NCBI GenBank assembly: GCA_047456305.1 | Contig: CP179888.1 | Coordinates: 189,307 to 253,306, forward strand | DNA length: 64,000 nucleotides | Source of the DNA: Candidatus Nealsonbacteria bacterium | GTDB taxonomy: Bacteria; Patescibacteriota; Minisyncoccia; Minisyncoccales; CAZKCU01 | Direction of reading: 5' to 3' | Part shown: piece after piece, positions 1 through 64,000 of the stretch | Layout: every line of letters starts with the position of its first letter | Position numbering within the stretch: the stretch's first letter is position 1 | Position numbers and translations under genes: made by a program | The notes under the pieces: model-generated | The model's database searches: none | Seen by the model: only the letters and a program-made list of their open reading frames with translations | Told to the model about the DNA's origin: nothing

Positions 1-23
1 AAAGTTTTTCCTAATTTCTATTT

Positions 24-551
24 TTATTTAAACATCTGAGAGTCAAAAGAAAGTTCAATGGTAAATTTAATTTCCCCCTCTTTTCCGATTGAAACCTCTG
101 TTAAATTAACATCTTTAACAAATTCTCCCCTTCTAAAAATCGAAAGTTGCTGGCCTAGACTCTCAAAGCTTTCGGCCTGACCAGAAATGGAAGCGTGCAA
201 TTTTCCAACATCTAAATCCAACTTAGAAAAGAAAATTTTAGGACAAGAAAGATTTTCAAGAAAGGTAAAGAAATTCCTGCTCAGCTGATGAGAAATAAGT
301 AAAGAATCAACTATCTCAATCTTTTTCTGGTATCCAAAAATTCTTTTCTCTAAAGCTTTTATTTCAGGAGTTTCTTTTTGGGATATAGCATCTTCTATAT
401 TTTGAAGAGTCCTGGCTGAATTTTTTTGAAAATAACCTAAGATAAAGTAACCCAAAACAGAAATAATAAGTAAAATTAAGGATAAATAGAATAAAATACT
501 AACTACTGGTAATTTAGGTTCAACTTTTTTTGGAATAATTTCTATTGCCAT
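24..551 (-). CDS. PilN-like type IV pilus assembly protein (bitopic membrane protein)
   Basis: 175-aa ORF 5 nt downstream of pilM. It has one N-terminal TM helix (VVSILFYLSLILLIISVLGYFILGYF) followed by a soluble domain, the same architecture as the PilN ORF at 32239-32766. Assigned by synteny and architecture only. Confidence 0.5.
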   Translation of the reverse strand: MAIEIIPKKVEPKLPVVSILFYLSLILLIISVLGYFILGYFQKNSARTLQNIEDAISQKETPEIKALEKRIFGYQKKIEIVDSLLISHQLSRNFFTFLENLSCPKIFFSKLDLDVGKLHASISGQAESFESLGQQLSIFRRGEFVKDVNLTEVSIGKEGEIKFTIELSFDSQMFK

Positions 552-556
552 ATTTT

Positions 557-1627
557 TTACTCAAAACCCCTGAGAGCCATTCCAACCGCTATGGCATAAG
601 AAGGCCCCATTTCTCTTAAAGTTTGTTCTAAAGCTGGGGGATAAAAAATTTCAGTAAAAGGGTTAGCTATCTCCACAGTTTTTTTGAGGCGCTTTAAAGA
701 GTATTCTTTCAGCCCGGGAAGTAGAGCTGATCCCCCGGCTAAAATAACTTTTTCTATTTCTTTTCCCTCAGCCTTATAGAAGTTCTGGGAGATTTTTTCT
801 ATCTCAGAAAGCAGCAAATCAATCAAGGGAGATAGAATTCTTCCAATTTTCATCTCCGAAAATCCAATACCATGTCTTTTTTTTAAGTCTTCAGCTTCAT
901 TATAACTAATATTTAAAGATTTGGATAGGAGGCGGGTTAATTCATTTCCCGAAACATCAAAGCTATAAGTTATTTTCAAGACTCCTTTTTCAATAATACT
1001 TATGGTAGTACTCTGAGCCCCGATATCTACCAAAGTAATTATACCTTTTTTATCTTTAATTAAAGACCTCAACAGGCCAAACACTTCTGCTTCCAAAGCC
1101 AGAAGTCGAATTTGAGAAAGTCGAGCAATTTCCTGATATTGATTAATAACTTCGTGAGGAACAGCTACTAAAAGGACTTTGAGCCCGGCCTTTTCTCGAT
1201 TAGAAACCTTACCCTCCTCAATTATTGACCAATCTAAAACTACTTCTGATAAAGGAAGGGGAATATGCTGACGGGCCTTAAATTGGACAGCTGAAGATAT
1301 TTCCTCTTGAGTCATCGGAGGTAACTCAAGAAAGGTAAAAAAAGTTGAAAAATCAGGAATGGAAAAAACAGCTTCTCTATTTTCAATCTTAGTTTCCTTA
1401 AAAATAGCTCCGATGGCTTTGGCAATGTCTTGGTTTGAAAGCAAAAGAGTGCTTTTTTCAAAAGTCCTAAATGGCTTTCTGTAAAACATCTGGGCGCCAA
1501 TTTCTCCATAATTCTCAAGTTTTATTCTCTCTCTCAGACCTGATAATTCAACAACTTTAATAGAGGTTGTCCCAATATCTATCCCTAAAAATCTTTTAAA
1601 GGGCTTTTTAAAGGGTGTCCATAACAT
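557..1627 (-). CDS. pilM: type IV pilus assembly protein PilM (actin-like ATPase fold)
   Basis: 356 aa. Actin/FtsA-like motifs 'LGIDIGTTSIKVVEL', 'LVDIGAQSTTISI' and 'ILAGGSALLPGL'. Paralogous to the ORF at 32763-33860 and followed by a PilN-like ORF. Confidence 0.8.
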   Translation of the reverse strand: MLWTPFKKPFKRFLGIDIGTTSIKVVELSGLRERIKLENYGEIGAQMFYRKPFRTFEKSTLLLSNQDIAKAIGAIFKETKIENREAVFSIPDFSTFFTFLELPPMTQEEISSAVQFKARQHIPLPLSEVVLDWSIIEEGKVSNREKAGLKVLLVAVPHEVINQYQEIARLSQIRLLALEAEVFGLLRSLIKDKKGIITLVDIGAQSTTISIIEKGVLKITYSFDVSGNELTRLLSKSLNISYNEAEDLKKRHGIGFSEMKIGRILSPLIDLLLSEIEKISQNFYKAEGKEIEKVILAGGSALLPGLKEYSLKRLKKTVEIANPFTEIFYPPALEQTLREMGPSYAIAVGMALRGFE

Positions 1628-1670
1628 TAAATATATTATATCATTTTAAAAAAGAAGGTCTATATCTAGT

Positions 1671-2429
1671 ATGTGGAAAAAGCTCAACATAAAAAACTTT
1701 GCTTTATCTCTTCTCTTTCCCCGGTTTTGCTTTTGCTGCCAGAAAGAAGGAAGTTATCTTTGTGAAGATTGTCTTTCTACTATTGAAATTTCTGAGCATC
1801 AATACTGTCTTTGTCAAAAGCCTCAAAAAATCTGGCAGGGAGGAAAATGTCAAAGATGTGTCTCCCGAAAACTCAACGGCCTTTATTTTGCTGCCCCCTA
1901 CCAAAATAGTTTAGTTCAAAACTTAATTCACAGCTTTAAATATAAGCCTTTTATAAAAGAGCTCTCAAAACCATTAGCTTCTTTAATAATAAATCATTTT
2001 CAATTACTCGACAATCCTCCTGATTTTTTTTACCCCGTTAAATCCCGCGAAGCGGGTGCGAAGCAATTTAACGGGGCTGAATTTCTTCTCCTGTCTATTC
2101 CTTTGGAGAAAAGGAAGTTAAAGGAGCGGGGATTTAATCAGGCAGAAGAATTAGCTAAAGAGCTCTCAAAATCCTTGAAAATCCCTTTGTTAAATGATGT
2201 CTTAATAAAAATAAAAGAAACTTTACCCCAAGTTGAACTTTCCGGGAAAAAAAGAGAAGAAAATATCAAAGGAGTATTTTTGGTAAAAAATACTGAGAAA
2301 ATAAGAGGAAGAAAAGTTCTTTTAGTTGACGATGTTTACACAACCGGCTCAACTATGGATGAGGGTGCCCGAGTTTTAAAAACGGCTGGAGCAAAAGAGG
2401 TTTGGGGAGTGGTAGTAGCCAGAGGATAA
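1671..2429 (+). CDS. comF: ComF family protein (zinc-ribbon N-terminus plus phosphoribosyltransferase fold)
   Basis: 252 aa. N-terminal CxxC...CxxC pairs and the C-terminal PRTase motif 'VLLVDDVYTTGSTMDE'. Carries an in-frame palindromic insertion at 2033-2076. Confidence 0.8.
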   Translation: MWKKLNIKNFALSLLFPRFCFCCQKEGSYLCEDCLSTIEISEHQYCLCQKPQKIWQGGKCQRCVSRKLNGLYFAAPYQNSLVQNLIHSFKYKPFIKELSKPLASLIINHFQLLDNPPDFFYPVKSREAGAKQFNGAEFLLLSIPLEKRKLKERGFNQAEELAKELSKSLKIPLLNDVLIKIKETLPQVELSGKKREENIKGVFLVKNTEKIRGRKVLLVDDVYTTGSTMDEGARVLKTAGAKEVWGVVVARG

Positions 2430-2458
2430 AAGAGAATTAGAAATTAAGAATTATGAAT

Positions 2459-2483
2459 AAAAAAACCGGCTTTGCCGGTTTTA
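2459..2483. terminator. bidirectional rho-independent terminator hairpin
   Basis: AAAAAACCGGC-TTT-GCCGGTTTT lies between comF (+) and tRNA-Ser (-), with A/T runs on both sides. Confidence 0.55.
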
Positions 2484-2489
2484 ACTTTG

Positions 2490-2575
2490 CGGAGGGGGTG
2501 AGATTTGAACTCACGAGGGCCTTTCAGCCCTAGTAGTTTTCAAGACTACTTGGGACAACCACTCCCGACCCCTCC
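2490..2575 (-). tRNA. tRNA-Ser(UGA), type II with long variable arm
   Basis: Hand-folded 86-nt cloverleaf. Acceptor GGAGGGG/CCCCTCC, anticodon loop CTTGAAA, variable arm GGGCTGAAAGGCCC, T-loop GTTCAAATC. No encoded CCA. Confidence 0.85.
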
Positions 2576-3589
2576 CAGCATAAGTTTGTATCTTTTCTGA
2601 ATGTTTGGATTATGGGTGCCTATTAAATCAAAGTACTTCATAATCTCGCTCTGATTTTCTAATTGGACATTTCTTTTGTTACGAATCTTTGGAGAAAAAT
2701 CTAATTCTTTCAATATTCTAACAACCGAAGAACAAAGTGATGTTGAGTAACTCGTAAAACATAATCGCGGATAACAATAAGTTCTCCCATTAATTCGGTG
2801 ATATTCGCGAAATAGACATCCATCTGTATCAATCAAACCTTTGATACAAGAAATTTTAAAAGATTTGTTCCTTTTAATCCATTCGGGAATATCCAAGTTT
2901 TGTTTTAATTTGTTGCCGATTTTTAAACCTATTGATTTACAAAACATTACTAATTTTGTGCGTGAAACAACAACATCAACTGTCGACTTATGTTTATTAT
3001 AAATACTTGGTTCTACTTTAAAAAGTTTTTTTATAAGACTCCTGACAAAAATACTATAAAGTTTCTCGGTCCCGCGATTTAGTGAAACAATCACTTGTTT
3101 TTTCGCAATTCCACCATCACCAATCATAATTCCGACAAATTCAGCTAGTTCTTCTGAGAAACGTGGTTTTTTAATTGGTTTAGTAACTCCAACAATGAGG
3201 TTTTTTCTATATTTGCCTTCTCTTTCCCACCACTCATACCATTTCTTTTTCCAATATTCAAGATCTCCTCCAATCCTTCCATATTTTTTTAATACCGCCT
3301 TTGCTCCTGCAGATGAACCAAGTGCTGTGTACCAATACCTGTCTCTTAACTCAATATTTGGAGGTATTTGGATTTTAGCTTTTTGAGACAAATCCTGAAC
3401 TACTCTCAGGGGCATAGAGTATTTTTCTCTTTTCCAGTCATTGAAAGTTCTTTTATGTACACCTATTATATCTGTGAGTTCAGCCCAAGAAAGTTTTAAT
3501 TTACCCACTGTTTTTGATAAAAAATGATACTGTTCACCAACTGGAAAAATAACTCTCTTTTCCATTTTAGAATTTAACAGTTCGGCCAT
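2546..3589 (-). CDS. free-standing LAGLIDADG-family homing endonuclease-like protein with N-terminal HTH
   Basis: 347 aa. Two LAGLIDADG motifs ('FVGIMIGDGGIA' and 'IKGLIDTDGCLF') and an N-terminal HTH-like segment 'LSWAELTDIIGVHKRTFNDWK'. The last ~30 nt overlap the 5' part of tRNA-Ser(UGA). Confidence 0.75.
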   Translation of the reverse strand: MAELLNSKMEKRVIFPVGEQYHFLSKTVGKLKLSWAELTDIIGVHKRTFNDWKREKYSMPLRVVQDLSQKAKIQIPPNIELRDRYWYTALGSSAGAKAVLKKYGRIGGDLEYWKKKWYEWWEREGKYRKNLIVGVTKPIKKPRFSEELAEFVGIMIGDGGIAKKQVIVSLNRGTEKLYSIFVRSLIKKLFKVEPSIYNKHKSTVDVVVSRTKLVMFCKSIGLKIGNKLKQNLDIPEWIKRNKSFKISCIKGLIDTDGCLFREYHRINGRTYCYPRLCFTSYSTSLCSSVVRILKELDFSPKIRNKRNVQLENQSEIMKYFDLIGTHNPNIQKRYKLMLGGVGSGCPK

Positions 3590-3663
3590 TATTCCATTTT
3601 AACACTTTAAAGATATAAAAACAACCTAACTTCTTCTCAGATTCTATCTAAAAATAAAAAAGG

Positions 3664-3752
3664 CGGAGAGGGTGGGATTCGAACCCACGAAGGGATATTA
3701 CTCCCTTACCTCATTAGCAGTGAGGGGCACTAGACCACTATGCGACCTCTCC
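3664..3752 (-). tRNA. tRNA-Ser(GCU), type II
   Basis: 89-nt cloverleaf. Acceptor GGAGAGG/CCTCTCC, anticodon loop CTGCTAA, long variable arm, T-loop GGTTCGAATCC. Confidence 0.85.
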
Positions 3753-3790
3753 TTATTTTAATTTTAACCATTAAAGTTGTTTAAGTCAAA

Positions 3791-3819
3791 TTGAAATTTA
3801 ATTAATTTTATGATATATT
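3791..3819 (+). promoter_or_regulatory. sigma70-like promoter for tRNA-Arg(GCG)
   Basis: TTGAAA, 17-nt spacer, TATATT. The -10 ends 12 nt before the tRNA 5' end. Confidence 0.5.
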
Positions 3820-3831
3820 TTATTAGTATTT

Positions 3832-3906
3832 GCCCTCGTAGTTCAATGGATAGAATGCGAACTTGCGGAGTTTGTGATAGAGGTTCGACTCCTCTCGAGG
3901 GCACCA
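3832..3906 (+). tRNA. tRNA-Arg(GCG), CCA encoded
   Basis: Acceptor GCCCTCG/CGAGGGC, anticodon stem CGAAC/GTTTG, loop TTGCGGA, T-arm AGAGG-TTCGACT-CCTCT, 3' ACCA. Confidence 0.8.
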
Positions 3907-4068
3907 TCGAGGAGAAGTCAACGATTTTCTGGTCGTCTCGCTTCGCTCGGCGACCAGATTGAAAGGAATTTTAGGCGAAAAAATCAATTGGCGGTAAAAG
4001 AAAATTTTTTCATTTTTAATTTACTCAAGGTCGATTTTTTAATTTTTTATTAAATTTAAATATAGATA

Positions 4069-4518
4069 ATGAAAATGCCTACTTGGATAATTTATGGAAT
4101 AATAGCCTCTTTATGTTTAGGAAGTTATGTGATTGCTTCTAAAATTGCTATTTCTGGAAAATATTTTGAAAGAATTAGTCCGGCCTGGACTGCCCTATTT
4201 ATGCTTTTAGGGATTGCGGTTATATTTATAATCGCTGTGATCAAAGAGGGCTTCCCAATGCCTATTAGCAAGCCTGATATTGGATTTGCTGTTTTGTCTG
4301 GCATTCTTTGGGGATTAGGAATGTATTTTGTTTTGAAGGCGATAGCTATTGGAGCAGATGTAGCGAAACTGACTCCACTTTATAATACGAACACTTTAGT
4401 AGCAGTACTCTTGGGAATTATTTTGCTACATGAGTTGCCCAAAGCAGGTGACATTGCAAGAGTGGCAGTTGGAGCAGTGTTAATTGTGGCTGGAGCAATT
4501 TTGGTAAGCTTCAGGTAG
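4069..4518 (+). CDS. small EamA/DMT-superfamily-like membrane transporter
   Basis: 149 aa with about five TM helices and a Gly/Ala-rich C-terminal helix 'VAVGAVLIVAGAILV', typical of an EamA half-domain. Family assignment is from composition and topology only. Confidence 0.5.
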   Translation: MKMPTWIIYGIIASLCLGSYVIASKIAISGKYFERISPAWTALFMLLGIAVIFIIAVIKEGFPMPISKPDIGFAVLSGILWGLGMYFVLKAIAIGADVAKLTPLYNTNTLVAVLLGIILLHELPKAGDIARVAVGAVLIVAGAILVSFR

Positions 4519-4621
4519 GGGCGTAGTATTTGAGAAAGATTTTGTGTGAGGCAGCAATAAACATAATAAACATTTTTGATTAATATTTATGAGTAAAAGC
4601 GGGTTTGTTTTATCTGAAAGA

Positions 4622-4739
4622 ATTTGCCGCCAAAGAAAAACTTGAAATTGTTAAAGAACGCGGCGAAGCCGCTCCGAATTTTTTGGGGCTTCATCGCCGC
4701 CAAAGGCGACGAAAAAAGTTCGAACTATTTTCAATATAG
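4622..4739 (+). repeat. ~120-nt GC-rich dispersed element (copy A) ending in the 21-nt box TTCGAACTATTTTCAATATAG
   Basis: Collinear with the reverse complement of 55877-56003. Shared blocks are GCCAAAGAAAAACTTGAAATTGTyAAAGAACGCGGCGA, GGGGCTT, a TCGCCGCC-nnn-GGCGnCGA hairpin and the terminal box. The box alone recurs at 24163-24183 (-) and 60954-60974 (+). Confidence 0.8.
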
Positions 4740-4759
4740 TGCACAGCAAATTTTCTTTT

Positions 4760-6943
4760 ATGAATCTCTCTACTCCCATTGAACAAATTCCTCGGGTTGG
4801 TCTCCAATATCAAAGAAGATTAAAAAAATTGGGGATAAAAACTGTTCAAGATCTTTTTTTTCATTTTCCTCATCGCTATGAGGATTTTTCAAAGATAATT
4901 CCAATTTCAAAAGCCGAGCCCGGTGGCCCTTTTTGTTTTCAAGGAAAAATTTTAGATATAAAAAACATCTACACTTCCAGAAAAAGAATGGTTTTAACCC
5001 AGGCAACTATTGGCGATAAAACCGGAAAACTAAAAGTAATTTGGTTTAACCAACCCTATCTCATCAACACTTTTAAAAAGGGGGATTATGTTTGTTTGGC
5101 AGGAAAAATAGCAAAAAAAGGAAGCGCAAAATATTTATCCAGCCCGGCCTATGAGAAAATTCCCCTAACACCTAATACCTATAACCTAACACCTCATCTA
5201 ACCCATACCGGAAGATTAATTCCGGTTTATCCAGAAACAGAAGGATTATCCTCAAGGTGGTTAAGATTTATTGTCAAACCTCTTCTGATAAAATTAAAAA
5301 ACCAAATTTCAGATTCTCTGCCAGAAAAAATCAGAAAAAAATATGAATTTTTACCCCTCCAAAAAGCAATTTGGCAAATCCATTTTCCTGACTCTTTGAA
5401 GTTAGCCCAAGAAGCAAAAAAAAGATTTGCCTTTGAGGAGTTATTTAATCTTTCACTTTTTGTTTTAAGAGAAAGAGTGAAATTAGCCAGAGAAAAAGCA
5501 ATTCCCATTCCTTTAAATCTGGCTCTTATTAAAGAATTTACTAAAAGCTTACCTTTTAAACTAACCGATGCTCAAAAGAAATCTGCCTGGCAGATATTAA
5601 AAGATTTAGAAAAACCTAGACCAATGAACCGGCTTTTGGAGGGTGACGTTGGCTCTGGGAAAACAGTGGTTGCAGCTATGGCTGCCTTAAATGTAGCTAA
5701 AGCTGGTTTTCAAATCGCTTTTATGGCACCGACAGAAATTTTAGCCAAACAGCATTATAAAACCCTAAATGGATTTTTAAACCCCGTCCCCTATGCTCGG
5801 CGTGATTTAACCAAACAGAATGCTAAAGGCTTAGGGGGCGGGGTGAATATTGGATTAATCACCGGCAAAGAAAGTTATTATGACAATAAAAAAATTACCA
5901 GAAAAGAACTTTTGAGAAAATTGGAGGAAGGGAAAATTGATATTTTAATTGGTACTCACGCCTTAGTCCAGGAAGGGGTAAAATTTGGAAAACTGGCTTT
6001 GGTAATCTTAGATGAACAACATCGTTTCGGCGTAGAGCAACGGGCCCGTCTCTGCCAACAACCAAAGTTTATCCCTCATCTTTTGTCAATGACTGCCACT
6101 CCTATCCCCCGCACCCTGTCTTTAACAGTTTTTGGCGACCTTGATTTATCTATTATTGATGAATTGCCCAAAGGTAGAAAAAAAATAATTACAAAAATCG
6201 TCCAGTCGAAAGATAAAAAAGAAACCTATAATTTTATCAGAGCCGAAGTTAAAGAGAACCGCCAAGTTTTTGTAATCTGTCCTCGGATTGAACCCGTCAA
6301 AACCTCTCCAGAAAATTTAGACGGTGAACTTTCACAGCAGGTATTAAGTTGGATGGAGGTAAAAGCAGTAAAAGATGAATATCAGAAACTTTCAAAAGAA
6401 ATTTTCCCTGACTTAAAAATCGGCATGCTCCACGGCAAAATGAAAACTCAAGAAAAGGAAAAAGTAATGAAAGATTTTAAAGATAAGAAAATTGATATTT
6501 TAGTATCAACTTCCGTCGTTGAAGTGGGGGTTGATATTCCTAATGCGACAGTAATGATGATTGAGGGTTCAGAAAAATTCGGTTTAGCCCAACTTCATCA
6601 GTTCAGAGGTAGAATAGGACGTTCTGATTTTCAATCTCACTGCTTTCTATTTACAGATGCGCTAGGCGTCGTAACAAACCGACGACTAAGAGCACTTCTC
6701 TCTTGCGAGAATGGTTTTGAGTTAGCGGAAAAAGATTTGGCAATCCGGGGACCCGGAGATTTTTCTGGTTCAAGGCAATGGGGAATTCCCGACCTGGCTA
6801 TGACTTCTCTAAAAGATATATTTTTAGTTGAAAAAGTAAGACAAATTGCAAAAAAATTATTAGAAGAGGACCCAGAATTAAAAAAATATCCCCTATTGCA
6901 AAAGAGATTAAAAAATTTTGGAGAAAAAATTCACCTGGAGTAA
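4760..6943 (+). CDS. recG: ATP-dependent DNA helicase RecG
   Basis: Motifs: wedge/OB N-terminus, helicase motif I 'GDVGSGKTVVA', DEQH box 'ILDEQHRFG', 'SMTATPIPRT' and 'HQFRGRIGR'. The ORF track starts at GTG 4739, inside the repeat. ATG 4760 (MNLSTPIEQ) is the preferred start. Confidence 0.9.
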   Translation: MNLSTPIEQIPRVGLQYQRRLKKLGIKTVQDLFFHFPHRYEDFSKIIPISKAEPGGPFCFQGKILDIKNIYTSRKRMVLTQATIGDKTGKLKVIWFNQPYLINTFKKGDYVCLAGKIAKKGSAKYLSSPAYEKIPLTPNTYNLTPHLTHTGRLIPVYPETEGLSSRWLRFIVKPLLIKLKNQISDSLPEKIRKKYEFLPLQKAIWQIHFPDSLKLAQEAKKRFAFEELFNLSLFVLRERVKLAREKAIPIPLNLALIKEFTKSLPFKLTDAQKKSAWQILKDLEKPRPMNRLLEGDVGSGKTVVAAMAALNVAKAGFQIAFMAPTEILAKQHYKTLNGFLNPVPYARRDLTKQNAKGLGGGVNIGLITGKESYYDNKKITRKELLRKLEEGKIDILIGTHALVQEGVKFGKLALVILDEQHRFGVEQRARLCQQPKFIPHLLSMTATPIPRTLSLTVFGDLDLSIIDELPKGRKKIITKIVQSKDKKETYNFIRAEVKENRQVFVICPRIEPVKTSPENLDGELSQQVLSWMEVKAVKDEYQKLSKEIFPDLKIGMLHGKMKTQEKEKVMKDFKDKKIDILVSTSVVEVGVDIPNATVMMIEGSEKFGLAQLHQFRGRIGRSDFQSHCFLFTDALGVVTNRRLRALLSCENGFELAEKDLAIRGPGDFSGSRQWGIPDLAMTSLKDIFLVEKVRQIAKKLLEEDPELKKYPLLQKRLKNFGEKIHLE

Positions 6944-6944
6944 A

Positions 6945-8507
6945 TTATTTCCTTACTTTCTCAGTTGGCCAAAAACCCATGTATTTGCCAAACATCCACC
7001 TGGTTTGGGCATCCAAAGCTGGTAAAGAAGTAAAAAATATCATAATTAAGGGAAGTAAAAACCACTCGGTTGCTAAAACCAGATATTTAACGCGGCCGTA
7101 TTGAGGTGGCTTTGGAGGAAGTAAAAGGATACTAAAATAAGCTGAACTAATTAATCCGACCATGGCTAAGGTTAAAATACGACTTATTATCTTGGGTAAA
7201 TTATAGGAAATTAAAGTCTGGGAAAAATCAGGTCCTCCCAAAACTAAAGGCAACCAACCTAACAAAAAAATCATAATTGAAACAGTTGCCCAAGACCAAT
7301 GGCTTTCAATTATTTCAAATCCCTGAGAAAATTTTTTTGAAAGAGGGATTTTTTTGTTCTTCAGGAAACCAAAAAGGAAAAAAGCAATATCCCCTACTCC
7401 GTAAGCCCACCTTCGTTGCTGTTTGTAAATATTAATTATTGTCCGGCGAAAATTCTTTGCGACATTAGCATCCATCGAAACCGGATAAAAAATTGGACAA
7501 ACCTGGTAATCTCCGTCATATTTTAAAAAACATTGCCAAAAAATTCTCGAATCATCAGAAACAACCCCAGAATCTTTAAAGCCGACTTCAAAGAGAGCCT
7601 GAAAACTCATTGAATGAGAAGAAAAAGTAACTAACTTTTCCGGCCTTTCCTGGTTCATAGTATGCCAAAAAGTTGAAGAAAAAGAAAAAACTCGAGAAAG
7701 TACTGGAGCTACCCAGATATTATTAATGTAAAGAGGAATGGGCTGGAAACTAGTTCTAGTCGGTTTGGGACAAGTTAAGTAATGCCAGGTTACACAGCTG
7801 AAGTATTTTTTAAAAACACAAGTATCAGCATCCAAAGAAGAAACAATAATATTTTGGTAGGGAATTTTCAGGGGATCAATAATGAGAAGTTTTGCTTTTT
7901 TAGCCGCCCAGGTCTCATTGGAACCTTTGCCGGCAATTTCTCCTAGCAAATTTGCCGGATGCCAGGTTATTAAAAACCTAAAGAATTTATTCCCAAACTC
8001 TTTCTCAATGACTTGGCTAGTTTTTGCAACCTCTTTTTTTACTTTTTCCTCACAAGCTAAAACCACAATCATTTTATTTTTTGGATAATCAGTATTTTCC
8101 AAGGCCAAAAAAGTATCCCGAATAATCTCTAAAGGTTCTTTATACATTGGAAAGATAATTAAATGATAAATATCTTTCCAGTTTTTAAGATTTAATGTGC
8201 CAGATGGAAAATGTAAATTATTTAGTTTTCTAATCCAATCAATTTTTTCGTGCTCTTTCATTTTTTGGTAGCCGGCCCGGAGATGAAAGGAAAGATAAAT
8301 TGTTCTAAAAAACCAAAAAATTACAAAAAGGATAATAAAAATGGCAATTAAAAAGGGTTTTTTCCAAGAAAAAATAATAACCAAAATTAAAGTCGCCCAG
8401 GACAAGGCCCCGGGAAGAACTTCAAAAAACCTATAAACCATCTTATCTTTTGAATTTTTAAGGTCGGCGGCTCGAGAAATTTTTAAATAAAATTTATTCT
8501 TATCCAT
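6945..8507 (-). CDS. membrane-bound family 2 glycosyltransferase (processive, cellulose/chitin-synthase-like)
   Basis: Multiple TM helices flank a GT2 domain with 'SSLDADT' (DxD) and the 'QQRRWAYG' (QxxRW) motif. The ORF-track N-terminus (to 8594) runs antisense through tRNA-Glu, so the start was moved to Met30 (ATG at 8507). Confidence 0.75.
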   Translation of the reverse strand: MDKNKFYLKISRAADLKNSKDKMVYRFFEVLPGALSWATLILVIIFSWKKPFLIAIFIILFVIFWFFRTIYLSFHLRAGYQKMKEHEKIDWIRKLNNLHFPSGTLNLKNWKDIYHLIIFPMYKEPLEIIRDTFLALENTDYPKNKMIVVLACEEKVKKEVAKTSQVIEKEFGNKFFRFLITWHPANLLGEIAGKGSNETWAAKKAKLLIIDPLKIPYQNIIVSSLDADTCVFKKYFSCVTWHYLTCPKPTRTSFQPIPLYINNIWVAPVLSRVFSFSSTFWHTMNQERPEKLVTFSSHSMSFQALFEVGFKDSGVVSDDSRIFWQCFLKYDGDYQVCPIFYPVSMDANVAKNFRRTIINIYKQQRRWAYGVGDIAFFLFGFLKNKKIPLSKKFSQGFEIIESHWSWATVSIMIFLLGWLPLVLGGPDFSQTLISYNLPKIISRILTLAMVGLISSAYFSILLLPPKPPQYGRVKYLVLATEWFLLPLIMIFFTSLPALDAQTRWMFGKYMGFWPTEKVRK

Positions 8508-8536
8508 TAGTTGTTTTTTGATATTTAAAATAGAGG

Positions 8537-8608
8537 CGGCCCCATGGGTAGTCGAAACCCAGTTTTTTGGATGAAAACCAAATGTCCTAACCACTAGACG
8601 ATGGGGCC
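8537..8608 (-). tRNA. tRNA-Glu(UUC)
   Basis: 72 nt. Acceptor GGCCCCA/TGGGGCC, anticodon stem TTTGG/CCAAA, loop TTTTCAT, T-arm TGGGT-TTCGACT-ACCCA. Confidence 0.85.
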
Positions 8609-8633
8609 AAACTATATTAGTTTATCTTAAAAA

Positions 8634-8662
8634 TTGAAAAAAAGCAAGAAAAAAGTTAAGAT
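8634..8662 (+). promoter_or_regulatory. sigma70-like promoter of tsaD-valS (near-leaderless geometry)
   Basis: TTGAAA, 17 nt, TAAGAT. The -10 ends 7 nt before the tsaD ATG at 8670, so the predicted +1 falls within 1 nt of the start codon. Confidence 0.45.
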
Positions 8663-8669
8663 AAATTAC

Positions 8670-9719
8670 ATGATAATTTTAGCTATTGAAACTTCTTGTG
8701 ATGATACCTGTATAGCAATAGTAGAAGCTAAGGGACAGAAAAAACCTTGTTTTAGTATCTTGTCCAATATTGTTTCCTCCCAGGTAAAAATTCACCAGAA
8801 ATGGGGAGGAGTATATCCAACATTAGCAAAAAGAGAACATCAGAAAAATTTGCCTTTGGTATTGAAAAGAGCTTTAAACAAAGCCAAGGACCCAAAAGCT
8901 GATTTAGTTGCCATAACTGTTGGGCCAGGATTAGATCCTTGTTTGTGGACAGGAGTGAATTTTGCTAAAGATTTAGCCAAAAAATTAGACCTGTCAATAA
9001 TTCCTGTAAATCATATTGAGGCTCATATCTATGCCAACTGGCTTTCGCCGGTTGGCATATCTCAAATCTTTCCTGCGATTTGTTTAGTGGTTAGTGGAGG
9101 GCATACTCAATTGATTTTAATGAAAAATCACGGAAATTACCAAATCCTCGGTGAAACAAGAGATGACGCGGCTGGCGAATGCTTTGATAAAATAGCCAGA
9201 ATTTTAGGGTTAGGATATCCCGGCGGTCCATTAATTGCTGCCGAGGCAGCAAAACTAAAAACTAAAAACTATCAACTAAAAATTAAATTGCCGAGGCCGA
9301 TGATCTACCAAAGAAATTATGATTTCAGTTTTTCAGGGCTAAAAACAGCAGTTTTATATAATTTCAAAAGCCAATCAGAAAAAATCAGGAAATCAAAAAA
9401 ATATATCCAAGCAATATCTGCTGAAGCTCAACAAGCAATAGTTGATGTTTTGATTAAAAAAACCATTCGAGCTGCCAAAGATTATAAAGCAAAAACTATA
9501 ATTCTTGGCGGCGGGGTTGTAGCCAATAATGAATTGCGTAAGCAATTTATGTCAAATGTCAAATGTCAAATGTCAAATGTCAAATTCTTGGTTCCGCCAA
9601 AAAAATTCTGTACTGATAATGCGACAATAGTGGCGGTAGCTGGCTATTTTCATTACTTAAGAGTTGAAATCAAAAATTGGCAAGAAATTAAAGCTGAAGC
9701 TAACCTCAGGATATGTTAA
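8670..9719 (+). CDS. tsaD: tRNA N6-adenosine threonylcarbamoyltransferase TsaD
   Basis: Motifs 'ILAIETSCDDT', 'VGPGLDPCL', 'PVNHIEAHI', 'VSGGHTQL' and 'CTDNA'. The ORF-track start (TTG 8634) is the -35 box, so ATG 8670 is preferred. Contains a heptamer tandem repeat at 9549-9585. Confidence 0.9.
   Translation: MIILAIETSCDDTCIAIVEAKGQKKPCFSILSNIVSSQVKIHQKWGGVYPTLAKREHQKNLPLVLKRALNKAKDPKADLVAITVGPGLDPCLWTGVNFAKDLAKKLDLSIIPVNHIEAHIYANWLSPVGISQIFPAICLVVSGGHTQLILMKNHGNYQILGETRDDAAGECFDKIARILGLGYPGGPLIAAEAAKLKTKNYQLKIKLPRPMIYQRNYDFSFSGLKTAVLYNFKSQSEKIRKSKKYIQAISAEAQQAIVDVLIKKTIRAAKDYKAKTIILGGGVVANNELRKQFMSNVKCQMSNVKFLVPPKKFCTDNATIVAVAGYFHYLRVEIKNWQEIKAEANLRIC
9549..9585 (+). repeat. tandem heptamer (ATGTCAA) x5.3 inside tsaD
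   Basis: atgtcaaatgtcaaatgtcaaatgtcaaatgtcaaat, translated as MSNVKCQMSNVKF in a region that looks like an insertion into the TsaD C-terminal part. Confidence 0.95.
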
Positions 9720-9728
9720 AATAAATCT

Positions 9729-11804
9729 ATGGAACTTCCAAAAGTCTACAATCCTAAAAAAGTTGAAAGGAAAATTTACAATCTCTGGGAAAAGAGTGGC
9801 TTTTTTAATCCTGATAAATTGCCTAAGTCACATAAAAAACCTTATTGCATTGTCATTCCGCCGCCAAATATTACCGGTTCCTTGCACATGGGTCACGCCC
9901 TGAATGTGACTTTGCAGGATATTTTAATCCGCTGGAAACGGCTTCAGGGATATAAAACTCTCTGGCTTCCAGGAACCGACCATGCCGGTATTGCCACTCA
10001 ATACGTGGTGGAAAAAGAACTAAAAAAAGCAGGTATTACTCGTTTTGATTTGGGCCGAGAAAAATTTATTAAAAGAGTTTGGCAATGGAGAAAAAAGTAT
10101 GGAAATATCATTTTGGAACAATTTAAGCAATTGGGCTGTTCTTTAGATTGGACGAGAACCCGTTTTACCATGGACAAAGATTATGTTCGGGCAGTGGAAA
10201 CTGCCTTTCAACACTATTATAAAAATGGTTGGATTTACAAAGGAAAGAGGGTGGTCAATTGGTGCCCGAGGTGCCAAACTTCATTGTCTGATTTGGAAAT
10301 TGAATACAAAGAAGAAAAAGGGAAATTATGGCGTATTAAATATCCGCTAGCAAAAAAAGTCGAAAGTCGAAAGTCGAAAGTCATTGTGGTGGCGACAACC
10401 AGGCCGGAAACAATGCTGGGAGATACGGCAGTAGCAGTAAATCCTAAAGATAAAAGATACAAAGATTTAATCGGCAAAAAAGCAATTTTGCCTTTAGTTA
10501 ATCGTAAAATTCCCATTATTGCTGATAGACTGGTGGACCCTGAATTTGGAACAGGAGCGGTAAAAATTACTCCGGCTCACGATTTAAATGATTACGAAAT
10601 TTCTTTGAGGCACAATTTACCAATGGTTCAAGTGATTGATGAAAAAGCTAAGATAACCAAAGAGGCTCCTCTTCCCTATCAGGGGATGAAGATTTTTGAA
10701 GCTCGCCAAAAAGTGATAAAAGACTTAAAAGAACTGGGGCTTTTAGAAAAAGTTGAAGATTATACTCACCAAATTCCCAAATGTTATCGCTGTTCTGCCA
10801 TTTTAGAATTAATTCCTTCTGAGCAATGGTTTTTGAAAATGAAAGAACTTGGCAAAATGGCAATTGGGGCAGTGAAATCAGAGAAAGTGAAATTTATTTC
10901 CAAGAGTTTTGAGAAAATTTATTTTGATTGGTTAAAAAACATAAAAGATTGGTGCGTCTCTCGTCAGATTTGGTGGGGCCATAAAATTCCTCTCACAGAT
11001 ACCAAGGATGTCTTAGATACCTGGTTTTCTTCAGCCCTTTGGCCTTTTGCTACTTTAGGTTGGCCAAAAAAAACAAAAGACCTCAAAAAATTTTATCCAA
11101 CTGATACTCTTATTACTGACCGGGGTATTATTAATCTTTGGGTGGCTAGAATGATTTTTTCTGGAATGGAATTTATGAAAAAAGTTCCGTTTAAAAATGT
11201 CTATATCCATGCCACAGTCTTAACCAGGGAAGGAAAAAGAATGTCAAAATCTCTTGGCACAGGAGTGGACCCAATAAATCTTATTGAAAAATACGGGGCC
11301 GATGCCACTCGTTTTGGGATTGCCTGGCAAATTATGGGAGGGCAAGATATAAGATTTGTGGAAGATAATATTGTAATGGGGAGAAAATTTTGTAATAAGA
11401 TTTGGAATGCAACACGCTTTATTTTGCTACAAATCAAAACCAACGGAGAACGGTTCTCCGCTAATCTAAGAAAGGGTAAAAATTTAACGGCTGCCGATAA
11501 AAGAATATTGAAGCTATTAGATAAAACAATAAAACAGGCTAATAAATATTTAGAGAGTTTTCAATTTGGTAAGGCGGCTCATATACTTTATGATTTTTTC
11601 TGGCATGACTTCTGCGACATATATATTGAAAGAGCTAAAATCCAGAAAGATAAAAAAAATACCCAAAAAATATTATTATATGTATTACTAAATTCTCTAA
11701 AACTTCTGCATCCTTTTATGCCCTTTATCACCGAAGAAATCTATCAAAAATTGCCGATTAAAAATAAAAAAAGGTCTCTAATGATTGAGGAATGGCCCAA
11801 ATAG
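9729..11804 (+). CDS. valS: valine--tRNA ligase (compact form, no C-terminal coiled coil)
   Basis: Motifs 'PPPNITGSLHMGHAL' (HIGH), 'TTRPETMLGD', 'DVLDTWFSS' and 'RMSKSLG' (KMSKS). 691 aa. Contains a heptamer repeat at 10356-10382. Confidence 0.9.
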   Translation: MELPKVYNPKKVERKIYNLWEKSGFFNPDKLPKSHKKPYCIVIPPPNITGSLHMGHALNVTLQDILIRWKRLQGYKTLWLPGTDHAGIATQYVVEKELKKAGITRFDLGREKFIKRVWQWRKKYGNIILEQFKQLGCSLDWTRTRFTMDKDYVRAVETAFQHYYKNGWIYKGKRVVNWCPRCQTSLSDLEIEYKEEKGKLWRIKYPLAKKVESRKSKVIVVATTRPETMLGDTAVAVNPKDKRYKDLIGKKAILPLVNRKIPIIADRLVDPEFGTGAVKITPAHDLNDYEISLRHNLPMVQVIDEKAKITKEAPLPYQGMKIFEARQKVIKDLKELGLLEKVEDYTHQIPKCYRCSAILELIPSEQWFLKMKELGKMAIGAVKSEKVKFISKSFEKIYFDWLKNIKDWCVSRQIWWGHKIPLTDTKDVLDTWFSSALWPFATLGWPKKTKDLKKFYPTDTLITDRGIINLWVARMIFSGMEFMKKVPFKNVYIHATVLTREGKRMSKSLGTGVDPINLIEKYGADATRFGIAWQIMGGQDIRFVEDNIVMGRKFCNKIWNATRFILLQIKTNGERFSANLRKGKNLTAADKRILKLLDKTIKQANKYLESFQFGKAAHILYDFFWHDFCDIYIERAKIQKDKKNTQKILLYVLLNSLKLLHPFMPFITEEIYQKLPIKNKKRSLMIEEWPK
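10356..10382 (+). repeat. tandem heptamer (AAAGTCG) x~4 inside valS
   Basis: aaagtcgaaagtcgaaagtcgaaagtc, encoding KVESRKSKV just upstream of the conserved 'VATTRPET'. Confidence 0.95.
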
Positions 11805-11912
11805 TCGATGAAGGATTCGCCTTCATCTCCACCTTCGCCACCTTCGGTGGCTCGGTGTTTAATGGTTGAAATCTGGCCCAAGCCATTTTCTTAATTGCGA
11901 AGCAAATTAAAA

Positions 11913-12653
11913 ATGAACTATTTTTTCTTAATCATCTTAGCTTTTTTGCCTAGTATTATCTGGCTTCTTTTTTATCTCCGTAAGGACGCTCATCCTGAAT
12001 CAAATCAGATGATTTTAAAAATTTTCTTTTATGGAATGTTGGCAGCTATTCCAGCAGCTTTAATCGAGCTGGGAATTTTTGAGGTCTTTAATAAATTAAG
12101 CCCACTCATTTCTAAATGGGTAGGGATAAATCTTTCTTCAATCCTTATCACCATCTTAAGTATTTTTATTGGAGTAGCTTTAATTGAGGAAATTATAAAA
12201 TATTTAGTAGTTAAAGAAAAAGTCTTAAATAATCCAGAATTTGATGAACCAGTGGACGCCATGCTTTATATGATAATTGCCGCCCTGGGTTTTGCTGCTT
12301 TGGAAAATATTCTCATTTTATTTCCACTGGGTCCCGCTTTTCTAATAGGAGAAGCTTTGGCACTTATATCTCTCCGTTTTGTCGGAGCAACATTTTTACA
12401 TGCTCTTTGCTCAGGATTAGTGGGTTATTTTCTGGGATTATCTTTTTTTGAAACAAAAAAACGAGGGAAATTAATTTTGATAGGGTTGGGGATAGTTATT
12501 GTCTTGCATGGTCTCTATAATTTTTCTATAATAGTGATGAAAGAAGAGGTAAGGCTTATAATACCTATAATTATTTTAATTGGTCTTGCCATTGTTATTT
12601 CTTTTGGTTTCAAAAAGTTAAAAAAAATGGCGAGCGTCTGTAAAATTAGATAA
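11913..12653 (+). CDS. PrsW-family intramembrane metalloprotease-like protein
   Basis: Polytopic membrane protein with 'EEIIKYLVV' (ExxK) and 'FLHALCSG' (H-containing) motifs, as in PrsW. ATG 11913 is preferred over the TTG at 11895, which lies in a hairpin repeat. Confidence 0.6.
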   Translation: MNYFFLIILAFLPSIIWLLFYLRKDAHPESNQMILKIFFYGMLAAIPAALIELGIFEVFNKLSPLISKWVGINLSSILITILSIFIGVALIEEIIKYLVVKEKVLNNPEFDEPVDAMLYMIIAALGFAALENILILFPLGPAFLIGEALALISLRFVGATFLHALCSGLVGYFLGLSFFETKKRGKLILIGLGIVIVLHGLYNFSIIVMKEEVRLIIPIIILIGLAIVISFGFKKLKKMASVCKIR

Positions 12654-12663
12654 AAAAACGCGG

Positions 12664-12706
12664 AACCGTTCGCTCAGCTCTACTGTAATTTGCTTCGCAA
12701 ATTAAA
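12664..12706 (+). repeat. 43-nt inverted repeat, left arm (upstream of hsp20)
   Basis: aaccgttcgctcagctctactgtaatttgcttcgcaaattaaa matches the reverse complement of 13521-13563 at 40 of 43 positions. It contains the hairpin AATTTGC-TTC-GCAAATT. A partial inverted copy lies at 11891-11912. Confidence 0.9.
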
Positions 12707-12707
12707 T

Positions 12708-13361
12708 ATGTCTTTTCTCGAAAAATTAAAAACCAAGCTTCCGAAGGAAGCGAAGGTGGAAAAGAAGACGAAGTCTTCTTTGACTAAAGGAATAGGGATT
12801 GAAAAAGAATTTGAGGAAAAACTGAAATCCGGTCCAAATTTTGCCGTCCAAAATTCAGAAAAGCCTGCCCCTCCGAATTTTGTTGCCAAAAGCCTGGAGG
12901 AATCTGATCAAACAAAAGAAAAGTCAAAAGAGAAAAAGAGATTAAAAGTTAAAGAGAAATTCACTAAATCTAAGCCAGAGATCCAGGAAGCAATAAAAGA
13001 AGGAAAAATTAAAAAAGAAAAGTGGTTTGAGGCAGAAGGAGAGTTGGCGGTTGATGTTTATCAAACAGAGAAAGAACTTGTTATCCTTTCTGCTATTGCT
13101 GGCCTGAAGCCAGAAGACATAAATATTTCTGGCCAAGGAGACGTAGTGATAATAAGAGGGAGGCGGGAAAGACCAGTTAAAGATGAAGAAAGAAATTATT
13201 TTTATCAGGAATGTTACTGGGGACCATTTTCAAAAGAAATTATTTTACCAGTAGAAGCTGACATCTCCAAAGCTGAAGCTTCAATGACAGAAGGGATTTT
13301 GATTATAAGAATACCGAAAATTGAAAGAGAAAAGGAAAAGAAAATAATAGTTAAAGAATAA
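12708..13361 (+). CDS. Hsp20/alpha-crystallin family small heat-shock protein with Lys/Glu-rich N-terminal extension
   Basis: C-terminal alpha-crystallin domain 'LAVDVYQTEKELVILSAIAGLKPEDINISGQGDVVIIRGRR ... GILIIRIPK'. ATG 12708 is preferred over the upstream TTG. Confidence 0.8.
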   Translation: MSFLEKLKTKLPKEAKVEKKTKSSLTKGIGIEKEFEEKLKSGPNFAVQNSEKPAPPNFVAKSLEESDQTKEKSKEKKRLKVKEKFTKSKPEIQEAIKEGKIKKEKWFEAEGELAVDVYQTEKELVILSAIAGLKPEDINISGQGDVVIIRGRRERPVKDEERNYFYQECYWGPFSKEIILPVEADISKAEASMTEGILIIRIPKIEREKEKKIIVKE

Positions 13362-13396
13362 ATAATTTTCTTCCCCTTTCATTCTCTTTCAGCAGC

Positions 13397-13428
13397 AAAA
13401 AGTCACTGTGCTCAGCGCAGTGGCTTTT
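13397..13428. terminator. bidirectional rho-independent terminator between hsp20 and tRNA-Leu
   Basis: AAAAAGTCACTG-(loop)-CAGTGGCTTTTT, an 8-bp stem flanked by A and T runs. Confidence 0.65.
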
Positions 13429-13515
13429 TGGTGCTGGGGAGGAGATTCGAACTCCTATGATCTTACGATCGATAGCTCCTAAAGCTATTACGTCTACCAA
13501 TTCCGTCACCCCAGC
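13429..13515 (-). tRNA. tRNA-Leu(UAG), type II, CCA encoded
   Basis: 87 nt. Acceptor GCTGGGG/CCCCAGC, anticodon stem ATAGC/GCTAT, loop TTTAGGA, long variable arm, T-loop GTTCGAATC, 3' ACCA. Confidence 0.85.
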
Positions 13516-13520
13516 ACTTT

Positions 13521-13563
13521 TTTAATTTACGAAGTAAATTACAGTAGAGCTGAACGAACGGTT
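13521..13563 (-). repeat. 43-nt inverted repeat, right arm (upstream of tRNA-Leu on the minus strand)
   Basis: The reverse complement reads aaccgttcgttcagctctactgtaatttacttcgtaaattaaa. Pairs with 12664-12706. Confidence 0.9.
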
Positions 13564-13639
13564 ATTAATTATCTTACCTCTAAACTATATAAAAATCCGC
13601 CTTTTCGTTCTTCCCGAAAAAAGATAATTTCGCTCCTTT

Positions 13640-14047
13640 CTATGTAATGCCGACTATAAGTTTGACAATGCCTGGAACAGCTTTGGCTACAAAGCCAATG
13701 GCTAGTCCAATCATTGCATAAATGATATAATTTCTTCCGGTGACTATTCTGTCAGGCATACCGGCAGCGGTCAGAAGAAAAATGGCTCCCATAATTACAA
13801 AGACGGTGGCAAGGGCTAACAAAAAAACAAATATCCAATCAGTAACATTATAGATAGCTTGTAACATACAACAGGCCCCCCAGTCCTCTATCGATACAAA
13901 ATCACCGATTGGACAAGTACGACCATCTGGAAGTATTATCGTTTTAGTTATTTTACATGTCTTAGGAACCTGAGCTAAAATTAAAGTCGGGAAAAATAAG
14001 AAAGCTAAAATACTTAACAAAACCAAAACTGAAAAGATTTTTTTCAT
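13640..14047 (-). CDS. VirB2/TrbC-like (T4SS-pilin-like) small secreted membrane protein
   Basis: 135 aa. Signal peptide (MKKIFSVLVLLSILAFLFFPTLILAQ), a Cys-containing segment, then two TM helices joined by the loop 'LLTAAGMPDRIVTGRN'. Same architecture as 14108-14455 and 58731-59273. Confidence 0.55.
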   Translation of the reverse strand: MKKIFSVLVLLSILAFLFFPTLILAQVPKTCKITKTIILPDGRTCPIGDFVSIEDWGACCMLQAIYNVTDWIFVFLLALATVFVIMGAIFLLTAAGMPDRIVTGRNYIIYAMIGLAIGFVAKAVPGIVKLIVGIT

Positions 14048-14107
14048 TTTTACTCTTTATATTTTTAAGTTTTTTTACTCGACCTTTGCTTTTTAAAAAT
14101 CTTATTT

Positions 14108-14455
14108 TTAAGGTGATGGGGGTGAAACTCCTATTATTTCTCTTAACACAGAAATTAGGCCCTTGGCAAGTAAAATAATGGCTAATCCGATTAATGTCCA
14201 TAAAATTATTTTCTTAGCTGTCTCAATTCTTTTAGGATCTCCACCGGCTGTTAAAAAGAAAAATGCAGCAATCATTATCATTATGGGAGCAATGGCTATA
14301 GCAACCCAAAAAATAAAATTGACAATTGCATTTAGAAGGTCTTCGAAACTCTCAGCTTCTAATGGATTTTCAATTTCAATAATCTGAGCCATTAAAACAG
14401 AAGTGGGTAGTAAGGTTAAAGTTCCAATAAAAATTAATAAAAATATTTTTTTCAT
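14108..14455 (-). CDS. VirB2/TrbC-like (T4SS-pilin-like) small secreted membrane protein
   Basis: 115 aa. Signal peptide ending 'LMAQ', then two TM helices joined by 'FLTAGGDPKRIETAKK'. Paralogous motif (F)L(T/F)AGG(D/S)P...AK..I....IGLAI. Confidence 0.55.
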   Translation of the reverse strand: MKKIFLLIFIGTLTLLPTSVLMAQIIEIENPLEAESFEDLLNAIVNFIFWVAIAIAPIMIMIAAFFFLTAGGDPKRIETAKKIILWTLIGLAIILLAKGLISVLREIIGVSPPSP

Positions 14456-14475
14456 TGTTTTATTTTACTCCATTT

Positions 14476-14994
14476 CTAATTTTTAGTAAATACCAAACCA
14501 TAATGGTAAGCTCCGGCTGTAAATTCCTTCTTAAGTTTAAGTTTAGCATCTTTTGCCATTTTTTTGACTGAATCTGCTGAAACCCTTCCTTTTTTAGGGC
14601 CGAAGGGAATTTTGGGTAGCCAATCAACAACTAAAATTTCTCCTCCTTTTTTTAAAATCCTTTTTGCTTCAGAAAAGACCCTTTTTTTATTTTCTATCTG
14701 AAACAAAAGATTGGTCATTAGAACTAAATTACAACTTTTTTCAATAATATCCACCTTTTTTTCTACATTGGCACGAATTGTTTCAATATTTAAAACTTTC
14801 TCCAGTTTTGCCCTGCTTTGAAGAGCGGAAAGCGGCTCCTCTAAGATATCAATAGCATAGACTTTCCCTTCCTCCAATCTTTTAGCCAAAGGAATAACCC
14901 AACCGCCAGAACCACAACCAAAATCACAAGCTGTCATATCTTCTCGCAAATTAATATTATTTAATACTTTATTTGGATTTAGAAAACCCTCCAT
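14476..14994 (-). CDS. class I SAM-dependent methyltransferase
   Basis: 172 aa. Motif I 'ACDFGCGSGGWVIPLA', an acidic loop 'VYAIDI' and post-I/II motifs. Confidence 0.75.
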   Translation of the reverse strand: MEGFLNPNKVLNNINLREDMTACDFGCGSGGWVIPLAKRLEEGKVYAIDILEEPLSALQSRAKLEKVLNIETIRANVEKKVDIIEKSCNLVLMTNLLFQIENKKRVFSEAKRILKKGGEILVVDWLPKIPFGPKKGRVSADSVKKMAKDAKLKLKKEFTAGAYHYGLVFTKN

Positions 14995-14995
14995 T

Positions 14996-17491
14996 TTAAA
15001 TATATACAGATGAAGCCACCCGGTCTCCTTCTTCTAATCTCATTATTTTCACTCCCTGAGTAGCCCTTGATAACTTTGCAATGGTGGCTATTTTAGTTCT
15101 TATCACCTGCCCTTTCTGAGAAATAACGATTAAATCCTCTTCCAATCCTGACAAAATCTTGGAAGCTATCAAATCCCCGGTTTTTGAAATTATTTTCGCT
15201 GTTTTAATCCCTGAACCTCCCCTCTTCTGCAATCTGTACTCTCTTAAATCAGTTCTTTTCCCATATCCATTTTCAGTCACCACTAATAAATAATTTTTTT
15301 CCTTTTTTAAACTTTTAACTTTCAACTTTGAACTTTGAACTTTTATTATGTCCATCCCCACTACCTTATCTCCCTTTCTTAGTCTAATTCCTTTCACGCC
15401 CGCGGCCTGCCTTCCCATTTCCCTAATATCTTGTTCTTTAAATCGGATGGTCTGCCCTTTTTTTGTCGTTAAAATTACCTCATCCTGGCCAGTACTTTTA
15501 CAAACTTTCTTCAACAAATCATTTTTTTTAAGAGTTATGGCGGTTAATCCTGATTTTCGAACATTTTTAAATTCCTCAAGTTTAGTTTTCTTAATTATAC
15601 CATTTTGGGTAACCATTACTAAATATTTTATACTCTGATCAGCATCTACTTTCCCTAAGGGAAAAATAGATAAAACTTTTTCTTGCTGAGTTATTTCCAG
15701 AAAATTGAGAAGACCTCGCCCCCTGGCCACTCGAGTTCCTTCAGGGATTTCATAAACAAAAGTTCTAAAGACTTTTCCCGAATCAGTAAAGAAAAATAAA
15801 GAATCATGGGTATTAGCTAAAAGAAAATGCTCAACAATGTCATCTTGTAAGGTTTTCATCCCTAAAATTCCCTTACCTCCTCTTCTTTGAATTTTATAAA
15901 CAGTAGGATTTATTCTTTTAATGTAGCCCCCCTGGGTTAAGGTAATAATTGTCTCTTCTTCGGGGACTAAATCTTCTAAAGACAGCTCACCAATTTTTTG
16001 AGTACTTACTTTTGTTCTTCTTTCATCCCCAAAATTCTCCTTCAAAACCTTCAATTCTTTTTTAATAACCTCTTTTATTTTTTGAGCGCTTTTTAGAATT
16101 GCTGTTAATTCTCGAATCTCTTTTCTTTTTTGAATTAACTCCTCTTCAATTTTTTTTCGCTCAAGTTTGGCCAAGGTTGAAAGCTTTGTCTCCAGAATAG
16201 CATTGGCTTGAATCTCAGTTAATTTAAATCGTTTTATAAGATTTTTCTGGGCCTCTCCGCGGTCAGCCGAAGCTTTAATTGTTTTAATAACAGCATCGAT
16301 TTTAGTTAGACATTTATCTAATCCTTCTAAAATATGGGTTCTCTCTTTAGCTTTTTCTAAATCAAACTTTGTTCTCAGATATATTACTTCTTTTCGGTGT
16401 GAAATGAAGTAATTTAAGACTTCATTCAAGGGTAAAACTCTGGGCTGGATTCTTTCTACCAGGGCTAACATGTTCAGATAAAAAGTTTTTTGAAGATCGG
16501 TGAATTTATAAAGACGGTTTAAAATCTTTTGGGGATAAGCATTTGACTTTAGGTCGATGACGATTCTCATTCCTTCTTTGTCTGATTCGTCCCTAATATC
16601 TTTAATTCCCTCAATCTTCTTTTGCTGAACTAAATCAGCAAATTGTTTTACTAAGGATGACTTTTGAACCTGAAAAGGAATTTCATTGATTATAATTCGG
16701 AGGCGGCCACTCTTTTTACTTTCAACAACTTCTGCCTTGCCTCTCATAACTATTGGTCCTTTTCCTTGAGAATAGGCAGTAATTATCTCTTTCTGGTCGT
16801 AAATTATTCCTCCAGTTGGAAAATCCGGTCCCTTAATAAATTTAAAGAGGTCAACAGTCGTAGCTTTGGGATGGTCGATTAAATAAATAGCAGCATCTGA
16901 GACTTCCGAAAGATTGTGGGGAGGAATGTTAGTAGCCATACCAACGGCAATCCCCAAAGAACCATTCAATAAAAGTTGAGGTAAGGGAGAAGGCAAAACA
17001 GTAGGTTCCTTTCTGGTAGCATCATAATTATCAACAAAATCAACTGTATTTTTTTCAATGTCTTTAAGCATCTCTTCGCCAATTTTTGAGAGCCGAGCTT
17101 CGGTGTAGCGTTGGCTGGCCGGAGGATCTGAATCTAAACTTCCAAAATTTCCTTGACCATCAATAAGTGGATAACGCAATGAGAAATCCTGAGCCATTCT
17201 CGCTAATGCCTCATAAATTGGGGCATCTCCGTGAGGATGGAAAGTCCCCATGCAAAAACCCGTAACTGCTGCCGATTTTCGGTATTTAGCTGCGTGACCT
17301 AATCCCATCTCATGCATGGCATACAAAATTCTCCGATGAACTGGCTTTAATCCATCTCTAACATCGGGTAAGGCCCGAGAAACAATTACTGACATGGCAT
17401 AATCGATATAGCTTTCTTTCATCTCCTCAGTTATTTCCCGGGGCTTGATATAGCCTATTTCAGTTGTTGTTTTTTGAGAGTTATTCTTCAT
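14996..17491 (-). CDS. gyrA: DNA gyrase subunit A
   Basis: 831 aa. '[14 protein letters not shown]' and 'YHPHGD'-type '[13 protein letters not shown]', the catalytic region 'ARYTEARL' ([10 protein letters not shown]), and C-terminal beta-pinwheel repeats. Carries a heptamer repeat at 15310-15344. Confidence 0.95.
15310..15344 (-). repeat. tandem heptamer (AACTTTN on + strand) x5 inside gyrA
   Basis: aactttt aactttc aactttg aactttg aactttt, translated on the minus strand as '[13 protein letters not shown]' within the C-terminal domain. Confidence 0.9.
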
Positions 17492-17708
17492 TGATTTCTG
17501 GTATCTCTAATTTTGGTAATTCTTTTAATTTTTCATTAAAAGAAGGTATTTTAAATTCTTTTTGAAAAGCTTCTCCTTTAAAGCTTTTTATTCTTTGTTG
17601 AAAACTCTTAACCCACCAAATCAGAAGCGAAAATCCAATAATAACAACTACTGACCAAAGGATTATTTTTCTTATATATTCTGGTTGATTCCGAAGTTTT
17701 TGTAACAT
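17481..17708 (-). CDS. small membrane protein, unknown function
   Basis: 75 aa with one TM helix ([19 protein letters not shown]). Overlaps the gyrA start by 11 nt and abuts the upstream MBL gene, so it is probably operonic. Confidence 0.4.
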
Positions 17709-18362
17709 TTAGGGTTTTAATACCACCACTTTCAAACCTTCTTCTGATAAATCTTTTTTCTTAATTAATAATTTATTTAAGGTCTCTGGTCTTTTCATTC
17801 CCATCACTTTTAAAAATTTATCAACTCCTTCCAGTTTTAACTTTAATTTAGGGATTTGATAATGCATAGGTATTATAATTTTAGGTTCAATTTGAGAAAT
17901 TATCTTTGCAGCTGTCTTTGAATCAATAGTATAAACTCCTCCGATTGGAATTATTAAAATATCAATGTTATTGATTTTTTCGAGTTGGTCTGGGGTCAAC
18001 TCTTTTTGGCCAATATCTCCGAGATGACAAAGTTTCATTCCTTCTGTGGCAATGGTATAAATAGTATTGTTTCCCCTCTGTCTTCCCTGAGAATCATCGT
18101 GGAAAGAGAAAATTCCCTGAATGTAGATTTCTTTTATCTCATACTCTCCCGGGCCATCAATTAAAAAGGGATTACCTTTTATTGCCTTAGAATTATCATG
18201 ATCTCGATGATGATGAGTGATTAATAAAATATCAGCCTCTATTGAAGGAAGTTTTAAGCCAAGAGTTTCATCAAAAGGGTCAATAACAATATTTACCGGG
18301 TTGTTTTTCTTTTGGTTAGTTATTATTTTAAAGCAAGATTGACCGTGCCAAGTAATTTGCAT
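17709..18362 (-). CDS. MBL-fold metallo-hydrolase (UPF0173-like)
   Basis: 217 aa. 'MQITWHGQSCFKI' N-terminus, the metal-binding 'LITHHHRDHDN' (HxHxDH), and downstream H/D ligands. Confidence 0.8.
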   Translation of the reverse strand: MQITWHGQSCFKIITNQKKNNPVNIVIDPFDETLGLKLPSIEADILLITHHHRDHDNSKAIKGNPFLIDGPGEYEIKEIYIQGIFSFHDDSQGRQRGNNTIYTIATEGMKLCHLGDIGQKELTPDQLEKINNIDILIIPIGGVYTIDSKTAAKIISQIEPKIIIPMHYQIPKLKLKLEGVDKFLKVMGMKRPETLNKLLIKKKDLSEEGLKVVVLKP

Positions 18363-18383
18363 TATTTAATTTTATCATAACTC

Positions 18384-18412
18384 TTGAAAAAATCAATAAA
18401 GTTCGTTATAAT
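18384..18412 (+). promoter_or_regulatory. consensus-like sigma70 promoter of the S1 gene
   Basis: TTGAAA, 17 nt, TATAAT. The -10 ends 7 nt before ATG 18420. The ORF-track 'start' at 18384 is the -35 hexamer itself. Confidence 0.55.
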
Positions 18413-18419
18413 GGATAGC

Positions 18420-19529
18420 ATGAAAGATATTTTTGAAAAAAATAATTTATTGAAGCCGCCGAAAGTTGGTGAAATTATTGAGGGCCAAATTATTGGTAAA
18501 GGACGCTCATCTGTTTTTTTTAATTTAGGGCCTTTGGGAACAGGAATAATTTATGGAAAAGAGCTTCAAGAAGCTAAGGATAGTTTAAAAGATTTAAAAA
18601 TTGGTGATAGTATTTTTGTAAAAATAGTAGATCTCGAAAATGAAGAAGGCTATATTGAATTATCTTTAAAACAGGCTGGCCAAGAACTCACCTGGGAAAC
18701 CCTCAAAGAGAAAAAAGAAAAAAATGAGACCCTGAAAGTTAAAATTTTAGGAGCAAATAAGGGAGGCTTACTGACAGAGATTTTAGGGACTCCTGCTTTT
18801 TTGCCAGTATCACAATTATCTCCAGAACACTATCCTCGGGTTGAAGGAGGAGATTCATTAAAAATTTTAAGAGGGCTTCAAAAATTTATAGGAAAAGAAT
18901 TGGAAGTAAAAATCCTTAATCTTTCCCAAAAAGAAGGAAAATTTATTTCGAGCGGAGCAAGAAACAAGATTCTGCCGAGCGAAGCGAAACGGGTTCTTAT
19001 TTTATCTGAAAAAGCAAAAGAAATTGAGAAAATAAAAGAAGCTTTAAAAGGCTATAAAGTAGGAGATGTAGTTGAGGGAGAAATTAGCGGGCTGGTTGAC
19101 TTTGGAGCTTTCATGTTTTTTGGCAAAGGTCTCGAGGGTTTAATCCATATCTCTGAATTTGATTGGGCAATAGTTCAAGACCCTTCTAAAATTGTCAAGG
19201 TTGGGCAAAAAATTCGAGCAAAGATTATTGAAATTTCAGATAATAAAGTCTTTTTATCTTTAAAAGCTCTAAAAAGAGATCCCTGGAAAAATATTGAGAA
19301 AAAATATAAAAAAGGCGATAAGGTTTCGGGCAAGGTAACTAAATTTAATCCTTTTGGTGCATTTGTTCAGATTACGCCAAAAATCCAGGGACTAGTCCAT
19401 ATTTCCGAATTTGGAACAAAATCTAAAATGGAAGAAATTTTAGAGATTGATAAAAAATATGATTTTCAGATTTTATCAATTGACCCAAAAGAGCACCGAA
19501 TGAGTTTAAAATTAGTGGAAAGTCGATGA
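18420..19529 (+). CDS. rpsA: 30S ribosomal protein S1-like protein (four S1 RNA-binding domains)
   Basis: Repeated S1/OB motifs ('GEIIEGQIIGKG', 'VGDVVEGEISGLVDFGAFM', 'GDKVSGKVTKFNPFGAFVQI ... GLVHISE'). The start could also be ATG 18411. Carries a GC-rich in-frame segment at 18948-18992. Confidence 0.8.
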   Translation: MKDIFEKNNLLKPPKVGEIIEGQIIGKGRSSVFFNLGPLGTGIIYGKELQEAKDSLKDLKIGDSIFVKIVDLENEEGYIELSLKQAGQELTWETLKEKKEKNETLKVKILGANKGGLLTEILGTPAFLPVSQLSPEHYPRVEGGDSLKILRGLQKFIGKELEVKILNLSQKEGKFISSGARNKILPSEAKRVLILSEKAKEIEKIKEALKGYKVGDVVEGEISGLVDFGAFMFFGKGLEGLIHISEFDWAIVQDPSKIVKVGQKIRAKIIEISDNKVFLSLKALKRDPWKNIEKKYKKGDKVSGKVTKFNPFGAFVQITPKIQGLVHISEFGTKSKMEEILEIDKKYDFQILSIDPKEHRMSLKLVESR

Positions 19530-19578
19530 AGCTAAAGCTTCATCTCCAGCGTCGGTTTAATAAATTAAACCTTACTAA

Positions 19579-22500
19579 ATGAAGAAATTAATTAAAAATT
19601 TTATTTTCGTAATTTTAATTTTCCTGATTATCTCGGGTATCTTTACCTTGTTTATCTCACCGCTTGAAAAAGAAAAAGAAATTTCTTTAACTCAATTAGT
19701 TGAAGAAATTAACCAGGAAAAAATTAAACAAATTACTATTTCTGGTTCAGAGCTTCAGATAATATACCAAGATGATACTAAAGCTAAATCTAGAAAAGAA
19801 ACAGAAACAGCTTTATCTGAATCTTTAATAAATTACGGAATAGATAAAGAAAAATTAAAAAAAGTGGAAATTGAAACAAAAAAAGAAAAAGAAAGTTTGT
19901 TTTGGTTATGGTCAACTCTAATAATTCTGCTTCCTTTAGTTTTATTTGGTTTATTTTTCTGGATGATGTTCCGTCAGGCCAAAACCGGAGTAATGCAGGC
20001 TTTTAATTTTTCAAAAGCCAAAGCTCGGCTTTTTGGCGCTGAAGGTCATCCAAAAGAAAAAATCAGTTTCAAAGATGTTGCCGGCTTAGAAGAGGCAAAA
20101 GAAGAACTAAAAGAAATCGTTGATTTCTTAAAAAATCCCAAAAAATATTTAAAGATGGGGGCGAGGATACCAAGAGGAGTTTTATTGATGGGGCCAGCTG
20201 GAACAGGAAAATGTGTAGTTGGAAGTACATTTATCTTAACTTCCAAGGGCTGGATAAAAATTCAAGATGTCCCTAAATATTTCAGAGTAAATGAAGAAAA
20301 TCAAGTAGCCGGCGCTGAAGTTTTCAGTATTAATCTAAAAACTTTAGAAAAGAAAAAAAACTTAGCCTCTCATTGGTATAATTTAGGGAAGCAAAAAACA
20401 ATTAAGATAACTTCTCGCAATGGAATCTCTCTTGAAGGAACACTAGAACATCCGGTAGTGATTACGGATAGAGATGGTAAAATGAAATTCAGAAAGTTAG
20501 AGGAAATTAAAAAAGGTGACCTTTTAGTTGTTAATTACAACCATCAAGTTTTTGGGAATTATAAAATTTTACCTGATAAGGAAACTGCTTATTTATTGGG
20601 TCTACTTTTGGGCGATGGCGGTTTATCAATTAAAAATAGAATATATTTTAGTAATGCAAATAAACAATTAGTTAAATTTGTTAAAAATTATTTCCAAAAA
20701 TATTTTGGTGTTATTCTTCATAAGGCTAAATCTAGAAAATACGATTGGCTCATTTCTGATTGGAAAGCTAAAGAAAAATTAAGAGAATATGGTATTTCAG
20801 AAAGTCATGCTAGAGGCAAAGAAATTCCAGAAAGTATAATATCCGGTCCTAAAGAATATCAAACTGAATTTATTAAGGGCTTATTTGACACGGATGGATC
20901 AGCAGGCCTCAAAAATTCGATTTTACAATTAGCCAGTGCCTCAAAGACACTAATTGCCCAGCTTCAAGTTCTGCTTCTCAATTTAGGAATAGTAAGCAAG
21001 ACAAGGAAAAAGCGTTCAAACCAAACTGGCGCTTATTATCATTATTTAGAAGTTTCAGGAGATTTTACTAAAAATTTCGCTCAAGAAATCGGATTTGAAA
21101 TAGAAGAAAAACAAAAAAAATTAGAAAAGATTCTAGCAAAAAGAAGAAATACAAATGTAAATACAGTTCCTTTTGCTGCAAAGAAAATTGAAACTCTCTG
21201 GCAATATTTAAAAAAAGATGGACGAAAATTTAATAGAGCTTTTTATAGAACTCTTACCTATAAGAGTATCAATGAATATATTAATAAAGTCCACAAAAAT
21301 CCTTCAAAACAAAAGGTAGATAAAATTTTAGAATTTTTTGAGAAAGAAAAAAAATCTATAAGAAATCTTTTAGAATTTAAACAATTATCAAAACTAGCCG
21401 ATAACACTTTCTTTTTCTCTCCTGTCATTGAAATAGAAAGAGGAAAAGATATAGTATATGATTTTACTGTTCCCAAAACTCATTCATTCGTAGCAAATGG
21501 ATTAATAAATCATAATACTTTATTAGCAAGAGCAGTTGCCGGTGAGGCTAATGTCCCTTTCTTTTCAATTGCTGGCTCAGAATTTATTGAGATGTTCGTA
21601 GGGGTTGGAAGCTCTCGAGTAAGAGATCTTTTCACTACTGCTAAAAAAGCAGCCCCTTCTTTGGTTTTTATTGATGAACTTGACGCTATTGGCAGACACC
21701 GGGGAGCTGGACTTGGCGGAGGACATGATGAAAGAGAGCAAACATTAAATCAAATTTTAGTAGAAATGGACGGCTTTGAAAGAGAAACAAATGTGATCAT
21801 TCTTTCAGCGACGAACAGGCCAGATATCCTGGACCCAGCTCTTTTGCGGCCCGGTAGATTTGATAGAAAAGTAGTTTTGGACTTGCCTGATATTAAGGGC
21901 CGGGAAGAAATTCTAAAAATTCATTGTCGAGGAAAACCCTTAGCCCTAAATATTAATTTGAGAGAAATTGCTGAAAGAACCCCAGGGTTTTCTGGTGCTG
22001 ATATAGCTAATGTTGTCAATGAAGCAGCGATTTTAGCTGCCAGAAGAAACAAAAACCAGGTTTATCAAGAAGAGTTTTTAGAATCAATTGAAAAAGTTTT
22101 ATTGGGTCCGGAAAGAAAAAGTCATATCTTGTCCAAAAAAGAAAAGGAAATCGCTGCTTTCCATGAAGCAGGTCACGCTTTGGTTTCTGCTTCTCTGCCT
22201 GAAGCTGAGCCGGTAAGGAAAATTTCAATTATTGCCAGAGGTATGGCTGCTGGCTATACCTTAAAAATGCCAGCTGAGGAGAGAAAAATTAAAACCAAAA
22301 AAGAATTTTTAGCTGAATTGGCAACTTTACTTGGTGGATACTGCGCTGAAAAATTGAAATTTAAAGAAATTACCACTGGGGCAGCTAATGATTTGAAAAG
22401 AGCTTCCGACTTAGCTAGAAAGTTGGTTAAAGAATACGGTATGTCTCCTTTAGGACCAATTTCTTTTGGTGAAAAAGAAGAATTGGTTTTCTTAGGAAAA

Positions 22501-22773
22501 GAGATTTCCGAGCAGAGAAATTATTCTGAAAAAGTAGCCGCTAAAATTGATAAAGAAGTTGAAAAATTTGTCAAAAATGCAGAAAAAGAAGCAACGAAAC
22601 TTTTATTCAAAAACAAAAATTTACTTGAAAAAATTGCCAAAACCTTAATTGAAAAAGAAACCATTGAAAAAGAGGAATTTGAGAGTTTAATTAAAGGAGA
22701 AAGGAAAACAGCCTACAAGAAATCCTTGTCAAAAACTGAAAAGCCAGTAAAAGTAAAAATTAGACAAGTGTAA
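19579..22773 (+). CDS. ftsH: ATP-dependent zinc metalloprotease FtsH, interrupted by an intein
   Basis: Two N-terminal TM helices. Walker A is split as 'GPAGTGK|C...HN|[11 protein letters not shown]'. Also Walker B 'VFIDELDA', SRH '[19 protein letters not shown]' and zinc site 'HEAGHAL'. Confidence 0.95.
20212..21516 (+). mobile_element. intein (435 aa) with LAGLIDADG homing-endonuclease domain in the FtsH P-loop
   Basis: Starts with Cys1 ('[13 protein letters not shown]', block A). Block B is 'GTLEHPVV'. LAGLIDADG motifs are '[10 protein letters not shown]' and '[10 protein letters not shown]'. Blocks F/G are '[21 protein letters not shown]' followed by the +1 Thr of GKT. Its removal restores '[18 protein letters not shown]'. 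Confidence 0.9.
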
Positions 22774-22776
22774 CAA

Positions 22777-22848
22777 GGGCACGTAGTTCATTGGTAGAAC
22801 GCTTCTCTTATAAAGAAGAGGTAGAAGGTTCGATCCCTTCCGTGCCCA
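22777..22848 (+). tRNA. tRNA-Ile(UAU)
   Basis: 72 nt starting 3 nt after the ftsH stop. Acceptor GGGCACG/CGTGCCC, anticodon stem CTTCT/AGAAG, loop CTTATAA (anticodon TAT), T-arm GAAGG-TTCGATC-CCTTC. Confidence 0.8.
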
Positions 22849-22855
22849 CACAAAT

Positions 22856-22929
22856 GGGCGCTTGGCGCAGTGGTTTAGCGCGTCTCGGTGACATCGAGAA
22901 GGTCGTGGGTTCAAATCCCTCAGCGCCCA
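22856..22929 (+). tRNA. tRNA-Val(GAC)
   Basis: Acceptor GGGCGCT/AGCGCCC, anticodon stem TCTCG/CGAGA, loop GTGACAT, T-loop GGTTCAAATCC. Confidence 0.8.
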
Positions 22930-22930
22930 C

Positions 22931-23611
22931 ATGCAACCGAAAATTATAGTCAAAGAGGATAAATCCTCTTTTCCATCCTTCGCTGCGGCTCGGCTATATG
23001 AAGATGAAAATGTTTTAGTAATTGATAAACCAGCAGGGGTAAATTCTGACGACTTTAAAAAGAGGGTTCACAGATTAGATAAAGACACTTCGGGAATATT
23101 TCTGGTAGCAAAAAACGATAGGGCCTTAGATTTTTTGCAAGAACAATTTAAAAACAGAAAAGTAAAAAAGAAATATTTAGCCCTGGTAATCGGCAATCTG
23201 AAAAATAACGAAGGTGAGATTGAAACCCTTATTGGCCGCTCACCGGGAAACAGAAGGAAACAAAAAGTATACTTGCCTCACGAACCAGGCTCCCAAGGAA
23301 AAAGAATTGCTGTTACCAAATATAAAGTGTTGCAAAGATTTAAAGATTATGATTTGATTGAGGTTGAGCCTCTTTCAGGCAGGAAGCATCAGATTAGAAC
23401 CCATTTTGCTTATTTGGGCCACCCCATAGCCGGTGACAAACTATATGGGTTTAAAAACCAGCTCTGCCCTAAAGAATTAAAAAGACAATTTTTACATGCC
23501 GGTTATCTTAAAATAAAGTTAACCGGTGGAGAAGTAAAGCCCACTGTTCACACAGAGGAATTTAAATCGGAATTGCCTGAAGATCTAAAAAAAGTTATTA
23601 AAAACTTATGA
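22931..23611 (+). CDS. RluA-family pseudouridine synthase (no S4 domain)
   Basis: 226 aa. '[16 protein letters not shown]', catalytic '[15 protein letters not shown]', '[24 protein letters not shown]'. The ATG is 1 nt after tRNA-Val. The N-terminal 20 aa are encoded by a dispersed hairpin repeat. Confidence 0.85.
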
Positions 23612-24024
23612 CAACAAAAATTGAAACATTTTTAAAGCCTTTTCTCAAAAAAGAAATCCCTGACATAGGTCCTGGTGACACTGTCAGGATTTATCAAAAA
23701 ATCAAAGAAGCCTTAAAGAAAAGTAAACCCTCTATGGAACAAGAATATAAAGAAAGAATTCAAATTTTTGAAGGTTTGGTTTTGGCGAAAAAACACGGTA
23801 AAGGAATTTCAGGAACTATTACTGTCAGAAAAGTAATTTCAGGAATTGGAGTAGAAAAAACATTTCCACTCCACTCCCCTACTATAGAAAAGATAGAAAT
23901 TATAAAAAGAGGAAAAGTAAGGAGAGCAAAACTTTATTATTTAAGGAAGGCTAAAGGAAGAAAGGCGAGATTGAAAAAGAAAGAAGCCCCGGTGGAGAAA
24001 CAGAAAGATGCGCGGGTGCTGTAA
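23608..24024 (+). CDS. rplS: 50S ribosomal protein L19
   Basis: '[12 protein letters not shown]...[51 protein letters not shown]'. ATGA overlap with the preceding gene. The last 15 nt overlap tRNA-Leu(GAG). Confidence 0.9.
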
Positions 24025-24093
24025 TAGGTAGCCAGGCTAGCTTGAGGTGCTAGTGTCCTTATGGACGTGGAGGTTCGAGTCCTCTCCCGCGCA
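24010..24093 (+). tRNA. tRNA-Leu(GAG), type II
   Basis: 84 nt. Acceptor GCGCGGG/CCCGCGC, anticodon stem CTAGC/GCTAG, loop TTGAGGT, long variable arm, T-arm GGAGG-TTCGAGT-CCTCT. Confidence 0.8.
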
Positions 24094-24248
24094 CTAAATA
24101 AAGTGAGGTTCGCCCGATCATCCCCGGTCATTCGACCGGGCCGAGTCCCTCCCTAGGCACCAGTATATTGAAAATAGTTCGAACACATTTCGTTGTCTTC
24201 GGCGAGGAAAGTTGTAAAAATTGCTAAAAGATTAATATCTCAAATTGA

Positions 24249-24324
24249 GGGCGAGTAGCTCAGTGGTTAGAGCGCTTCTCCTACACAGAAGAGGTCGCAG
24301 GCTCAAATCCTGCCTCGCCCACCA
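24249..24324 (+). tRNA. tRNA-Val(UAC), CCA encoded
   Basis: Acceptor GGGCGAG/CTCGCCC, anticodon stem CTTCT/AGAAG, loop CCTACAC, T-loop GCTCAAATCC, 3' ACCA. Confidence 0.85.
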
Positions 24325-24349
24325 AAAAAACCTCGAATTCGAGGTTTTT
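24325..24349 (+). terminator. rho-independent terminator after tRNA-Val(UAC)
   Basis: AAAAAACCTCG-AATT-CGAGGTTTTT. Confidence 0.7.
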
Positions 24350-24401
24350 ATTGATTTTTAAATTAAAAAATGGTATCTTAAAGATGATTTAAAATAGATA
24401 T

Positions 24402-24487
24402 GGAGAGGTGCGTCGAACGGCAAGACACTGGTCCCGAAAACCAGAGCCTATTTTATAGGTTTGTGGGTTCGAATCCCACCCTCTCCG
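24402..24487 (+). tRNA. tRNA-Ser(CGA), type II, with C at position 33
   Basis: 86 nt. Acceptor GGAGAGG/CCTCTCC, anticodon stem CTGGT/ACCAG, loop CCCGAAA, long variable arm, T-loop GGTTCGAATCC. Confidence 0.8.
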
Positions 24488-24497
24488 CAGCCAAATT

Positions 24498-24866
24498 ATG
24501 TTTAACTTTTTTAAAAAAAGAAAAAGGGAGCCGGAGAATTTTAGGGAGATTTTGGCTTATTTTAAGAATTTGGAGAAAAGTTTTGAAAAACTTTCAAAAG
24601 AATTAAAGAGTCTAAAAGAAGAAAGTAAGTTTTCAATTCAGAAAGTCGGCATAGTAAGATTTAATCCTTTCTCAGAAGTGGGGGGTGACCAAAGTTTTTC
24701 TATTGCTTTGCTTGATGGAAATAATGACGGAATAGTAATTACCAGTCTTTATAGCCGGGAAGGGAATAGAATTTACGGAAAATCAGTAAAAGCAGGCCTC
24801 TCAAAATATTCTTTATCTAACGAAGAGAAAAAAGCAATAAATGAGGCTATAAGTCTTAAATCCTAA
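24498..24866 (+). CDS. DUF4446-like protein
   Basis: 122 aa. N-terminal coiled segment, then 'VGIVRFNPFSEVGGDQSFSIALLDGNNDGIVITSLYSREGNRIYGK', which matches my recollection of the DUF4446 signature. Confidence 0.55.
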   Translation: MFNFFKKRKREPENFREILAYFKNLEKSFEKLSKELKSLKEESKFSIQKVGIVRFNPFSEVGGDQSFSIALLDGNNDGIVITSLYSREGNRIYGKSVKAGLSKYSLSNEEKKAINEAISLKS

Positions 24867-25002
24867 ATTTGAAATTCTAAATCCTAAATAATATCAAATA
24901 ACCTAAATCCAAATGACCAAAACGGTTTTGAATTTCAAACGTTTGAATTTTGGATTTGTTTCGGATTTAGATATTAGGATTTCGGATTTTTATTCTCTGA
25001 TT

Positions 25003-26535
25003 ATGGTTAAAAAGAAAGACCAAAACTTAATAACTCGTCCTCCAGTAGTGGTTGTTTTAGGTCACGTTGATCATGGAAAATCGACTTTGCTTTGTGCAAT
25101 TAAAGATTTCAAAATCACCGAGAAAGAGGCCGGAGGAATTACCCAACATATTGGAGCTTATGAGATTGAGCATCAGGGAAAATCAATTACTTTTATTGAT
25201 ACACCCGGCCATGAGGCCTTTTCAGCCATGCGTTCCAGGGGAGCCAAAGTTGCTGATATTGCCATTTTAGTGGTGGCGGCTGATGAAGGAGTGAAAACTC
25301 AGACAAAAGAAGCTTTATCTCATATTAAAAAATCAGGTCTGCCTTTAATTGTGGCAATAAATAAAATTGATAAACCTACAGCTGACCCAGAAAAGGTTAG
25401 AAGAGAATTATCCCGGGAGAATATTTTGGTTGAATCAATGGGAGGAAAAGTTCCCTCAGTTGAGGTTTCAGCAAAGACCGGTCAAGGGATTGAAGACCTT
25501 TTGGAATTAATATTACTGGTGGCTGAGATGGAGCAGTTAAAAGGAGATATAGTAATGCCAGCTGAAGGGGTAGTAATTGAGGCCTATTTGGATTCCCAGA
25601 GAGGACCAACCGCTACCTTACTTTTAGATAATGGAATTTTAAGACCAAGGGATATCATCGGAACTGATTCTTGTTTTGGAAAAGTAAAAAACTTAGAAAA
25701 TTTTCAAGAGATTGCCATTAAAGAAGCTTCTCCTTCAATGCCGGTAGTTGTTTTTGGCTTTGAAAACGTTCCTAAGGTTGGAGAGGAATTTAGAGTTTTT
25801 TCTGATATTGAATTGGCTAAAAATCATCTCCAAAAACCAGAGAAAAAAGTTTCACCAGTATTTTCTCTTGAGCCCGATCAAAGAGTCTTAAATCTAATTC
25901 TAAAAGCTGATGTCTTGGGATCGCTTGAAGCTATTGAAGAGGTTTTAAAGGAACTTCCCCAAGAAAAAGTTGTCTTAAGAATTCTAAAATCTGAGGTCGG
26001 CGAGATAAATGAATCTGATATTAAGTTGGCTAAAGGGTCTAAGGCTCAAGTTTTAGCTTTTCGAGTAAAAACAAATCCAATTGCTCAGTTGTTAGCTGAA
26101 AGAGAAAAAATTAAAATAATAGGATTTGAAGTAATTTATGAATTAGTTGAGGGAGTTCGGAAAATAATGGAAAAAATTATTAAGCCAGAAGTAGTCAGAA
26201 TTGATTTCGGGAAGGTTAAGATTTCAGCAATTTTTAGAACTGAGAAAAATCGCCAAATTTTAGGAGGAAAAGTTATTGAGGGAGAAATTAAAAAAGGGGC
26301 ATTAGTTGAAATTTTTAGACTACAACCCGCCCACCGCGTCCTCCCACCTTCGGCGGGCCCCGGCGAAGAAAAGGTCGGTCAGGGAAGGATTATTAATCTC
26401 CAGCGAGACAAAAAAGACGCAGAAAGAGTTAAAAAGGGAGAGAAATGCGGAGTATTATATGAGGGAGATGTCAAAATTGAAGAGGATGATGTTTTGATGA
26501 TTTATACTGAAGAGAGGAAAAAAGGAGAACTTTAA
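25003..26535 (+). CDS. infB: translation initiation factor IF-2 (short N-terminus)
   Basis: G-domain '[16 protein letters not shown]', 'DTPGHEAF', 'NKIDK', then domains II to C2. ATG 25003 (MVKKKD) is preferred over the ORF-track start at 24913, which lies in a repeat array. Contains a 56-nt GC-rich in-frame element at 26317-26372. Confidence 0.9.
26317..26372 (+). repeat. 56-nt GC-rich hairpin element, copy inside infB
   Basis: agactacaacccgcccaccgcgtcctcccaccttcggcgggccccggcgaagaaaa. About 86% identical to the reverse complement of 36611-36666 (pilin leader), but read in a different frame. Confidence 0.9.
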
Positions 26536-26543
26536 ATCGCAGT

Positions 26544-26888
26544 ATGTCTAAGCGCATTCAGCGCGTTAACCAACTTATAAAAAAGGAGCTTTCTCAGATT
26601 CTTTTGCGAGAAGTTGATTTTCCAAAAGATATCTTAGTAACCATCACCAGAGTTGATACATCGCCTAATTTGAGAGAAAGTAAGGTTTTTATTAGTGCGG
26701 TGCCGGAAGATAAAACTCAAAGGGTCCTGAAGACTTTAAATCAGAAAATTTATGAGTTACAACAAAAAATTAATAGAAGATTAAAAATGAGGCCAGTTCC
26801 TCGGATTAGATTCTTGGAAGAAAGAGAAACAGCTGAAGCCGGAAGAATTGAAGAGCTTTTAGAGAAATTGAAAAATAGAAAAAAATAA
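26544..26888 (+). CDS. rbfA: ribosome-binding factor A
   Basis: 114 aa. 'RIQRVNQLIKKELSQILL', 'ITRVDTSPNLRESKVFIS'. Conserved infB-rbfA synteny. Confidence 0.85.
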   Translation: MSKRIQRVNQLIKKELSQILLREVDFPKDILVTITRVDTSPNLRESKVFISAVPEDKTQRVLKTLNQKIYELQQKINRRLKMRPVPRIRFLEERETAEAGRIEELLEKLKNRKK

Positions 26889-26902
26889 GATAGGATAATA
26901 TT

Positions 26903-26974
26903 GGTCGCGTACCCAAGTAGCTAGGGAATGGTCTGCAAAACCATTATACGTGGGTGCAAATCCCACCGCGACCT
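26903..26974 (+). tRNA. tRNA-Cys(GCA)
   Basis: 72 nt. Acceptor GGTCGCG/CGCGACC, anticodon stem ATGGT/ACCAT, loop CTGCAAA, T-arm GTGGG-TGCAAAT-CCCAC, discriminator T. Confidence 0.8.
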
Positions 26975-26977
26975 CAT

Positions 26978-27064
26978 GCCGGGGTGGTGGAATCGCTAGA
27001 CACGAAGGACTTAAAATCCTTTGGAGGAAATCCCTCCGTGCGGGTTGGAGTCCCGCCCCCGGCA
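26978..27064 (+). tRNA. tRNA-Leu(UAA), type II
   Basis: 87 nt. Acceptor GCCGGGG/CCCCGGC, anticodon stem AAGGA/TCCTT, loop CTTAAAA, long variable arm, T-arm with GTTGGAGTC. Confidence 0.85.
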
Positions 27065-27077
27065 CATTTTTTAAAAT

Positions 27078-27824
27078 ATGGGAAATGTATATACAAGGCA
27101 CATTAATCACAACTTCTTTAAAAAATGGAACTCCAAGATGAGTTATGTTTTAGGCTATATTGTAGCCGATGGTTGTATTGCAATAAGCAAAGATAGAAAA
27201 AGCCATCCTTTTACATTAAATATAACTTCTGCTGATTTGAAGCACTTATATTTGCTTAAAGAAACACTAGAATCTGAACATAAGATTAGTAAAAAATCTC
27301 GAAAAGCGGATAATAACGGATATCAATTACAAATTCGTAACCATATAATAACTAAAGATTTGATGAATTTAGGGATATTCCCTAGGAAAACATATAATTT
27401 AAATCCTATAAAAGTTCCAGAAAAATATTTCCCTGATTTTATTCGGGGATTTTTTGATGGTGACGGTTCAGTTTATATTTATAAAGTTAACGGAGTTCCG
27501 CAAATTAAGGCTTCGTTTAGCAATCCGAGCTTACCTTTTATTGCCAAACTCAACCAAGATCTTTGTAGAAAAATGGGAATTTCTATGAAAACCATCCATG
27601 AAGATAAGAATAAAAGAAGAAAGATTCCTTTATACTATATTGATTTTTATATCGATGATTGTGAAAAATTTGCTGAATTTATGTACCGAAACAACTCCTC
27701 TTTATTTCTTCTTCGCAAATGCAAAATTTTTGAAAAATGGAAATTGATAAAAAGGCGACATTATATAAAACAAAATTATCCTTCAAAAGTAGGCTGGCAT
27801 TTAAACCAAAAAGTCTTCACTTAA
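27078..27824 (+). CDS. free-standing LAGLIDADG-family homing endonuclease-like protein
   Basis: 248 aa. Two motifs, 'LGYIVADGCIA' and 'IRGFFDGDGSV'. Starts 13 nt after tRNA-Leu(UAA). The true start may be the internal Met at 27139. Confidence 0.75.
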   Translation: MGNVYTRHINHNFFKKWNSKMSYVLGYIVADGCIAISKDRKSHPFTLNITSADLKHLYLLKETLESEHKISKKSRKADNNGYQLQIRNHIITKDLMNLGIFPRKTYNLNPIKVPEKYFPDFIRGFFDGDGSVYIYKVNGVPQIKASFSNPSLPFIAKLNQDLCRKMGISMKTIHEDKNKRRKIPLYYIDFYIDDCEKFAEFMYRNNSSLFLLRKCKIFEKWKLIKRRHYIKQNYPSKVGWHLNQKVFT

Positions 27825-27983
27825 AAACTGCCAAAGAACCTGATAAAAATATCGGCTCGAACCACATTTAGTAAAAGAAAATTTTTAATCATTTTATTAT
27901 TTAAAATTTTCATCTGCGTATAATCAAAGGTCGAAGATAAAAGTGGAATGAAACAAAGAAGATAAATAAACAACTTTTATTTT

Positions 27984-28496
27984 ATGGAAAAATTAAATCC
28001 TAAAGCAGTTTGGATATTCTTTTTCCAATTCCTTAGTCTTGGATTAATTTTAGCTTTAATGCTAGGATATTTCTTTTGGGCACTTATGGTTAAATTTGAG
28101 TTTAATTGGTGGATAGTAATTCTCTTTTTGGCCGTTATTTGGATTTTTGGTAGTTATGGTTGGGCTAAATTATATTACAATTTCTATAAGTTTGAACTTA
28201 CTGAGGAAGCCTTTAAAAAAGAGCATGGTGTAATTTGGAAGCGATATATTTCTATCCCTTATGAAAGGATTCAAAATATAGATATTCACCGTGGAATACT
28301 TGCCCGGATTTTAGGTTTAAGCGATCTTATGATTCAAACTGCCGGCTATACTGGAGTCTACCGAGGGGGTGGTCTTCTGGGTACATTGGGAGGAAGAGAT
28401 CCTGAAGGAAAGCTTCCTGGTCTTTCTAAAGAAAGAGCTGAAGAAATAAGAGAAGAGTTAATAAGAAGAACAAGGGGAACAAAATCAGGATTATAA
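27984..28496 (+). CDS. bacterial PH-domain (bPH_2, YdbS/YdbT-like) membrane protein
   Basis: 170 aa. Two N-terminal TM helices, then 'ISIPYERIQNIDIHRGILARILGLSDLMIQTAG'. Confidence 0.65.
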   Translation: MEKLNPKAVWIFFFQFLSLGLILALMLGYFFWALMVKFEFNWWIVILFLAVIWIFGSYGWAKLYYNFYKFELTEEAFKKEHGVIWKRYISIPYERIQNIDIHRGILARILGLSDLMIQTAGYTGVYRGGGLLGTLGGRDPEGKLPGLSKERAEEIREELIRRTRGTKSGL

Positions 28497-28586
28497 AAAG
28501 GAATTTGCTAAAATTCTTAAATACATTGGGATTGGTTGTAGCTAGAATCTTGTTTTCCAACCCTCAAAGAATTTACCGCCGAATTA

Positions 28587-28648
28587 AAATAGCCCCGCTG
28601 AAAGCGGGGCTATTTTAGTTTACAGAGAACCGTTCTCTGTAAATTTTT
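28587..28648. terminator. two adjacent terminator hairpins between convergent genes
   Basis: AAAATAGCCCCGC-TGAAA-GCGGGGCTATTTT followed by TTTACAGAGAAC-C-GTTCTCTGTAAATTTTT. The second abuts the stop of the minus-strand 3D-domain gene. Confidence 0.6.
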
Positions 28649-29255
28649 ATCCTTCCAAAATTTCAATATAGGTTCTCTTTGCTCCAAAATTTAAGGCTTC
28701 CCAATAAGAGGGAAACCAAATATCAATATGATATTCCCCTTTTTTCCAACTCATTCTATCTTCAACCACAAAAATTTTCTCACCATAGATTTCTGGAATC
28801 CTGATTTCTGTTCCAAAAGGATACTTATTGTTAGCAACGATTCCTTCTCTGACCCAGGTACCAGCAGCAGTTATATAAGGACTGTCATCGGTCTCCCAGG
28901 GAGAGCTTGAGTAGGCAGTAACAACTACTTCTATTATCTTCTGGGTATACTGAGATTCTGGATTAGAAGGACTAGAAATTGCTAAAAGACTATTTCCTTG
29001 TAAAAGAGGTAACCCTTTCTCTAAGACCTGGGATATTTCTTTAATCTCAACCTCAACTAAATTAGCCTCAGCATTTTTTGCTGCGGGCTCAAAAATTGGT
29101 AAAATCCCGACTAAAATTCCAACAATTATTATAATAATCAGAATAGTAAGCCCCGATAGAGGGATGAAAACACGAGCCTTTCCCTCATCAGGGGAAATAT
29201 CCTGATAATTTAAGTTCGTACTCATTTTAAAACCCCTTTTCAGGGATTTTACCAT
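28647..29255 (-). CDS. 3D-domain (RlpA/MltA-like double-psi beta-barrel) cell-wall protein
   Basis: 202 aa. An N-terminal TM anchor, then 'VTAYSSSPWETDDSPYITAAGTWVREGIVANN..PFGTEIRIPE...VVEDRM', typical of 3D domains. Confidence 0.65.
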   Translation of the reverse strand: MVKSLKRGFKMSTNLNYQDISPDEGKARVFIPLSGLTILIIIIIVGILVGILPIFEPAAKNAEANLVEVEIKEISQVLEKGLPLLQGNSLLAISSPSNPESQYTQKIIEVVVTAYSSSPWETDDSPYITAAGTWVREGIVANNKYPFGTEIRIPEIYGEKIFVVEDRMSWKKGEYHIDIWFPSYWEALNFGAKRTYIEILEG

Positions 29256-29441
29256 ATTAGCTTATCCAGATAACTTGTCAAGGGTTAGCTTATGGAGCGG
29301 GTGAGGCGAAGAGAACGAAGTTCTCTTCTTCATCTTCGCTTCTTTCGGAAGCTCGGTAAGAGATGAATCTCTTCTTTGCTCACCGAAGCTTTAGCTGAGG
29401 TAAAAAAGAGGGTTTTCCCTCTTTGTCTGCGCTATCGCTTG

Positions 29442-29513
29442 AGCGGGTGAAGGGAATCGAACCCTCTTCTTGATCTTGGCAAGATCACATAATAACCGTT
29501 ATACGACACCCGC
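29442..29513 (-). tRNA. tRNA-Gly(GCC)
   Basis: 72 nt. Acceptor GCGGGTG/CACCCGC, anticodon stem TGATC/GATCA, loop TTGCCAA, T-arm GAGGG-TTCGATT-CCCTT. Confidence 0.8.
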
Positions 29514-29518
29514 ATTTG

Positions 29519-29591
29519 TGCCGCGGGCCAGACTTGCACTGGCTACCTCAACTTTTTCAGAGTTGCGCTCTACTCCATGAGCTACCGCGGC
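29519..29591 (-). tRNA. tRNA-Phe(GAA)
   Basis: 73 nt. Acceptor GCCGCGG/CCGCGGC, anticodon stem CAACT/AGTTG, loop CTGAAAA, T-arm GCCAG-TGCAAGT-CTGGC. Confidence 0.85.
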
Positions 29592-29606
29592 CTTTCTTTT
29601 TCTATG

Positions 29607-29677
29607 TGGACCCAGCGAGAGTCGAACTCGCGACTCGTCCATGCCGAGGACGTGTCTTACCGCTAGACTATGGGCCC
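29607..29677 (-). tRNA. tRNA-Ala(GGC) with G3:U70 and C at position 33
   Basis: 71 nt. Acceptor GGGCCCA/TGGGTCC (G3:T70 wobble), anticodon stem CGTCC/GGACG, loop TCGGCAT, T-arm GCGAG-TTCGACT-CTCGC. Confidence 0.75.
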
Positions 29678-29699
29678 CCTTCATTTTTAATTTCCGAGT

Positions 29700-29771
29700 T
29701 GTCCCTGATAGGAATCGGACCTATATCCCAGGTTTAGGAAACCTGTGCTCTATCCATTGAGCTACAGGGAC
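29700..29771 (-). tRNA. tRNA-Arg(CCU)
   Basis: 72 nt. Acceptor GTCCCTG/CAGGGAC, anticodon stem CAGGT/ACCTG, loop TTCCTAA, T-arm ATAGG-TCCGATT-CCTAT. Confidence 0.8.
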
Positions 29772-29785
29772 AAATTGATATTTCA

Positions 29786-29814
29786 AGTATAACAAGATTT
29801 CTGCTTGTTGACAA
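29786..29814 (-). promoter_or_regulatory. sigma70-like promoter of the four-tRNA operon (Arg-Ala-Phe-Gly)
   Basis: The minus strand reads TTGTCA, 17 nt, TATACT. The predicted +1 is about 8 nt upstream of the tRNA-Arg(CCU) 5' end. Confidence 0.5.
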
Positions 29815-29897
29815 CAGAGTTTGATGATAAAATAAAGTATGCGAATATTCGCATTTTTGTAGATTAGCATAAAATTCATAGATTCGCATTATATTTT

Positions 29898-30923
29898 ATG
29901 GAAAAGTCTCCAATTGTTGAAGTAGCAAAAAAGGTTTGCCCAGCAGTAATTACTGTTATTATTTCCAAAGATTTACCAAAGGTAGAGGGTCTTTATTTTT
30001 TTCCTTTTGGCGAAAAGAGCTTTATTGTTCCCAGAATGAAAAAAGGGAGAAAGGAAAAAACAAAAATTGGGGGAGGTTCTGCTTTTATTATCTCAAACGA
30101 TGGTTATATTTTAACCTCACAACATGTTGTAGCTGATCCTGAAGCCGATTATACTGTCATTTTAGAACCAACCAAAAAATATCCAGCCAAAGTTATTTCC
30201 CGGGATCCAATTAACGATGTTGCTATTCTGAAAATCAAAGAAAAAAATTGCCCTTATTTAGAATTAGGTGATTCAGACAAAATTGAACTTGGAGAAGAAG
30301 TCATTGCTGTTGGAAATCCTTTAGGAGAATTTCATGATACAATTTCAGCCGGAATTGTTTCGGGATTATCCCGATTTATTGCTGCCTATAGTAGTCTCTC
30401 CCGAGAAGCTGCCAGATTAAAAGGTTTAATTCAAACTGATGCTGCCATTAACCCTGGAAATTCCGGAGGACCTTTGGTTAATATGACAGGTGAGGTAATT
30501 GGAATTAATACGGCTATGGTTATGGGAGCCCAAAATCTTGGTTTTGCTATTCCGATTAACTATGCCAAAAAAGACCTGGAAGAAGTTAAAAAATATGGAA
30601 AAATTAAAAGACCATTTTTGGGAATAAGATATATTATTTTAAACAAAGAGATAGCTGAACAAAATAAACTACCGGTTGATTATGGGGCTTTAGTTATGAG
30701 GGAAAGGTTAGGAGAGACAGCGGTGATTAAAGGTTCAACAGCTGAAAAAGCAGGAATTAAAGAGTTTGATATAATTTTAGAAATTGGGGGAGAAAAAATT
30801 ACTGAAAAAAATCCCTTAGCAAATGTTTTGCAAAAATTCAAAATCGGTGAGAAGATTGATTTCAAAATCTTAAGAGAAAAGAAAGAGATAGGTTTAAAAG
30901 TAACATTAGAAGAGAAAAAGTAG
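29898..30923 (+). CDS. HtrA/DegP-family trypsin-like serine protease with one PDZ domain
   Basis: 341 aa. Catalytic triad context 'ILTSQHVV' (His), 'NDVAILKI' (Asp) and 'GNSGGPLVN' (Ser). C-terminal PDZ-like 'GSTAEKAGIKEFDIILEIGGEKI'. Confidence 0.85.
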   Translation: MEKSPIVEVAKKVCPAVITVIISKDLPKVEGLYFFPFGEKSFIVPRMKKGRKEKTKIGGGSAFIISNDGYILTSQHVVADPEADYTVILEPTKKYPAKVISRDPINDVAILKIKEKNCPYLELGDSDKIELGEEVIAVGNPLGEFHDTISAGIVSGLSRFIAAYSSLSREAARLKGLIQTDAAINPGNSGGPLVNMTGEVIGINTAMVMGAQNLGFAIPINYAKKDLEEVKKYGKIKRPFLGIRYIILNKEIAEQNKLPVDYGALVMRERLGETAVIKGSTAEKAGIKEFDIILEIGGEKITEKNPLANVLQKFKIGEKIDFKILREKKEIGLKVTLEEKK

Positions 30924-30961
30924 CATTTAAAAAGCGCACTAGGAATGCGTCCACACGAATT

Positions 30962-30988
30962 AAAAACAGCTTTAAAGCTGTTTTTTTA
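30962..30988 (+). terminator. rho-independent terminator after the htrA-like gene
   Basis: AAAAACAGCTTTAAAGCTGTTTTTTT. Confidence 0.7.
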
Positions 30989-30997
30989 TTCGAACTT

Positions 30998-31069
30998 GGT
31001 GATCGAGGAGAATCGAACTCCCATCACCTGAGCCACAGTCAGGAGCTTTACCATTAAGCTACGACCACC
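30998..31069 (-). tRNA. tRNA-His(GUG) with genome-encoded G-1
   Basis: G-1 pairs with C73. Acceptor GTGGTCG/CGATCAC, anticodon stem CCTGA/TCAGG, loop CTGTGGC, T-arm GGGAG-TTCGATT-CTCCT. Confidence 0.8.
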
Positions 31070-31075
31070 ACGATG

Positions 31076-31149
31076 TGTCCCCGGCGCGACTCGAACGCAC
31101 AACCTAGAGATTAGAAATCTCTCGCTCTATCCAGTTGAGCTACGGGGAC
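31076..31149 (-). tRNA. tRNA-Arg(UCU)
   Basis: 74 nt. Acceptor GTCCCCG/CGGGGAC, anticodon stem AGAGA/TCTCT, loop TTTCTAA, T-arm GTGCG-TTCGAGT-CGCGC. Confidence 0.85.
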
Positions 31150-31163
31150 ATATTAACCTAATT

Positions 31164-31192
31164 ATTTTACCTAAAATCCTTAATTTAGTCAA
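31164..31192 (-). promoter_or_regulatory. sigma70-like promoter of tRNA-Arg(UCU)/tRNA-His
   Basis: The minus strand reads TTGACT, 17 nt, TAAAAT. The predicted +1 is about 8 nt before the tRNA 5' end. Confidence 0.55.
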
Positions 31193-31333
31193 CGAGCTTC
31201 CGTAGGAAGCAACTCGAAGAGATAAATCTCTTCTCCACCCTTCGCTGCGGCTCGGGTAGTTAAAGAAGAGTGCGAAGAAAAGTTTTTCTTCTTTCGTCTT
31301 GTCTTCGACTCGACGGACGAAGTTCTCTTCGCC

Positions 31334-31657
31334 TTATCTAAAGAGATCGGGGTATTCTTTCAATTCAGTTTCTTCAAATCTTCTTCCCCTGGCCTCCCAT
31401 TCATCTAATATTTTTTGGTAGATTTTTTCTTCAAATTGAAGAGGTTTTTTAATAATTTGGGGTTCTGCTTTCTCTGCCAAAATGCTGTATTTATAGAAAA
31501 TAATACCACTCAAAATTAGGGACAAAAACAAAAGAAATAGGAAAGTCAAAAAAGTATTCTCCCCTAAAATTCTTGGAAGTTTTTTAAAGAAGATTTTAAT
31601 TTTACCTGCAAGCTGTATCTTGCGAAGCAAGGCAGAGGGCTTAAATTTTATTAGCAT
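31334..31657 (-). CDS. small bitopic membrane protein at the distal end of the pilus operon (unknown function)
   Basis: 107 aa. One TM helix (FLTFLFLLFLSLILSGIIFY) and a charged C-terminus. There is a 1-nt gap to the PilO-like ORF. Confidence 0.4.
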   Translation of the reverse strand: MLIKFKPSALLRKIQLAGKIKIFFKKLPRILGENTFLTFLFLLFLSLILSGIIFYKYSILAEKAEPQIIKKPLQFEEKIYQKILDEWEARGRRFEETELKEYPDLFR

Positions 31658-31658
31658 A

Positions 31659-32231
31659 TTACTTGGTGAAGACTTTTATTAATAAAGAGATGCTGCTATC
31701 TGCCAGAGAGAACTCTTCAAATTCTTCTGGCTTTACTTCTTTTTCAGTTAATCTCCTAATATTTAAATTAAGAATTTCTATTAAATAAGGGCTGGTTTCT
31801 AATTTTTCAAGAAATTTCTCAAAATTAGAGAGCCTCCCCTTTAAAGCCACCTGAAAGGTTATGGAAGGCCAAGGATCAGCGGTTATTTGTTTTTTTGGAG
31901 TCGAGGAGGAAATATTAATCGAAATCTGAGAATCCTTAGCAATTTTTCTCAGAAAACCAACGAATTCAATAATATCGGTAGGAATTTCTGGGTCGATAAA
32001 TAATTTATCAATTTTTTCTAAATTTTGGTAATGGGTTTGGTAAATCTTTTCAAATTTTTCCAGGTTTTCGATTTCAACCTCTAGCAAAGCTAATTCTCTT
32101 TTTTGAGAAATAAAAGCCTCAGAATTTTTTTTAATATTATTAAACAAGGGGTAAATTATTAGAAAGATAAAAATTAGTCCTATTATTCCAGGGATTCCCA
32201 AAGTAAAAATTATTTTTTTATTTAGATTCAT
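31659..32231 (-). CDS. pilO: PilO-like type IV pilus assembly protein
   Basis: N-terminal TM helix (IIFTLGIPGIIGLIFIFLIIYPLF), a coiled coil, then a C-terminal alpha/beta domain. Position after pilM-pilN. ATG 32231 is preferred, though the ORF track extends to 32273 and would overlap pilN. Confidence 0.55.
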   Translation of the reverse strand: MNLNKKIIFTLGIPGIIGLIFIFLIIYPLFNNIKKNSEAFISQKRELALLEVEIENLEKFEKIYQTHYQNLEKIDKLFIDPEIPTDIIEFVGFLRKIAKDSQISINISSSTPKKQITADPWPSITFQVALKGRLSNFEKFLEKLETSPYLIEILNLNIRRLTEKEVKPEEFEEFSLADSSISLLIKVFTK

Positions 32232-32238
32232 GATTAAA

Positions 32239-32766
32239 TTACTTCGTAATTTTAAAAGTAACCTCAAAATCAATGTCGACTAACTTAATCCAGACAGCTG
32301 GTGGGAAACGAATTTCTTTAAAATCTTTTTGTTTTTCAAGATTCTCTTTAAAATCAACCAAAACTTCCACAGTCGGAGAAAAACCAGAAAGGGTTATTTG
32401 AGAAGTATCCTTTTGATAAGAAAAAGAGTTTAAATATATTCCTTCAGGAATAATCTTTGAAATTCGTTCCAGAAACTCAGTTAAATTAAACTGGCCTTGA
32501 TAGAAAGAATCTATTTTAGAAAGGTTTTGATTAATTGAATTGAGTTTCTCTTTAAGAGCCTCACTCTGAGAAAACTCTTTTTCTCCCAAATTTGCAAGAA
32601 TTTTTTGATATTCGGCCTGTCCTGAAATGTAAATCTTTATTGAAAATAAAAGTAAAGAAAGAAAGATAAGAAAAACCAGCAAAAGAATTTCTAAAATTAA
32701 AATTAGTTTAATTCTCTCTTCTTCTAAAAGTTCTTGTTTTTGTTGTGGCGGCAATAAATTTATCAT
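32239..32766 (-). CDS. pilN: PilN-like type IV pilus assembly protein
   Basis: 175 aa. 'MINLLPPQQKQ' N-terminus typical of PilN, one TM helix and a coiled coil. There is a 4-nt overlap with pilM. Confidence 0.65.
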   Translation of the reverse strand: MINLLPPQQKQELLEEERIKLILILEILLLVFLIFLSLLLFSIKIYISGQAEYQKILANLGEKEFSQSEALKEKLNSINQNLSKIDSFYQGQFNLTEFLERISKIIPEGIYLNSFSYQKDTSQITLSGFSPTVEVLVDFKENLEKQKDFKEIRFPPAVWIKLVDIDFEVTFKITK

Positions 32767-33860
32767 TTTTCTTTTATTCCTCTTAAAGCTAACCCTAAGG
32801 CTGTAGTATAGCTTAGTGATTTCTCATAGGGCAGCTCTGGTACCTCTTTTAAAGGTGTTGGTAAAATATTTATCCAGGGATTGCCGAGCTCTACGGGAAT
32901 TTTTAATTCCGAAGAAAGAATATCATCTAATCCTTTGAGGTTAGCTCCTCCTCCACAAAGGAAAATCTTTTCTACTTGCTTTCCATCGGGAAGTAAATGT
33001 TCATGAGAGATATGGCTTTGATAGAATCTTAAGTAGGTTCTAATTTGCTTTATTAAATTGGTCAAGACAGGAATTAATGCTTCAAAAATTTCTTTTCCGA
33101 TATTCTTTCTATCAGTTTGAATACCATACTTTATTTTCAGTTTTTCTGCCTCGACTAAATCAACTTTTAAACTCCTGGAAATGGCTTCAGTAAATTTTTG
33201 AGAGGAAACTGGAATGGATGAGGTAAATCTTAAAGAATAGCCAGAAAAAATGATAAAACTGGTTCTACTAATTCCTAAGTCAATTAAAAGAATAGGGAAA
33301 GGACTTAGTCCATTTTTTACCAAAGCCCGGGAAATCGCCTGAGATTCAATTTCTAAAACTTTAGGAATAAAACCAGCTTTTTTAATTGAAGCTATATAAG
33401 GATCTATTGTTTTCTTGGGTAAAGCAGCAATTAAAACATCAAGGTGGTCGAGATGATTGTAGAAAGGCTGAACTATTTGAAAATCTAAATAAGTTTCTTC
33501 AATAGGTAGAGGAACGTAATTTTCTGCTTCAAACCTGACTGCCTTTTTTAACTCTTCCCCTGTCATTGGAGGCATTTGAATTACCTGTAAAAAAGCTTTT
33601 TCTTCAGGTAAAGAAGTAATGACATATTTTGTTTTTAGTTTTTCCCCTTTTACTTTTGAAATTGCTTCTCTAATAATCTTTGCCAGAGCTTCTTCATTTT
33701 TAATTTCTCCCTCTTCAATTATTCCTGATTTAATCTTTACCTCTCCAAAAGAAGCCAAACCTAAAACTCCTCGCTTTTTTTTGAGCTTGATGATTTTCAG
33801 AGATAAGTCAGAAATATCTAAACCGAAAGCTTCTGGTTTTAAGGTTAAAAAATTAAACAT
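32763..33860 (-). CDS. pilM: type IV pilus assembly protein PilM
   Basis: 'FGLDISDLSLKIIKL', 'LIDLGISRTSFII', 'FLCGGGANLKGL'. ATG 33860 (MFNFLTLK) is preferred. The ORF-track TTG at 33887 would overlap the upstream gene by 26 nt. Confidence 0.8.
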   Translation of the reverse strand: MFNFLTLKPEAFGLDISDLSLKIIKLKKKRGVLGLASFGEVKIKSGIIEEGEIKNEEALAKIIREAISKVKGEKLKTKYVITSLPEEKAFLQVIQMPPMTGEELKKAVRFEAENYVPLPIEETYLDFQIVQPFYNHLDHLDVLIAALPKKTIDPYIASIKKAGFIPKVLEIESQAISRALVKNGLSPFPILLIDLGISRTSFIIFSGYSLRFTSSIPVSSQKFTEAISRSLKVDLVEAEKLKIKYGIQTDRKNIGKEIFEALIPVLTNLIKQIRTYLRFYQSHISHEHLLPDGKQVEKIFLCGGGANLKGLDDILSSELKIPVELGNPWINILPTPLKEVPELPYEKSLSYTTALGLALRGIKEK

Positions 33861-33861
33861 T

Positions 33862-35664
33862 TTAGTAGGTTTCTTCCCAATGTTCAATATTTATTATTGG
33901 TGAAAATTGGGGCGGTTCTGGTTCCCACCCTAATCCATACCATACTATATCTTTATCATAAGTAATATCAAACCAGGTATAAATTTTGCTCTCTATCTTA
34001 ACTTTGCCTCCTATGATGGCCCCCTTAATATCAAAGTATTGTAATATGCTAGTTACTTTTATTTCCTCGATAGCATACAATACCCCTGTAATATCAATAT
34101 CGTGCCAAAAGAAAGAATATTTACCAAATTCTATCTTCTTTTTAGCTAAAAGACCGCAAGGATGGTTTTGGCACCACGTAGTACAGTCTGTAATATAATC
34201 AGGGTCACATACTGTTACACTGGAATCTCCATATTGGCTAGGTTCATCGTGTTCTTTCCACTCCAATTTGTTCCCAATTTTAATCTCTTTAGCTACCAAG
34301 GCTCCATTAACTACCAGATGGCGACCTCCCTTTAATTCAACATTTTTGTCAACATAAGTAATCTCGCTGTTGAGAACCAATTTACCTCCTTCTCCTACAT
34401 TCCATAAAAGAGTTTTAAAATCATCCTCGGAAAAAACACATCGGCTATCAGACAGAACCTTAGTATCAGTATCATCATAACCTAAAACTTTACATTGGGC
34501 TGAATTTTCTGCCTCTTGAGCCCTACATTTGAAAGAATGACTATTGGGGTTATCACACTCAGGGTAATCGGAATCAAAATCGACCATTGGAACAGAAACT
34601 GTAGGCTCTAAAGCTTCTGGGGGAGGAGGACATCTACCGGTAGGACAGTTTGGATCACATCTGTCACTAGCACAAACAGCTTCGGCAGTCAAATTACTAT
34701 CAGCTGCGCCATGTTTAAATTCAAGTCTGTCTACCGCAAAAGCTATACCTTCTAAATTCTCTATTATCTCGGTCTCAGGATCATCTTTAGTATCTGGATC
34801 ATCATTAACTACGAGATGAGTCAACCAGCCTTCAATTTTTATCTTTTCATTGCTAAAAATATTAGCCCCATCAACCCCCTGCTCACCAATCTTCACACTA
34901 CTATCCTTGACTTTAAGCTCTTTCTCCCCAGCAAAGAGAGCATTGCCTTTACCATTATGGACTTCCACATTGCTAAAATCTTCAATTTTTAGCGCTTCGT
35001 TAGAAAAAATATTTCCATCATAAACCTTTAGATCGCTCCTTTTAATTTTAAGCTCTTTTTCTTTTCCAGTACAACCAGCAAAGAGAGCATTGCCTCCAGG
35101 GCTATGGACTTCCACATTGCTAAAATTTTCAATTACTAATTTTCCATTAGAAAAAATATTTCCATCATAAACCCTCACCTGACTTCGCTTAATTTTAAGC
35201 TCTTTCCCCCCAGCAAAGATAGCAGCTTTTTCGAGCGGATCGGCTAAAGCTTTGAATACTGTGGTCTTGATTACTCTTTGAGCGGTTTTTCCATTAAGAT
35301 TGATGGTTGCCTTAGAAACAATTCTTCCTCGTCCACAAGCAGAATTTTGAATCTCAACTCTATAGAAACTATTGGGAAATAATGGGTCGGTCTTTTCAAA
35401 ATTTGCTGACCAGTTTTCACAACCTGGCTTAGTTATAAAATCACTTTTCCAAGCAGGGTCGCCAGCTGTTGCTATCTCATCATTTTTCAATTTCCAGATT
35501 GCCTGGTTAATTCCTGCCTCGGCTAAATAATAGGCCCTATTTCCTGCCTCTTGGCTTTTAGAAATCTTAGATTCAGTTAAAGCAAAGGATAGAAAATAGA
35601 CACTTAAAAGTAGTAATATCCCTAAGCTGAAAAAAGCAATGATGGTAATAATTCCTTTGTTCAT
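33862..35664 (-). CDS. large PilX-N-like pilus-associated protein (putative tip/minor pilin-like)
   Basis: 600 aa. Hydrophobic N-terminus plus 'AGNRAYYLAEAGINQAIWKL' (PilX_N-like). Three ~45-aa internal repeats ('KELKIKRS.L/VKVYDGNIFSN..L.IE.FSNVEVH...GNALFAG') and a Cys-rich middle region. Confidence 0.55.
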   Translation of the reverse strand: MNKGIITIIAFFSLGILLLLSVYFLSFALTESKISKSQEAGNRAYYLAEAGINQAIWKLKNDEIATAGDPAWKSDFITKPGCENWSANFEKTDPLFPNSFYRVEIQNSACGRGRIVSKATINLNGKTAQRVIKTTVFKALADPLEKAAIFAGGKELKIKRSQVRVYDGNIFSNGKLVIENFSNVEVHSPGGNALFAGCTGKEKELKIKRSDLKVYDGNIFSNEALKIEDFSNVEVHNGKGNALFAGEKELKVKDSSVKIGEQGVDGANIFSNEKIKIEGWLTHLVVNDDPDTKDDPETEIIENLEGIAFAVDRLEFKHGAADSNLTAEAVCASDRCDPNCPTGRCPPPPEALEPTVSVPMVDFDSDYPECDNPNSHSFKCRAQEAENSAQCKVLGYDDTDTKVLSDSRCVFSEDDFKTLLWNVGEGGKLVLNSEITYVDKNVELKGGRHLVVNGALVAKEIKIGNKLEWKEHDEPSQYGDSSVTVCDPDYITDCTTWCQNHPCGLLAKKKIEFGKYSFFWHDIDITGVLYAIEEIKVTSILQYFDIKGAIIGGKVKIESKIYTWFDITYDKDIVWYGLGWEPEPPQFSPIINIEHWEETY

Positions 35665-35735
35665 AGATATTAGATGATAGATATTAGATGATAGATGATA
35701 GAAAATCTTAGGCGAAACTATCCAAAATCTAATTA

Positions 35736-36704
35736 TTAGAAATTTCTGCCAAAAATTTTAGTTTCCATTTTCAGGGTTTTTCCTCCTTTCGTTAAAGTCA
35801 GGGCAATATTAATAACCTCAGAACCCCAGAATTCTAAATTATCTACATATTCACCAATTACTCGAAGCTCTTCCAAAATAACCTCTAACAAGCATTCTCC
35901 AGCACCAGTGTCAGGAGTAGCATCCCGAGAAGCATAGGTCCCTGGAGTTTTACAGCTCGCTTCTGCTTGACAACCACCGTCTGTTGAATCTTCTGAAATA
36001 CAATAAGTAATGACTTTTCTCTGGATATTCTGGATATTATTGCTAGTATCCAGGTAATAATGAATATAGTAATAAGAAGTATCTATTTTATACTCTGAAG
36101 TATCATTAGGATTTGTATCCCAATCACTATCTACCTCAGCTTTTTGATTTGTTTCATTATAACTAACAATCTTTCTTATTTGCCCCTTCCCAGTCCCGCC
36201 GATTATTTCTATAAACATATCTTTATAGAAATCTTTTTCATCTGAAGCAGTTGAAGCTAAAGTAATATAGGAAACACCTTCACCATCAACACCTCCTCCT
36301 TGAGCAATATCTTCTTCAGAAATCGAGGATAGATGACCGTCTTGAAATAGAATTTCATCTTTGGGGCTAGCAAGGTCGGTGGCTATTAGTTGGGCTTGAC
36401 GAATTTCTCTAGTTAATCTCTCTAAGATTACTCTTCCATTTTGAGTGAGTTCAGCTGCAATTTCTTCTTCCCGGTAAGTGCGGTGACTCAATATATAGGT
36501 TCCATAAATTGCTCCAATAACTAAAATAAGAATAGTAATGGTCACTAAAAGTTCAGTTAGGGTAAAGCTCTTCTGAAGTCTGAAGTCTGAAGTCTGAAGA
36601 TCTGAAGATTTTTTCTTCGTAGGGGCCCACCGAAGGTGGGAGGATGTGGCGGGAGGGTTGTAGTCTTCGTACTTCGTACTTCTTTTTATTTCTTCATACT
36701 TCAT
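35736..36704 (-). CDS. type IV pilin-like protein with atypically long repeat-encoded leader
   Basis: 322 aa. The class III signal core 'SFTLTELLVTITILILVIGAIYG' is preceded by a 46-aa leader with no alternative start codon. Position -1 is Ser, not Gly. Large globular C-domain. Confidence 0.65.
   Translation of the reverse strand: MKYEEIKRSTKYEDYNPPATSSHLRWAPTKKKSSDLQTSDFRLQKSFTLTELLVTITILILVIGAIYGTYILSHRTYREEEIAAELTQNGRVILERLTREIRQAQLIATDLASPKDEILFQDGHLSSISEEDIAQGGGVDGEGVSYITLASTASDEKDFYKDMFIEIIGGTGKGQIRKIVSYNETNQKAEVDSDWDTNPNDTSEYKIDTSYYYIHYYLDTSNNIQNIQRKVITYCISEDSTDGGCQAEASCKTPGTYASRDATPDTGAGECLLEVILEELRVIGEYVDNLEFWGSEVINIALTLTKGGKTLKMETKIFGRNF
36611..36666 (-). repeat. 56-nt GC-rich hairpin element, copy inside the pilin leader
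   Basis: The reverse complement reads agactacaaccctcccgccacatcctcccaccttcggtgggcccctacgaagaaaa. Homologous to 26317-26372 in infB. Flanked by the heptamer arrays TCTGAAG (36572-36607) and CTTCrTA (36665-36716). Confidence 0.9.
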
Positions 36705-36719
36705 ACTTCGTACTTCTTT

Positions 36720-37139
36720 TTATCTTTTAGCAATTAGAGTAATAATTTCTACTTTTTTAGGAAATGTTCTAAGAGCTGATTTCCAATATACAGTTACTTT
36801 TACTTGTTTTAAGCCCGGGTCAGGATAACAACTGACTTCGCTAAAATCTTCGCCGTCAAGGCAAGTTATTTCTGTCTCTCTTTTGAAGTTACTAAAATTA
36901 GCTATCGTTTCATAATCTTCAATGTCAGGACAAACATCGTCAGAACAAAGCACCTTGCTGTATGATTTAGAAAGATTTTCTTCTATTTTCGCCTGGCCAA
37001 GCTGGCTGGCTATTGTAGCCATTCGGGCAGACCTTTCTATTTGGACTGCTAAAGGAAAAGCATTTAAAACCCCAAGAATTCCTATTGTTAAAATAAAAAT
37101 TGCTATTATTGTCTCAATTAGGGTGAAACCCTTTTTCAT
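36720..37139 (-). CDS. type IV pilin / pseudopilin (prepilin-type N-terminal cleavage/methylation domain)
   Basis: 139 aa. 'MKKGFTLIETIIAIFILTIGILGV'. Confidence 0.8.
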   Translation of the reverse strand: MKKGFTLIETIIAIFILTIGILGVLNAFPLAVQIERSARMATIASQLGQAKIEENLSKSYSKVLCSDDVCPDIEDYETIANFSNFKRETEITCLDGEDFSEVSCYPDPGLKQVKVTVYWKSALRTFPKKVEIITLIAKR

Positions 37140-37140
37140 A

Positions 37141-37584
37141 TTATTTTATTTTAACAAAACCAGATGGTTTAACATCAATAATTTTTTCGTCTCCCTTAGT
37201 ATTCTTTAAGGTAATAGTTCCACTCTTTTTTACTGCTCCATAGGGATTAAACTCCACTTGATTATCAAGAAAATCAGTAAAACTAAGATTTGTAATTTTA
37301 TCGGGAAGAGATACCTCTTTAAGAGGTTGACCTCCACTACACTGAATTATTTTATATTTTCTATCGGTTGGGAAATTTGTGGGGAATTGGAGGCAATATT
37401 CAATCTGTTCGGTTAGGGCCAGTTGCTGAGCATAACGGAGGTCACTAATCAAATTTCTAACTGCTCCATTTAATTGTAAAGTTGGCTGATAATTCTTAAA
37501 TATTGGGACACTAATTCCAGCAAGAATTACAATGATACCAATAACAATCAGAATTTCAATTAAAGTAAAACCATTTTTTGTCAT
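37141..37584 (-). CDS. type IV pilin / pseudopilin (prepilin-type N-terminal cleavage/methylation domain)
   Basis: 'MTKNGFTLIEILIVIGIIVILAGI'. ATG 37584 is preferred. The ORF-track start at 37608 lies in the upstream repeat array. Confidence 0.8.
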   Translation of the reverse strand: MTKNGFTLIEILIVIGIIVILAGISVPIFKNYQPTLQLNGAVRNLISDLRYAQQLALTEQIEYCLQFPTNFPTDRKYKIIQCSGGQPLKEVSLPDKITNLSFTDFLDNQVEFNPYGAVKKSGTITLKNTKGDEKIIDVKPSGFVKIK

Positions 37585-37654
37585 TTTAACATTTAAGCAT
37601 CTAAGCATTTTAACAGTGGGTTTATATGTTTAGATGTTAATATGTTTAGATGTT

Positions 37655-38875
37655 TTAGATTGCTCCCAGCATTGAATACATTGGCTGGATCATTGAGATG
37701 GCAAAAAAGCCAACCATTGCTCCAATAATAAGCATCAAAACAGGTTCTATCACTGCTGATAAGTTTTTAGTAGCATTTCCTACTTCAGTCTCAAAAAAAT
37801 CAGCCAGTTTTCCTAAAACCTCTGAAGTCTCCCCGGTCTCCTCCCCTACTTCAATCATCTGAATAATTATCGAAGGGTAAATATCCTGATAGGGTTTTAG
37901 GGCTTCTGAAAGCTTACTTCCTTTCCTGACTTTCTCAGCAGATTCTGCTATTGCCTCTCGAAAATAAATATTCCCCAAGGCTGCTGAGACAATTTCTAAA
38001 GTCCTGACAATAGGAACCCCAGAGGCAAAAAGAGAGCTTAAGGTTCTGACTGTGTAGGCAGAATTAGTTTTTCTAATAATTGGGGAAATAATAGGAATTT
38101 TTAAAGAGAGAAAATCTACCATTCTCTTTCCTCTTTTTGTTTTTAAAATTATCCGAAAGACAAAGAAAAGTCCAATAACTATCAAAATACCGAAAAACCA
38201 TTTTTCAGCTAAAAAAGTGCCAAAGGAAATTACCAATTTAGTAGTAGGAGGAAGTTCAACGTTCAAATCCCTAAAAGTTTCTGCTAATTTGGGGACAACC
38301 ATAACTAACATCAAAAATCCAATGCCTATCATGGCGCAAATGATGACGGCTGGATAAATCATTGCCCCTTTTATTTTTGATTTTAATTCATATTCTCTTT
38401 CCATCTGCTGAGTTAAAGTTTTTAAAACTTCTTCCAGAGTTCCAGCTTCTTCTCCAACTTTTACCATACTAATAAAAAGTTCAGAGAAAATGTCGGGGTG
38501 CTTTTGTAAAGAGTCAGAAAAACTTTTTCCTCTGGTTATCTCCTCAGCTACATTAAATAGAGCCTTCTCGAATTTTTTACTTTTTGTCTGTAAGGCTAAA
38601 ATTCCTAGAGCCCTGGGCAAAGAAATACCAGCTGCAATCATCACCTGTAAATTTTTGGTAAACATCATTTTCTCAGTTAAGGAAACTCTTCCTAAAAATG
38701 GTAAAGAGATTTTGAATTTCTTTCTTTTAATCTCTTCCCCTTCCAAACTTGCCGAAATTAAAACATAGCCTTCTTGACGAAGGACTCTGGCCAGTTCTGA
38801 CTTATCTTTAGCTTCTAGAGTTCCTGATCTATCCTCTCCTTTTAGAGATTTGGCAGTATAGAAATATTTAGGCAA
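37655..38875 (-). CDS. pilC: type IV pilus platform protein PilC (GspF family)
   Basis: Two GspF repeats ('MMFTKNLQVMIAAGISLPRAL', 'AYTVRTLSSLFASGVPIVRTL') and three TM helices. The ORF is open to 39031, but those 52 codons are a GC-rich dispersed repeat. TTG 38875 gives the canonical 'MPKYFYTAKSLKGE' N-terminus. Confidence 0.8.
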   Translation of the reverse strand: MPKYFYTAKSLKGEDRSGTLEAKDKSELARVLRQEGYVLISASLEGEEIKRKKFKISLPFLGRVSLTEKMMFTKNLQVMIAAGISLPRALGILALQTKSKKFEKALFNVAEEITRGKSFSDSLQKHPDIFSELFISMVKVGEEAGTLEEVLKTLTQQMEREYELKSKIKGAMIYPAVIICAMIGIGFLMLVMVVPKLAETFRDLNVELPPTTKLVISFGTFLAEKWFFGILIVIGLFFVFRIILKTKRGKRMVDFLSLKIPIISPIIRKTNSAYTVRTLSSLFASGVPIVRTLEIVSAALGNIYFREAIAESAEKVRKGSKLSEALKPYQDIYPSIIIQMIEVGEETGETSEVLGKLADFFETEVGNATKNLSAVIEPVLMLIIGAMVGFFAISMIQPMYSMLGAI

Positions 38876-38891
38876 TGGAGTGAGGCAACAA

Positions 38892-39018
38892 GTTTCAAAG
38901 TAGCTTTCGTAGGCGGCTGAGCATGGTCTCGCCGAAGGCGAGTCAGCCGCCGAGAACGCAGGCTGCCAAACCTCGCTGGGGTTTGGACAGCCGGTACTTT
39001 GAAAACTTCGTTGCCGAG
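38892..39018 (+). repeat. ~110-nt GC-rich nested-hairpin element (copy X)
   Basis: GGCGGCTGA-GCATGGT-CTCGCC-GAA-GGCGAG-TCAGCCGCC ... CTCGCTGGG ... CCGAGC. Homologous to 56998-57108, with compensatory stem changes. Confidence 0.8.
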
Positions 39019-39023
39019 CATAA

Positions 39024-40772
39024 TTATTCAATAATGACCCTTAATACTTCTTCAATTGATGTTATTCCCTGGGCTGCTTTAATAAATCCGTCCTCAATCA
39101 TTGTTCTCATTCCTTCTTTTTGGGCCTGGGCCTGAATTTGATCAGAGGTTGCTTCTTTAACAATTAGTTCTTTTATGGTTTCGGTAACATCTAAAACTTC
39201 GAAAATCCCAATCCTGCCACTATAACCCTCCGGGCATTCCTTGGTTGATTTTGGTCGATAAAATTCGATTTCCTTAAAAGTGGCTTTCGGTTTTACCAAT
39301 TTTTCCTCCCTTAAGATTTTTAGAATCCGGTCTAAATCACAATATTTTTTCAAATTTTTTAGTTCTGGTTCTTTTAGAGTGTACTTAGTTTTTTCTTTAC
39401 AAAGTTTTCTAACCAGTCTTTGGGCTAAAATAATTTCAAGGGTTGAGGAAAGCAAAAATGGCTCTGTCTTCATATCGATCAATCTGGGGATAGCTCCAGC
39501 AGCATCGGTAGTATGCAAAGTAGATAAGACTAAATGGCCAGTTAAGGCGGCATTAATAGCTAAAGAAGCTGTTTCGTTATCTCTAATTTCTCCCACCATA
39601 ATAATATCGGGGTCCTGACGAACCAAAGACCTGAGACCTGAAGCAAAGGTTAAACCAATTTTTGAATTAACCTGAGTTTGGTTAATTCTTGGCATTCGAT
39701 ATTCAATTGGGTCTTCAATGGTTGAGATATTTACCCCGGGAATATTCAGAATTTCCATCATGGCATACAAAGAGGTGGTTTTTCCACAGCCGGTTGGTCC
39801 GGTAACAAGAATCATCCCTACTGGTTTTCTCAAATTATCCTGAACTCTTTCTAAGGCTTCGTCTCTTAATCCTAATCCCTCTAAGGTAAGAACTTTGGCG
39901 GTTTCAGGCAATAGTCTCATAACAATTTTTTCTCCGTTAAAAACCGGCAAAACCGAGACTCTAATTGAGTATCTGTAATCCTCGGTTTCTATCTTAAAAC
40001 GGCCATCCTGGGGAAGTCTATGCTCGTCTAACTTTAAATTGGAGAGAACTTTTATTCTGGCTACAATTCCTGAGCTAACTTGTTTAGGAAGAGTCATAGC
40101 ATCATGTAAAATACCATCGATTCGATAGCGGACTATAACTTCTTTTTCCAGGGGTTCTATATGGATATCAGAAGCTCGCTGTAAAATTGCGTGCTTCATT
40201 AGGGTATCAACAATCCTAACCACTGGTAGTTCTTCGGCTGCTTTTAAAAGTTCTTCTTTCTCCTCAACTACTTCCTCTTCCTTTATCGGTTTAATAATCC
40301 CAGCTTCCTTTTTGATAATTTCCCCGAATTCAGCCTCGAGGGTTTTTTGGTATTGATTTAAAACGTTTTTGATGGAATTTGGAGTAGTCAGTCTTGGCAG
40401 AATTTTTAAATTTGCTGTCTTTTTAATAAATTCAATGGTTCTTAAATCTTCCGGGTCAAGCATAGCCACTTCTAAATTATTTCCCTTTTTTCTAAAGGCA
40501 ATAATATTATGACTCCTGGCAATTGGTTCGGGAATAAATTTTAGAACTTCTGGCGAGATTTTTTCTTTTTCTAAGTTTATAAAAGGAATCCCTAAAATAT
40601 AGGCTTCGAGTTTAATTAGCTCTTCTTGGGTAATTAAACCATCTGAAATTAAAACATCTCCGACTTTCTGGCGGGTAATTTCTGCTTTTTTTAGGGCTTT
40701 CTCAAACTGGTCTTTGGTAACTAAACCAGCATCCAAAAGAAAGGCTTTTAATTGTCCTGATTCAACTCGCAT
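39024..40772 (-). CDS. pilB: type IV pilus assembly ATPase PilB (GspE family)
   Basis: 582 aa. N-terminal GspE_N/MshEN-like domain, Walker A 'GPTGCGKTT', Asp box, Walker B 'IIMVGEIRD', His box 'GHLVLSTLHT', and a tetracysteine-like region. Confidence 0.9.
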   Translation of the reverse strand: MRVESGQLKAFLLDAGLVTKDQFEKALKKAEITRQKVGDVLISDGLITQEELIKLEAYILGIPFINLEKEKISPEVLKFIPEPIARSHNIIAFRKKGNNLEVAMLDPEDLRTIEFIKKTANLKILPRLTTPNSIKNVLNQYQKTLEAEFGEIIKKEAGIIKPIKEEEVVEEKEELLKAAEELPVVRIVDTLMKHAILQRASDIHIEPLEKEVIVRYRIDGILHDAMTLPKQVSSGIVARIKVLSNLKLDEHRLPQDGRFKIETEDYRYSIRVSVLPVFNGEKIVMRLLPETAKVLTLEGLGLRDEALERVQDNLRKPVGMILVTGPTGCGKTTSLYAMMEILNIPGVNISTIEDPIEYRMPRINQTQVNSKIGLTFASGLRSLVRQDPDIIMVGEIRDNETASLAINAALTGHLVLSTLHTTDAAGAIPRLIDMKTEPFLLSSTLEIILAQRLVRKLCKEKTKYTLKEPELKNLKKYCDLDRILKILREEKLVKPKATFKEIEFYRPKSTKECPEGYSGRIGIFEVLDVTETIKELIVKEATSDQIQAQAQKEGMRTMIEDGFIKAAQGITSIEEVLRVIIE

Positions 40773-40834
40773 AATAATCGCAGAACAGACACGGAAAAGT
40801 TCTGCATTGATTCTGCCTTTAGTTCTGCCTCAGT

Positions 40835-41206
40835 TCAGCGGCCTTCAAGGGCTTTTTTAATTTTTTCTAAAACTTCTTCCAAGGTGTATTGGGCTTTCAC
40901 TAAATAGGTGGTCGCTCCCAGCCCAATTGCTTTGTCAACATCTCCTATTCCTTCAAGATTGGTCAAGATAATAACCGGAATTTCTTTTGTTTCAGGGTCT
41001 TCTTTCAGTTGTTTTAAAACCTCGAAACCGTGGACTTTGGGCAAAATTAAATCTAACAAAATCAGGTCGGGTTTTTTAGTCTTAGCCATTTTCAGCCCTG
41101 TTTCTCCGTCTAAGGCTGGAATCATTTCATAACCCTCTTGGCTTAAAATTTCTCCAAAGGTTTTTTGGAGTGCAGATTCGTCTTCGATAAATAATATCTT
41201 TTTCAT
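40835..41206 (-). CDS. single-domain response regulator (CheY-like receiver)
   Basis: 123 aa. 'KILFIEDE', phospho-acceptor 'DLILLDLILPK', 'PVIILTN', 'YLVKA'. Confidence 0.85.
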   Translation of the reverse strand: MKKILFIEDESALQKTFGEILSQEGYEMIPALDGETGLKMAKTKKPDLILLDLILPKVHGFEVLKQLKEDPETKEIPVIILTNLEGIGDVDKAIGLGATTYLVKAQYTLEEVLEKIKKALEGR

Positions 41207-41228
41207 AAAAGTTTTATATTATTTAATT

Positions 41229-41301
41229 GGTTCACCCTGTTAAATAATTTCGCCTTTGGCGAAATTGCCGCAGAGTGGCATTTAACAGGGTAAAGTGAAC
41301 C
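41229..41301. repeat. ORF-less palindromic element with CCCTGTTAAAT / ATTTAACAGGG termini
   Basis: ggttcaCCCTGTTAAATaatttcgcctttggcgaaattgccgcagagtggcATTTAACAGGGtaaagtgaacc, with the inner hairpin AATTTCGCC-TTT-GGCGAAATT. The right arm overlaps the kinase stop codon. The same termini flank the GIY-YIG ORF at 48215-48499 and the comF insert at 2033-2076. Confidence 0.8.
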
Positions 41302-42256
41302 AAAAGGTCGACCCAACTCCCTCTTGGCTTGAAAATCCAATTTTTCCTCCTGATTTTTCAACAATGGCTTTGGTAATATAAAGACCTAAGCCTGATCCCT
41401 GGGTTTGATATCTCAAGACATTTTCTGAACGGAAAAATTTTTGGAAAATATATTTTTTATCTTCCTTAGGAATACCTACGCCATTATCTGCAATTTCAAA
41501 ATAAAGTTTTTTTCCTTTCTTCTCAAGTTTTATTTTAACTTTACCTTTATTTTTAATATAACGAATGGCATTATCTAAGAGATTCCCAATTACTAATCTA
41601 ATTTGAGAGGGATCAGCAAGAATCTCTGGTAAATCCTCCTCACTCTTGAATTTTACCTCAATATTTGAGGCCTGAATAAAAGGCTTAAATTCTAAGATTA
41701 AATCTTTTATTAAATTCTCTAAAGAAAACTTTCGCTTTTTTAAGGAAAGATCTCTTTGTTCAATTCTTGAAACGGTTAATAAATCTGAAATTAACTCCTC
41801 CATCCGACTATTATTTTCTTTTAAAATTTTAAAGTATTCTGTTTGTTTTTCCTCAATCTTGCCAATTCTGCCCGACATTAAAAGCTCAATCGCCCATCTT
41901 AAATTAGAAAGGGGACTTCTTAATTGATGAGAAACCACACTGATAAATTCTGATTTCATTCTATTTGCCTCAGCCAATCTCTCAAAGCCCTGAATTATAA
42001 TAAAATCAATAATAAACAAAGTGGCGGTTAATAAAAGTATAATCAGAGCTATTAGCACAGGGTCCTCAACATAGCGGGTACCTATGGCATAGGTAATGAC
42101 GGCTGTTCCAATAATAATTATTCCCATTATTAAAAAAAGAAATTGGGGACACTGCCAAAGAGAAAGGCCATAGCGCCTACACTGAGCAATGATATTAAAT
42201 TGACTAAAAACTTTCTTGAAGTTCACTAATTCCATTGTAGCATATTTGAAAAACAA
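41282..42256 (-). CDS. sensor histidine kinase (2 TM, HisKA plus HATPase_c)
   Basis: 324 aa. H-box 'SVVSHQLRSPLSNL', N-box 'LLDNAIRY', G1 'DNGVGIP', G2 'GSGLGLYI'. Confidence 0.85.
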   Translation of the reverse strand: MFFKYATMELVNFKKVFSQFNIIAQCRRYGLSLWQCPQFLFLIMGIIIIGTAVITYAIGTRYVEDPVLIALIILLLTATLFIIDFIIIQGFERLAEANRMKSEFISVVSHQLRSPLSNLRWAIELLMSGRIGKIEEKQTEYFKILKENNSRMEELISDLLTVSRIEQRDLSLKKRKFSLENLIKDLILEFKPFIQASNIEVKFKSEEDLPEILADPSQIRLVIGNLLDNAIRYIKNKGKVKIKLEKKGKKLYFEIADNGVGIPKEDKKYIFQKFFRSENVLRYQTQGSGLGLYITKAIVEKSGGKIGFSSQEGVGSTFWFTLPC

Positions 42257-42274
42257 GTAAAAATATGATAGATT
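42246..42274 (+). promoter_or_regulatory. candidate promoter for tRNA-Pro(UGG)/tRNA-Gly(UCC)
   Basis: TTGAAA, 17 nt, TAGATT. The predicted +1 is about 8 nt before the tRNA-Pro 5' end. Confidence 0.4.
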
Positions 42275-42288
42275 TAGATTATAGAATA

Positions 42289-42359
42289 CGGGGTGTGGTG
42301 TAATGGTAGCACGAGTCTTTTGGGAAGATTTAGTCCGAGTTCGAATCTCGGCACCCCGA
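42289..42359 (+). tRNA. tRNA-Pro(UGG)
   Basis: 71 nt. Acceptor CGGGGTG/CACCCCG, anticodon stem AGTCT/AGATT, loop TTTGGGA, T-arm CCGAG-TTCGAAT-CTCGG. Confidence 0.8.
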
Positions 42360-42371
42360 CCTTCATCGATT

Positions 42372-42442
42372 GCGGGTGTAGCTCAATGGCAGAGTCTCTG
42401 GTTTCCAACCAGATTATGTGGGTTCAATTCCCATCACCCGCT
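42372..42442 (+). tRNA. tRNA-Gly(UCC)
   Basis: 71 nt. Acceptor GCGGGTG/CACCCGC, anticodon stem TCTGG/CCAGA, loop TTTCCAA, T-arm with GGTTCAATTCC. Confidence 0.85.
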
Positions 42443-42496
42443 CAAGCGATAGCGCAGAGCCAAGAAGAGATTTATCTCTTCGACTGCTCCAAACAG

Positions 42497-42520
42497 AAAA
42501 CGGCTCAAGTGAGCCGTTTT
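42497..42520. terminator. bidirectional rho-independent terminator
   Basis: AAAACGGCTC-AAGT-GAGCCGTTTT, between the tRNA pair (+) and rny (-). Confidence 0.65.
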
Positions 42521-42586
42521 CCAATTCTCAATTTTCAATTACCCGAGCGTTAGCGAAGGGTGAAAAAGAGGATTTATCCTCTTCGA

Positions 42587-44116
42587 CTATTTTGCGTATT
42601 CTATCACTCTGCTTTCCCTAATAACATTGACTTTAATTTCTCCAGGATATCTTAGTTCTTCTTGAATTCTATTGGCGATATCTTTAGCTATTTTTTTTGC
42701 CTGGAGATCATCTATCTCCTCTGGCTTAACGAAAACTCGAATCTCTCTGCCGGCCTGAATAGCATAACTTTTTTCTACCCCGGCAAAAGAATTGGCAATT
42801 TGCTCTAATTCACCCAATCTTTTAAGATAACTCTCTAAGGTATCTTTTCTTGCTCCTGGTCTGGCTCCAGAAACCTGATCAGCAACCTGAACAATTATTG
42901 CTTCCAAGCTTTCATAGGGATATTCTTCGTGATGGGATTTTATAGCTGAAATTACTTCTTTCTCTACTCCAAATTTTTCTAAAATTTTAATGCCAATATC
43001 AGTATGAGAACCTTCAACCTGATGGTCAATGGCTTTGCCAATATCATGTAAAAGCCCCGCTTTTTTAGAAACCTGAATCTTTCCCCCAATTTCAGCAGCC
43101 AAAGCCGAAGCCAAAAGGGAAACTTCAATAGAATGAAGCAAAACATTCTGGCCGTAGCTGGTTCGAAAACGTAATCTCCCTAACAATTGAATAATCTTTG
43201 GATCAAGACCAACAAAGCCTGCATCATAAAGAGCTTTTTCTCCGGCCTCTTTTATCTGAGAGGATATTTCCGATTCTGCCCTCTCAACAATCTCTTCAAT
43301 CCTGGCTGGATGAATTCTGCCATCCCGGATCAGCTTTTCCAGGGCTACTTTAGCAATCTGCCTTCTAATCGGGTCAAAGCCCGAAATAACCACTGCTTCC
43401 GGAGTTTCATCAACTATTATTTCCACACCGGTTAATTTTTCAAAAGCTCTAATGTTTCTTCCTTCTTTACCAATAATTCTTCCCTTAATTTCTTCAGAAG
43501 GTAAAGCTAAAGTTGTAGTAGTAATTTCCTGAGCCTGGGAAATGGCGCATTTCTGAATAGATAAAGCTAACAATTCTTTGGCTTTTTTTTCAAATCGCTC
43601 CTGGCCTTCTGCTTCTAATTTTTTCATCCTTTCAAAAATTTCTTTCTGGTATTCTTTTTCCAGATTCTCAAATAACTCTTCTCGCGCCTCTTTCTTGGAG
43701 AATCCAGAAATCTTTTCTAAATTTTCATCAGCTTTCTCCTTTAGACTTTCTAAAGTTTCTTTTATCCCCCTGAGTTTTTCTACCTTTTGGCGAAATTCAG
43801 CTTCCTTTTTTTCATAATCTGAAAGTTTCTCATCTAAAATATTTTCTCTCCTTAGTAAAAGTCTTTCTGTTTTAAAAAGTTCCTCACTCCTTGCATCTGC
43901 TTCCGCTTTAGCTTTCTCTAAAATCTGGGAGGCCTTTTCCTTGGCCTGGGCCAGAAGAGCTCCAGTCTCAGTTCTGGCCTGAGAAATTCTTTTTTGAACT
44001 TTTGCTTCTAAGGTGTCGTAATCTCTTCTGGCAATTGACTGACGAGCATAGTAACCCAAAACAACTCCTATTACCACAGAAACTATGCCCACTAAAAGTG
44101 GAATAAATTGATTCAT
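42587..44116 (-). CDS. rny: ribonuclease Y
   Basis: 509 aa. N-terminal TM helix, a long coiled coil, a KH domain ('GRIIGKEGRNIRAFEKLTGVEIIVD') and an HD domain ('LLHDIGKAIDHQVEGSH'). Confidence 0.9.
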   Translation of the reverse strand: MNQFIPLLVGIVSVVIGVVLGYYARQSIARRDYDTLEAKVQKRISQARTETGALLAQAKEKASQILEKAKAEADARSEELFKTERLLLRRENILDEKLSDYEKKEAEFRQKVEKLRGIKETLESLKEKADENLEKISGFSKKEAREELFENLEKEYQKEIFERMKKLEAEGQERFEKKAKELLALSIQKCAISQAQEITTTTLALPSEEIKGRIIGKEGRNIRAFEKLTGVEIIVDETPEAVVISGFDPIRRQIAKVALEKLIRDGRIHPARIEEIVERAESEISSQIKEAGEKALYDAGFVGLDPKIIQLLGRLRFRTSYGQNVLLHSIEVSLLASALAAEIGGKIQVSKKAGLLHDIGKAIDHQVEGSHTDIGIKILEKFGVEKEVISAIKSHHEEYPYESLEAIIVQVADQVSGARPGARKDTLESYLKRLGELEQIANSFAGVEKSYAIQAGREIRVFVKPEEIDDLQAKKIAKDIANRIQEELRYPGEIKVNVIRESRVIEYAK

Positions 44117-44233
44117 ATTTTAAAAATGGAATTTGAATATTTAACATTTTTAGAGGAAAACTTAGAATGTGAATACCAAAATCCAAAGTTAATTTTATCC
44201 TATTTTAATATTAAAGGATTTTTTAAAGTTTGT

Positions 44234-44262
44234 CAAAAAAACCCGCACTCAAAAGCGGGGTT
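44234..44262 (-). terminator. rho-independent terminator downstream of the giant surface-protein gene
   Basis: The minus strand reads CCCCGC-TTTTGAGT-GCGGGTTTTTTT. Confidence 0.6.
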
Positions 44263-44334
44263 CTCTTTTAACGGAATGAAAAGATTAGGGTATCTTTAAG
44301 GTTTAACCTTGCATAGTATGTTTTTCCATTCCAG

Positions 44335-47300
44335 TTAAAATGGCGCAATCTCTTTCCATATAGGAAGAGGAAGCTGACTATTTAAAGTTTTAGTGCGAGA
44401 ACAGGAGAAACCATCAGAATCAGTAACTCTGAGAGTAATGTCTTTTTCGCCAGTGGAAGGGAATTTAGCTGTTGGATTTTGCTCGGTGGAACTGGCCGGG
44501 CTGCCATCCTGGAAAGTCCAGAACCAGCTTTCTTTAGTAGTTCCTCCATAGACAGTTGATTGGTCAACGAATAAAACATCTTCATTAACGCTTGGTTTAA
44601 ATGGAGACCAGCTAAAGTCAATTTCTGGACAGGCATGTGTTGGGGTGCTAAAGCTGGGACCTGAAATCCAGTTAGAATCAAGGCCTTTATTATCCCAGAC
44701 TTTTAATCTCCAGTAATATGTATTGTTGTATTTCAACTTACCCAAGATAGTGGCATAGGAATTAGAGCTTGATGTTACTTTTCCAGAATCATCTTCAGGT
44801 TTAGAGAAATTACTATTGTTATCTACCTGAACTCGGTAGGCAGATTGAGTGTCTCCTGGGTCAGGGTCAGTGAAAGTCCAGGAGAAATACGCAGCTGGCC
44901 CAGAAAGACAATAATCTGGCTGGACTACCTTAAGATTGGTGGCTGAGGGAGGCTGATTGGGAATAACAGTTATAATAGTTACTGTTGTTGAACGGGAAAT
45001 ACTGCCTCCAGGACCAGTACATTTCATTGAGTAACTAGTGGTAATAGAAGGGCTAACCGGTCTACTGCCAGAAGTTGGCACTGAGCCTGACAAACCGGCT
45101 GTCCAGCTACAAGAACTAGTATTGCTTGAAGACCAACTTAAAGTAGAAGATTGACCTTTGTCAATTGAAGAAGGATTAGCGAATAAATTAAGGATAGGGA
45201 CAAGGCATGCGCTGTCAGCCACGCATCGAGATTGAGAATCACAGCCAGAAGGAGTACAGGTACGAGTTTGCTGTCTTTGGGTAGCAGAACAACTACCTCC
45301 TCCGCATGAACCATTAGCCCAACTTGTGCAAGAACAACCAATTTTTCTATAGCCGGTACAGTTTGGACAGTCAGAGCTATTCCAGGTACCAATTATTTCA
45401 TAACCTGAAGCTGGACTCCGTCTAGTACAGGAACAATCGGGCCAGACATGGCTGGTAGTACCGTGGTTTACACAAGTATGCCCACAGTCTGGTAGGGTTT
45501 TTTTATAGCCGGTGCAGTTTGGACAGTCAGAGCTATTCCAGGTTCCAATTATTTTATAACCTGAAGCTGGACTCCGTCTAGTACAGGAACAATCGGGCCA
45601 GCCAACACTCGCGGTACCATGATTTAAGCAGGTATGACCACAATCTGGTAAAATCGGTTTTTCTCTGCATTTCCCTTCTGAACAACCATAAGGACAAGCA
45701 ACACAATTGATTATGGCGTTTTCTTTTTGGCAACCAACTCCTTCAATACAGCCTCCAGAATAAACTGTTTTTTGGCACTCCCACCAACGACCGTACTTAT
45801 AATCACAATAAGAAGGACCAGTTTTGGAAGTTATTGGACCGCAGTCTCTTAGATAAACTTCAGAGGGTAGCCCAAAGTCCTGACAGTGACCTGTATCTCT
45901 GAAACAACCTCCAGAACACCATGTCTTATAATAAAGCTTAGTTCCATCGCAGTGGTATTCACCATCGGTGCAAGTCTTTGGGCCACAATCTTCCCAATCT
46001 GGTTCCCAGACCCTACAGTATGAGAGGAAAAGGCGTCTAGAGCACTCAATAAATCCTCCCAGACAAGCTTGGTTACCTATACATCCCGAATAACCCCCTT
46101 CTTGCTGACTACAATTACCACTAGGGATGCTTTTTCCACAAAGAGAAGTTTTTGTAGTTCCGGGTATAGACTTACATCTGCCCCAAGAACAATAATAACA
46201 TTCAGGGCACATATCATCGATCCAACAGACAGGGTATATAAGGCATCTTCCATCTGCACAGTCAAACTCACAATCTTCAACTCTTTCTTCATCGGGCTCA
46301 GTACGTTCATAGCACTCACTTTCTGAACATCCTCTCTTAACACAAATTGTCTTATGATAAACATCGCCGTCTTTACAATAGTTATCACCCCAATCGCCGC
46401 ACTCATCCGAGCCGCAGTCTTTTGACAAATAATCGTACTTCTTAAACACCCAGCAAGCACCGCCTGAGCAACCTCCAGAGCAGCTAAATGTATACCGGCG
46501 TTCGCTTCCGCTACAATAATAAGTAGCAGAGGTACAGGTCCTTTTGCCGCAATAAGTTACAGGCTCACTATTGGTGCCAGTAAAGTAATAGCAAGAACTT
46601 CCTGAACATCCCCGGTAGTAAACTGTTCTTTTTCTACGTAAATAATCACCTGAACAGTAATAGCTCCAGGAACCATAGCTGGTGGAGCCACAACTTCTTA
46701 CAGGCTCACTATTGGTGCCAGTAAAGTAATAGCAAGAACTTCCTGAACAACCCCGGTAGTAAACAGTTCTTTTTCTACGTAAATAATTCCCTGAACAATA
46801 ATAGCTCCAGGAACCATAGCTGGTGGAGCCGCAATAAGTTACATAACTCGTTTGGGTGCCAGTAAAGTAATAGCAAGAACTTCCTGAACAACCCCGGTAG
46901 TAAACTGTTCTTTTTTTGTATAGACTACTCCCCGAACAGTAATAACTCCAGGAACCATAGCTGGTGGAGCCGCAATAAGTTACATAACTCGTTTGGGTGC
47001 GGGTATAGTAATAACAAGAACTTCCTGAACAACCTCGGTAGTAAACAGTTCTCCTTTTGTATACTCTACTCCCGGAACAGTAGTAGCTCCAGGAGCCGTA
47101 GCTGGTGGAGCCGCAATTTGTTACATAACTCGTTTGGGTGCTAGTACGGTAATAACAAGAACCACCTGAACATCCCCGAGAGTAAACAGTTCTCCTTTTG
47201 TATACTCTACTCCCAGAACAGTAATAACTCCAAGAGCCGTAGCTGGTAGAGCCGCAGTTTTTTACATAGCTTGTTCGAGTTCTAGTATAGGAATAACACT

Positions 47301-47655
47301 TATTTCCTGAACAACCTCGGTAGTAAACAGTTCTCCTTTTGTATACTCTACTCCCGGAACAATAGTAGCTCCAGGAGCCATAGCTGGTAGAACCGCAGTT
47401 TTTATATTTTCTACAAGAACCACAGCCATAACGGGTGCAATATTTCCTTTGACGATAGTTACCAGAACAAGAACAGTTATAGCTATACCAAGAATATACT
47501 GCACTACAGTAATTTAGATGCTCAGTAATTGAAGACAGCCTAATACCAGACTGACCGTCCTCCAAAGATTTGTCAAAAGACCAATCAACCCTTAAAGGAA
47601 TAAGAGCTATCAAAAAAGCAAAAAATATAGAAATAAGAATTATTTTCTTATTCAT
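44335..47655 (-). CDS. giant secreted cysteine-rich repeat protein with C-terminal Ig-like, FN3-like and PKD-like domains (putative adhesin)
   Basis: 1106 aa. N-terminal signal/anchor (IILISIFFAFLIALIPL). Six 47-aa units 'CGSTSYGSWSYYCSG...KRRTVYYRGCSGSSCYY.T.T.....'. Further Cys-rich modules, including two 52-aa 'LPDCGHTC.NHGT...WPDCSCTRRSPASGY.IIGTWNSSDCPNCTGY' units. Then 'STLSWSS...SC' Ig-like, 'SAYRVQVDNNSNF...YYWRLKVWD' FN3-like and 'ITLRVTDSDG' PKD-like segments. Confidence 0.7.
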   Translation of the reverse strand: MNKKIILISIFFAFLIALIPLRVDWSFDKSLEDGQSGIRLSSITEHLNYCSAVYSWYSYNCSCSGNYRQRKYCTRYGCGSCRKYKNCGSTSYGSWSYYCSGSRVYKRRTVYYRGCSGNKCYSYTRTRTSYVKNCGSTSYGSWSYYCSGSRVYKRRTVYSRGCSGGSCYYRTSTQTSYVTNCGSTSYGSWSYYCSGSRVYKRRTVYYRGCSGSSCYYYTRTQTSYVTYCGSTSYGSWSYYCSGSSLYKKRTVYYRGCSGSSCYYFTGTQTSYVTYCGSTSYGSWSYYCSGNYLRRKRTVYYRGCSGSSCYYFTGTNSEPVRSCGSTSYGSWSYYCSGDYLRRKRTVYYRGCSGSSCYYFTGTNSEPVTYCGKRTCTSATYYCSGSERRYTFSCSGGCSGGACWVFKKYDYLSKDCGSDECGDWGDNYCKDGDVYHKTICVKRGCSESECYERTEPDEERVEDCEFDCADGRCLIYPVCWIDDMCPECYYCSWGRCKSIPGTTKTSLCGKSIPSGNCSQQEGGYSGCIGNQACLGGFIECSRRLFLSYCRVWEPDWEDCGPKTCTDGEYHCDGTKLYYKTWCSGGCFRDTGHCQDFGLPSEVYLRDCGPITSKTGPSYCDYKYGRWWECQKTVYSGGCIEGVGCQKENAIINCVACPYGCSEGKCREKPILPDCGHTCLNHGTASVGWPDCSCTRRSPASGYKIIGTWNSSDCPNCTGYKKTLPDCGHTCVNHGTTSHVWPDCSCTRRSPASGYEIIGTWNSSDCPNCTGYRKIGCSCTSWANGSCGGGSCSATQRQQTRTCTPSGCDSQSRCVADSACLVPILNLFANPSSIDKGQSSTLSWSSSNTSSCSWTAGLSGSVPTSGSRPVSPSITTSYSMKCTGPGGSISRSTTVTIITVIPNQPPSATNLKVVQPDYCLSGPAAYFSWTFTDPDPGDTQSAYRVQVDNNSNFSKPEDDSGKVTSSSNSYATILGKLKYNNTYYWRLKVWDNKGLDSNWISGPSFSTPTHACPEIDFSWSPFKPSVNEDVLFVDQSTVYGGTTKESWFWTFQDGSPASSTEQNPTAKFPSTGEKDITLRVTDSDGFSCSRTKTLNSQLPLPIWKEIAPF
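46552..47397 (-). repeat. 6 x 141-bp tandem repeats inside the giant gene
   Basis: aa 87-368 consist of six consecutive 47-aa units with high DNA-level identity (for example, the recurring ggaaccatagctggtggagcc... blocks), followed by a degenerate seventh unit. Confidence 0.9.
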
Positions 47656-47687
47656 TTATTTTTCCAATAAATTTTCAGACAATTATT

Positions 47688-48212
47688 TTACTCTGCTGGT
47701 ATCAAATCTACTGGCGATACCCGAACTTCGGTCCCCTCTATGGTATAGTCTGGCTTTAAATCCAAAGTGATAAAAACATTATCCTCTACCTTAATCTCTT
47801 CAAAACTAATTTCTTTTTCGCCCAGATTGTATTCTTTTCCTTCGGCAATACTGATTGTGCCTGTTATCTCCTCTCTTGCAGCTCCGGCTGGCAAAATATA
47901 ATCAGAAATGATTTTTGCCTCCTGGCTAATCGGAACTACTAAAGAAGGTGTCTCCTCTCCTGTCTCAGTAAATCCTGCAACGGTTAAATTACGACCAGAT
48001 ATTTCTTTTACGATACCACTAACAGAAAGCACCCACCGAATTGCTTCTGAAGCCAACAAAGAATCCATTTTTTGTAATTTTTCTGCTTCTAATCCTTTCT
48101 GTATTCCTGGAGTTATTCCTTGCCTTCCCACATTTAAACCAATATAATAACTTATCCCTATCAAAAAAATAGCAATGACAATAATGACGAAAATAGCTAT
48201 TTTTTTATTCAT
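47688..48212 (-). CDS. membrane-anchored protein of unknown function (paralog of 48826-49293)
   Basis: 174 aa. N-terminal TM anchor. Shares 'GLE.EK.Q...SL..SE......ISG.V.EI......V......EE..LV.P.SQEA.I......KEI.FE.IKV.D.VF' with the 155-aa ORF. Start codon abuts the GIY-YIG stop (TAAATG). Confidence 0.45.
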   Translation of the reverse strand: MNKKIAIFVIIVIAIFLIGISYYIGLNVGRQGITPGIQKGLEAEKLQKMDSLLASEAIRWVLSVSGIVKEISGRNLTVAGFTETGEETPSLVVPISQEAKIISDYILPAGAAREEITGTISIAEGKEYNLGEKEISFEEIKVEDNVFITLDLKPDYTIEGTEVRVSPVDLIPAE

Positions 48213-48470
48213 TTACCCTGTTAAATAAGATTTGAGCCTGTTCTTTAAGAACATCTTACCGAGATAAGTTTTTAAATACTTTTCTCGGTGAGTAGCATCT
48301 TTTTGACTTAGACAGGCTTCGTAATAAATTAACTTCAACGGTCTTCTGTCTTTAGTGGACTTAACTAATCCCTTCCGATGCTGCTCAAATCTTAATTTTA
48401 AATTGTTAGTATACCCTGTATATAATTTTTTATCTTTGTCTGACTTCAAAACCTAAACATAATGAAACAT
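48213..48470 (-). pseudogene. GIY-YIG nuclease-family gene (UPF0213/YhbQ-like) with in-frame TAG at codon 6
   Basis: Reading from ATG 48470 gives MFHYV-TAG-VLKSDKDKKLYTGYTNNLKLRFEQHRKG...REKYLK. The TAG (48453-48455) sits where the conserved Tyr of the 'YVY(I/V)L' GIY strand is expected. The ORF track only reports the TTG-initiated remainder (48213-48449). Confidence 0.6.
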
Positions 48471-48687
48471 AACAAAGATTTAAAATTATTTAACAGGGTT
48501 AATTTTCGACCTTTAAAAAACTTTACTTTATTTATTATACAATTATACCATAATTATTACATTATATGTCAATGTTATTATATCACAATTAAAAAATAGA
48601 AAGCCTGTGGATAACTAAAGAACTATTTTAAATGGCATTTAGTTAAATAACCTTTTTAAAAATTTTTGTAAAAAGGAGGTAATACTT

Positions 48688-48813
48688 CTATATTACCTCC
48701 TTCTTGAATACTGTTGGTTTTAAATCGTAAACAAAAATATTTATTACAATTAAGACTATAGCTAAAGCAATAATTCCAATAATTCCTGAAGTTAATTTGA
48801 TTCTTTCTTTCAT
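48688..48813 (-). CDS. 41-aa single-TM peptide (not in ORF track)
   Basis: ATG 48813, MKERIKLTSGIIGIIALAIVLIVINIFVYDLKPTVFKKEVI, with stop TAG at 48688-48690. It lies 12 nt downstream of the 155-aa ORF, and its stop lies in the loop of the terminator hairpin GGAGGTAATA/TATTACCTCC followed by a T-run. Confidence 0.4.
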   Translation of the reverse strand: MKERIKLTSGIIGIIALAIVLIVINIFVYDLKPTVFKKEVI

Positions 48814-48825
48814 TATCATCAATCA

Positions 48826-49293
48826 TCACCTTCTTGCTTCCGATATCGATACATAAACTCCTTGCAAAGGAGAGTCTGACAGAATTACTTCTATCGAGTT
48901 TAGTAAAACAAAAACTTTATCTCCCACTTTTATATCCTCGAAAGCAATTTCCTTTTTCCCTAAAGTGATTTCTGCCTCCTGGCTGACCGGAATCACTAGA
49001 AATCTTTCTTCCCCTTCTTCATTGATAACAAGAGTGTATTCAAAGATTTCTTCTACCTTACCGGCAATACTGAAGCCACCCAAAAATTCTTCTGAGCCTA
49101 TCAGAGAACGAAGTCTTTGAATCTTTTCCATTTCTAACCCTTTACTATAACCTTCCTCATATCCTGATAACTTACCTTCTTTTAGGCCAATATTATATTG
49201 TTCAGTATATTTCAGATATCCTATGAAACCGGCGAATCCTAAAGCAGAAATTAGCATTACTACTAAAAGAGCTGTCAAAATCTTCTTTTTCAT
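48826..49293 (-). CDS. membrane-anchored protein of unknown function (paralog of 47688-48212)
   Basis: 155 aa. N-terminal TM anchor (ILTALLVVMLISALGFAGFIGYL). See the paralog motif above. Preceded by the RBS GGAGGAAG and a conserved promoter. Confidence 0.5.
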   Translation of the reverse strand: MKKKILTALLVVMLISALGFAGFIGYLKYTEQYNIGLKEGKLSGYEEGYSKGLEMEKIQRLRSLIGSEEFLGGFSIAGKVEEIFEYTLVINEEGEERFLVIPVSQEAEITLGKKEIAFEDIKVGDKVFVLLNSIEVILSDSPLQGVYVSISEARR

Positions 49294-49348
49294 TTCTTCC
49301 TCCTTAGTTTTCTTTCCCTATTAATAAATATTTAAATATTCTAATAAG

Positions 49349-49377
49349 ATATTACACCATTTCAGAGAATCTGTCAA
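49349..49377 (-). promoter_or_regulatory. conserved strong promoter P1 (TTGACA-17-TAATAT)
   Basis: The minus strand reads TTGACAgattctctgaaatggtgTAATAT. The spacer is nearly identical to those of P2 and P3. Confidence 0.65.
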
Positions 49378-49530
49378 ATGAAAAAATCTCTAATCGAGAA
49401 AAGTAAAAGAGGCAAATGTAAAATTTGCCTCCCTTCTTATTATAGGACTTGTTCGGCTCGAGCAAAGAGTAGAGCGAAAAACCTCAATGACTTGGATACT
49501 CGAATAAACCTGAATAAATAGGTTAGAAAA

Positions 49531-49570
49531 AAATAATAATCCCTGAATCTCGTTTAAGATTCAGGGATTT
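49531..49570 (-). terminator. rho-independent terminator after the 85-aa ORF
   Basis: AATCCCTGAATC-(8 nt)-GATTCAGGGATT, followed on the minus strand by ATTATTTTTTT. Confidence 0.65.
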
Positions 49571-49597
49571 TTCTCTGATTTTTTTTCTAACCTTACG

Positions 49598-49855
49598 TTA
49601 TCCTTTTTTATTTAATTTTCTGAATGAGTTCTGAAGTCTCTTTATTCCGTCGTCAGCGATTCCAACGAAGTAACAACCGCCGACAATAATTAAAACAAGA
49701 CCAACAACAACTAAAGTTAACCCTAAAAACTCAATTTGTTCTGGAGAAGTACAGAATCCTATTACCAAGCCAATCACTAACCAGGCCAAACCACCAAAAA
49801 ATCCTAAAAGTGGCAAAAAAGACTCCCTATTATATAAATCATTCATTCCTTTCAC
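49598..49855 (-). CDS. 85-aa two-TM small membrane protein
   Basis: Two Gly-rich TM helices (LPLLGFFGGLAWLVIGLVIGF and LGLTLVVVGLVLIIVGGCYFVGI). RBS AGAGGTGAAAGG. Has its own promoter (P2) and terminator. Confidence 0.55.
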   Translation of the reverse strand: MKGMNDLYNRESFLPLLGFFGGLAWLVIGLVIGFCTSPEQIEFLGLTLVVVGLVLIIVGGCYFVGIADDGIKRLQNSFRKLNKKG

Positions 49856-49890
49856 CTCTTTCTATATAAAATTTGTAATATTCTATCATT

Positions 49891-49919
49891 AGATTACACC
49901 ATTTCAGAGAATTTGTCAA
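49891..49919 (-). promoter_or_regulatory. conserved strong promoter P2 (TTGACA-17-TAATCT)
   Basis: The minus strand reads gcgccacTTGACAaattctctgaaatggtgTAATCT. Confidence 0.65.
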
Positions 49920-50050
49920 GTGGCGCTGGTAATGTATACATACTTTTTGCACTTTTCTGGTAATCTAAGGGCATATGAAAACTATGCTCAAAGATGTTAT
50001 CGTTTTACAAACTTAACAGGTATATCATATGTATCTGAACCTAGACACCC

Positions 50051-50127
50051 CTTAAAAGAGTGGAGCTTCAAAAGAAAAAGCCGAGTGGTTTTTTAGAAAG
50101 TTTCAGATACCACTCGGTTTTTTAATA
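50051..50127. repeat. 77-nt repeat R1 with terminator-like hairpin
   Basis: cttaaaagagtggagcttcaaaagaaaaagCCGAGTGGTtttttagaaagtttcagatACCACTCGGtttttt. About 85% identical to R2 (50465-50541). Confidence 0.85.
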
Positions 50128-50140
50128 ATGGACCTATCCA

Positions 50141-50317
50141 TTACGTTCCTTTCTTCATTGTTTCCTTTTCTCCTTCCTTTATTATTCTCGAAACGAATCT
50201 TGAATGAAGGAATGCAAAGATAACAATGATTACAGTCCCAGCAAAAATATAGGCTGTCACTTTTACAAGCTCTTGTACAATCTGTACAAGTTGTGCTAAT
50301 TGTGCAATCTCTCCCAT
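50141..50317 (-). CDS. 58-aa single-TM small protein (not in ORF track)
   Basis: RBS GAGGAGGAAACG followed by ATG 50317. MGEIAQLAQLVQIVQELVKVTAYIFAGTVIIVIFAFLHSRFVSRIIKEGEKETMKKGT, with stop TAA at 50141-50143. Flanked by promoter P3 and repeat R1. Confidence 0.5.
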   Translation of the reverse strand: MGEIAQLAQLVQIVQELVKVTAYIFAGTVIIVIFAFLHSRFVSRIIKEGEKETMKKGT

Positions 50318-50429
50318 CGTTTCCTCCTCTCTATATATTTTTATATATTTTTCGAATCCTAATTTTATTCTAACAACTTATCCCCGGCTATCCATTTTAA
50401 ATTTACAATGAACATCCCAACTATTTATA

Positions 50430-50458
50430 AGCTTACACCATTTTAGAGAATTTGTCAA
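50430..50458 (-). promoter_or_regulatory. conserved strong promoter P3 (TTGACA-17-TAAGCT)
   Basis: The minus strand reads gcgccacTTGACAaattctctaaaatggtgTAAGCT. Confidence 0.6.
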
Positions 50459-50464
50459 GTGGCG

Positions 50465-50541
50465 CTTAAAAGAGCGAGACTTTAAAAGAAAAACCCGAGT
50501 GGTTTTTTAGAAAGTTCTAAGGACCACTCGGTTTTTTAATA
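50465..50541. repeat. 77-nt repeat R2 with terminator-like hairpin (downstream of clpP)
   Basis: cttaaaagagcgagactttaaaagaaaaacCCGAGTGGTtttttagaaagttctaaggACCACTCGGtttttt. Confidence 0.85.
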
Positions 50542-50593
50542 GTTAAGTTGTATGAGGTATTTACTTTATCACTTATTTTGATATCTCCAAATT

Positions 50594-51193
50594 CTATTCT
50601 TTTGTCTTTATCACTTCATCAATTATTCCGTATTCTTTTGCCTCTTCAGCTGACAAATAAAAATCTCGGTCAGTATCTTTTTCTACTTTTTCCAGAGGTT
50701 GACCGGTATGTTTGGCTAAGATTTTATTTAACTTGTCTTTTATTTTAATAATTTGTTTTGCCGTAATTTCAATCTCTACGGCCTCACCGGTAACTCCGCC
50801 AGCTACCTGATGAAGTAAAACTTCAGCATTGGGCAGGGCAAAACGTTTTCCCTTTTCTCCAGCAGATAGTAAAGTCGCCCCCATTGAACCTGCTAATCCA
50901 AAACAGACAGTAGAAATAGGGCATTTAACATATTGCATAGTATCGTAGACTGCTAAACCTGCAGTAACTGATCCTCCCGGGGTATTTATATAAAGCTGGA
51001 TGTCTTTATTAGGATTTTGGCTGGCCAAAAAAAGCATTTGGGCAATAGCCGAATTAGCCACAACATCAGTAATGGGACCTGCCAAAAAAATAATTCTTTC
51101 TTTTAAAAGTCGGGAATAAATATCATAGGCTCTCTCTCCATATTGAGATTTTTCGATGACGGTTGGAATTAAAACCATAAATTTATTTAACAA
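50594..51193 (-). CDS. clpP: ATP-dependent Clp protease proteolytic subunit ClpP
   Basis: 199 aa. '[15 protein letters not shown]', catalytic '[11 protein letters not shown]' (Ser), 'LLHQ' (His). Confidence 0.95.
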
Positions 51194-52049
51194 AATTTTC
51201 TAAAAATTGAAAAGTCTTTTTGTTTCTGATTACACTTTCACTATATTCTTTTAATTGATTTTGGTCAAGATCAGGATAAATTTTTGAAATTTTATCTATC
51301 TCTTCTTTTATTTCTTTCTCTGAAACCTCAATATTTTCTCTCCTTTCAATCTCTTTCAAGACCAAAGAGTTTTTGATTTTTCTTTGAGCTTCTGGCAAAA
51401 AAGAGTCCAATAATTCTTTTTCGGTCTTTTGTATTTTAGCCAAGTAATCCTCGAATTTAATCTGAAGTATTTGGGGAACTTGCTGTTTTAAACTCTCAAG
51501 CATTCGCTTTTTTTCTGATTCTACCAAAACTTCAGAAATCTCAATCTGAGAATTTTCAGCTATTTTATCTAAGATTTCCTGACGGACCCTTTCTTTTTCA
51601 ATCCTCTCTTTCTCTGTTCTTAATCTTTCGATTTCTTCTTTGGTAACTACAACTTCCCTTCTTTTAACTTGAGAAGCAATCTGTTTGTAATCTGGCAATT
51701 TGACTTCGGGCAAAACCGAAATTTTGGCCTTAAATTCAAAGGGGTTTCCAGGAGTTAATTTTAAAACTTCAATTTCAGGTTTAGAAATAGCTTCAATTTT
51801 ATTTTCCGAAATTGCCTTGAAGTAATTTTCTTTTATTGCTTGATTAGCAGCCTCTTCTAAAATTCTTCCCGGGCCAATTTCCTTTTCAACTATTTCCTTT
51901 GACACCTTACCTTTGCGAAATCCTTTAATTTCAAGCTCTTTACCCAAATCCAAAGTTGCCTTTTCAACAAAATTATTAAATTCTTCAACTGGAACCCTGA
52001 CTAAAATTTCAATTTGGGACTTTGGCAGTTTTTTAATTGAAGTTTCCAT
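51183..52049 (-). CDS. tig: trigger factor, short form apparently lacking the FKBP/PPIase domain
   Basis: 288 aa. N-terminal ribosome-binding domain with '[14 protein letters not shown]' (GFRxGxxP-like). It then runs directly into a helical C-domain-like region with no 'GD.v.iDf.G..dG' PPIase segment. tig-clpP synteny. Confidence 0.75.
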
Positions 52050-52093
52050 TAATAGTGCCTAAGACCTTGCTAAGGCTTCTCTCTCTTTATTCT

Positions 52094-54076
52094 TTACAAG
52101 AAAAAAGGAAGAAAAATTAAAGAGATTATACCAATTAATTTTATTAAAATATTTAGAGAAGGACCGGCAGTGTCTTTAAGAGGGTCTCCAACTGTGTCGC
52201 CAATCACTGCCGCTTTATGAGCGTCGGAGCCCTTTCCTCCTAAATTACCAGCTTCAATGAATTTTTTAGCGTTATCCCAGGCTCCCCCGGCATTAGCCAT
52301 TAGCAAAGCCAATAAAAATCCAGTGATTAGACTGCCGGCCAAAACTCCCCCTAAGGCCTCGGTTCCTAAAATAACTCCTACTAAAATCGGAGTCAAAATA
52401 ACCAAAATCCCGGGTAAAATCATTTCTTTTAAGGAGTTTTTGGTGATTAAATCAACGCACCTGCCATAATCTGGCTCAATCCTCTCTTCCATTATTCCGG
52501 GAATTTCTCTAAATTGCCTTCTTACTTCTTTCACTACTGCCTGAGCCCCCCGACTTACTGCCTTTAGAGTTAAGGAACAAAATAAAAAAGAAAGCCCAGC
52601 TCCGATAAAAAGACCGGCAATTACTTTAGAATCTAAAAGACTAATTATTTGAAGATTGGCTACTTCAAAATAGGTACTCAGCCAGGCCAAGGCCACCAAG
52701 GCCGCTGACCCTATGGCAAACCCTTTTCCGGTAGCGGCAGTAGTGTTTCCCACCGCATCTAAAGCCTCTGTTCTCTGGCGAACTTCTTTTTCCAGTCCGG
52801 CCATCTCTGAAATCCCGGCAGCGTTATCAACAATGGGACCGTAGCAATCTGTAGATAAGTTTATTCCCAAAACTGCCAAAATTCCTACAGAAGCAATAGC
52901 GATTCCATATAGTCCAGCGAAATGATAAGCAATTATAGTGGCAATGGCTACTCCCAGCACTGGTAAAGCAACGCTTTTCATTCCCACTGCCAGCCCTTCA
53001 ATAATTACGGTCGGGGCTCCAATTTGAGAAGCCTTGGCAATGTCTTTTACAGGTTTCTTTTCCGCTGAAGTATAGTATTCAGTGCTTTTGCCAATCAAAA
53101 AGCCAACTCCCAGACCAGCCAAAAGCGCCCAGAATAGTCCAATCTCCTCAAAGAAATTTGAGATTATGAGGTAGGCAACCACAGCCATTAAAACGTTAGC
53201 CACAATCACCCCTCTTTCCATCGCTTTTCGGATTTGCTCAGTTTGTTCTGGAAATGGCTTTTTCTGGAGGTCTTTGGAAATTTTTACAAAAAAGCTACCA
53301 ATAATCGAACTCAAAATTCCAGCTGATGCTAAAATCAGCGGTAAAAAAAGACCTTTTTCTCCAAATGCCACCATTCCAATAACTATTGCCGCAATAATGG
53401 CTGAAACATAGGACTCAAAAAGGTCAGAACCCATTCCGGCAATATCTCCCACGTTGTCTCCAACATTGTCAGCAATTACTGCCGGGTTTCTGGGGTCATC
53501 TTCGGGAATTCCTTTCTCAATTTTTCCTACTAAATCTGCTCCCACATCAGCTGATTTAGTAAAAATCCCCCCTCCCACTCTCATAAAAAGGGCAACCAGA
53601 GAGGCACCGAAAGCATAGCGGAGTAAAAGATGAGTATCTTTAAACAAAAGCCAAATTACTGATATTCCCAATAACCCCAGACCAACTACCAAAAAACCCA
53701 TAACCTTTCCTCCAGAAAAAGCAATCTGAAAACTTTTTGGAAAATTCGTTCTGGCGGCATTAGCTACCCGGGAATTTGCCCGGGTGGAAATCATCATTCC
53801 AATAAAACCGGCCAAACTTGATACCCCTGCTCCAATTAAGAAAACAAAAGCTGCTGAAAAACTCCTTGTCATTAAACCAAGTAAAAGAGCAATCAAAACA
53901 AAAACCAGAGCCATTATTTTAAATTCCCTTTTTAAAAAAGCTCTCGCTCCTTCCCTAATGGACTGAGAAATTTTGACCATTTTCTCAGAACCAGCAGAGG
54001 CCTGATTTATCTTCCGAATCAAAAAGAGGACAAAAACTATAGTAAAAAGAGAAACAATGATGGAAAGATACAACAT
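52094..54076 (-). CDS. hppA: membrane-bound ion-translocating pyrophosphatase (H+/Na+-PPase)
   Basis: 660 aa with about 15 TM helices. Signature '[18 protein letters not shown]', '[21 protein letters not shown]', '[22 protein letters not shown]'. Confidence 0.95.
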
Positions 54077-54084
54077 AATATTGC

Positions 54085-55317
54085 TTATTTTTTAGCTGGT
54101 TTTTTCTTCTTGGTTTCTTTTTTTTCTTTAACCTTTGGCTCTTTCTCTTCTTTCTCGCCTTCCGGACTTCTGACATCAATCTTCCAGCCAGTTAGTTTGG
54201 CAGCCAATCTAACATTTTGGCCATCTCTGCCAATGGCTAAAGATAATTGCTCTTCAGGGACAATGGCTACCGCTTTATTTTTGGGCTCAATTTTAACTTC
54301 CAAAACTTTAGCCGGAGAGAGAGAGTTGGCAATGAATTTTTCTGGCTCTTCAGAATATTCAATAATATCTATTTTTTCTCCCCCGAGTTCTGAAATTACC
54401 GCTCCAACTCTGGTCCCTTTTTGGCCGACTGCTGACCCTATTGGATCAATTCCTTCAGTTTCAGAAAAAACCGCAATTTTTGACCGAGACCCAGCCTCCC
54501 TGGCAATCGACTTAATTAAAACTTGCCCGGTTGAAATTTCCGGAACTTCCAATTCAAAAAGTTTAGAAATTAGTTTAGGATAGGCCCTTGATAAAAGTAC
54601 TACCGGCCCTCTCGGGCTTTCTTCAACTTTTAGAATATAGACTTTAATTCTTTGGCCAGGCCGATAAAATTCTCCAGGAACCTGTTCTTCTCTTGGCAAT
54701 ATTCCCAAAGTTTTGCCAATATCTAAAAAGATGTTCCTTCCCTCGATTCTCTGAACAATTCCAGAGATTATTTCTCCTTGCTTTGACTTATATTCTCCAA
54801 AAATTGCCTCCCTTTCCGCCTCCCTAATTTTTTGTAAAATCACCTGTTTTGCTGTCTGGGCAGCAATCCGACCATAATCTTTATGAATCTCTAAAACCAT
54901 CTCTAATTCTTTCCCTGGTTTAATCTTTGGCTTTATTTTCTTTGCCTCTTTTACCATAATATGTTTTTCTGGATTAAAACGGAACTTTTCTTTAGCCGAT
55001 GGTTCTTTCTCAATCTTCTTTTTTCTAAGTTTGGGCGGCGGGTGGGTGGCGTCCAACTCTTCCTCAGAAAGAATCATTGAATCATCTACCACTAATTTTA
55101 CTTGCCAAAATTTAACTTCGCCTGATTCTAGGGAAATCTTAGCTCGAATGATCTGGCCTCTCTTTCCATAATCTTTTTTATAGGCAGCGGCATAAGCCTG
55201 CTCAATAGTTTCGATGACTTTTTCTTTAGAGATTCCTTTTTCCTCAGCAATCTGGGAAATTGCCAAAGTAAAACTTTTGAGATCTATGTCTTTATTTTGA
55301 GATGGGTTAGAAATCAT
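54085..55317 (-). CDS. nusA: transcription termination/antitermination factor NusA
   Basis: NusA N-domain, S1 domain ('GEIISGIVQRIEGRNIFLDIG'), two KH domains ('PIGSAVGQKGTRV', 'LAIGRDGQNVRLAAKLTGWKIDV') and a Lys-rich tail. ATG 55317 is preferred over the TTG at 55338. Confidence 0.9.
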   Translation of the reverse strand: MISNPSQNKDIDLKSFTLAISQIAEEKGISKEKVIETIEQAYAAAYKKDYGKRGQIIRAKISLESGEVKFWQVKLVVDDSMILSEEELDATHPPPKLRKKKIEKEPSAKEKFRFNPEKHIMVKEAKKIKPKIKPGKELEMVLEIHKDYGRIAAQTAKQVILQKIREAEREAIFGEYKSKQGEIISGIVQRIEGRNIFLDIGKTLGILPREEQVPGEFYRPGQRIKVYILKVEESPRGPVVLLSRAYPKLISKLFELEVPEISTGQVLIKSIAREAGSRSKIAVFSETEGIDPIGSAVGQKGTRVGAVISELGGEKIDIIEYSEEPEKFIANSLSPAKVLEVKIEPKNKAVAIVPEEQLSLAIGRDGQNVRLAAKLTGWKIDVRSPEGEKEEKEPKVKEKKETKKKKPAKK

Positions 55318-55371
55318 AAAAATAATGTCCGTTTCCAACGGACAGAAATTCTAAATTTATCAACTATTTTT

Positions 55372-55400
55372 AGTTTAAAAAAAGAAAATCTTATTGTCAA
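55372..55400 (-). promoter_or_regulatory. sigma70-like promoter upstream of nusA
   Basis: The minus strand reads TTGACA, 17 nt, TAAACT. Confidence 0.5.
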
Positions 55401-55466
55401 GCCCGCCCAAGTTTTTGGACTATGTATTATTTGAACCAAGGGCTCCTATCCAAAAATTTGGGAGGG

Positions 55467-55865
55467 TCAAGCCCCGATCGCATTCTGAATATGGCGAATT
55501 TTAGCTTTCTTTGACTTTAAATCAATTTTAATTGCCACTACATCAATTTGCCATTTAGATTCCAGAGGAATTTTCTTTTCTGAAAGCCAATCTTGGGTTA
55601 TTTTTATTAATTGTTTTTGCTTCTGAAAGTTAACCTTTTCTTCGGGTGAAATTACAGAGGGCTGTTCTCTGTCACTTTCAGTCAAAGTTTTCACCTCGAT
55701 AAAATAGATGACATCATCTTTCTTAGCTACAATATCAATCTCTCCCTTTTGAGGTCCCTGAATCCATTTTCTGGAATAATTCTTATCTAAAATTTTATAT
55801 CCTTTATTTTTTAAATAATAACAGGCGATATTCTCACCAAAATTTCCTAATTGCTTTGGATTCAT
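55467..55865 (-). CDS. YraN-family (UPF0102) endonuclease-like protein
   Basis: 'GNFGENIACYYLKNKGYKILDKNY ... GEIDIVAKKDDVIYFIEVK'. ATG 55865 is preferred. The ORF-track extension to 55928 is encoded by the GC-rich dispersed element. Confidence 0.75.
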   Translation of the reverse strand: MNPKQLGNFGENIACYYLKNKGYKILDKNYSRKWIQGPQKGEIDIVAKKDDVIYFIEVKTLTESDREQPSVISPEEKVNFQKQKQLIKITQDWLSEKKIPLESKWQIDVVAIKIDLKSKKAKIRHIQNAIGA

Positions 55866-55876
55866 AATGGGGTGGA

Positions 55877-56003
55877 CTATTCTTAAATTAGCTCGAACAT
55901 TTTTCGCCGCCTGCGGCGGCGAAAGCAAGCCCCCGTGATTTGCGGCTCGCCCGCAAGCGGGCTCGCCGCGTTCTTTGACAATTTCAAGTTTTTCTTTGGC
56001 AGT
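55877..56003 (-). repeat. ~125-nt GC-rich dispersed element (copy B, degenerate terminal box)
   Basis: The reverse complement is collinear with 4622-4739 (see that feature). It ends about 10 nt upstream of the yraN-like ATG. Confidence 0.8.
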
Positions 56004-56006
56004 AAT

Positions 56007-56630
56007 TTACTCTGAAAATCTAAAAGTAGAAATTATTTGATCAATTATTAAAAGATTCTCATTAAATTCCTCTCTTTCTTCTTCTACCTCAAAACCGAAC
56101 ATATAAAATAGATTATCTGTTGGTAAAAGCCAAGCACCATCCTTTTTATAAATTATAACACCATTTCCCTCAAAACTTTTTTCTTGAAAAATAACCTTCG
56201 AGGCCTCTAATCCTCCTATTTGCCCTGTTTCTGTTTTTATTTCATTCCCCATTATTCCCATCATCTCTTTCATTTCTGACATCGCTTTTTCCCCTGGGTC
56301 AAGGGCATTTATTATAATCTCAGCAGAATGAAAAGCATCGATATGCTTTATAAGCCTTACATCCCTCAAACTCACTTCTCCTGACTCAACCTGCCAACCA
56401 AATTCAGGATCCCAAGATGTTAATTCCCAATCTTTTGGATATTTTATTTCATATCCATACTCTTCATTCTTATAAATCTTCCAATCAGCGGTTTCATCTC
56501 CAATTATTTCTTCTGAAACTTCGGCTTTCTTTTCGGGGAACCAAAAATACTGCCAAGTCAAAATTCCTCCAGCAATAAAGGCAGTAAGAATAACTATAAT
56601 CCAGATTTTAGAAAAAGCTCGATTGTCCAT
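56007..56630 (-). CDS. membrane-anchored secreted protein of unknown function (paralog of 60224-60868)
   Basis: 207 aa. N-terminal TM helix. Shared motifs 'ET.DWK.Y.NE.YG.EIKYP.DW' and C-terminal 'I(I/L)STFRF(S/I)E'. Confidence 0.5.
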   Translation of the reverse strand: MDNRAFSKIWIIVILTAFIAGGILTWQYFWFPEKKAEVSEEIIGDETADWKIYKNEEYGYEIKYPKDWELTSWDPEFGWQVESGEVSLRDVRLIKHIDAFHSAEIIINALDPGEKAMSEMKEMMGIMGNEIKTETGQIGGLEASKVIFQEKSFEGNGVIIYKKDGAWLLPTDNLFYMFGFEVEEEREEFNENLLIIDQIISTFRFSE

Positions 56631-56777
56631 ATTTTTGTTCAGTAATTTTTAACTTTTATGAAAAATTTTCTTTTATTAGAACAAAACCAAAAATTGATTT
56701 TTTCTTTCAAAACTCCGTTCAATTTTGCCGCCGAGCCGCCACGCGGCGAGGCGGAAAGGTTGACATATCCGAAAGTG

Positions 56778-56848
56778 TGGACCCGGGCAGATTTGAACTG
56801 CCGTTTCTACAATGCGAATGTAGCGTTCTTCCACTGAACTACAGGCCC
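56778..56848 (-). tRNA. tRNA-Ala(CGC)
   Basis: 71 nt. Acceptor GGGCCTG/CGGGTCC with G3:U70, anticodon stem CTACA/TGTAG, loop TTCGCAT, T-arm GGCAG-TTCAAAT-CTGCC. Confidence 0.8.
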
Positions 56849-56879
56849 CGTAGAAGAATTTCGAAATTCTTCTACGGGG
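56846..56879. repeat. 34-nt perfect palindrome between two tRNA genes
   Basis: CCCCGTAGAAGAATTTCGAAATTCTTCTACGGGG. Its last three bases on the minus strand are the first three G of tRNA-Ala(CGC). Confidence 0.95.
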
Positions 56880-56888
56880 CAGACCCGG

Positions 56889-56959
56889 TCGGGACGCTGG
56901 GAATCGAACCCAGTCTACATCCTCCCGAAGGATGTGTACTACCGGTATACTACGTCCCG
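56889..56959 (-). tRNA. tRNA-Pro(CGG)
   Basis: 71 nt. Acceptor CGGGACG/CGTCCCG, anticodon stem CATCC/GGATG, loop TTCGGGA, T-arm CTGGG-TTCGATT-CCCAG. Confidence 0.85.
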
Positions 56960-56997
56960 ATTAATATTTACGAGCGAGGGAAGCAATTTTTATGGAC

Positions 56998-57108
56998 CAT
57001 CCGCAGCGAGTTGGCATGGTCTCGCCGCGAAGCGGCGAGCAACTCGCGAGGAACTGAGCTTGCTTCTCGCTGGGAAGCAGAGCGTGTCCTAAAAATTGTC
57101 TTCCCGAG
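56998..57108 (+). repeat. ~110-nt GC-rich nested-hairpin element (copy Y)
   Basis: GCGAGTTG-GCATGGT-CTCGCCGC-GAA-GCGGCGAG-CAACTCGC ... CTCGCTGGG ... CCGAGC. Homologous to 38892-39018. Confidence 0.8.
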
Positions 57109-58590
57109 CTAAGTTACCCAATACTTTTGCTTTGTCATCTTATCTTTTTTCATTTCAATTTTTTCTCTTTCTTCTCTTGATTTTTGAGCTTTCTCTTTTA
57201 ATTTCTCATCTGATAATTTAGCTAATTTCTTAACTTCTTTCTCTAAAAAATCTTTTTTATTTTTCTTTGGGTCCTCTAAGACACAGGACAGCAAGACATC
57301 TAAAATTTGTCCTACCTTAGGCCCTGGCTGAATATCTAAAGTCCTCACCACACCATTTCCCCCAACTTTAAGCATCTTTACTGAAATTGGATCCTGGGAA
57401 ACTTTCTCAATAACATATCTTAAGTGTCTTAATTTATAGGGTTCGGCTTTTGGACAACCAGAACCAATTCGATCAGCCATCCTCACCTGCAATAATTCTT
57501 CCATATTTTCTGGTCCAACCTGACGAACCAATCTTCTGACCGAACTCTTTCCCACCTCATCCGGATGATAATAGAAAAGATGATATCTGACAAGTTTGGC
57601 AATTTTTTCAATATCTTTTTTGGAAAATTTTAAGCGATTTAATATCTGCAAAGTCATTTTTGCTCCTAAAATTTCATGGCCATAAAAAGTGGCATTTAGT
57701 CCCTTGCCTCTTTTAGCCCGGGGTTTGGCAATATCATGGAATAAACTGGCCAATCTGACATGTTTATTAAAATCCCGTTTAGCTGCATATTTTAAAGACA
57801 AAAGGCTATGCTCATAGCAATCATAAATATGATGCTTATTTTGAGTTACCTTATAGCCCTCTTCCAATTCAGGGATAATATATTTTAAAAGGGAAAGTTC
57901 TCTCAAGAGCTCTAGACCATTGGCTGCTTTTTCAGTCATAATAATCTTTAAAAATTCATCTCTAATTCTCTCTTTAGAAATTGCCTGAAGCCAGGGAGCA
58001 TTTTTTTTAATAGCTTGAGCGGTTTTTGGTTCAATCTTCCATCCTTCAACCAGGGTTACCGAAAACCTTACCGCTCGCATCATCCGTAGGGCATCTTCTG
58101 AAAATCTTTCTTCAGGATTGCCCACCGCTTGAATAATCTTATTTTCTAAATCTTTTCTTCCTTTAAAAGGGTCGATAATTTCGTAATTTTTGATTTTTCC
58201 TTTTTCCTTTTTGATTTCCGTCAATGCAATAGCATTGACCGTAAAATCTCTTCTAGCTAAATCTTCTTCTATGGTTTTAGCCCAACGAATTTTATCAGGA
58301 TGTCTTTTATCTGTATATTTCTCATCAATTCTATAAGGAGTAATCTCAATTTCTTTTAATTTTTGGTTTTCACTGCCTGTTAAAACAGTAACAGTACCAA
58401 ATTTGTTATCACTAAAACTCCTCAAAAAAATCTTTCCAATTTCTCCGGGTTTAGCATTAGTGGCTACATCCCAATCTTCTGGTGTAACTCCCAAAAGTAA
58501 ATCCCGAACACAGCCTCCAACAATATAGGCCTCAAAACCAGCTTTTTTTAATTGGTCAATTACAAATTTTACTTCTTTTGGTATTTGCAT
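57109..58590 (-). CDS. cca: CCA-adding tRNA nucleotidyltransferase (class II, with HD domain)
   Basis: 493 aa. 'YIVGGCVRDLLLG', 'DWDVAT', 'RDFTVNAIA', 'EDALRMMRAVRF', and HD 'LFHDIAKP'. Consistent with most tRNA genes in the window lacking an encoded CCA. Confidence 0.85.
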   Translation of the reverse strand: MQIPKEVKFVIDQLKKAGFEAYIVGGCVRDLLLGVTPEDWDVATNAKPGEIGKIFLRSFSDNKFGTVTVLTGSENQKLKEIEITPYRIDEKYTDKRHPDKIRWAKTIEEDLARRDFTVNAIALTEIKKEKGKIKNYEIIDPFKGRKDLENKIIQAVGNPEERFSEDALRMMRAVRFSVTLVEGWKIEPKTAQAIKKNAPWLQAISKERIRDEFLKIIMTEKAANGLELLRELSLLKYIIPELEEGYKVTQNKHHIYDCYEHSLLSLKYAAKRDFNKHVRLASLFHDIAKPRAKRGKGLNATFYGHEILGAKMTLQILNRLKFSKKDIEKIAKLVRYHLFYYHPDEVGKSSVRRLVRQVGPENMEELLQVRMADRIGSGCPKAEPYKLRHLRYVIEKVSQDPISVKMLKVGGNGVVRTLDIQPGPKVGQILDVLLSCVLEDPKKNKKDFLEKEVKKLAKLSDEKLKEKAQKSREEREKIEMKKDKMTKQKYWVT

Positions 58591-58612
58591 AGCTTTATTT
58601 TAACCCAGAGTC

Positions 58613-58640
58613 TTGAATTTTTCAATTGTTTTGCTAAAAT
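58613..58640 (+). promoter_or_regulatory. sigma70-like promoter for tRNA-Arg(UCG) and downstream pilin-like gene
   Basis: TTGAAT, 16 nt, TAAAAT. The predicted +1 is about 2 nt before the tRNA 5' end. Confidence 0.55.
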
Positions 58641-58648
58641 GTTAATAA

Positions 58649-58724
58649 GCCCCCGTAGCTCAATTGGATAGAGCTCTAGTCTTCGGAACTAGGTATTGTG
58701 AGGGTCCGAGTCCTTCCGGGGGCA
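58649..58724 (+). tRNA. tRNA-Arg(UCG)
   Basis: Acceptor GCCCCCG/CGGGGGC, anticodon stem CTAGT/ACTAG, loop CTTCGGA, T-arm GAGGG-TCCGAGT-CCTTC. The variable region looks 7 nt long in my fold, so the ends are +/- 2 nt. Confidence 0.75.
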
Positions 58725-58730
58725 CCCAAT

Positions 58731-59273
58731 ATGAAAAATGAAAAATTAAAAATATTATTTTCAATAACTTTTTTAGGAAGCTTGCTTTTTGCTCCTTTGA
58801 TTTCTTTAGCTGCTGGAATCTATCAAGTTAGTCCTTATCCTGGTACTTACTATGGGAGTATGGATATTTGCTATGAAGGATTAGTTCCTTGTGGACAGGG
58901 AAAGCCTTATTGGAAGAATGGAACGATTGTAGGCGGAAAGTGTCAAGGTAACAAAGTAGATGAAGGAATGCCCTGCCAGTTCTGTCATTTCTTTGTGATG
59001 TTTAGAGGTATTTTAGATTTTATTCTGAAACTGGTTATCGTAATCGGGGTTTTAATGCTTACCATTGGCGGGTTTATGTTCCTTTTTGCCGGAGGAAGTC
59101 CAAAAACACTAGATTTAGCAAAAAGAATATTAACTTCGACGGTTATAGGTCTGGCCATAATCTTTGGCGCCTGGTTGATTATCAATACGATTTTTATGGC
59201 TATTGGAGTAGCTGGTTGGACTGGCTTAAGAGAGGGCTGGTTTTCAATTGAATGTGCGATAAAACTACCATAA
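58731..59273 (+). CDS. VirB2/TrbC-like (T4SS-pilin-like) secreted membrane protein with Cys-rich insert
   Basis: Signal peptide ending 'SLAAG', a Cys-rich domain (CYEGLVPCGQG...CQG...CQFCHF), then two TM helices joined by 'FLFAGGSPKTLDLAKR'. ATG 58731 is preferred because the ORF-track start overlaps the tRNA. Confidence 0.55.
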   Translation: MKNEKLKILFSITFLGSLLFAPLISLAAGIYQVSPYPGTYYGSMDICYEGLVPCGQGKPYWKNGTIVGGKCQGNKVDEGMPCQFCHFFVMFRGILDFILKLVIVIGVLMLTIGGFMFLFAGGSPKTLDLAKRILTSTVIGLAIIFGAWLIINTIFMAIGVAGWTGLREGWFSIECAIKLP

Positions 59274-59276
59274 ATT

Positions 59277-59304
59277 GCCCCGCTAGCTCAATTGGTAGAG
59301 CAGG
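59277..59304 (+). pseudogene. tRNA 5'-half relic (acceptor 5' strand plus complete D-arm only)
   Basis: GCCCCGC-TA-GCTC-AATTGGTA-GAGC-AGG, after which the sequence becomes the A-rich leader of the next ORF. No matching 3' half (GCGGGGC) follows. Confidence 0.6.
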
Positions 59305-59316
59305 AAATAAAAAATA

Positions 59317-60075
59317 ATGACCCAAAAAGACAAAGTAAAATATTCAAAATTAAAAGCAGAAGCGATTCAACTCCGGAAAAAAGGATTAAGCTATAACGAA
59401 ATTAAAAAAGAAATAAATGTATCCAAAAGCACTTTAAGCCTTTGGCTGAAAACTATTCCCTTAACCCCTGAATTAAAGAAACGATTTTATACTGCACGAA
59501 TTTTAAATTTGGCTAGAGGTCCTCAAAGTCAAAAAGAAAGAAGACTTCGAGAAATCACTAAAATTATTAACGAAGCAGAGAAAGAGATTGAACTTCCTCT
59601 CTCCCTTAAAACTTACCGTCTTTTAGGGACAGCATTGTATTGGGCCGAAGGAAATAAAACTAAAGGCTTTGAAGTTACAAATTCTGACCCTCATTTTATA
59701 CTTTTTATGGTCCGTTGGTTTGAAAAAGTGTTCAGGATTTCTCCTGAGAAATTAAAAGCGAGCTTAAATATTTATCCTCAGCAGAACGAACAAAAAATAA
59801 AAAAATTCTGGTCCCAATTAACAAACGTTCCTCTTGAGAATTTTAATAAAAGTTTTGTAAAACCACCAAATAGAGGTTATAAGAAAAACAATCTTTATTA
59901 CGGAACAATAAAAATTAGAGTTCCAAAAGGAACTGATACGCGCCATCGAGTTTTTGGATGGATAAAAAAAGTTTTGAAAGATATCACTCCGAAAGTAGAA
60001 TTAGTTGAAAAAGAATGGAAATCACTTAAAGAAACTCCTCGTCCAGCTAATATTCCAGAAAATATTGAAATTTAA
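59317..60075 (+). CDS. HTH plus degenerate LAGLIDADG-like putative homing endonuclease
   Basis: 252 aa. N-terminal resolvase-type HTH 'LSYNEIKKEINVSKSTLSLWLK' and a single LAGLIDADG-like motif 'LLGTALYWAEGNKTK'. Lies between the tRNA relic and tRNA-Lys. The family call is tentative. Confidence 0.45.
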   Translation: MTQKDKVKYSKLKAEAIQLRKKGLSYNEIKKEINVSKSTLSLWLKTIPLTPELKKRFYTARILNLARGPQSQKERRLREITKIINEAEKEIELPLSLKTYRLLGTALYWAEGNKTKGFEVTNSDPHFILFMVRWFEKVFRISPEKLKASLNIYPQQNEQKIKKFWSQLTNVPLENFNKSFVKPPNRGYKKNNLYYGTIKIRVPKGTDTRHRVFGWIKKVLKDITPKVELVEKEWKSLKETPRPANIPENIEI

Positions 60076-60077
60076 AG

Positions 60078-60149
60078 GCCCCCATAACTCAATTGGCAGA
60101 GTAGCGGACTCTTAATCCGTAAATCCAGGTTCGAGTCCTGGTGGGGGCA
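60078..60149 (+). tRNA. tRNA-Lys(CUU)
   Basis: 72 nt starting 2 nt after the preceding stop codon. Acceptor GCCCCCA/TGGGGGC, anticodon stem GCGGA/TCCGT, loop CTCTTAA, T-arm CCAGG-TTCGAGT-CCTGG. Confidence 0.85.
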
Positions 60150-60223
60150 CATTTCAGTATTTTTAAAAAGATTTAATCAATTTGAAGGTGGGAAATTAAA
60201 ATGAGACCAACCAAAACAGAAAT

Positions 60224-60868
60224 ATGAATTTTTCTAAAGACCCACAAGTTAATTGGAAATATGTTCTGATTATTGTTGTTCTGGCCGCCATTGTTGGTGG
60301 AGGAATTTGGATTTATTTTGGAGATGTTGTGAAAAATATAATTTCTCTTTCTCAATTTCCTGAAATAAAGAAACCAGAAGAAATAACCCAAGACGAAACC
60401 ACCGATTGGAAGACTTACCGCAGTGAGCAGTATAAGGTTGAATTTAAGTATCCGCCCGATTTTATATTTGATGAGAATTGTCCCGGAGGTCTCGATAATC
60501 CCGCTGTAATTAAAAGTGAATTTGTAGGATGTGATATAGGATGTAAACCACATGGAATCAGTTTCATTTTTAAAATGGGGCCTTATGCCAATATCTATGA
60601 AGCTATTAATTCGATCCCTGTGTCGGTTAGTGGTGATATAGGTCCAGTTGAATCTCTTATTTTTAATTCCAATAAATTTACCAGAGTTCAGATGATAGAA
60701 TATTACGGACCGGGCGATATTTTCTATCTGATTCAGTACCCGAAAAGCAATTTATTTCTTAGTATTGTGGTTATTCCTACGCCAAGGACAAATCCTGAAA
60801 CAATGACAATTATTGATTATGAGCAAATAACCCGCCAAATTCTCTCCACCTTCAGATTTATTGAATGA
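60224..60868 (+). CDS. membrane-anchored secreted protein of unknown function (paralog of 56007-56630)
   Basis: 214 aa. TM helix (YVLIIVVLAAIVGGGIWIYF), 'ETTDWKTYRSEQYKVEFKYPPDF' and C-terminal 'ILSTFRFIE'. Preferred over the overlapping antisense ORF at 60173-60553. Confidence 0.55.
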   Translation: MNFSKDPQVNWKYVLIIVVLAAIVGGGIWIYFGDVVKNIISLSQFPEIKKPEEITQDETTDWKTYRSEQYKVEFKYPPDFIFDENCPGGLDNPAVIKSEFVGCDIGCKPHGISFIFKMGPYANIYEAINSIPVSVSGDIGPVESLIFNSNKFTRVQMIEYYGPGDIFYLIQYPKSNLFLSIVVIPTPRTNPETMTIIDYEQITRQILSTFRFIE

Positions 60869-61092
60869 CAGCTAATCTATCTCATTTTTTTATGGTGAGA
60901 CAGGACGGAGTTGGATAATTTTTGCTTTTGGGTTAATACTAATATGAGATTGATTCGAACTATTTTCAATATAGGGCACCAAATTTAGTTTTTAGTTGTT
61001 AGTTGTTAAAAGGCGATGTCAGAAGGTGATTTTGCCTTTTTGTTTTTTTGTTTATTTTTTGATTTGAGGTATAATTAGAAATAGAAAAAATT

Positions 61093-61359
61093 ATGTTAAC
61101 TTCTAAAGAAAAAGAAGAATTAATCAAAAAATATAAACTTCATGAAACAGACAGCGGTTCTCCCGAAGTTCAGATTGCCTTACTTTCAGAAGAAATTAAA
61201 AGATTACTTTTACATTTAAAAAAGCATCCTAAAGATTTTCATTCAAAAAGAGGTTTGTTAAAAATGGTCAGCCAAAGAAGAAAGTTTTTAAATTATTTAA
61301 AAGAAAAAGATAAAAAGAGGTATAACAGTATTGTCAAAAAAATAGGACTTAAAAAATAA
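61093..61359 (+). CDS. rpsO: 30S ribosomal protein S15
   Basis: 88 aa. '[53 protein letters not shown]'. Confidence 0.95.
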
Positions 61360-61360
61360 T

Positions 61361-61864
61361 ATGGTAATTAAACATATTGGTCAAAGAGTAGGAGTTCTAA
61401 TTGATGTTCAGAACCTCTATCATTCTGCCAAAAATCTCTATAAAGCCAGAGTTAATTTTCGGGAAATTTTAAAATCAGCTGTTAGCCAGAGGAGTTTAAT
61501 TCGGGCCTTTGCTTATGTTGTCAGAACAAAAACCGGAGAGGAAAAACCTTTTTTCGAAGCTTTAACCAAATTAGGAATTGAGACCAGGGTCAGAGATTTA
61601 CAAGAGTTTTACGGCGGTTTAAAAAAAGCTGATTGGGATGTTGGAATTACTGTTGACGCTATAAGAATCGCTCCCAGTGTTGATACCATTGTTTTGGCCT
61701 CAGGGGATGGCGATTTCATTCAGTTAGTTGAGTATTTGAAAAATCGGGGGAAAAGAGTAGAAATTATTGCTTTTGGCAGATCGGCTTCAGCTCGCCTAAA
61801 AGAAATAGCTGATGAATTTATTGATTTAGAAAAAAATCCAGAAAAATATTTACTTAAAAAATGA
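61361..61864 (+). CDS. NYN-domain (LabA/DUF88-like) protein
   Basis: 167 aa. 'RVGVLIDVQNLYHSA', 'DWDVGITVDA', 'IVLASGDGDFIQLVEYLKNRGKRVEIIAF'. Confidence 0.75.
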   Translation: MVIKHIGQRVGVLIDVQNLYHSAKNLYKARVNFREILKSAVSQRSLIRAFAYVVRTKTGEEKPFFEALTKLGIETRVRDLQEFYGGLKKADWDVGITVDAIRIAPSVDTIVLASGDGDFIQLVEYLKNRGKRVEIIAFGRSASARLKEIADEFIDLEKNPEKYLLKK

Positions 61865-63993
61865 TGGAGAATAAATTTAAATTAAAACTTGATAACCGGG
61901 AATTAACTGTCGAAATCAAAAATCTGGCTGAACAAGCTAATGGCAATATTTTGGTCAGCTATGGTGATACTTTAGTCTTAACCACCGCTGTAATGTCAGA
62001 ATCTAAAAAGGAAGGGGTCAATTTTTTCCCCTTGACTGTTGATTACGAAGAAAGATATTATGCTGCTGGCAAAATTCGCGGTGCCAGGTACATTAAAAGA
62101 GAAGGTCGGCCTTCAGACGAAGCCATTTGTGCAGCCAGGCTAATTGACCGAACCATCCGACCAAGATTCCCAGAAAATCTGGCTCGAGAAGTTCAGGTAG
62201 TTAACACTGTCCTTTCCTGGGATGCTGAGAACGACCCTGATGTTATTGGACTAATCGCTACCTCCCTATCTCTTTCAATTTCTGATATCCCCTGGTCAGG
62301 ACCTCTAGCAGCAGTTAGAGTTGGTAGAAAAGAGGGTCAATTTATTCTCAATCCAACCTATGAAGATAGAGAAAAAAGTGAGATAGACCTTATTTTTGCT
62401 GCCGGTTTTGATAGTAATGGTAAATTTTTAGTTAATATGATTGAAGGGAATTTTGAGGAAGTAGAGGAAAATTTAATTTCAGAAGCTTTAGAATTTTCTG
62501 AAAAGTATTTAAAAAAGATTTATGATTTTCAAAAAGAGATTATAAAAAAAGTTGGGGAAGAGAAAGTCCTTATTGAAGCTCCCTCGCAGGACCTGGAATT
62601 AGAGAAAGAAATTAGGAAATTTTTGGGCAAAAATTTAGAAAAAGCGCTATATCAAAGTGAAAAAACTGAACGGATGGGGAAAGTAAATAAATTAAAAGAA
62701 GAGCTTTGCAATTTTATAGAAGAAAAATATCCAGGAATGGGAAAAGTAAAATATGCCCAGGATTTTTTTGAAAAAGAAATTTCCAGATTAATCCATGAAA
62801 ATATTATTTTATATGAGAAAAGGCCAGATGGCAGAAAATTAGATGAAATAAGAGAAATTCATCTTGAAGCTGGGCTTTTACCAAGAACTCATGGTTCCGG
62901 CCTTTTCTGCCGAGGCCAAACAAAGTCCCTGTCTATCTTAACTTTGGGAGCGCCAGGGGATCAACAATTATTGGAAGGAATGGAAATTGTTGGCAAAAAG
63001 CGTTTTATGCATCATTATAATTTTCCTCCTTATTCGGTTGGAGAAATTAGGCCAATGCGAGGCCCGGGAAGAAGAGATATTGGTCACGGAATGTTAGTAG
63101 AACGAGCCCTTTTACCCCTAATTCCCGGTTTTGAGGAATTTCCCTATACAATGAGGGTAGTTTCGGAAATTCTTTCTTCTAATGGTTCAACTTCTATGGC
63201 TTCGGTCTCTAGCTCTTCTCTGGCTCTAATGGATGCTGGAGTACCAATAAAAGCTGCAGCAGCTGGAATCGCCTTAGGCCTAATGATGGAAGAGGGTCCC
63301 GCCTCCGCTAAAGCTTCGGCAGGTAAAAATTACAAAATCTTAACTGACATTCAGGGACCAGAAGATGGCCATGGAGACATGGATTTTAAAGTAGCAGGGA
63401 CAAAAAAAGGAGTAACTGCTATCCAGATGGATGTAAAAATTGCCGGCATTACCCCAGAGATTTTAAAAGAAGTTTTGTCTCAAGGAAGAAAAATCAGACT
63501 TCAAATTTTGAATAAAATCCAGGAAGTGCTGCCAAAACCCAAGGCCCAACTTTCTCCTTTCGCTCCCAGAATTCTTACCTTGCAAATTAATCCAGAAAAA
63601 ATCAGAGAGGTAATAGGCCCTGGTGGAAAAATAATTAATGAAATTACGAAAGAAACTGGAGTTGCCATAGATATTCAGCCCTCAGGTCTTATTTTTATTA
63701 CCTCAGAAAAAGAAGAGGCAGCAAAAAAGGCCCTTTCCTGGATAAAAAATATTACCAGAGAAATTAAGGTCGGAGAAATTTTTCAGGGTAAGGTAAAAAG
63801 GATTCTGGATTTTGGAGCTTTTGTCGAAATTCTGCCGGGTCAGGAAGGTCTAATTCACATTTCTCAACTAGCACCTCATCGAGTAAAAAGAGTTGAAGAT
63901 GTAGTTAAAATTGGCGATGTTTTGTCGGTAAAGGTAATCTCAATTGATGAACAAGGAAGAATAAATTTATCATTAAAAGAAGCTAAGAAATAA
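61861..63993 (+). CDS. pnp: polyribonucleotide nucleotidyltransferase (PNPase)
   Basis: 710 aa. Two RNase PH domains ('RPDGRKLDEIREI', 'GHGDMDFKVAGT'), KH ('IREVIGPGGKIINEITKETG') and S1 ('VGEIFQGKVKRILDFGAFVEILPGQEGLIHISQL'). rpsO...pnp synteny. GC-rich in-frame insert at 63295-63324. Confidence 0.95.
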   Translation: MMENKFKLKLDNRELTVEIKNLAEQANGNILVSYGDTLVLTTAVMSESKKEGVNFFPLTVDYEERYYAAGKIRGARYIKREGRPSDEAICAARLIDRTIRPRFPENLAREVQVVNTVLSWDAENDPDVIGLIATSLSLSISDIPWSGPLAAVRVGRKEGQFILNPTYEDREKSEIDLIFAAGFDSNGKFLVNMIEGNFEEVEENLISEALEFSEKYLKKIYDFQKEIIKKVGEEKVLIEAPSQDLELEKEIRKFLGKNLEKALYQSEKTERMGKVNKLKEELCNFIEEKYPGMGKVKYAQDFFEKEISRLIHENIILYEKRPDGRKLDEIREIHLEAGLLPRTHGSGLFCRGQTKSLSILTLGAPGDQQLLEGMEIVGKKRFMHHYNFPPYSVGEIRPMRGPGRRDIGHGMLVERALLPLIPGFEEFPYTMRVVSEILSSNGSTSMASVSSSSLALMDAGVPIKAAAAGIALGLMMEEGPASAKASAGKNYKILTDIQGPEDGHGDMDFKVAGTKKGVTAIQMDVKIAGITPEILKEVLSQGRKIRLQILNKIQEVLPKPKAQLSPFAPRILTLQINPEKIREVIGPGGKIINEITKETGVAIDIQPSGLIFITSEKEEAAKKALSWIKNITREIKVGEIFQGKVKRILDFGAFVEILPGQEGLIHISQLAPHRVKRVEDVVKIGDVLSVKVISIDEQGRINLSLKEAKK

Positions 63994-64000
63994 CTATGAA

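Follow-up and report, generated by a model that had tools for sequence, protein, structure and literature searches.

How a folded, GC-rich palindrome came to lie within a coding sequence, and what could have moved it, is the question raised by comF in the 64,000-nucleotide stretch of Candidatus Nealsonbacteria DNA analysed here, which is referred to below as the window. An earlier note, based on the letters of the window alone, had proposed that a miniature element was inserted in frame in this gene and that nearly the same termini bracket two further units, one of them containing a gene for a GIY-YIG nuclease. The three copies, termed E1, E2 and E3, are located in Table 1.

Table 1 Location of the three element copies and their associated genes in the window.
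Feature	Position	Strand	Basis
comF, host gene of the insertion (ComFC-type phosphoribosyltransferase-fold protein, 252 aa)	1671–2429	+	ORF; homologues with Pfam PF00156/PF18912, named ComF family protein
E1, inserted DNA of 48 bp (TTTA tail and 44-bp palindrome)	2029–2076	+	empty orthologous site in L001
E1 left terminus, CCCCGTTAAAT	2033–2043	+	degenerate 11-mer, inverted pair
E1 internal hairpin A, CCCGC-GAA-GCGGG	2044–2056	+	fold
E1 internal mini-hairpin B, TGC-GAA-GCA	2057–2065	+	fold
E1 right terminus, ATTTAACGGGG	2066–2076	+	degenerate 11-mer, inverted pair
E2, ORF-less copy of 60 bp (TTCA tail and 56-bp palindrome)	41231–41290	+	empty alleles L208, L207, L210
E2 termini	41235–41245, 41280–41290	+	inverted pair
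E2 hairpins	41246–41266, 41267–41279	+	fold
Sensor histidine-kinase gene, C-terminus altered by E2	41282–42256	−	comparison with empty alleles
E3, full-length unit (TTTA and termini 48216–48226 and 48488–48498), enclosing the nuclease gene	48212–48498	+	inverted pair
GIY-YIG nuclease gene, 85 codons, pseudogene	48213–48470	−	translation; Pfam PF01541

E1 is an insertion in comF

The palindrome at 2033–2076 reads CCCCGTTAAAT / CCCGCGAAGCGGG TGCGAAGCA / ATTTAACGGGG and is, as the earlier note had described it, a perfect 11-bp inverted repeat, here placed around two mini-hairpins. Within the ComF ORF it is translated as ..FFYPVKSREAGAKQFNGAEF.., residues about 120–135 (FYPVKSREAGAKQFNG) being encoded by E1. 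The degenerate terminus CCCYGTTAAAT has exactly six matches in the window, all of them in three inverted pairs (2033/2066, 41235/41280 and 48216/48488), against a mean of 0.11 in dinucleotide shuffles, none of 100 of which reached six. As a single strand the E1 48-mer folds into an outer stem with two hairpins (DNA −17.7 kcal/mol, z = −4.95), a stability matched by none of 200 shuffles. The stem of hairpin A displays compensatory changes in related copies (CCGGC/GCCGG and CCGCC/GGCGG), where the encoded residues differ. The mini-hairpin B unit is also present in copies from loci L053, L073 and L110, and the E1-type core recurs in unrelated genes of other genomes (the same three loci and L119).

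Aside from exactly 48 bp, the DNA of the closest ComF homologue (L001, 87% identical) runs colinear with the window, thus bearing out the proposed in-frame insertion. In the empty site CCTGATTTTT is joined directly to CTGAATTTC, and the window corresponds to L001 plus positions 2029–2076. The interval 2033–2076 originally given for the element therefore describes the palindrome correctly, while the inserted DNA also includes the TTTA. Neither a target duplication nor a flanking direct repeat was found at E1 when the window was compared with the L001 DNA. Similarly, the alignment of orthologues suggested in the note revealed that 16 residues are absent from the eight closest homologues (75–87% identity, 236 versus 252 aa). 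ComF homologues at 60–67% identity do have an insert, and to the nucleotide it occupies the position of E1. A peptide at this site in distant orthologues was to have counted against an insertion, and such peptides occur; they do not refute it, however, because these inserts, too, are palindromic elements, and their termini, of the GTTAG type, are related. Those of L002 and L203 have a common G.T mismatch in their termini (CCCCGTTAG..CTAATGGGG), and the distant inserts are patchy across the ComF tree, where filled and empty alleles are interleaved and the window branches from among eight empty relatives.

In the AlphaFold model of ComF (mean pLDDT 76.7) the E1 residues constitute the lowest-confidence stretch (pLDDT below 50 at 123–128) and are positioned between helix 96–112 and strand 138–142, the first strand of the PRT fold. 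From this model we read the E1 peptide as a probable loop by which 16 residues are added to ComF. E1 would now play no role for ComF except as an added, tolerated loop.

E2 rewrites the end of a histidine-kinase gene

The second unit had been delimited as an ORF-less copy at 41229–41301 with nearly the same termini. Its inverted pair is present at 41235/41280, but the outer arms, GGTTCAC/GTGAACC, are mostly native histidine-kinase coding sequence. The target of E2 (fold z = −7.65) was the last codons of this gene, and a 3-nt junction ambiguity allows its start to be placed anywhere in 41229–41232. The empty alleles L208, L207 and L210 read ..TGGTTYACWTTACCNATHAAATAA, whereas the window reads ..CACTTTA / CCCTG..CAGGGTGAA / CCAATTAAATAA (slashes mark the junctions), with the native P-I-K-stop codons remaining downstream. 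The protein ends in ..TLPC* with E2 as opposed to the native ..TLPIK*, the stop being a TAA inside the element terminus. The near-identical genes of L209 and L210 differ by 60 inserted bp, CCAA / (TTCACCC..GGG) / TAAA, and the 3' end of the histidine-kinase gene has thus received two independent insertions, 8 nt apart. Two further assemblies of this organism (L205 and L206) have E2 with an identical sequence, and no insertion polymorphism was found in the window's own species; when exact-protein matches were used to look for empty E2 and E3 sites at the strain level, only identical filled copies or no record came back.

E3 encloses a GIY-YIG nuclease gene

The claim that nearly the same termini surround a GIY-YIG gene at 48215–48499 held, since the pair 48216/48488 encloses that gene. 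E3 is the only cassette copy in the window, and codon 6 of its nuclease gene is an in-frame TAG (MFHYV*VLKSD..) within the GIY motif; any nuclease activity must therefore come from another copy. Once repaired, the 85-residue product matches Pfam PF01541 over residues 3–72 (E = 4.2e-16). Its last codons, ..YLTG and the stop, are encoded by the terminus and the tail. The same termini lie just outside the ORF, 250–340 bp apart, in 72 of the 80 closest GIY-YIG relatives, and these 72 units share the architecture and the size class of E3 (281–299 bp, one of 314; mode 285–287). Full-length nuclease ORFs (75–100 aa), 69 of them distinct, were recovered from the loci of 77 of the 80 relatives. The two termini co-vary: among 52 distinct cassettes the bracketed position of GT[T]AAAT is T-A in 39, C-G in 9 and G-C in 4 with no mismatches, and a second terminus position is C-G in 48 and T-A in 4. 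Such covariation is also expected if one protein recognises both ends and is no proof of a folded intermediate. The orientation of the flanks relative to the nuclease ORF is not fixed (32 versus 15).

The closest solved structures to the nuclease are the UPF0213 proteins 1ZG2 (E = 1.3e-6) and 1YWL (E = 6e-4), and its identity is 42% to B. subtilis yazA (tblastn) and 35%, pairwise, to the N. gonorrhoeae SsnA orthologue. A profile of the clade, built from 70 sequences (the repaired window copy and 69 relatives), scores YazA at 48.9 bits, BH0048 at 39.7 and gonococcal SsnA at 35.4; judged by score, the clade appears slightly closer to YazA/UPF0213 than to SsnA. For UPF0213/YazA-YhbQ genes a single-copy, housekeeping-type setting with no repeats beside the gene would be expected; B. 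subtilis yazA lies between trmNF and rsmI, with overlap of both annotated genes. In contrast, the clade described here displays inverted termini in varied contexts.

Short copies are widespread and many have a predicted three-way-junction fold

Short copies, in which the termini surround short two-hairpin cores, were found in at least 119 genome stretches, including MAGs of Patescibacteria, Desulfobacterales, WOR-3, Omnitrophota, Bacteroidota and others, and the termini are identical across many phyla. The proposal of one MITE-like family stands in that the three window copies belong together and their termini recur, both in these stretches and in the 72 cassettes, but not as regards a classical MITE, since there is no target-site duplication. 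A short copy usually consists of two termini and two small GC-rich hairpins with A-rich triloops. Of 126 distinct short copies, 72 have a predicted outer stem with two hairpins, compared with 8% after shuffling of the core, and triloops account for 120 of 204 loops, mostly C(aaa)G and C(gaa)G. One strand of a short copy folds as a Y- or T-shaped three-way junction, and the copy can be read as two units of conserved motif plus hairpin, inverted in a REPIN-like manner. The interior occurs in both orientations, as judged from the flank orientation against the order of the two hairpins (24 versus 23). The flanks fall mostly in the mixed class TTT..GAA / TTC..AAA (42, versus 7 in the matched classes), and TTTA/TAAA is found on at least one side in 46 of the 49 classified flank pairs.

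The cores of the short copies have no sequence in common with the nuclease ORF, and GIY-YIG ORFs near short copies outside the window number three, in 3 of about 120 loci. A scan of 2.9 million viral contigs gave one match, so the element is not phage-borne. A split RecG in L204 has no element behind it. Literature searches yielded nothing relevant on palindromic elements in CPR, on GIY-YIG with TIR/MITE, on GIY-YIG in Patescibacteria, on UPF0213/YhbQ/COG2827 or on the terminus sequences, one match being a primer coincidence.

The inserted unit and the reading-frame rule

Target duplication is absent from all four filled/empty comparisons (ComF, Desulfobacterales, the histidine-kinase C-terminus and L209/L210). 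In the Desulfobacterales comparison (L018, L030, L044, L084 and L114 filled, L091 empty) the TAAA tail is located inside the inserted DNA. What is inserted comprises the palindrome and a tail of 4 nt (5' TTYA or, equivalently, 3' TRAA), usually beside TTTA/TAAA, which adjoins the element in two of the four pairs. The boundaries vary: the TTTA tail of E1 lies beside CTGAA, the TTCA of E2 and L209 beside TAAA, and the Desulfobacterales elements beside CGGGG/CAGGC. The same sites, in ComF and at the histidine-kinase 3' end, are hit repeatedly. When the retrieved loci were compared all against all, the only pairs with an empty site were those of ComF and Desulfobacterales.

Several other boundary models were discarded. 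Insertion of A...T into the centre of TTTGAA, between TTT and GAA, adds L+2 and goes against both the whole-codon rule described below and the ComF and histidine-kinase empty sites, while insertion of YA...TR between TT and AA fits ComF only with a substitution and fails at the Desulfobacterales junction. No junction shows the direct repeat that a staggered GIY-YIG cut with a 2-bp duplication would leave, and base pairing between tail and target is disfavoured as a targeting rule by the 42 mismatched tail/flank combinations versus 7 perfect ones. A resemblance to integron attC sites (GTTRRRY / RYYYAAC) was rejected on inspection, the core motifs being present in an order reversed relative to attC.

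Long ORFs contain 16 of 133 copies (12%). In all 16 the terminus-to-terminus length is 2 mod 3, the class that adds whole codons, in comparison with 49/36/32 for the remaining copies over the length classes, and 14 of the 16 read xPVK..FN(G/R)V. Copies within genes occur only in the frame that avoids the TAA of the terminus, leading to xPVKS...FNGV peptides. The earlier note had left it between tolerance of, and selection for, in-frame insertion. The counts agree with insertions that are tolerated only in frame and not with selection for them, most of a bacterial genome being coding while long ORFs hold no more than 12% of the copies. In-frame copies thus look like survivors rather than products of selection, and the in-ORF copies give a simple rule for such survival. 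The element family also explains a recurrent oddity of Patescibacteria annotation, namely proteins with xPVKS...FNGV or NPVR...SNGV loops; in such inserts it is the DNA structure and not the peptide that is constrained, which is of relevance for alignments, phylogenies and structure prediction in Patescibacteria genomes.

Comparison with the Ssn/NTS system

The closest published system to the cassette and its hairpins is Ssn/NTS (cd10448), in which hairpin repeats flank the genes of single-domain GIY-YIG ssDNA nucleases (Chenal et al., Nat Commun 2025, PMC11893778). Ssn enzymes bind their hairpin repeats only as ssDNA, cutting immediately upstream, although cutting of ssDNA alone beside a folded repeat is established for the Neisseria and Wolbachia enzymes only; that the repeat-gene-repeat order is IS-like had been remarked on by the authors, who left open whether and how the repeats move (PMC11893778). 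The two systems have in common a single-domain GIY-YIG protein of about 85–94 aa, a gene bracketed by the repeat with many gene-less copies, and hairpin repeats with a conserved, orienting flanking motif; the NTS hairpin CCCGCG-MAV-GCGGG resembles CCCGC-GAA-GCGGG of E1. The SRM pattern HGTCWYN(0-2)YYVSBRHN(0-5)WNVSBRGN(0-2)RNCYNB has nevertheless no match on either strand of the window, against five in the 1 kb around N. gonorrhoeae ssnA that served as positive control. Here each flank of the gene is half of an inverted pair and not a complete hairpin, so that the nuclease gene sits inside one long-range stem, and two units have their conserved motifs turned towards one another and paired, the short copies being three-way-junction doublets. 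NTS repeats lie inside genes in only 2% of cases, none in frame, and Rickettsia is listed among the genomes with more than 300 SRM repeats (PMC11893778). A further difference is that mobility is documented here by filled and empty sites, which provide clean before-and-after states for a sister system of Ssn: the exact unit, the lack of duplication, the TTTA neighbour and the repeated use of sites. This mobility is directly testable with oligonucleotides and one 85-residue protein.

Proposed mechanism and alternative explanations

Taken together, E1 is probably a miniature, non-autonomous version of a small, selfish GIY-YIG cassette by which it was mobilised. The full cassette, of about 285 bp, consists of an 85-codon stand-alone GIY-YIG gene within 12–14-bp inverted termini, ACCCYGTTAAAT(AA). 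By analogy with Ssn, the GIY-YIG protein of an intact copy may act in trans, recognising the folded single strand and nicking it at the foot of the stem. Host functions would then copy or ligate the hairpin strand into single-stranded target DNA, as IS200/IS605 elements do in their 'peel and paste' mode. It speaks against this scheme that the joining step would need a catalyst, GIY-YIG enzymes being hydrolytic nucleases with no known strand-transfer activity. It is a more tentative suggestion, to which we would give somewhat less than an even chance, that cassette and miniature hairpins together form an active and previously undescribed type of transposable element, consisting of GIY-YIG-mobilised ssDNA three-way-junction hairpins that insert beside TTTA without duplication and cross phyla. 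If they are a GIY-YIG-mobilised element, the missing mobility mechanism for Ssn/NTS-type repeats would be supplied, and possibly also one for palindromes inserted in frame in reduced genomes at large.

The repeats could instead be domesticated cis-sites for a host-kept ssDNA nuclease that trims incoming ssDNA in transformation, their spread being historical. Ssn/NTS modulates transformation in N. meningitidis, where a domesticated NTS-ssnA-NTS element has been suggested (PMC11893778), competence and type IV pilus machinery surrounds the window copies (ComF, PilM, PilO-like and T2SSE), and nuclease ORFs are full-length at nearly all relatives' loci (69 distinct, 77 of 80). We consider this unlikely, however, given that the window's own nuclease gene is a pseudogene, that copies lie inside coding sequence and have rewritten one gene end, that near-identical genes differ by recent insertions, and that identical termini across many phyla fit horizontal selfish spread better than lineage-specific domestication. 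The domesticated and the selfish states are not mutually exclusive. It is distinctly improbable that the nuclease is a hitch-hiker, a free-standing GIY-YIG homing-type gene that invaded the loop of an older palindrome, with the short copies spread by another transposase or by replication or recombination at hairpins. The absence of nuclease sequence from the short-copy cores, the scarcity of nuclease genes close to short copies and the fact that GIY-YIG nucleases are not known to ligate would agree with it. Against this, terminus and tail encode the last four codons and the stop of the ORF in essentially all relatives, so that gene and terminus are one unit; the termini also co-vary with the cassette lineage, and no other transposase is recurrently linked in the loci, which were searched for GIY-YIG only.

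Two further explanations concern E1 itself. Were it an ancestral ComF loop, precisely lost many times, with the palindrome as an old frozen element, the identical nucleotide position of the inserts at 60–67% identity would follow, and the G.T mismatch of L002 and L203 does suggest common descent within that group. But the nesting of the window among eight empty relatives, the canonical, perfect GTTAAAT termini of E1, unlike those of the GTTAG-type ComF inserts, the presence of its core type in unrelated genes of other genomes and the lack of flanking direct repeats to drive repeated precise deletion make such a history very improbable. Hardly any credence is due to a feature at the RNA level, be it a structured RNA, a processing site or an intron-like segment of transcripts, even though the fold is stable with RNA parameters too and G.T positions in some stems would be G.U pairs. 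Every copy in an ORF contributes a whole number of codons and stays open in the frame of its host, a property that excised segments would not need, and the A-rich triloops closed by C-G are typical of stable DNA mini-hairpins. Moreover, both core orientations occur, copies are also present in intergenic DNA, and Rfam at gathering thresholds matched only tRNAs in the window. Those relatives of the nuclease that have been characterised leave RNA untouched (PMC11893778).

Relation to other mobile elements

REPINs are non-autonomous doublets of inverted hairpin repeats, and the RAYT gene presumed to mobilise them is flanked by inverted repeats. The short copies resemble them as mobile doublets of inverted hairpins, to judge from the 72 copies with an outer stem and two hairpins. 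In contrast, RAYT is an HUH/Y1 enzyme with a covalent intermediate and the protein here a GIY-YIG hydrolase; REPINs are also extragenic, whereas the present elements occur in frame inside genes as well. IS200/IS605 elements such as IS608 insert beside a specific tetranucleotide without target duplication and have hairpin-forming ends and strand asymmetry, all features seen here with TTTA/TAAA as the neighbour. They differ in that neither TnpA(Y1 HUH) nor TnpB is present, the only ORF being GIY-YIG, and in that the two ends of the 48–290-bp element pair together in place of separate subterminal hairpins.

Rickettsia palindromic elements, of about 100–150 bp and known from Rickettsia, are likewise short palindromic repeats in frame in coding genes, adding a peptide and leaving the protein undestroyed. 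The comparison drawn with them in the earlier note is apt as an analogy, with the difference that an associated nuclease cassette is found here. Classical MITEs and the Correia elements of Neisseria are similarly small and numerous, with terminal inverted repeats shared with a gene-bearing partner, the termini of the present elements being perfect over 11–12 bp; no target-site duplication accompanies these elements (four of four filled/empty pairs), and their partner encodes only a GIY-YIG nuclease domain, not known as a transposase, and no DDE enzyme. The inverted terminal repeats of AAV form a T- or Y-shaped hairpin of an outer stem and two internal palindromes, with an interior that can 'flip' and 'flop'. 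Although replicons and enzymes are unrelated, AAV Rep being an HUH protein, the short copies offer a purely structural parallel, both in their T/Y shape and in an interior that is found in either orientation.

Insertion of a GC-rich palindrome into comF

The comF gene of the window (36% G+C for the whole stretch) contains in frame the GC-rich palindrome E1. The terminal motif CCCYGTTAAAT is present exactly six times in the window, as three inverted pairs (2033/2066, 41235/41280 and 48216/48488) belonging to E1, to the ORF-less short copy E2 and to E3, a cassette with a GIY-YIG gene; after shuffling of the window the mean was 0.11 and six were reached in 0 of 100 shuffles. As a single strand, E1 is predicted to form an outer stem of 11–12 bp around two mini-hairpins (z about −5, DNA parameters), and E2 adopts the same predicted fold (z −7.7). 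Sequence, exact counts and fold thus bear out the in-frame palindrome and the three terminus pairs of the earlier note, and its proposal of an insertion is upheld by comparison with related ComF. Sixteen E1 residues are absent from the eight closest homologues (75–87% identity, 236 aa), and the DNA encoding the closest of them (L001, JGI metagenome) aligns colinearly with that of the window apart from 48 bp. The empty site in L001 is CCTGATTTTT/CTGAATTTC (slash, junction), to which the window adds exactly 48 bp, TTTA plus the 44-bp palindrome, at an unambiguous junction and with no target duplication. In the AlphaFold model of ComF the E1 residues form the lowest-confidence stretch (pLDDT <50 at 123–128), located between helix 96–112 and the first phosphoribosyltransferase-fold strand, 138–142; the peptide is interpreted as a tolerated loop that probably lies at the surface.

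Features of the window discussed in the text
Feature	Position	Strand	Description
E1 palindrome	2033-2076		CCCCGTTAAAT-CCCGCGAAGCGGG-TGCGAAGCA-ATTTAACGGGG; within 252-codon ComF ORF 1671-2429
E1 inserted unit	2029-2076		TTTA + palindrome
LAGLIDADG_3 ORF	2546-3589	-	347 aa; PF14528, E = 3e-6; between two tRNA-Ser genes, overlapping tRNA-Ser(tga) 2489-2575 by 30 nt; directly 3' of comF
recG palindrome	5782-5843		GC-rich, in frame; AACCCCGTCCCCTA..TAGGGGGCGGGGTG, flanks TTTAA/TGAAT; encodes 22 residues, NPVPYARRDLTKQNAKGLGGGV
tRNA-Ile	22777-22849		Predicted; anticodon TAT
E2	41231-41290		Short copy at 3' end of histidine-kinase gene
Repeat protein	44335-47655	-	1106 aa; many Cys-rich CGSTSYGSWSYYCSGS-type repeats; C-terminal Ig/PKD domains (PF25788, PF18911)
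E3 cassette	48212-48498		85-codon GIY-YIG ORF on minus strand; PF01541, E = 4e-16
49-nt segments	50075-50123; 50489-50537		Near-identical, 365 nt apart, computed as inverted pair; each with a terminator-like hairpin (AAAAAGCCGAGTGGT..ACCACTCGGTTTTTT)
tRNA-adjacent palindrome	56845-56880		Perfect, 36 bp, GCCCCGTAGAAGAATTTC/GAAATTCTTCTACGGGGC; between tRNA-Ala(cgc) and tRNA-Pro(cgg), abutting the tRNA-Ala 5' end; right flank CAGAC resembles Desulfobacterales copies

More distant ComF (60–67% identity) carry an insert at the identical nucleotide position. These inserts too are palindromic, and their termini resemble those of E1 without being the same (TTTACCCCGTTAG..CTAATGGGG in loci L002 and L203). 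In a ComF tree computed after removal of the insert columns, alleles with and without the insert are intermingled, so the site has been repeatedly hit or repeatedly cleared. For the lineage of the window, which branches within a group of empty relatives, a fresh gain of E1 is the more parsimonious reading of this tree.

Other GC-rich in-frame inserts are present at other sites in ComF proteins P0007, P0016, P0040 and P0042 and in kinase P0126 (PARQSPEADRPIAGE); the ComF types among relatives include NPVR..ISNGV and YPVR..FSNGV, P0007 being one example. Where the window has E2, a GC-rich block of 155 nt separates the kinase gene from the response-regulator gene in locus L207 (2179-2333). These genomes thus seem to be colonised by more than one family of elements, apparently several. 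The window's recG palindrome, at whose site RecG differs from that of L001 and L002 by a 17-residue gap, has a length of 62 (2 mod 3); its termini differ from those of E1–E3 and its flank layout is the same, and from these features it is probably a sister subfamily. In L204 (7432-9624) recG is broken into two ORFs, probably through a frameshift or assembly error; the breakpoint holds no palindromic element.

The inserted unit and its flanks

Three further pairs of filled and empty orthologous sites define the inserted unit. In Desulfobacterales, L018, L030, L044, L084 and L114 are filled and L091 is empty, and ..CAGGGTAAA/TCATTGCG is a sharp junction that places the TAAA tail within the insert. 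At the E2 site the kinase gene of empty alleles ends ..ACTTTACCNATHAAATAA (TLPIK stop); the window reads ..CACTTTA/CCCTG..CAGGGTGAA/CCAATTAAATAA, 60 bp longer (junction ambiguous by 3 nt), and the kinase ends ..TLPC at a TAA within the terminus, leaving the native P-I-K-stop codons stranded downstream. The near-identical genes of L209 and L210 differ by a 60-bp insert in L209 (CCAA/TTCACCC..CAGGG/TAAA); this insert is 8 nt away from the E2 site, and its core is reversed relative to E2. In all four comparisons, ComF included, the insert equals the terminus-to-terminus length plus 4 nt, and duplication is found in none. Flanks across copies are asymmetric, TTT..GAA (TTC..AAA on the other strand) being found 42 times and matched combinations 7 times, and this asymmetry follows neither the direction of the nuclease ORF (32 vs 15) nor the hairpin order (24 vs 23). 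The simplest reading of these alignments would be a mobile unit consisting of the palindrome and a 4-nt tail, which lands beside TTTA/TAAA. This landing rule is loose, because E1 neighbours CTGAA (tail TTTA) and the Desulfobacterales copies neighbour CGGGG/CAGGC.

Short copies across genomes and within genes

Scanning one genome per species with the pattern ACCCYGTTAAAT-N20-50-ATTTAACRGGG revealed short copies in at least 119 genome stretches. The matches listed include Patescibacteria MAGs (Nealsonbacteria, Parcubacteria, Doudnabacteria, Nomurabacteria, Niyogibacteria, Moranbacteria, Kuenenbacteria, Saccharibacteria), MAGs of Desulfobacterales/Thermodesulfobacteriota, WOR-3, Omnitrophota, Bacteroidota, Cloacimonadota and Calditrichaceae, and a few further groups with single MAGs each, for which binning errors are possible; viral contigs gave one match in 2.9 million. 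The cores vary in sequence and keep their structure: the outer stem with two hairpins is found in 72 of 126 distinct short copies vs 8% after core shuffling, and 120 of 204 loops are triloops, mainly C(aaa)G or C(gaa)G. In E1-type copies of other genomes hairpin A is preserved by compensatory changes (CCCGC/GCGGG, CCGGC/GCCGG, CCGCC/GGCGG) and the encoded residues differ; the constraint is therefore on nucleic-acid structure and not on the peptide.

Within long ORFs, defined as open for at least 60 codons at both sides of the copy, 16 of 133 short copies were found (15 if two L008 copies, identical including flanks and possibly one duplicated contig end, count once). All 16 have a length of 2 mod 3 (44, 50, 53, 56, 59 or 62), such that with the tail each adds a whole number of codons; the remaining copies spread over the three length classes (49/36/32). 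The in-ORF reading is xPVKS...(Q/L)FN(G/R)V in 14 and TLLN...LTG in 2, and the third frame runs into the TAA of the terminus, the same that truncated the kinase at E2. In the PVK frame, this TAA also terminates protein P0134, at ..IHPVK-stop. The pattern fits inserts that are translated, with out-of-frame copies being lost, and not excision from mRNA. The earlier suggestion that the family tolerates, or is selected for, in-frame insertion stands for tolerance; insertion into genes is not favoured, since just 12% of copies lie in long ORFs.

WOR-3/Stahlbacteria copies (L016, L020, L024, L033, L061, L065, L076, L095, L101) have an AT-rich unstructured core flanked by direct repeats (aaccacaga...gaaccacaga), and other WOR-3 copies have cgcaga at both sides; those with repeat flanks may belong to some larger composite repeat.

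The GIY-YIG cassette

Codon 6 of the E3 nuclease ORF, which lies in the GIY motif, is an in-frame TAG, so the gene is a pseudogene in the window. Searching metagenomes with the repaired protein gave at least 512 confirmed relatives among 600 stretches listed. In 72 of the best 80 of these (74–94% identity) the same termini bracket the gene, 281–314 bp apart and 281–299 bp in all except one; the other eight are mostly truncated or diverged. The upstream end of the 72 is TTY-ACCCYGTTAAATAATTTTAAAT, followed by 5–25 nt and the ATG, while downstream the ORF enters the terminus (..SYLTG) and stops at the following TAA or TGA. The termini covary: among 52 distinct cassettes one position is T-A in 39, C-G in 9 and G-C in 4, with no mismatch, and a second is C-G in 48 and T-A in 4. 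Full-length nuclease ORFs (75–100 aa) were recovered from 77 of the 80 loci, 69 of them distinct. These shared termini make E1 and E2 gene-less relatives of the nuclease cassette, and the single family proposed for E1, E2 and E3 is supported. Nuclease genes seldom adjoin short copies, which is what an enzyme acting in trans would lead one to expect.

Relation to known systems and mobility

Literature searches on the element features and terminus sequences found no relevant description. The closest known kind is Ssn/NTS, membership of that family being not established. Ssn are single-domain GIY-YIG enzymes of ~94 aa (CDD cd10448) that bind a hairpin repeat (NTS/SRM) in single-stranded DNA only and cut just upstream; their genes often have the repeat at both sides, and the authors point out a likeness to IS200/IS605 and RAYT/REP and propose a domesticated mobile element (Chenal et al. 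2025, PMC11893778). By eye, the E1 left terminus and hairpin A (CGTTAAAT-CCCGCGAAGCGGG) resemble NTS (CGTCATT-CCCGCGMAVGCGGG), so a short copy looks like two NTS-like units face to face, as in a REPIN. The published SRM pattern has 0 matches in the window and 5 in the control, 1 kb around gonococcal ssnA. The nuclease-clade profile scores B. subtilis YazA at 48.9 bits, BH0048 at 39.7 and gonococcal SsnA, to which the nuclease has 35% pairwise identity, at 35.4; the nearest solved structures are UPF0213 proteins. In contrast to Ssn/NTS, the present element offers direct comparative evidence of mobility and in-frame survivors in genes.

By analogy with Ssn enzymes, the nuclease might recognise the folded single strand and nick it at the stem foot, after which host replication or repair functions would place the hairpin strand in single-stranded target DNA by copying or ligation. 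Against mobility driven by the nuclease, the window's own copy is dead, no polymorphism came to light within the species of the window, and no GIY-YIG enzyme is known to join DNA. Overall, the observation and interpretation of the comF element hold, and its most fitting classification is as a variant of the 'GIY-YIG nuclease plus hairpin repeat' kind described recently.

The window carries 24 tRNA genes per 64 kb. Tandem, abutting or part-duplicated copies or ends are found in other genomes (L015:2050-2161, L072:2103-2228, L135, L137, L166), with examples of two elements AC or TTC apart and of duplicated left termini; this arrangement suggests insertion beside or into copies already there.

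Follow-up and report, generated by a model that had tools for sequence, protein, structure and literature searches.

A putative free-standing LAGLIDADG homing endonuclease gene at the 5' edge of tRNA-Ser genes in Patescibacteria

INTRODUCTION

The window analyzed here, a stretch of 64,000 nucleotides from Candidatus Nealsonbacteria bacterium (contig CP179888.1), contains an open reading frame (ORF) that lies between two tRNA-Ser genes and whose 3' end runs into one of them. This arrangement raises the question of what kind of gene it is and what ties it to the tRNA. LAGLIDADG endonucleases of CPR bacteria have been described in rRNA-gene insertions, namely, group I introns and other insertion sequences, in a paper that does not mention tRNA (PMC11270868). 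For CPR homing endonucleases linked to tRNA genes, our literature searches gave no relevant report. In phage T4, SegB is a free-standing endonuclease encoded in a tRNA cluster; its site includes a conserved tRNA motif, and its gene spreads with neighboring tRNA genes by gene conversion (PMC2330249). A first-pass annotation of the window had suggested that tRNA genes or spacers serve as homing sites for intron-less endonuclease genes. Here, we describe the locus, the predicted protein and its family, and weigh this proposal against other explanations.

RESULTS

Organization of the locus

The first-pass annotation had placed a double-motif LAGLIDADG ORF with a helix-turn-helix (HTH) between tRNA-Ser(GCU) and tRNA-Ser(UGA) on the same strand and had noted an overlap of about 30 nt with the latter. 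ARAGORN predictions and the ORF coordinates agree with that order, and the overlap is exactly 30 nt. The features, in the direction of transcription, are as follows.

3761-3789, minus strand: promoter-like site, TTGACT, 17 nt, TAAAAT, ending 8 nt before tRNA-Ser(GCU)
3662-3752, minus strand: tRNA-Ser(GCU) (ARAGORN; 57 bits with the Rfam tRNA model)
3596-3624, minus strand: putative own promoter of the ORF cassette, TTGTTT, 17 nt, TGtTAAAAT (extended -10); function inferred
2546-3589, minus strand: HTH-LAGLIDADG endonuclease gene, 347 amino acids, ATG start, between the two tRNA-Ser genes
3428-3496, minus strand: helix-turn-helix codons (about residues 32-54), weak HTH_23 match
3110-3142, minus strand: LAGLIDADG motif 1, EFVGIMIGDGG, residues 150-160, catalytic Asp158
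2819-2848, minus strand: LAGLIDADG motif 2, CIKGLIDTDG, residues 248-257, catalytic Asp256
2489-2575, minus strand: tRNA-Ser(UGA) (ARAGORN)
2462-2482, minus strand: terminator-like hairpin AAAACCGGCAAAGCCGGTTTT and then a T run, immediately 3' of tRNA-Ser(UGA)

Nucleotides 1 to 30 of tRNA-Ser(UGA) are also the final 10 codons with the stop of ORF 2546-3589, so that the tail GGVGSGCPK* is encoded by the tRNA from its position 1, with the stop codon TAG at tRNA nucleotides 28 to 30. The site at 3761-3789 is likely the start of a unit comprising tRNA-Ser(GCU), the ORF, and tRNA-Ser(UGA); a promoter pattern of the same TTGACT-17 nt-TAAAAT type was found at 53 of 59 empty GCU sites. The hairpin at 2462-2482, which is kept in the ORF-less strain L088, is the likely end of this unit. 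The likely order is promoter, tRNA-Ser(GCU), own promoter, ORF, tRNA-Ser(UGA), terminator. Since only 6 nt separate the end of the -10 box of the putative own promoter from the ATG, the ORF mRNA would be leaderless or nearly so.

The window tRNA-Ser(UGA) belongs to an allele class that we call type I, whose D arm is unusual, with a 4-bp stem and a 7-nt loop. The Rfam tRNA model gave it less than 25.6 bits; its cloverleaf has compensatory changes at 9 of 28 pairs, with none broken. The tRNA is uninterrupted downstream of the ORF, and no Rfam intron family matched positions 2300 to 4000 at an E value of ≤1. With its own start codon and putative promoter, no intron match, and an intact tRNA, the ORF is neither intron nor intein encoded.

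Predicted protein

The LAGLIDADG assignment, which had been proposed without database searches, held up in profile comparison: the 347-amino-acid protein matched Pfam LAGLIDADG_3 with an E value of 3e-6 (27.7 bits versus a gathering cutoff of 22.5), and the predicted structure agrees. The AlphaFold model (mean pLDDT, 84.8) has two alpha-beta-beta-alpha-beta-beta-alpha LAGLIDADG domains, the first arranged as H146-157/E/E/H172-190/E/E/H211-219 and the second as H242-256/E/E/H283-295/E/E/H313-322. When the model was compared with the PDB by Foldseek, 98 matches were obtained at an E value of ≤1e-3, and the 50 listed were all LAGLIDADG-fold proteins. They included I-Tsp061I (E value, 5e-11; TMt, 0.75), the TliVMA intein endonuclease, I-AniI, I-OnuI, and the bI3 maturase. 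WhiA was found only at rank 44 among the matches listed, and the Pfam WhiA models remained below their cutoffs.

An extra N-terminal domain of about 140 residues consists of the HTH and a Trp-rich linker. The N-terminal match to Pfam HTH_23 is weak, helices at residues 19 to 53 were modeled at a pLDDT of around 90, and HTH_3 is precomputed for many homologues. Five residues of motif 1 (E150, G153, G157, D158, and G159) and six of motif 2 (C248, G251, D254, T255, D256, and G257) are invariant in 83/83 family members. As judged from sequence and model, ORF 2546-3589 encodes an intact member of the LAGLIDADG superfamily, with two domains and one acidic residue per motif; its cleavage activity has not been demonstrated.

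The family and its association with tRNA-Ser

The protein belongs to a family of about 600 clusters at 50% identity, present in at least 564 species genomes of Patescibacteria and annotated almost everywhere as a hypothetical or helix-turn-helix protein. Across 83 loci, full-length identity to the window protein ranged from 41 to 74%. A tRNA-Ser gene follows immediately 3' on the same strand in about 77 of these loci, a much tighter link to tRNA genes than the first-pass annotation had guessed; cleavage and homing themselves are inferred. The partner is tRNA-Ser(UGA), (GCU), or (CGA), the spacing varies between an overlap of 54 nt and a gap of about 38 nt, and the wider gene neighborhoods are unlike one another. 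Two copies can occur in one genome, each at a different tRNA-Ser gene (L008/L064 and L047/L048).

The family divides into site-faithful branches, GCU linked and UGA linked, and the window ORF falls in the latter. Most UGA-branch members have an NPKH motif 35 to 36 nt before the tRNA, there is no room for a promoter between ORF and tRNA, and the ORF usually lacks a stop codon of its own. GCU-branch ORFs usually stop 17 to 25 nt before the tRNA, and a tRNA promoter, inferred as such, is made of the last ORF codons (..CAC TTG AAA..) and bases past the stop. This embedded promoter was found at 23 of 61 GCU-branch loci, versus 0.6 expected, and at 0 of 16 UGA-branch loci. In support of a conserved own promoter for the ORF, a TAnnnT-RGR motif occurs 6 nt before the ATG at 61 of 83 family loci, compared to 4 of 45 other ORFs of the window.

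Two apparent regularities were rejected. The ORF stop coincides with the UGA anticodon in L001, L004, and L006 but not as a rule; across the family, ORFs stop at tRNA nucleotide 8, 13, 20, 28, 34, 44, or 50 or before the tRNA. Nor is tRNA-Ser(GCU) a constant partner of window-type ORFs, as it lies downstream of tRNA-Ser(UGA) in L004 and is missing in L006; the constant partner, unlike tRNA-Ser(GCU), is tRNA-Ser(UGA). Upstream of the element, L006 and L031 have truncated 5' pieces of tRNA-Ser (nucleotides 1 to 18 or 1 to 20) together with the old promoter, and tRNA remnants exceeded the shuffle background in only 3 of about 80 family loci. The ORFs are almost always intact; the sole decayed lineage seen has an in-frame TGA at the invariant W121 (L155/L158). 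In L188, the ORF is preceded by a gene for a large serine recombinase. No close relative was found in viral contigs, which gave only distant (23 to 33%) generic LAGLIDADG relatives, and a phage origin or vector for the family was rejected.

Empty sites and other cargo

Strain L088 carries tRNA-Ser(GCU), 14 nt, and tRNA-Ser(UGA), without the ORF, and its flanks are 100% identical to those of the window over 2,287 nt on one side and 99.15% identical over 4,245 nt on the other (blastn). To estimate occupancy, dereplicated relatives were picked via RecG and not via the ORF, giving 50 GCU and 34 UGA sites. A family member preceded tRNA-Ser(GCU) in 8 of 50 lineages and tRNA-Ser(UGA) in 0 of 34, so that universal conservation at the locus, which would have refuted the first-pass reading, is excluded. 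Insertion-free sites numbered 33 of 50 (GCU) and 23 of 34 (UGA), and the remaining 9 GCU and 11 UGA sites held inserts not belonging to the family. Since the ORF is missing from most close relatives, including L088 with its nearly identical flanks, it is dispensable; on this comparative evidence, the endonuclease gene is not a housekeeping gene.

For the GCU-linked branch, the window tRNA-Ser(GCU) is itself an empty site. The tRNA of L113 is 100% identical to it and has a family ORF in front, and in L113, compared to the window, the cassette replaces the segment from the -35 box to tRNA position 1. No second family copies were present in the 1.4-kb gaps between tRNA-Ser genes of L013, L024, and L077, which hold unrelated genes, and no degraded family copy was seen in the 1-kb gaps of L093 and L113, which hold a membrane protein, a Doc/Fic toxin pair, and a GIY-YIG gene instead. 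Cargo between the tRNA genes of relatives comprises a Doc/Fic toxin pair and GIY-YIG genes in L113 and L013, membrane proteins in L093, and a Fic protein in L077; third-family ORFs, described below, also occur there.

Recombination and inheritance

Comparison with L088 by blastn and alignment delimited one further feature.

2288-4758: recombination tract relative to L088, 2.47 kb, shared parts 90 to 93% identical

L088 lacks counterparts of two parts of this tract, namely, the ORF cassette (2511-3662) and an 850-nt segment (3908-4758). The tract includes a second insertion, unrelated to the first. The window tRNA-Ser(UGA) is only 65% identical to the L088 allele and 87 to 94% identical to those of L094, L001, L004, L113, L090, and L010. 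This is the pattern of flanking-marker coconversion, with the tRNA-Ser(UGA) allele and the 2.47-kb tract accompanying the ORF relative to L088; a nuclease as its cause has not been shown, and ordinary homologous recombination after DNA uptake, with no nuclease, could also be the source of the tract.

The tRNA alleles at the window cluster are mosaic. Among relatives, the identities of tRNA-Ser and tRNA-Arg are decoupled from that of RecG; tRNA-Glu follows RecG down to 84%. Type I tRNA-Ser(UGA) alleles occur without the ORF in L094, L090, L113, and L124. Because the same alleles are found with and without it, the tRNA is not always part of the mobile unit, and the allele as a strict component of the cassette was rejected as a rule.

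The nearest relatives of the window ORF are 70 to 74% identical, their hosts' RecG, PilM, and ComF proteins are 51 to 63% identical to those of the window, and a sibling with 98% RecG identity has no ORF. Distant genomes yielded no near-identical copy; the best relative of the window ORF is 74% identical. Carriers are scattered across the RecG tree, and pairs such as L108-L120 (RecG, 0.81; ORF, 0.58) and L108-L030 (RecG, 0.63; ORF, 0.75) are incongruent. Patchy carriers and incongruent pairs meet the sequence-based expectation for horizontal spread, alongside a clear vertical component. Much of the family history appears vertical, since the window protein is conserved as well as RecG or better and divergence in the GCU branch partly tracks the host (Spearman coefficient, 0.50).

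Other tRNA-adjacent ORFs in the window

Two more endonuclease-like ORFs had been reported beside tRNA genes.

26978-27065: tRNA-Leu(UAA)
27078-27824, plus strand: second LAGLIDADG ORF, 248 amino acids, LAGLIDADG_3/_1, no HTH, beginning 13 nt after tRNA-Leu(UAA)
59277-59304, plus strand: tRNA-Lys 5'-half remnant GCCCCGCTAGCTCAATTGGTAGAGCAGG, ending 12 nt before the third ORF
59317-60075, plus strand: third ORF, 252 amino acids, HTH and an unclassified domain with an LYWAEG motif
60078-60150: tRNA-Lys(CUU), intact, the third ORF ending 2 nt before it

Adjacency to a tRNA was confirmed for both, and the LAGLIDADG assignment stood for ORF 27078-27824; a nuclease could not be demonstrated for ORF 59317-60075, in which only the HTH is recognizable. 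Homologues of the former were found in L009 (64.5% identity, same position) and L063 (30%, between tRNA-Cys and tRNA-Leu). No tRNA-Leu 3' remnant was seen downstream of it.

Remnants equivalent to that at 59277-59304 occur in L168, L191, and L194, and a 28- to 33-nt tRNA-Lys 5'-half remnant precedes the third ORF at 4 of 5 loci of its family. As read from these remnants, which are a direct signature of insertion, the third ORF is inserted inside tRNA-Lys and the tRNA has been rebuilt. Attempts to assign this ORF to the LAGLIDADG group failed: Pfam gave only HTH families, a sequence-profile search of the PDB gave nothing beyond the HTH, and Foldseek on its model (pLDDT, 73) gave nothing significant. 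Alignment to the main family by hhalign had an E value of 0.003 but a probability of only 11%. The nuclease nature of the third ORF is unproven.

DISCUSSION

The reading that we favor, and consider fairly likely, is that ORF 2546-3589 is a free-standing LAGLIDADG homing endonuclease gene, without intron or intein, and one of a large Patescibacteria family that resides at, and presumably targets, the 5' edge of tRNA-Ser genes; neither cleavage, the target site, nor homing has been shown. The two-domain LAGLIDADG monomer with its N-terminal HTH would cut tRNA-Ser loci without the gene, at or close to the point where the upstream spacer or promoter meets the first part of the tRNA gene. The gene-carrying allele would then be the template for repair of the break, which would bring in the cassette with a variable length of flank and often the adjacent tRNA-Ser allele as well. 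The anatomy of the cassette, with its putative promoter and, in every case, a complete tRNA directly downstream, may make insertion harmless. In the GCU branch, the ORF end and the bases after the stop would give the tRNA a new promoter. In the UGA branch, space for a promoter is lacking and the ORF seldom has a stop codon to itself. The frame runs into the tRNA, which would have to be excised from the 3' end of the ORF transcript. An RNase P cut at tRNA position 1 would take away the ORF stop codon; therefore, translation and tRNA maturation of one transcript would be mutually exclusive, and we speculate that the nuclease level may stay low as a result.

A contrasting possibility is that the protein has been domesticated and is retained by host selection for a function tied to tRNA-Ser genes, which might be HTH-based regulation of tRNA-Ser operons or the repair or maintenance of tRNA-Ser loci. 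WhiA, a domesticated LAGLIDADG protein, offers a comparison: like the window protein, it combines two LAGLIDADG-like domains and an HTH in one bacterial protein, and it is a structural match, though of weak rank (44). The HTH of WhiA is C terminal, its catalytic residues are lost, and it is near universal in its clades. Further points in favor of domestication are full-length identities of 41 to 74% across 83 loci, equal to or above those of neighboring housekeeping genes, ORFs that are almost always intact, a fixed position with a conserved promoter, and partial agreement with the host tree. Unlike WhiA, however, the window protein has an N-terminal HTH, its family keeps both catalytic aspartates without exception, and the distribution of the gene is patchy, so that the family shows none of the features of WhiA-like domestication (lost catalytic residues, C-terminal HTH, near-universal vertical inheritance). 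The ORF is missing in most close relatives, even in a sibling with 99 to 100% identical flanks, a nonsense copy exists, and tRNA remnants and allele swaps indicate insertion events. Moreover, paralogues at separate tRNA-Ser genes in one genome fit a tie in cis better than a trans-acting factor. We regard domestication as unlikely.

The gene might instead be a passenger in a recombination hot spot formed by the tRNA cluster, not driving its own transfer and perhaps once active or moved by another system. The same spacers do carry other cargo (Doc/Fic, GIY-YIG, and membrane proteins, Fic, and third-family ORFs), with nonfamily inserts at 9 of 50 GCU and 11 of 34 UGA sites. The 2.47-kb tract relative to L088 contains a second, unrelated insertion, and in L188 a large serine recombinase is encoded upstream of the ORF. 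Yet a passive passenger would not be expected to stay intact almost universally, with its catalytic residues invariant, across about 600 clusters (50% identity), nor to show site-faithful branching and a fixed spacing from tRNA-Ser specifically (NPKH at 35 to 36 nt; GCU-branch stop at 17 to 25 nt), which makes this explanation quite improbable in our view. Some LAGLIDADG proteins are helpers in group I intron splicing, and the product could in principle act on RNA, for instance, as a maturase-like helper in the processing or folding of the cotranscribed pre-tRNA-Ser. Cotranscription of ORF and tRNA is very probable, the linked tRNA-Ser(UGA) is unusual in its D arm and scores weakly with Rfam, and the bI3 maturase and the bifunctional I-AniI are among the structural matches. 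Nevertheless, the same unusual alleles are found without the ORF, tRNA-Ser is matured without the window protein in most relatives, no intron-like RNA was detected in 2300-4000, and the catalytic residues are conserved; we consider an RNA-acting role very improbable.

A free-standing homing endonuclease gene would place the window family beside several known systems. Like SegB, SegF, SegG, and MobE in the intron-less homing of T-even phages, the window gene stands alone in a tRNA cluster, and comparative evidence shows, as for SegB, presence or absence between close relatives together with replacement of a flanking tRNA allele. Unlike SegB, a phage GIY-YIG enzyme for which cleavage has been shown, the window enzyme is a LAGLIDADG protein with an HTH from cellular Patescibacteria, and its cleavage has not been shown; the window family is also tied to the Ser class of tRNA at a fixed distance 5' of it, often overlapping, with promoter elements for itself and the tRNA. 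With the enzymes of CPR rRNA-gene insertions it shares the superfamily, the organism group, and, if its presumed target is right, the targeting of a conserved RNA gene. Those enzymes lie inside the rRNA gene, in insertions removed from the RNA, whereas the window ORF lies outside the mature tRNA, with no intron, an added N-terminal HTH, and an uninterrupted tRNA. Archaeal intron enzymes of the I-Tsp061I and I-DmoI type and intein domains (TliVMA and PI-PfuI) are the best structural matches, as two-domain monomers with one acidic residue per motif, but sequence identity is only 15 to 21%, the genetic setting differs, and they lack the extra domain of some 140 residues. Classical integrative elements of tRNA genes depend on integrases, and it is the 3' part of the tRNA that they duplicate. 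As with these elements, a tRNA is the landing site and is still functional after insertion; the third family displaces the tRNA-Lys 5' half and supplies a new one, and a few main-family members leave 5' pieces of tRNA-Ser. Here, unlike in those elements, no integrase is involved, duplication affects the 5' part, and only a single gene is carried.

A wider generalization can be offered only tentatively, as one that we rate somewhat short of an even chance: tRNA genes may be the main landing sites in Patescibacteria for single-gene mobile cassettes, belonging to two or more large and so far undescribed families, that spare the tRNA without an intron. The HTH-LAGLIDADG family would use tRNA-Ser position 1 and supply promoters; the family of ORF 59317-60075 would enter tRNA-Lys at about nucleotide 30, and also sites beside tRNA-Arg, -Ser, and -Glu, with the displaced 5' half as a leader and a replacement 5' half. 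Together they would drive the observed turnover of tRNA alleles between close relatives, which is mosaic and unusually fast, including cleavage-resistant variants with odd D arms, and nuclease dosage would be tied to tRNA processing where the ORF stop lies only inside the tRNA.

For annotation, the locus carries a warning that ORFs running into tRNA genes here are real and not gene-calling errors. For homing endonucleases of CPR/Patescibacteria, tRNA genes would be a second, intron-free niche beside the known rRNA gene insertions. If the homing model is true, it would account for mosaic tRNA alleles between near-identical strains with tiny genomes and would offer many new long-site nucleases with an HTH module, whose targets are predictable from empty sites. 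It would also provide a natural overlap in which 5' processing of a tRNA would cost the upstream gene its stop codon, and a natural selfish gene whose promoter logic keeps an essential RNA gene expressed.

The window ORF and its overlap with tRNA-Ser(UGA)

ARAGORN found 24 tRNA genes in the window. The first-pass annotation had placed a LAGLIDADG ORF with an HTH between two tRNA-Ser genes on the same strand, an arrangement borne out by ARAGORN and Pfam:

2489-2575, minus strand, tRNA-Ser(UGA) (ARAGORN)
2546-3589, minus strand, window ORF, 347 aa, ATG start, flanked by both tRNA-Ser genes
3662-3752, minus strand, tRNA-Ser(GCU) (ARAGORN)
3832-3906, plus strand, tRNA-Arg(GCG) (ARAGORN)

The overlap of ~30 nt that it had also claimed comprises exactly nt 1 to 30 of tRNA-Ser(UGA), which are the final 30 nt of the ORF; GGAGGGGTCGGGAGTGGTTGTCCCAAG encodes the tail GGVGSGCPK, and the TAG stop codon falls within the anticodon stem of the tRNA. 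Pfam placed LAGLIDADG_3 over the cutoff, with a weak N-terminal HTH. In an AlphaFold model (27 homologues as input; pLDDT, 84.8), a helical N-terminal domain accompanied two canonical LAGLIDADG domains, and the model matched I-Tsp061I (E value, 5e-11; TM score on target, 0.75), the TliVMA intein endonuclease, I-AniI, and I-OnuI in Foldseek. The profile check proposed for the LAGLIDADG fold was thus met, with structural matches in addition. Because the tRNA-encoded tail was disordered in the model (pLDDT of <50), it is predicted to be probably dispensable for function.

A protein family linked to tRNA-Ser

The window protein was 100% identical to a hypothetical protein from a Candidatus Nealsonbacteria genome. 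A 90%-clustered collection held 925 relatives (E ≤ 1e-3), of which the 120 listed were 48 to 74% identical to it over near full length; all source-named matches came from Patescibacteria-type genomes. Profile searching across 1.84 billion representatives gave 600 clusters of this main family (E ≤ 1e-30), and when each species was represented by a single genome, at least 564 contigs encoded a relative. When ARAGORN was run at 83 loci, a tRNA-Ser gene lay directly 3' of the ORF on the same strand in approximately 77, at spacings from a 54-nt overlap up to a gap of ~38 nt; the loci without one were mostly contig ends. The nearest relatives of the window protein sit before tRNA-Ser(UGA), usually reading into it, while most other members precede tRNA-Ser(GCU) and one precedes tRNA-Ser(CGA). 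The wider neighborhoods vary (RecG/ComF, LeuRS/NYN, or CCA-adding enzyme/IF-2), and one genome can hold two copies, one per tRNA-Ser gene. A neighbor-joining tree (all trees were built from single proteins by this method) split the members into a UGA-linked branch and a large branch linked to GCU, with a few switches. Both catalytic aspartates and the adjacent motif residues were invariant in 83 of 83 sequences.

An identical 348-aa protein, with 74% identity to the window ORF, is encoded at three loci (L188, 4380-5744 and 5933-6000; L189; and L190) that differ in their upstream DNA; in L188 a large serine recombinase gene lies upstream. At the tRNA-Ser(CGA)-linked locus (L047, 1330-2640), the ORF reads through the whole tRNA, and upstream of it a second family promoter and ATG are fused to a tRNA-Ser D-arm/anticodon-stem fragment, which looks like a deleted sister copy.

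Occupied and empty sites

An ORF-independent sample was obtained by using the window RecG as the query against metagenome contigs, yielding 80 loci (RecG identity, 62 to 98%). The commonest layout was tRNA-Arg(GCG), ~80 nt, tRNA-Ser(GCU), 5 to 30 nt, and tRNA-Ser(UGA), with no family ORF. Universal conservation of the ORF at this locus would have refuted the first-pass annotation; instead, most loci lacked a family ORF, and the empty sites that it had suggested looking for in relatives were found.

Table. Occupancy of the two tRNA-Ser sites in a single clade around the window genome (lineages merged at RecG identity of 97% or higher)
Site before tRNA-Ser(GCU): 50 lineages assessed; no insert, 33; family ORF, 8; other insert, 9
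Site before tRNA-Ser(UGA): 34 lineages assessed; no insert, 23; family ORF, 0; other insert, 11

ORF carriers were dispersed across the neighbor-joining RecG tree, in which the window, with its ORF before UGA, pairs with a sister strain lacking the ORF (L088), and the next branch (L093) has an ORF before GCU. In L088 just 14 nt separate the two tRNA-Ser genes. Window positions 1-2287 were 100.000% identical to L088 and positions 4759-9000 were 99.15% identical; between these near-identical flanks lies a 2.47-kb divergent tract whose shared parts are 90 to 93% identical. Neither the ORF cassette nor a second window segment of 850 nt (3908-4758) has a counterpart in L088. This segment, between tRNA-Arg(GCG) and recG, holds a 149-aa membrane-protein ORF (4069-4518). 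The window tRNA-Arg(GCG) (3832-3906) differs from that of L088 from approximately the D loop onward (79% identity), and the spacer upstream is identical at 79 of 80 positions.

The window ORF was conserved equally to or above its neighbor genes, both against L001 (ORF, 70%; RecG, 62%; PilM, 57%; ComF, 51% identity) and against L188 (ORF, 74%; PilM, 63%; ComF, 57%). Taken alone, such conservation is compatible with a domesticated protein, and together with a partly vertical history (Spearman coefficient of ORF versus host, 0.50) it leaves room for a benefit to the host. The comparison with L088 is nevertheless decisive for a mobile gene over a housekeeping gene, although the divergent tract itself could have come from ordinary recombination. 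In some pairs gene and host were also mismatched, as in L108/L120 (RecG, 0.81; ORF, 0.58) and L108/L030 (RecG, 0.63; ORF, 0.75), and in one lineage (L155/L158) TGA replaced the codon of the invariant Trp121. On the basis of L088, the occupancy counts, the mismatches, and this TGA, the gene can be dispensed with, is patchily distributed, is exchanged by recombination, and sometimes decays; with its active site retained, this is not the profile of a domesticated factor. The TGA (~2249-2251, minus strand; context WYEW*E) lies in an ORF before tRNA-Ser(GCU) that shows no other damage and has the same sequence in two samples; either the gene has only recently become a pseudogene, or UGA is read through or recoded as Trp.

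tRNA alleles and insertion scars

The window tRNA-Ser(UGA) was only 65% identical to the L088 allele and 87 to 94% identical to those of six other loci (L094, L001, L004, L113, L090, and L010). In the RecG sample, tRNA-Glu(UUC) identity tracked RecG down to 84%, whereas the identities of tRNA-Ser(UGA), tRNA-Ser(GCU), and tRNA-Arg(GCG) did not; therefore, the tRNA alleles at the window cluster are mosaic. The window-type (type I) tRNA-Ser(UGA) has an unusual D arm and scored <25.6 bits with the Rfam tRNA model. Nine type I alleles fold as a cloverleaf whose variable arm is long; 9 of 28 pairs are compensatory and none is broken, and judged by these patterns type I is a genuine tRNA. Across genomes with RecG of at least 75%, tRNA-Ser(UGA) was strikingly diverse (at least five types; window 2489-2575, L088, L113, L014, and L159). 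Some alleles have a class-I-like short D arm and a poor Rfam tRNA score, and several have the anticodon loop CCTGAAA, implying C rather than the near-universal U at position 33.

Type I alleles also occur without an ORF, and in L113 a family ORF precedes a tRNA-Ser(GCU) identical to the unoccupied one of the window. The adjoining tRNA is not invariably part of the mobile unit. Two loci (L006 and L031) carry a cut-down tRNA-Ser 5' piece (nt 1 to 18 and 1 to 20), preceded by the old -10 box, 37 to 71 nt upstream of the ORF start. Loci L188 to L190 share a mini-hairpin, built from the acceptor ends of tRNA-Ser (GGAGGGGTGG...ACCTCCTC), immediately 5' of the ORF promoter. These pieces and the mini-hairpin are insertion scars; the majority of main-family loci have none.

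Cassette anatomy and expression

A -10 box ending 6 nt before the ATG and followed by RGR was present in 61 of 83 main-family loci (typically TGnTAnAAT-GGAGAT-ATG), versus a -10-like hexamer at the same position in only 4 of 45 other window ORFs. A private promoter giving a leaderless or near-leaderless mRNA is inferred. Promoter and terminator assignments are consensus matches:

3624-3587, minus strand, window ORF promoter (TTGTTT, 17 nt, TGtTAAAAT, GGAATA, ATG)
3789-3761, minus strand, promoter-like site 5' of tRNA-Ser(GCU)
2482-2462, minus strand, terminator-like hairpin 3' of tRNA-Ser(UGA)

Since the last two sites bracket the unit with no notable terminator-like element between them, the window ORF appears to lie within a two-tRNA operon. 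From its 3' end, the ORF transcript would then give rise to mature tRNA-Ser(UGA), and RNase P cleavage would remove the stop codon of the ORF.

Empty GCU sites carry TTGACT, 17 nt, and TAAAAT in 53 of 59 cases. In the GCU branch, conserved C-terminal codons (..AAA CAC TTG AAA AGA TAT..) supply a -35 box and, past the stop codon, there is a TATAAT-like box ending 8 to 12 nt 5' of the tRNA, so that the cassette appears to rebuild the displaced tRNA promoter. This embedded pattern occurred in 23 of 61 GCU-branch loci (0.6 expected) and was absent from the UGA branch (0 of 16 loci), most members of which lack their own stop codon and have the conserved NPKH motif 35 to 36 nt before the tRNA. In a GCU sub-branch (L019, L021, L048, L060, L061, L077, and L074), ATA replaces ATG after the conserved promoter (TATAATGGAGAT ATA GCA GAA..), ~25 to 35 nt upstream of the annotated ATG, at which the ORF restarts in another frame (MRVLFPKG..); the first ~8 residues therefore seem dispensable.

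Other ORFs at tRNA genes

Two more endonuclease-like ORFs had been proposed to abut tRNA genes. Both do, and the second (27078-27824, plus strand) is clearly LAGLIDADG and has no HTH, and it begins 13 nt beyond tRNA-Leu(UAA); in the third (59317-60075, plus strand), Pfam recognized the HTH alone. Homologues of the second ORF occur at the equivalent position in L009 (64.5%) and between tRNA-Cys and tRNA-Leu in L063 (30%). In L006 (6789-7295), the first 47 nt of tRNA-Leu(UAA) are shared with an ORF that lies between this gene and tRNA-Cys(GCA) and matches HNH weakly, a third nuclease class at the same kind of position if that match holds. Cargo in inter-tRNA-Ser spacers (L113, 2654-3594; L013, 3735-5162; L077, 3282-4427; L024, 4039-5581) included a Doc/Fic-type toxin and its HTH partner, small GIY-YIG ORFs, a nucleotidyltransferase paired with HEPN, a Fic protein, and a gene resembling cytidine deaminase.

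The third ORF had 1,188 matches, the 120 listed being 64 to 90% identical. Its LYWAEG motif aligned with LAGLIDADG motif 1 in a colinear, weak profile match, and a fold search with the whole protein was uninformative. A tRNA-Lys 5'-half remnant of 28 to 33 nt lies 4 to 12 nt before the ATG in the window (59277-59304), L168, L191, and L194 but not L193, and the ORF is followed, or overlapped at its end, by a complete tRNA-Lys(CUU) (entire locus: window, 59277-60150; L168, 2461-3325). Read from these repeats, the third ORF is inserted inside the tRNA-Lys(CUU) gene, the clearest insertion signature in the data set. As the space left could not accommodate a separate promoter, it probably uses that of the tRNA. 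The window remnant resembles the intact L168 allele and vice versa, and these may be reciprocal target and resistance alleles. Empty sites occur in L006 and L009, where tRNA-Arg(UCG) and tRNA-Lys(CUU) are only ~20 nt apart. More distant relatives (28 to 34% identity) overlap or precede tRNA-Arg(GCG) (L095, L096, L119, L149, and L166), or precede tRNA-Ser(GCU) (L112 and L134); some read through the entire tRNA-Arg(GCG) gene. Others, on the same strand as tRNA-Glu(UUC), start 13 to 20 nt beyond its 3' end (L103, L127, L149, L150, L153, L154, L159, L115, and L116). In L113 (~4870-4950, plus strand), the 5' end of tRNA-Arg(GCG) is duplicated over 12 nt (TTGCCCTCGTAG) ~60 nt upstream of the intact gene, and this copy may be the footprint of a lost third-family element.

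Relation to known homing systems

Described LAGLIDADG enzymes of CPR bacteria lie within rRNA gene insertions, and the main survey is silent on tRNA (PMC11270868); our literature search found no description of the tRNA-Ser-linked arrangement. Among known behaviors, intron-less homing, as carried out by the free-standing endonucleases of T-even phages, comes closest. SegB matches best: its gene lies in the T4 tRNA cluster, and the enzyme recognizes a tRNA T-arm motif and carries adjacent tRNA genes along (PMC2330249). Unlike SegB, a GIY-YIG enzyme, the main family combines LAGLIDADG with an HTH, resides in cellular Patescibacteria without close viral relatives, and is restricted to tRNA-Ser, with a fixed 5' position, frequent overlap, and built-in promoters. 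As far as sequence comparison can tell, the main-family gene has the profile expected of a homing endonuclease gene rather than of a domesticated factor, with cleavage, the recognition site, and biased inheritance being inferred.
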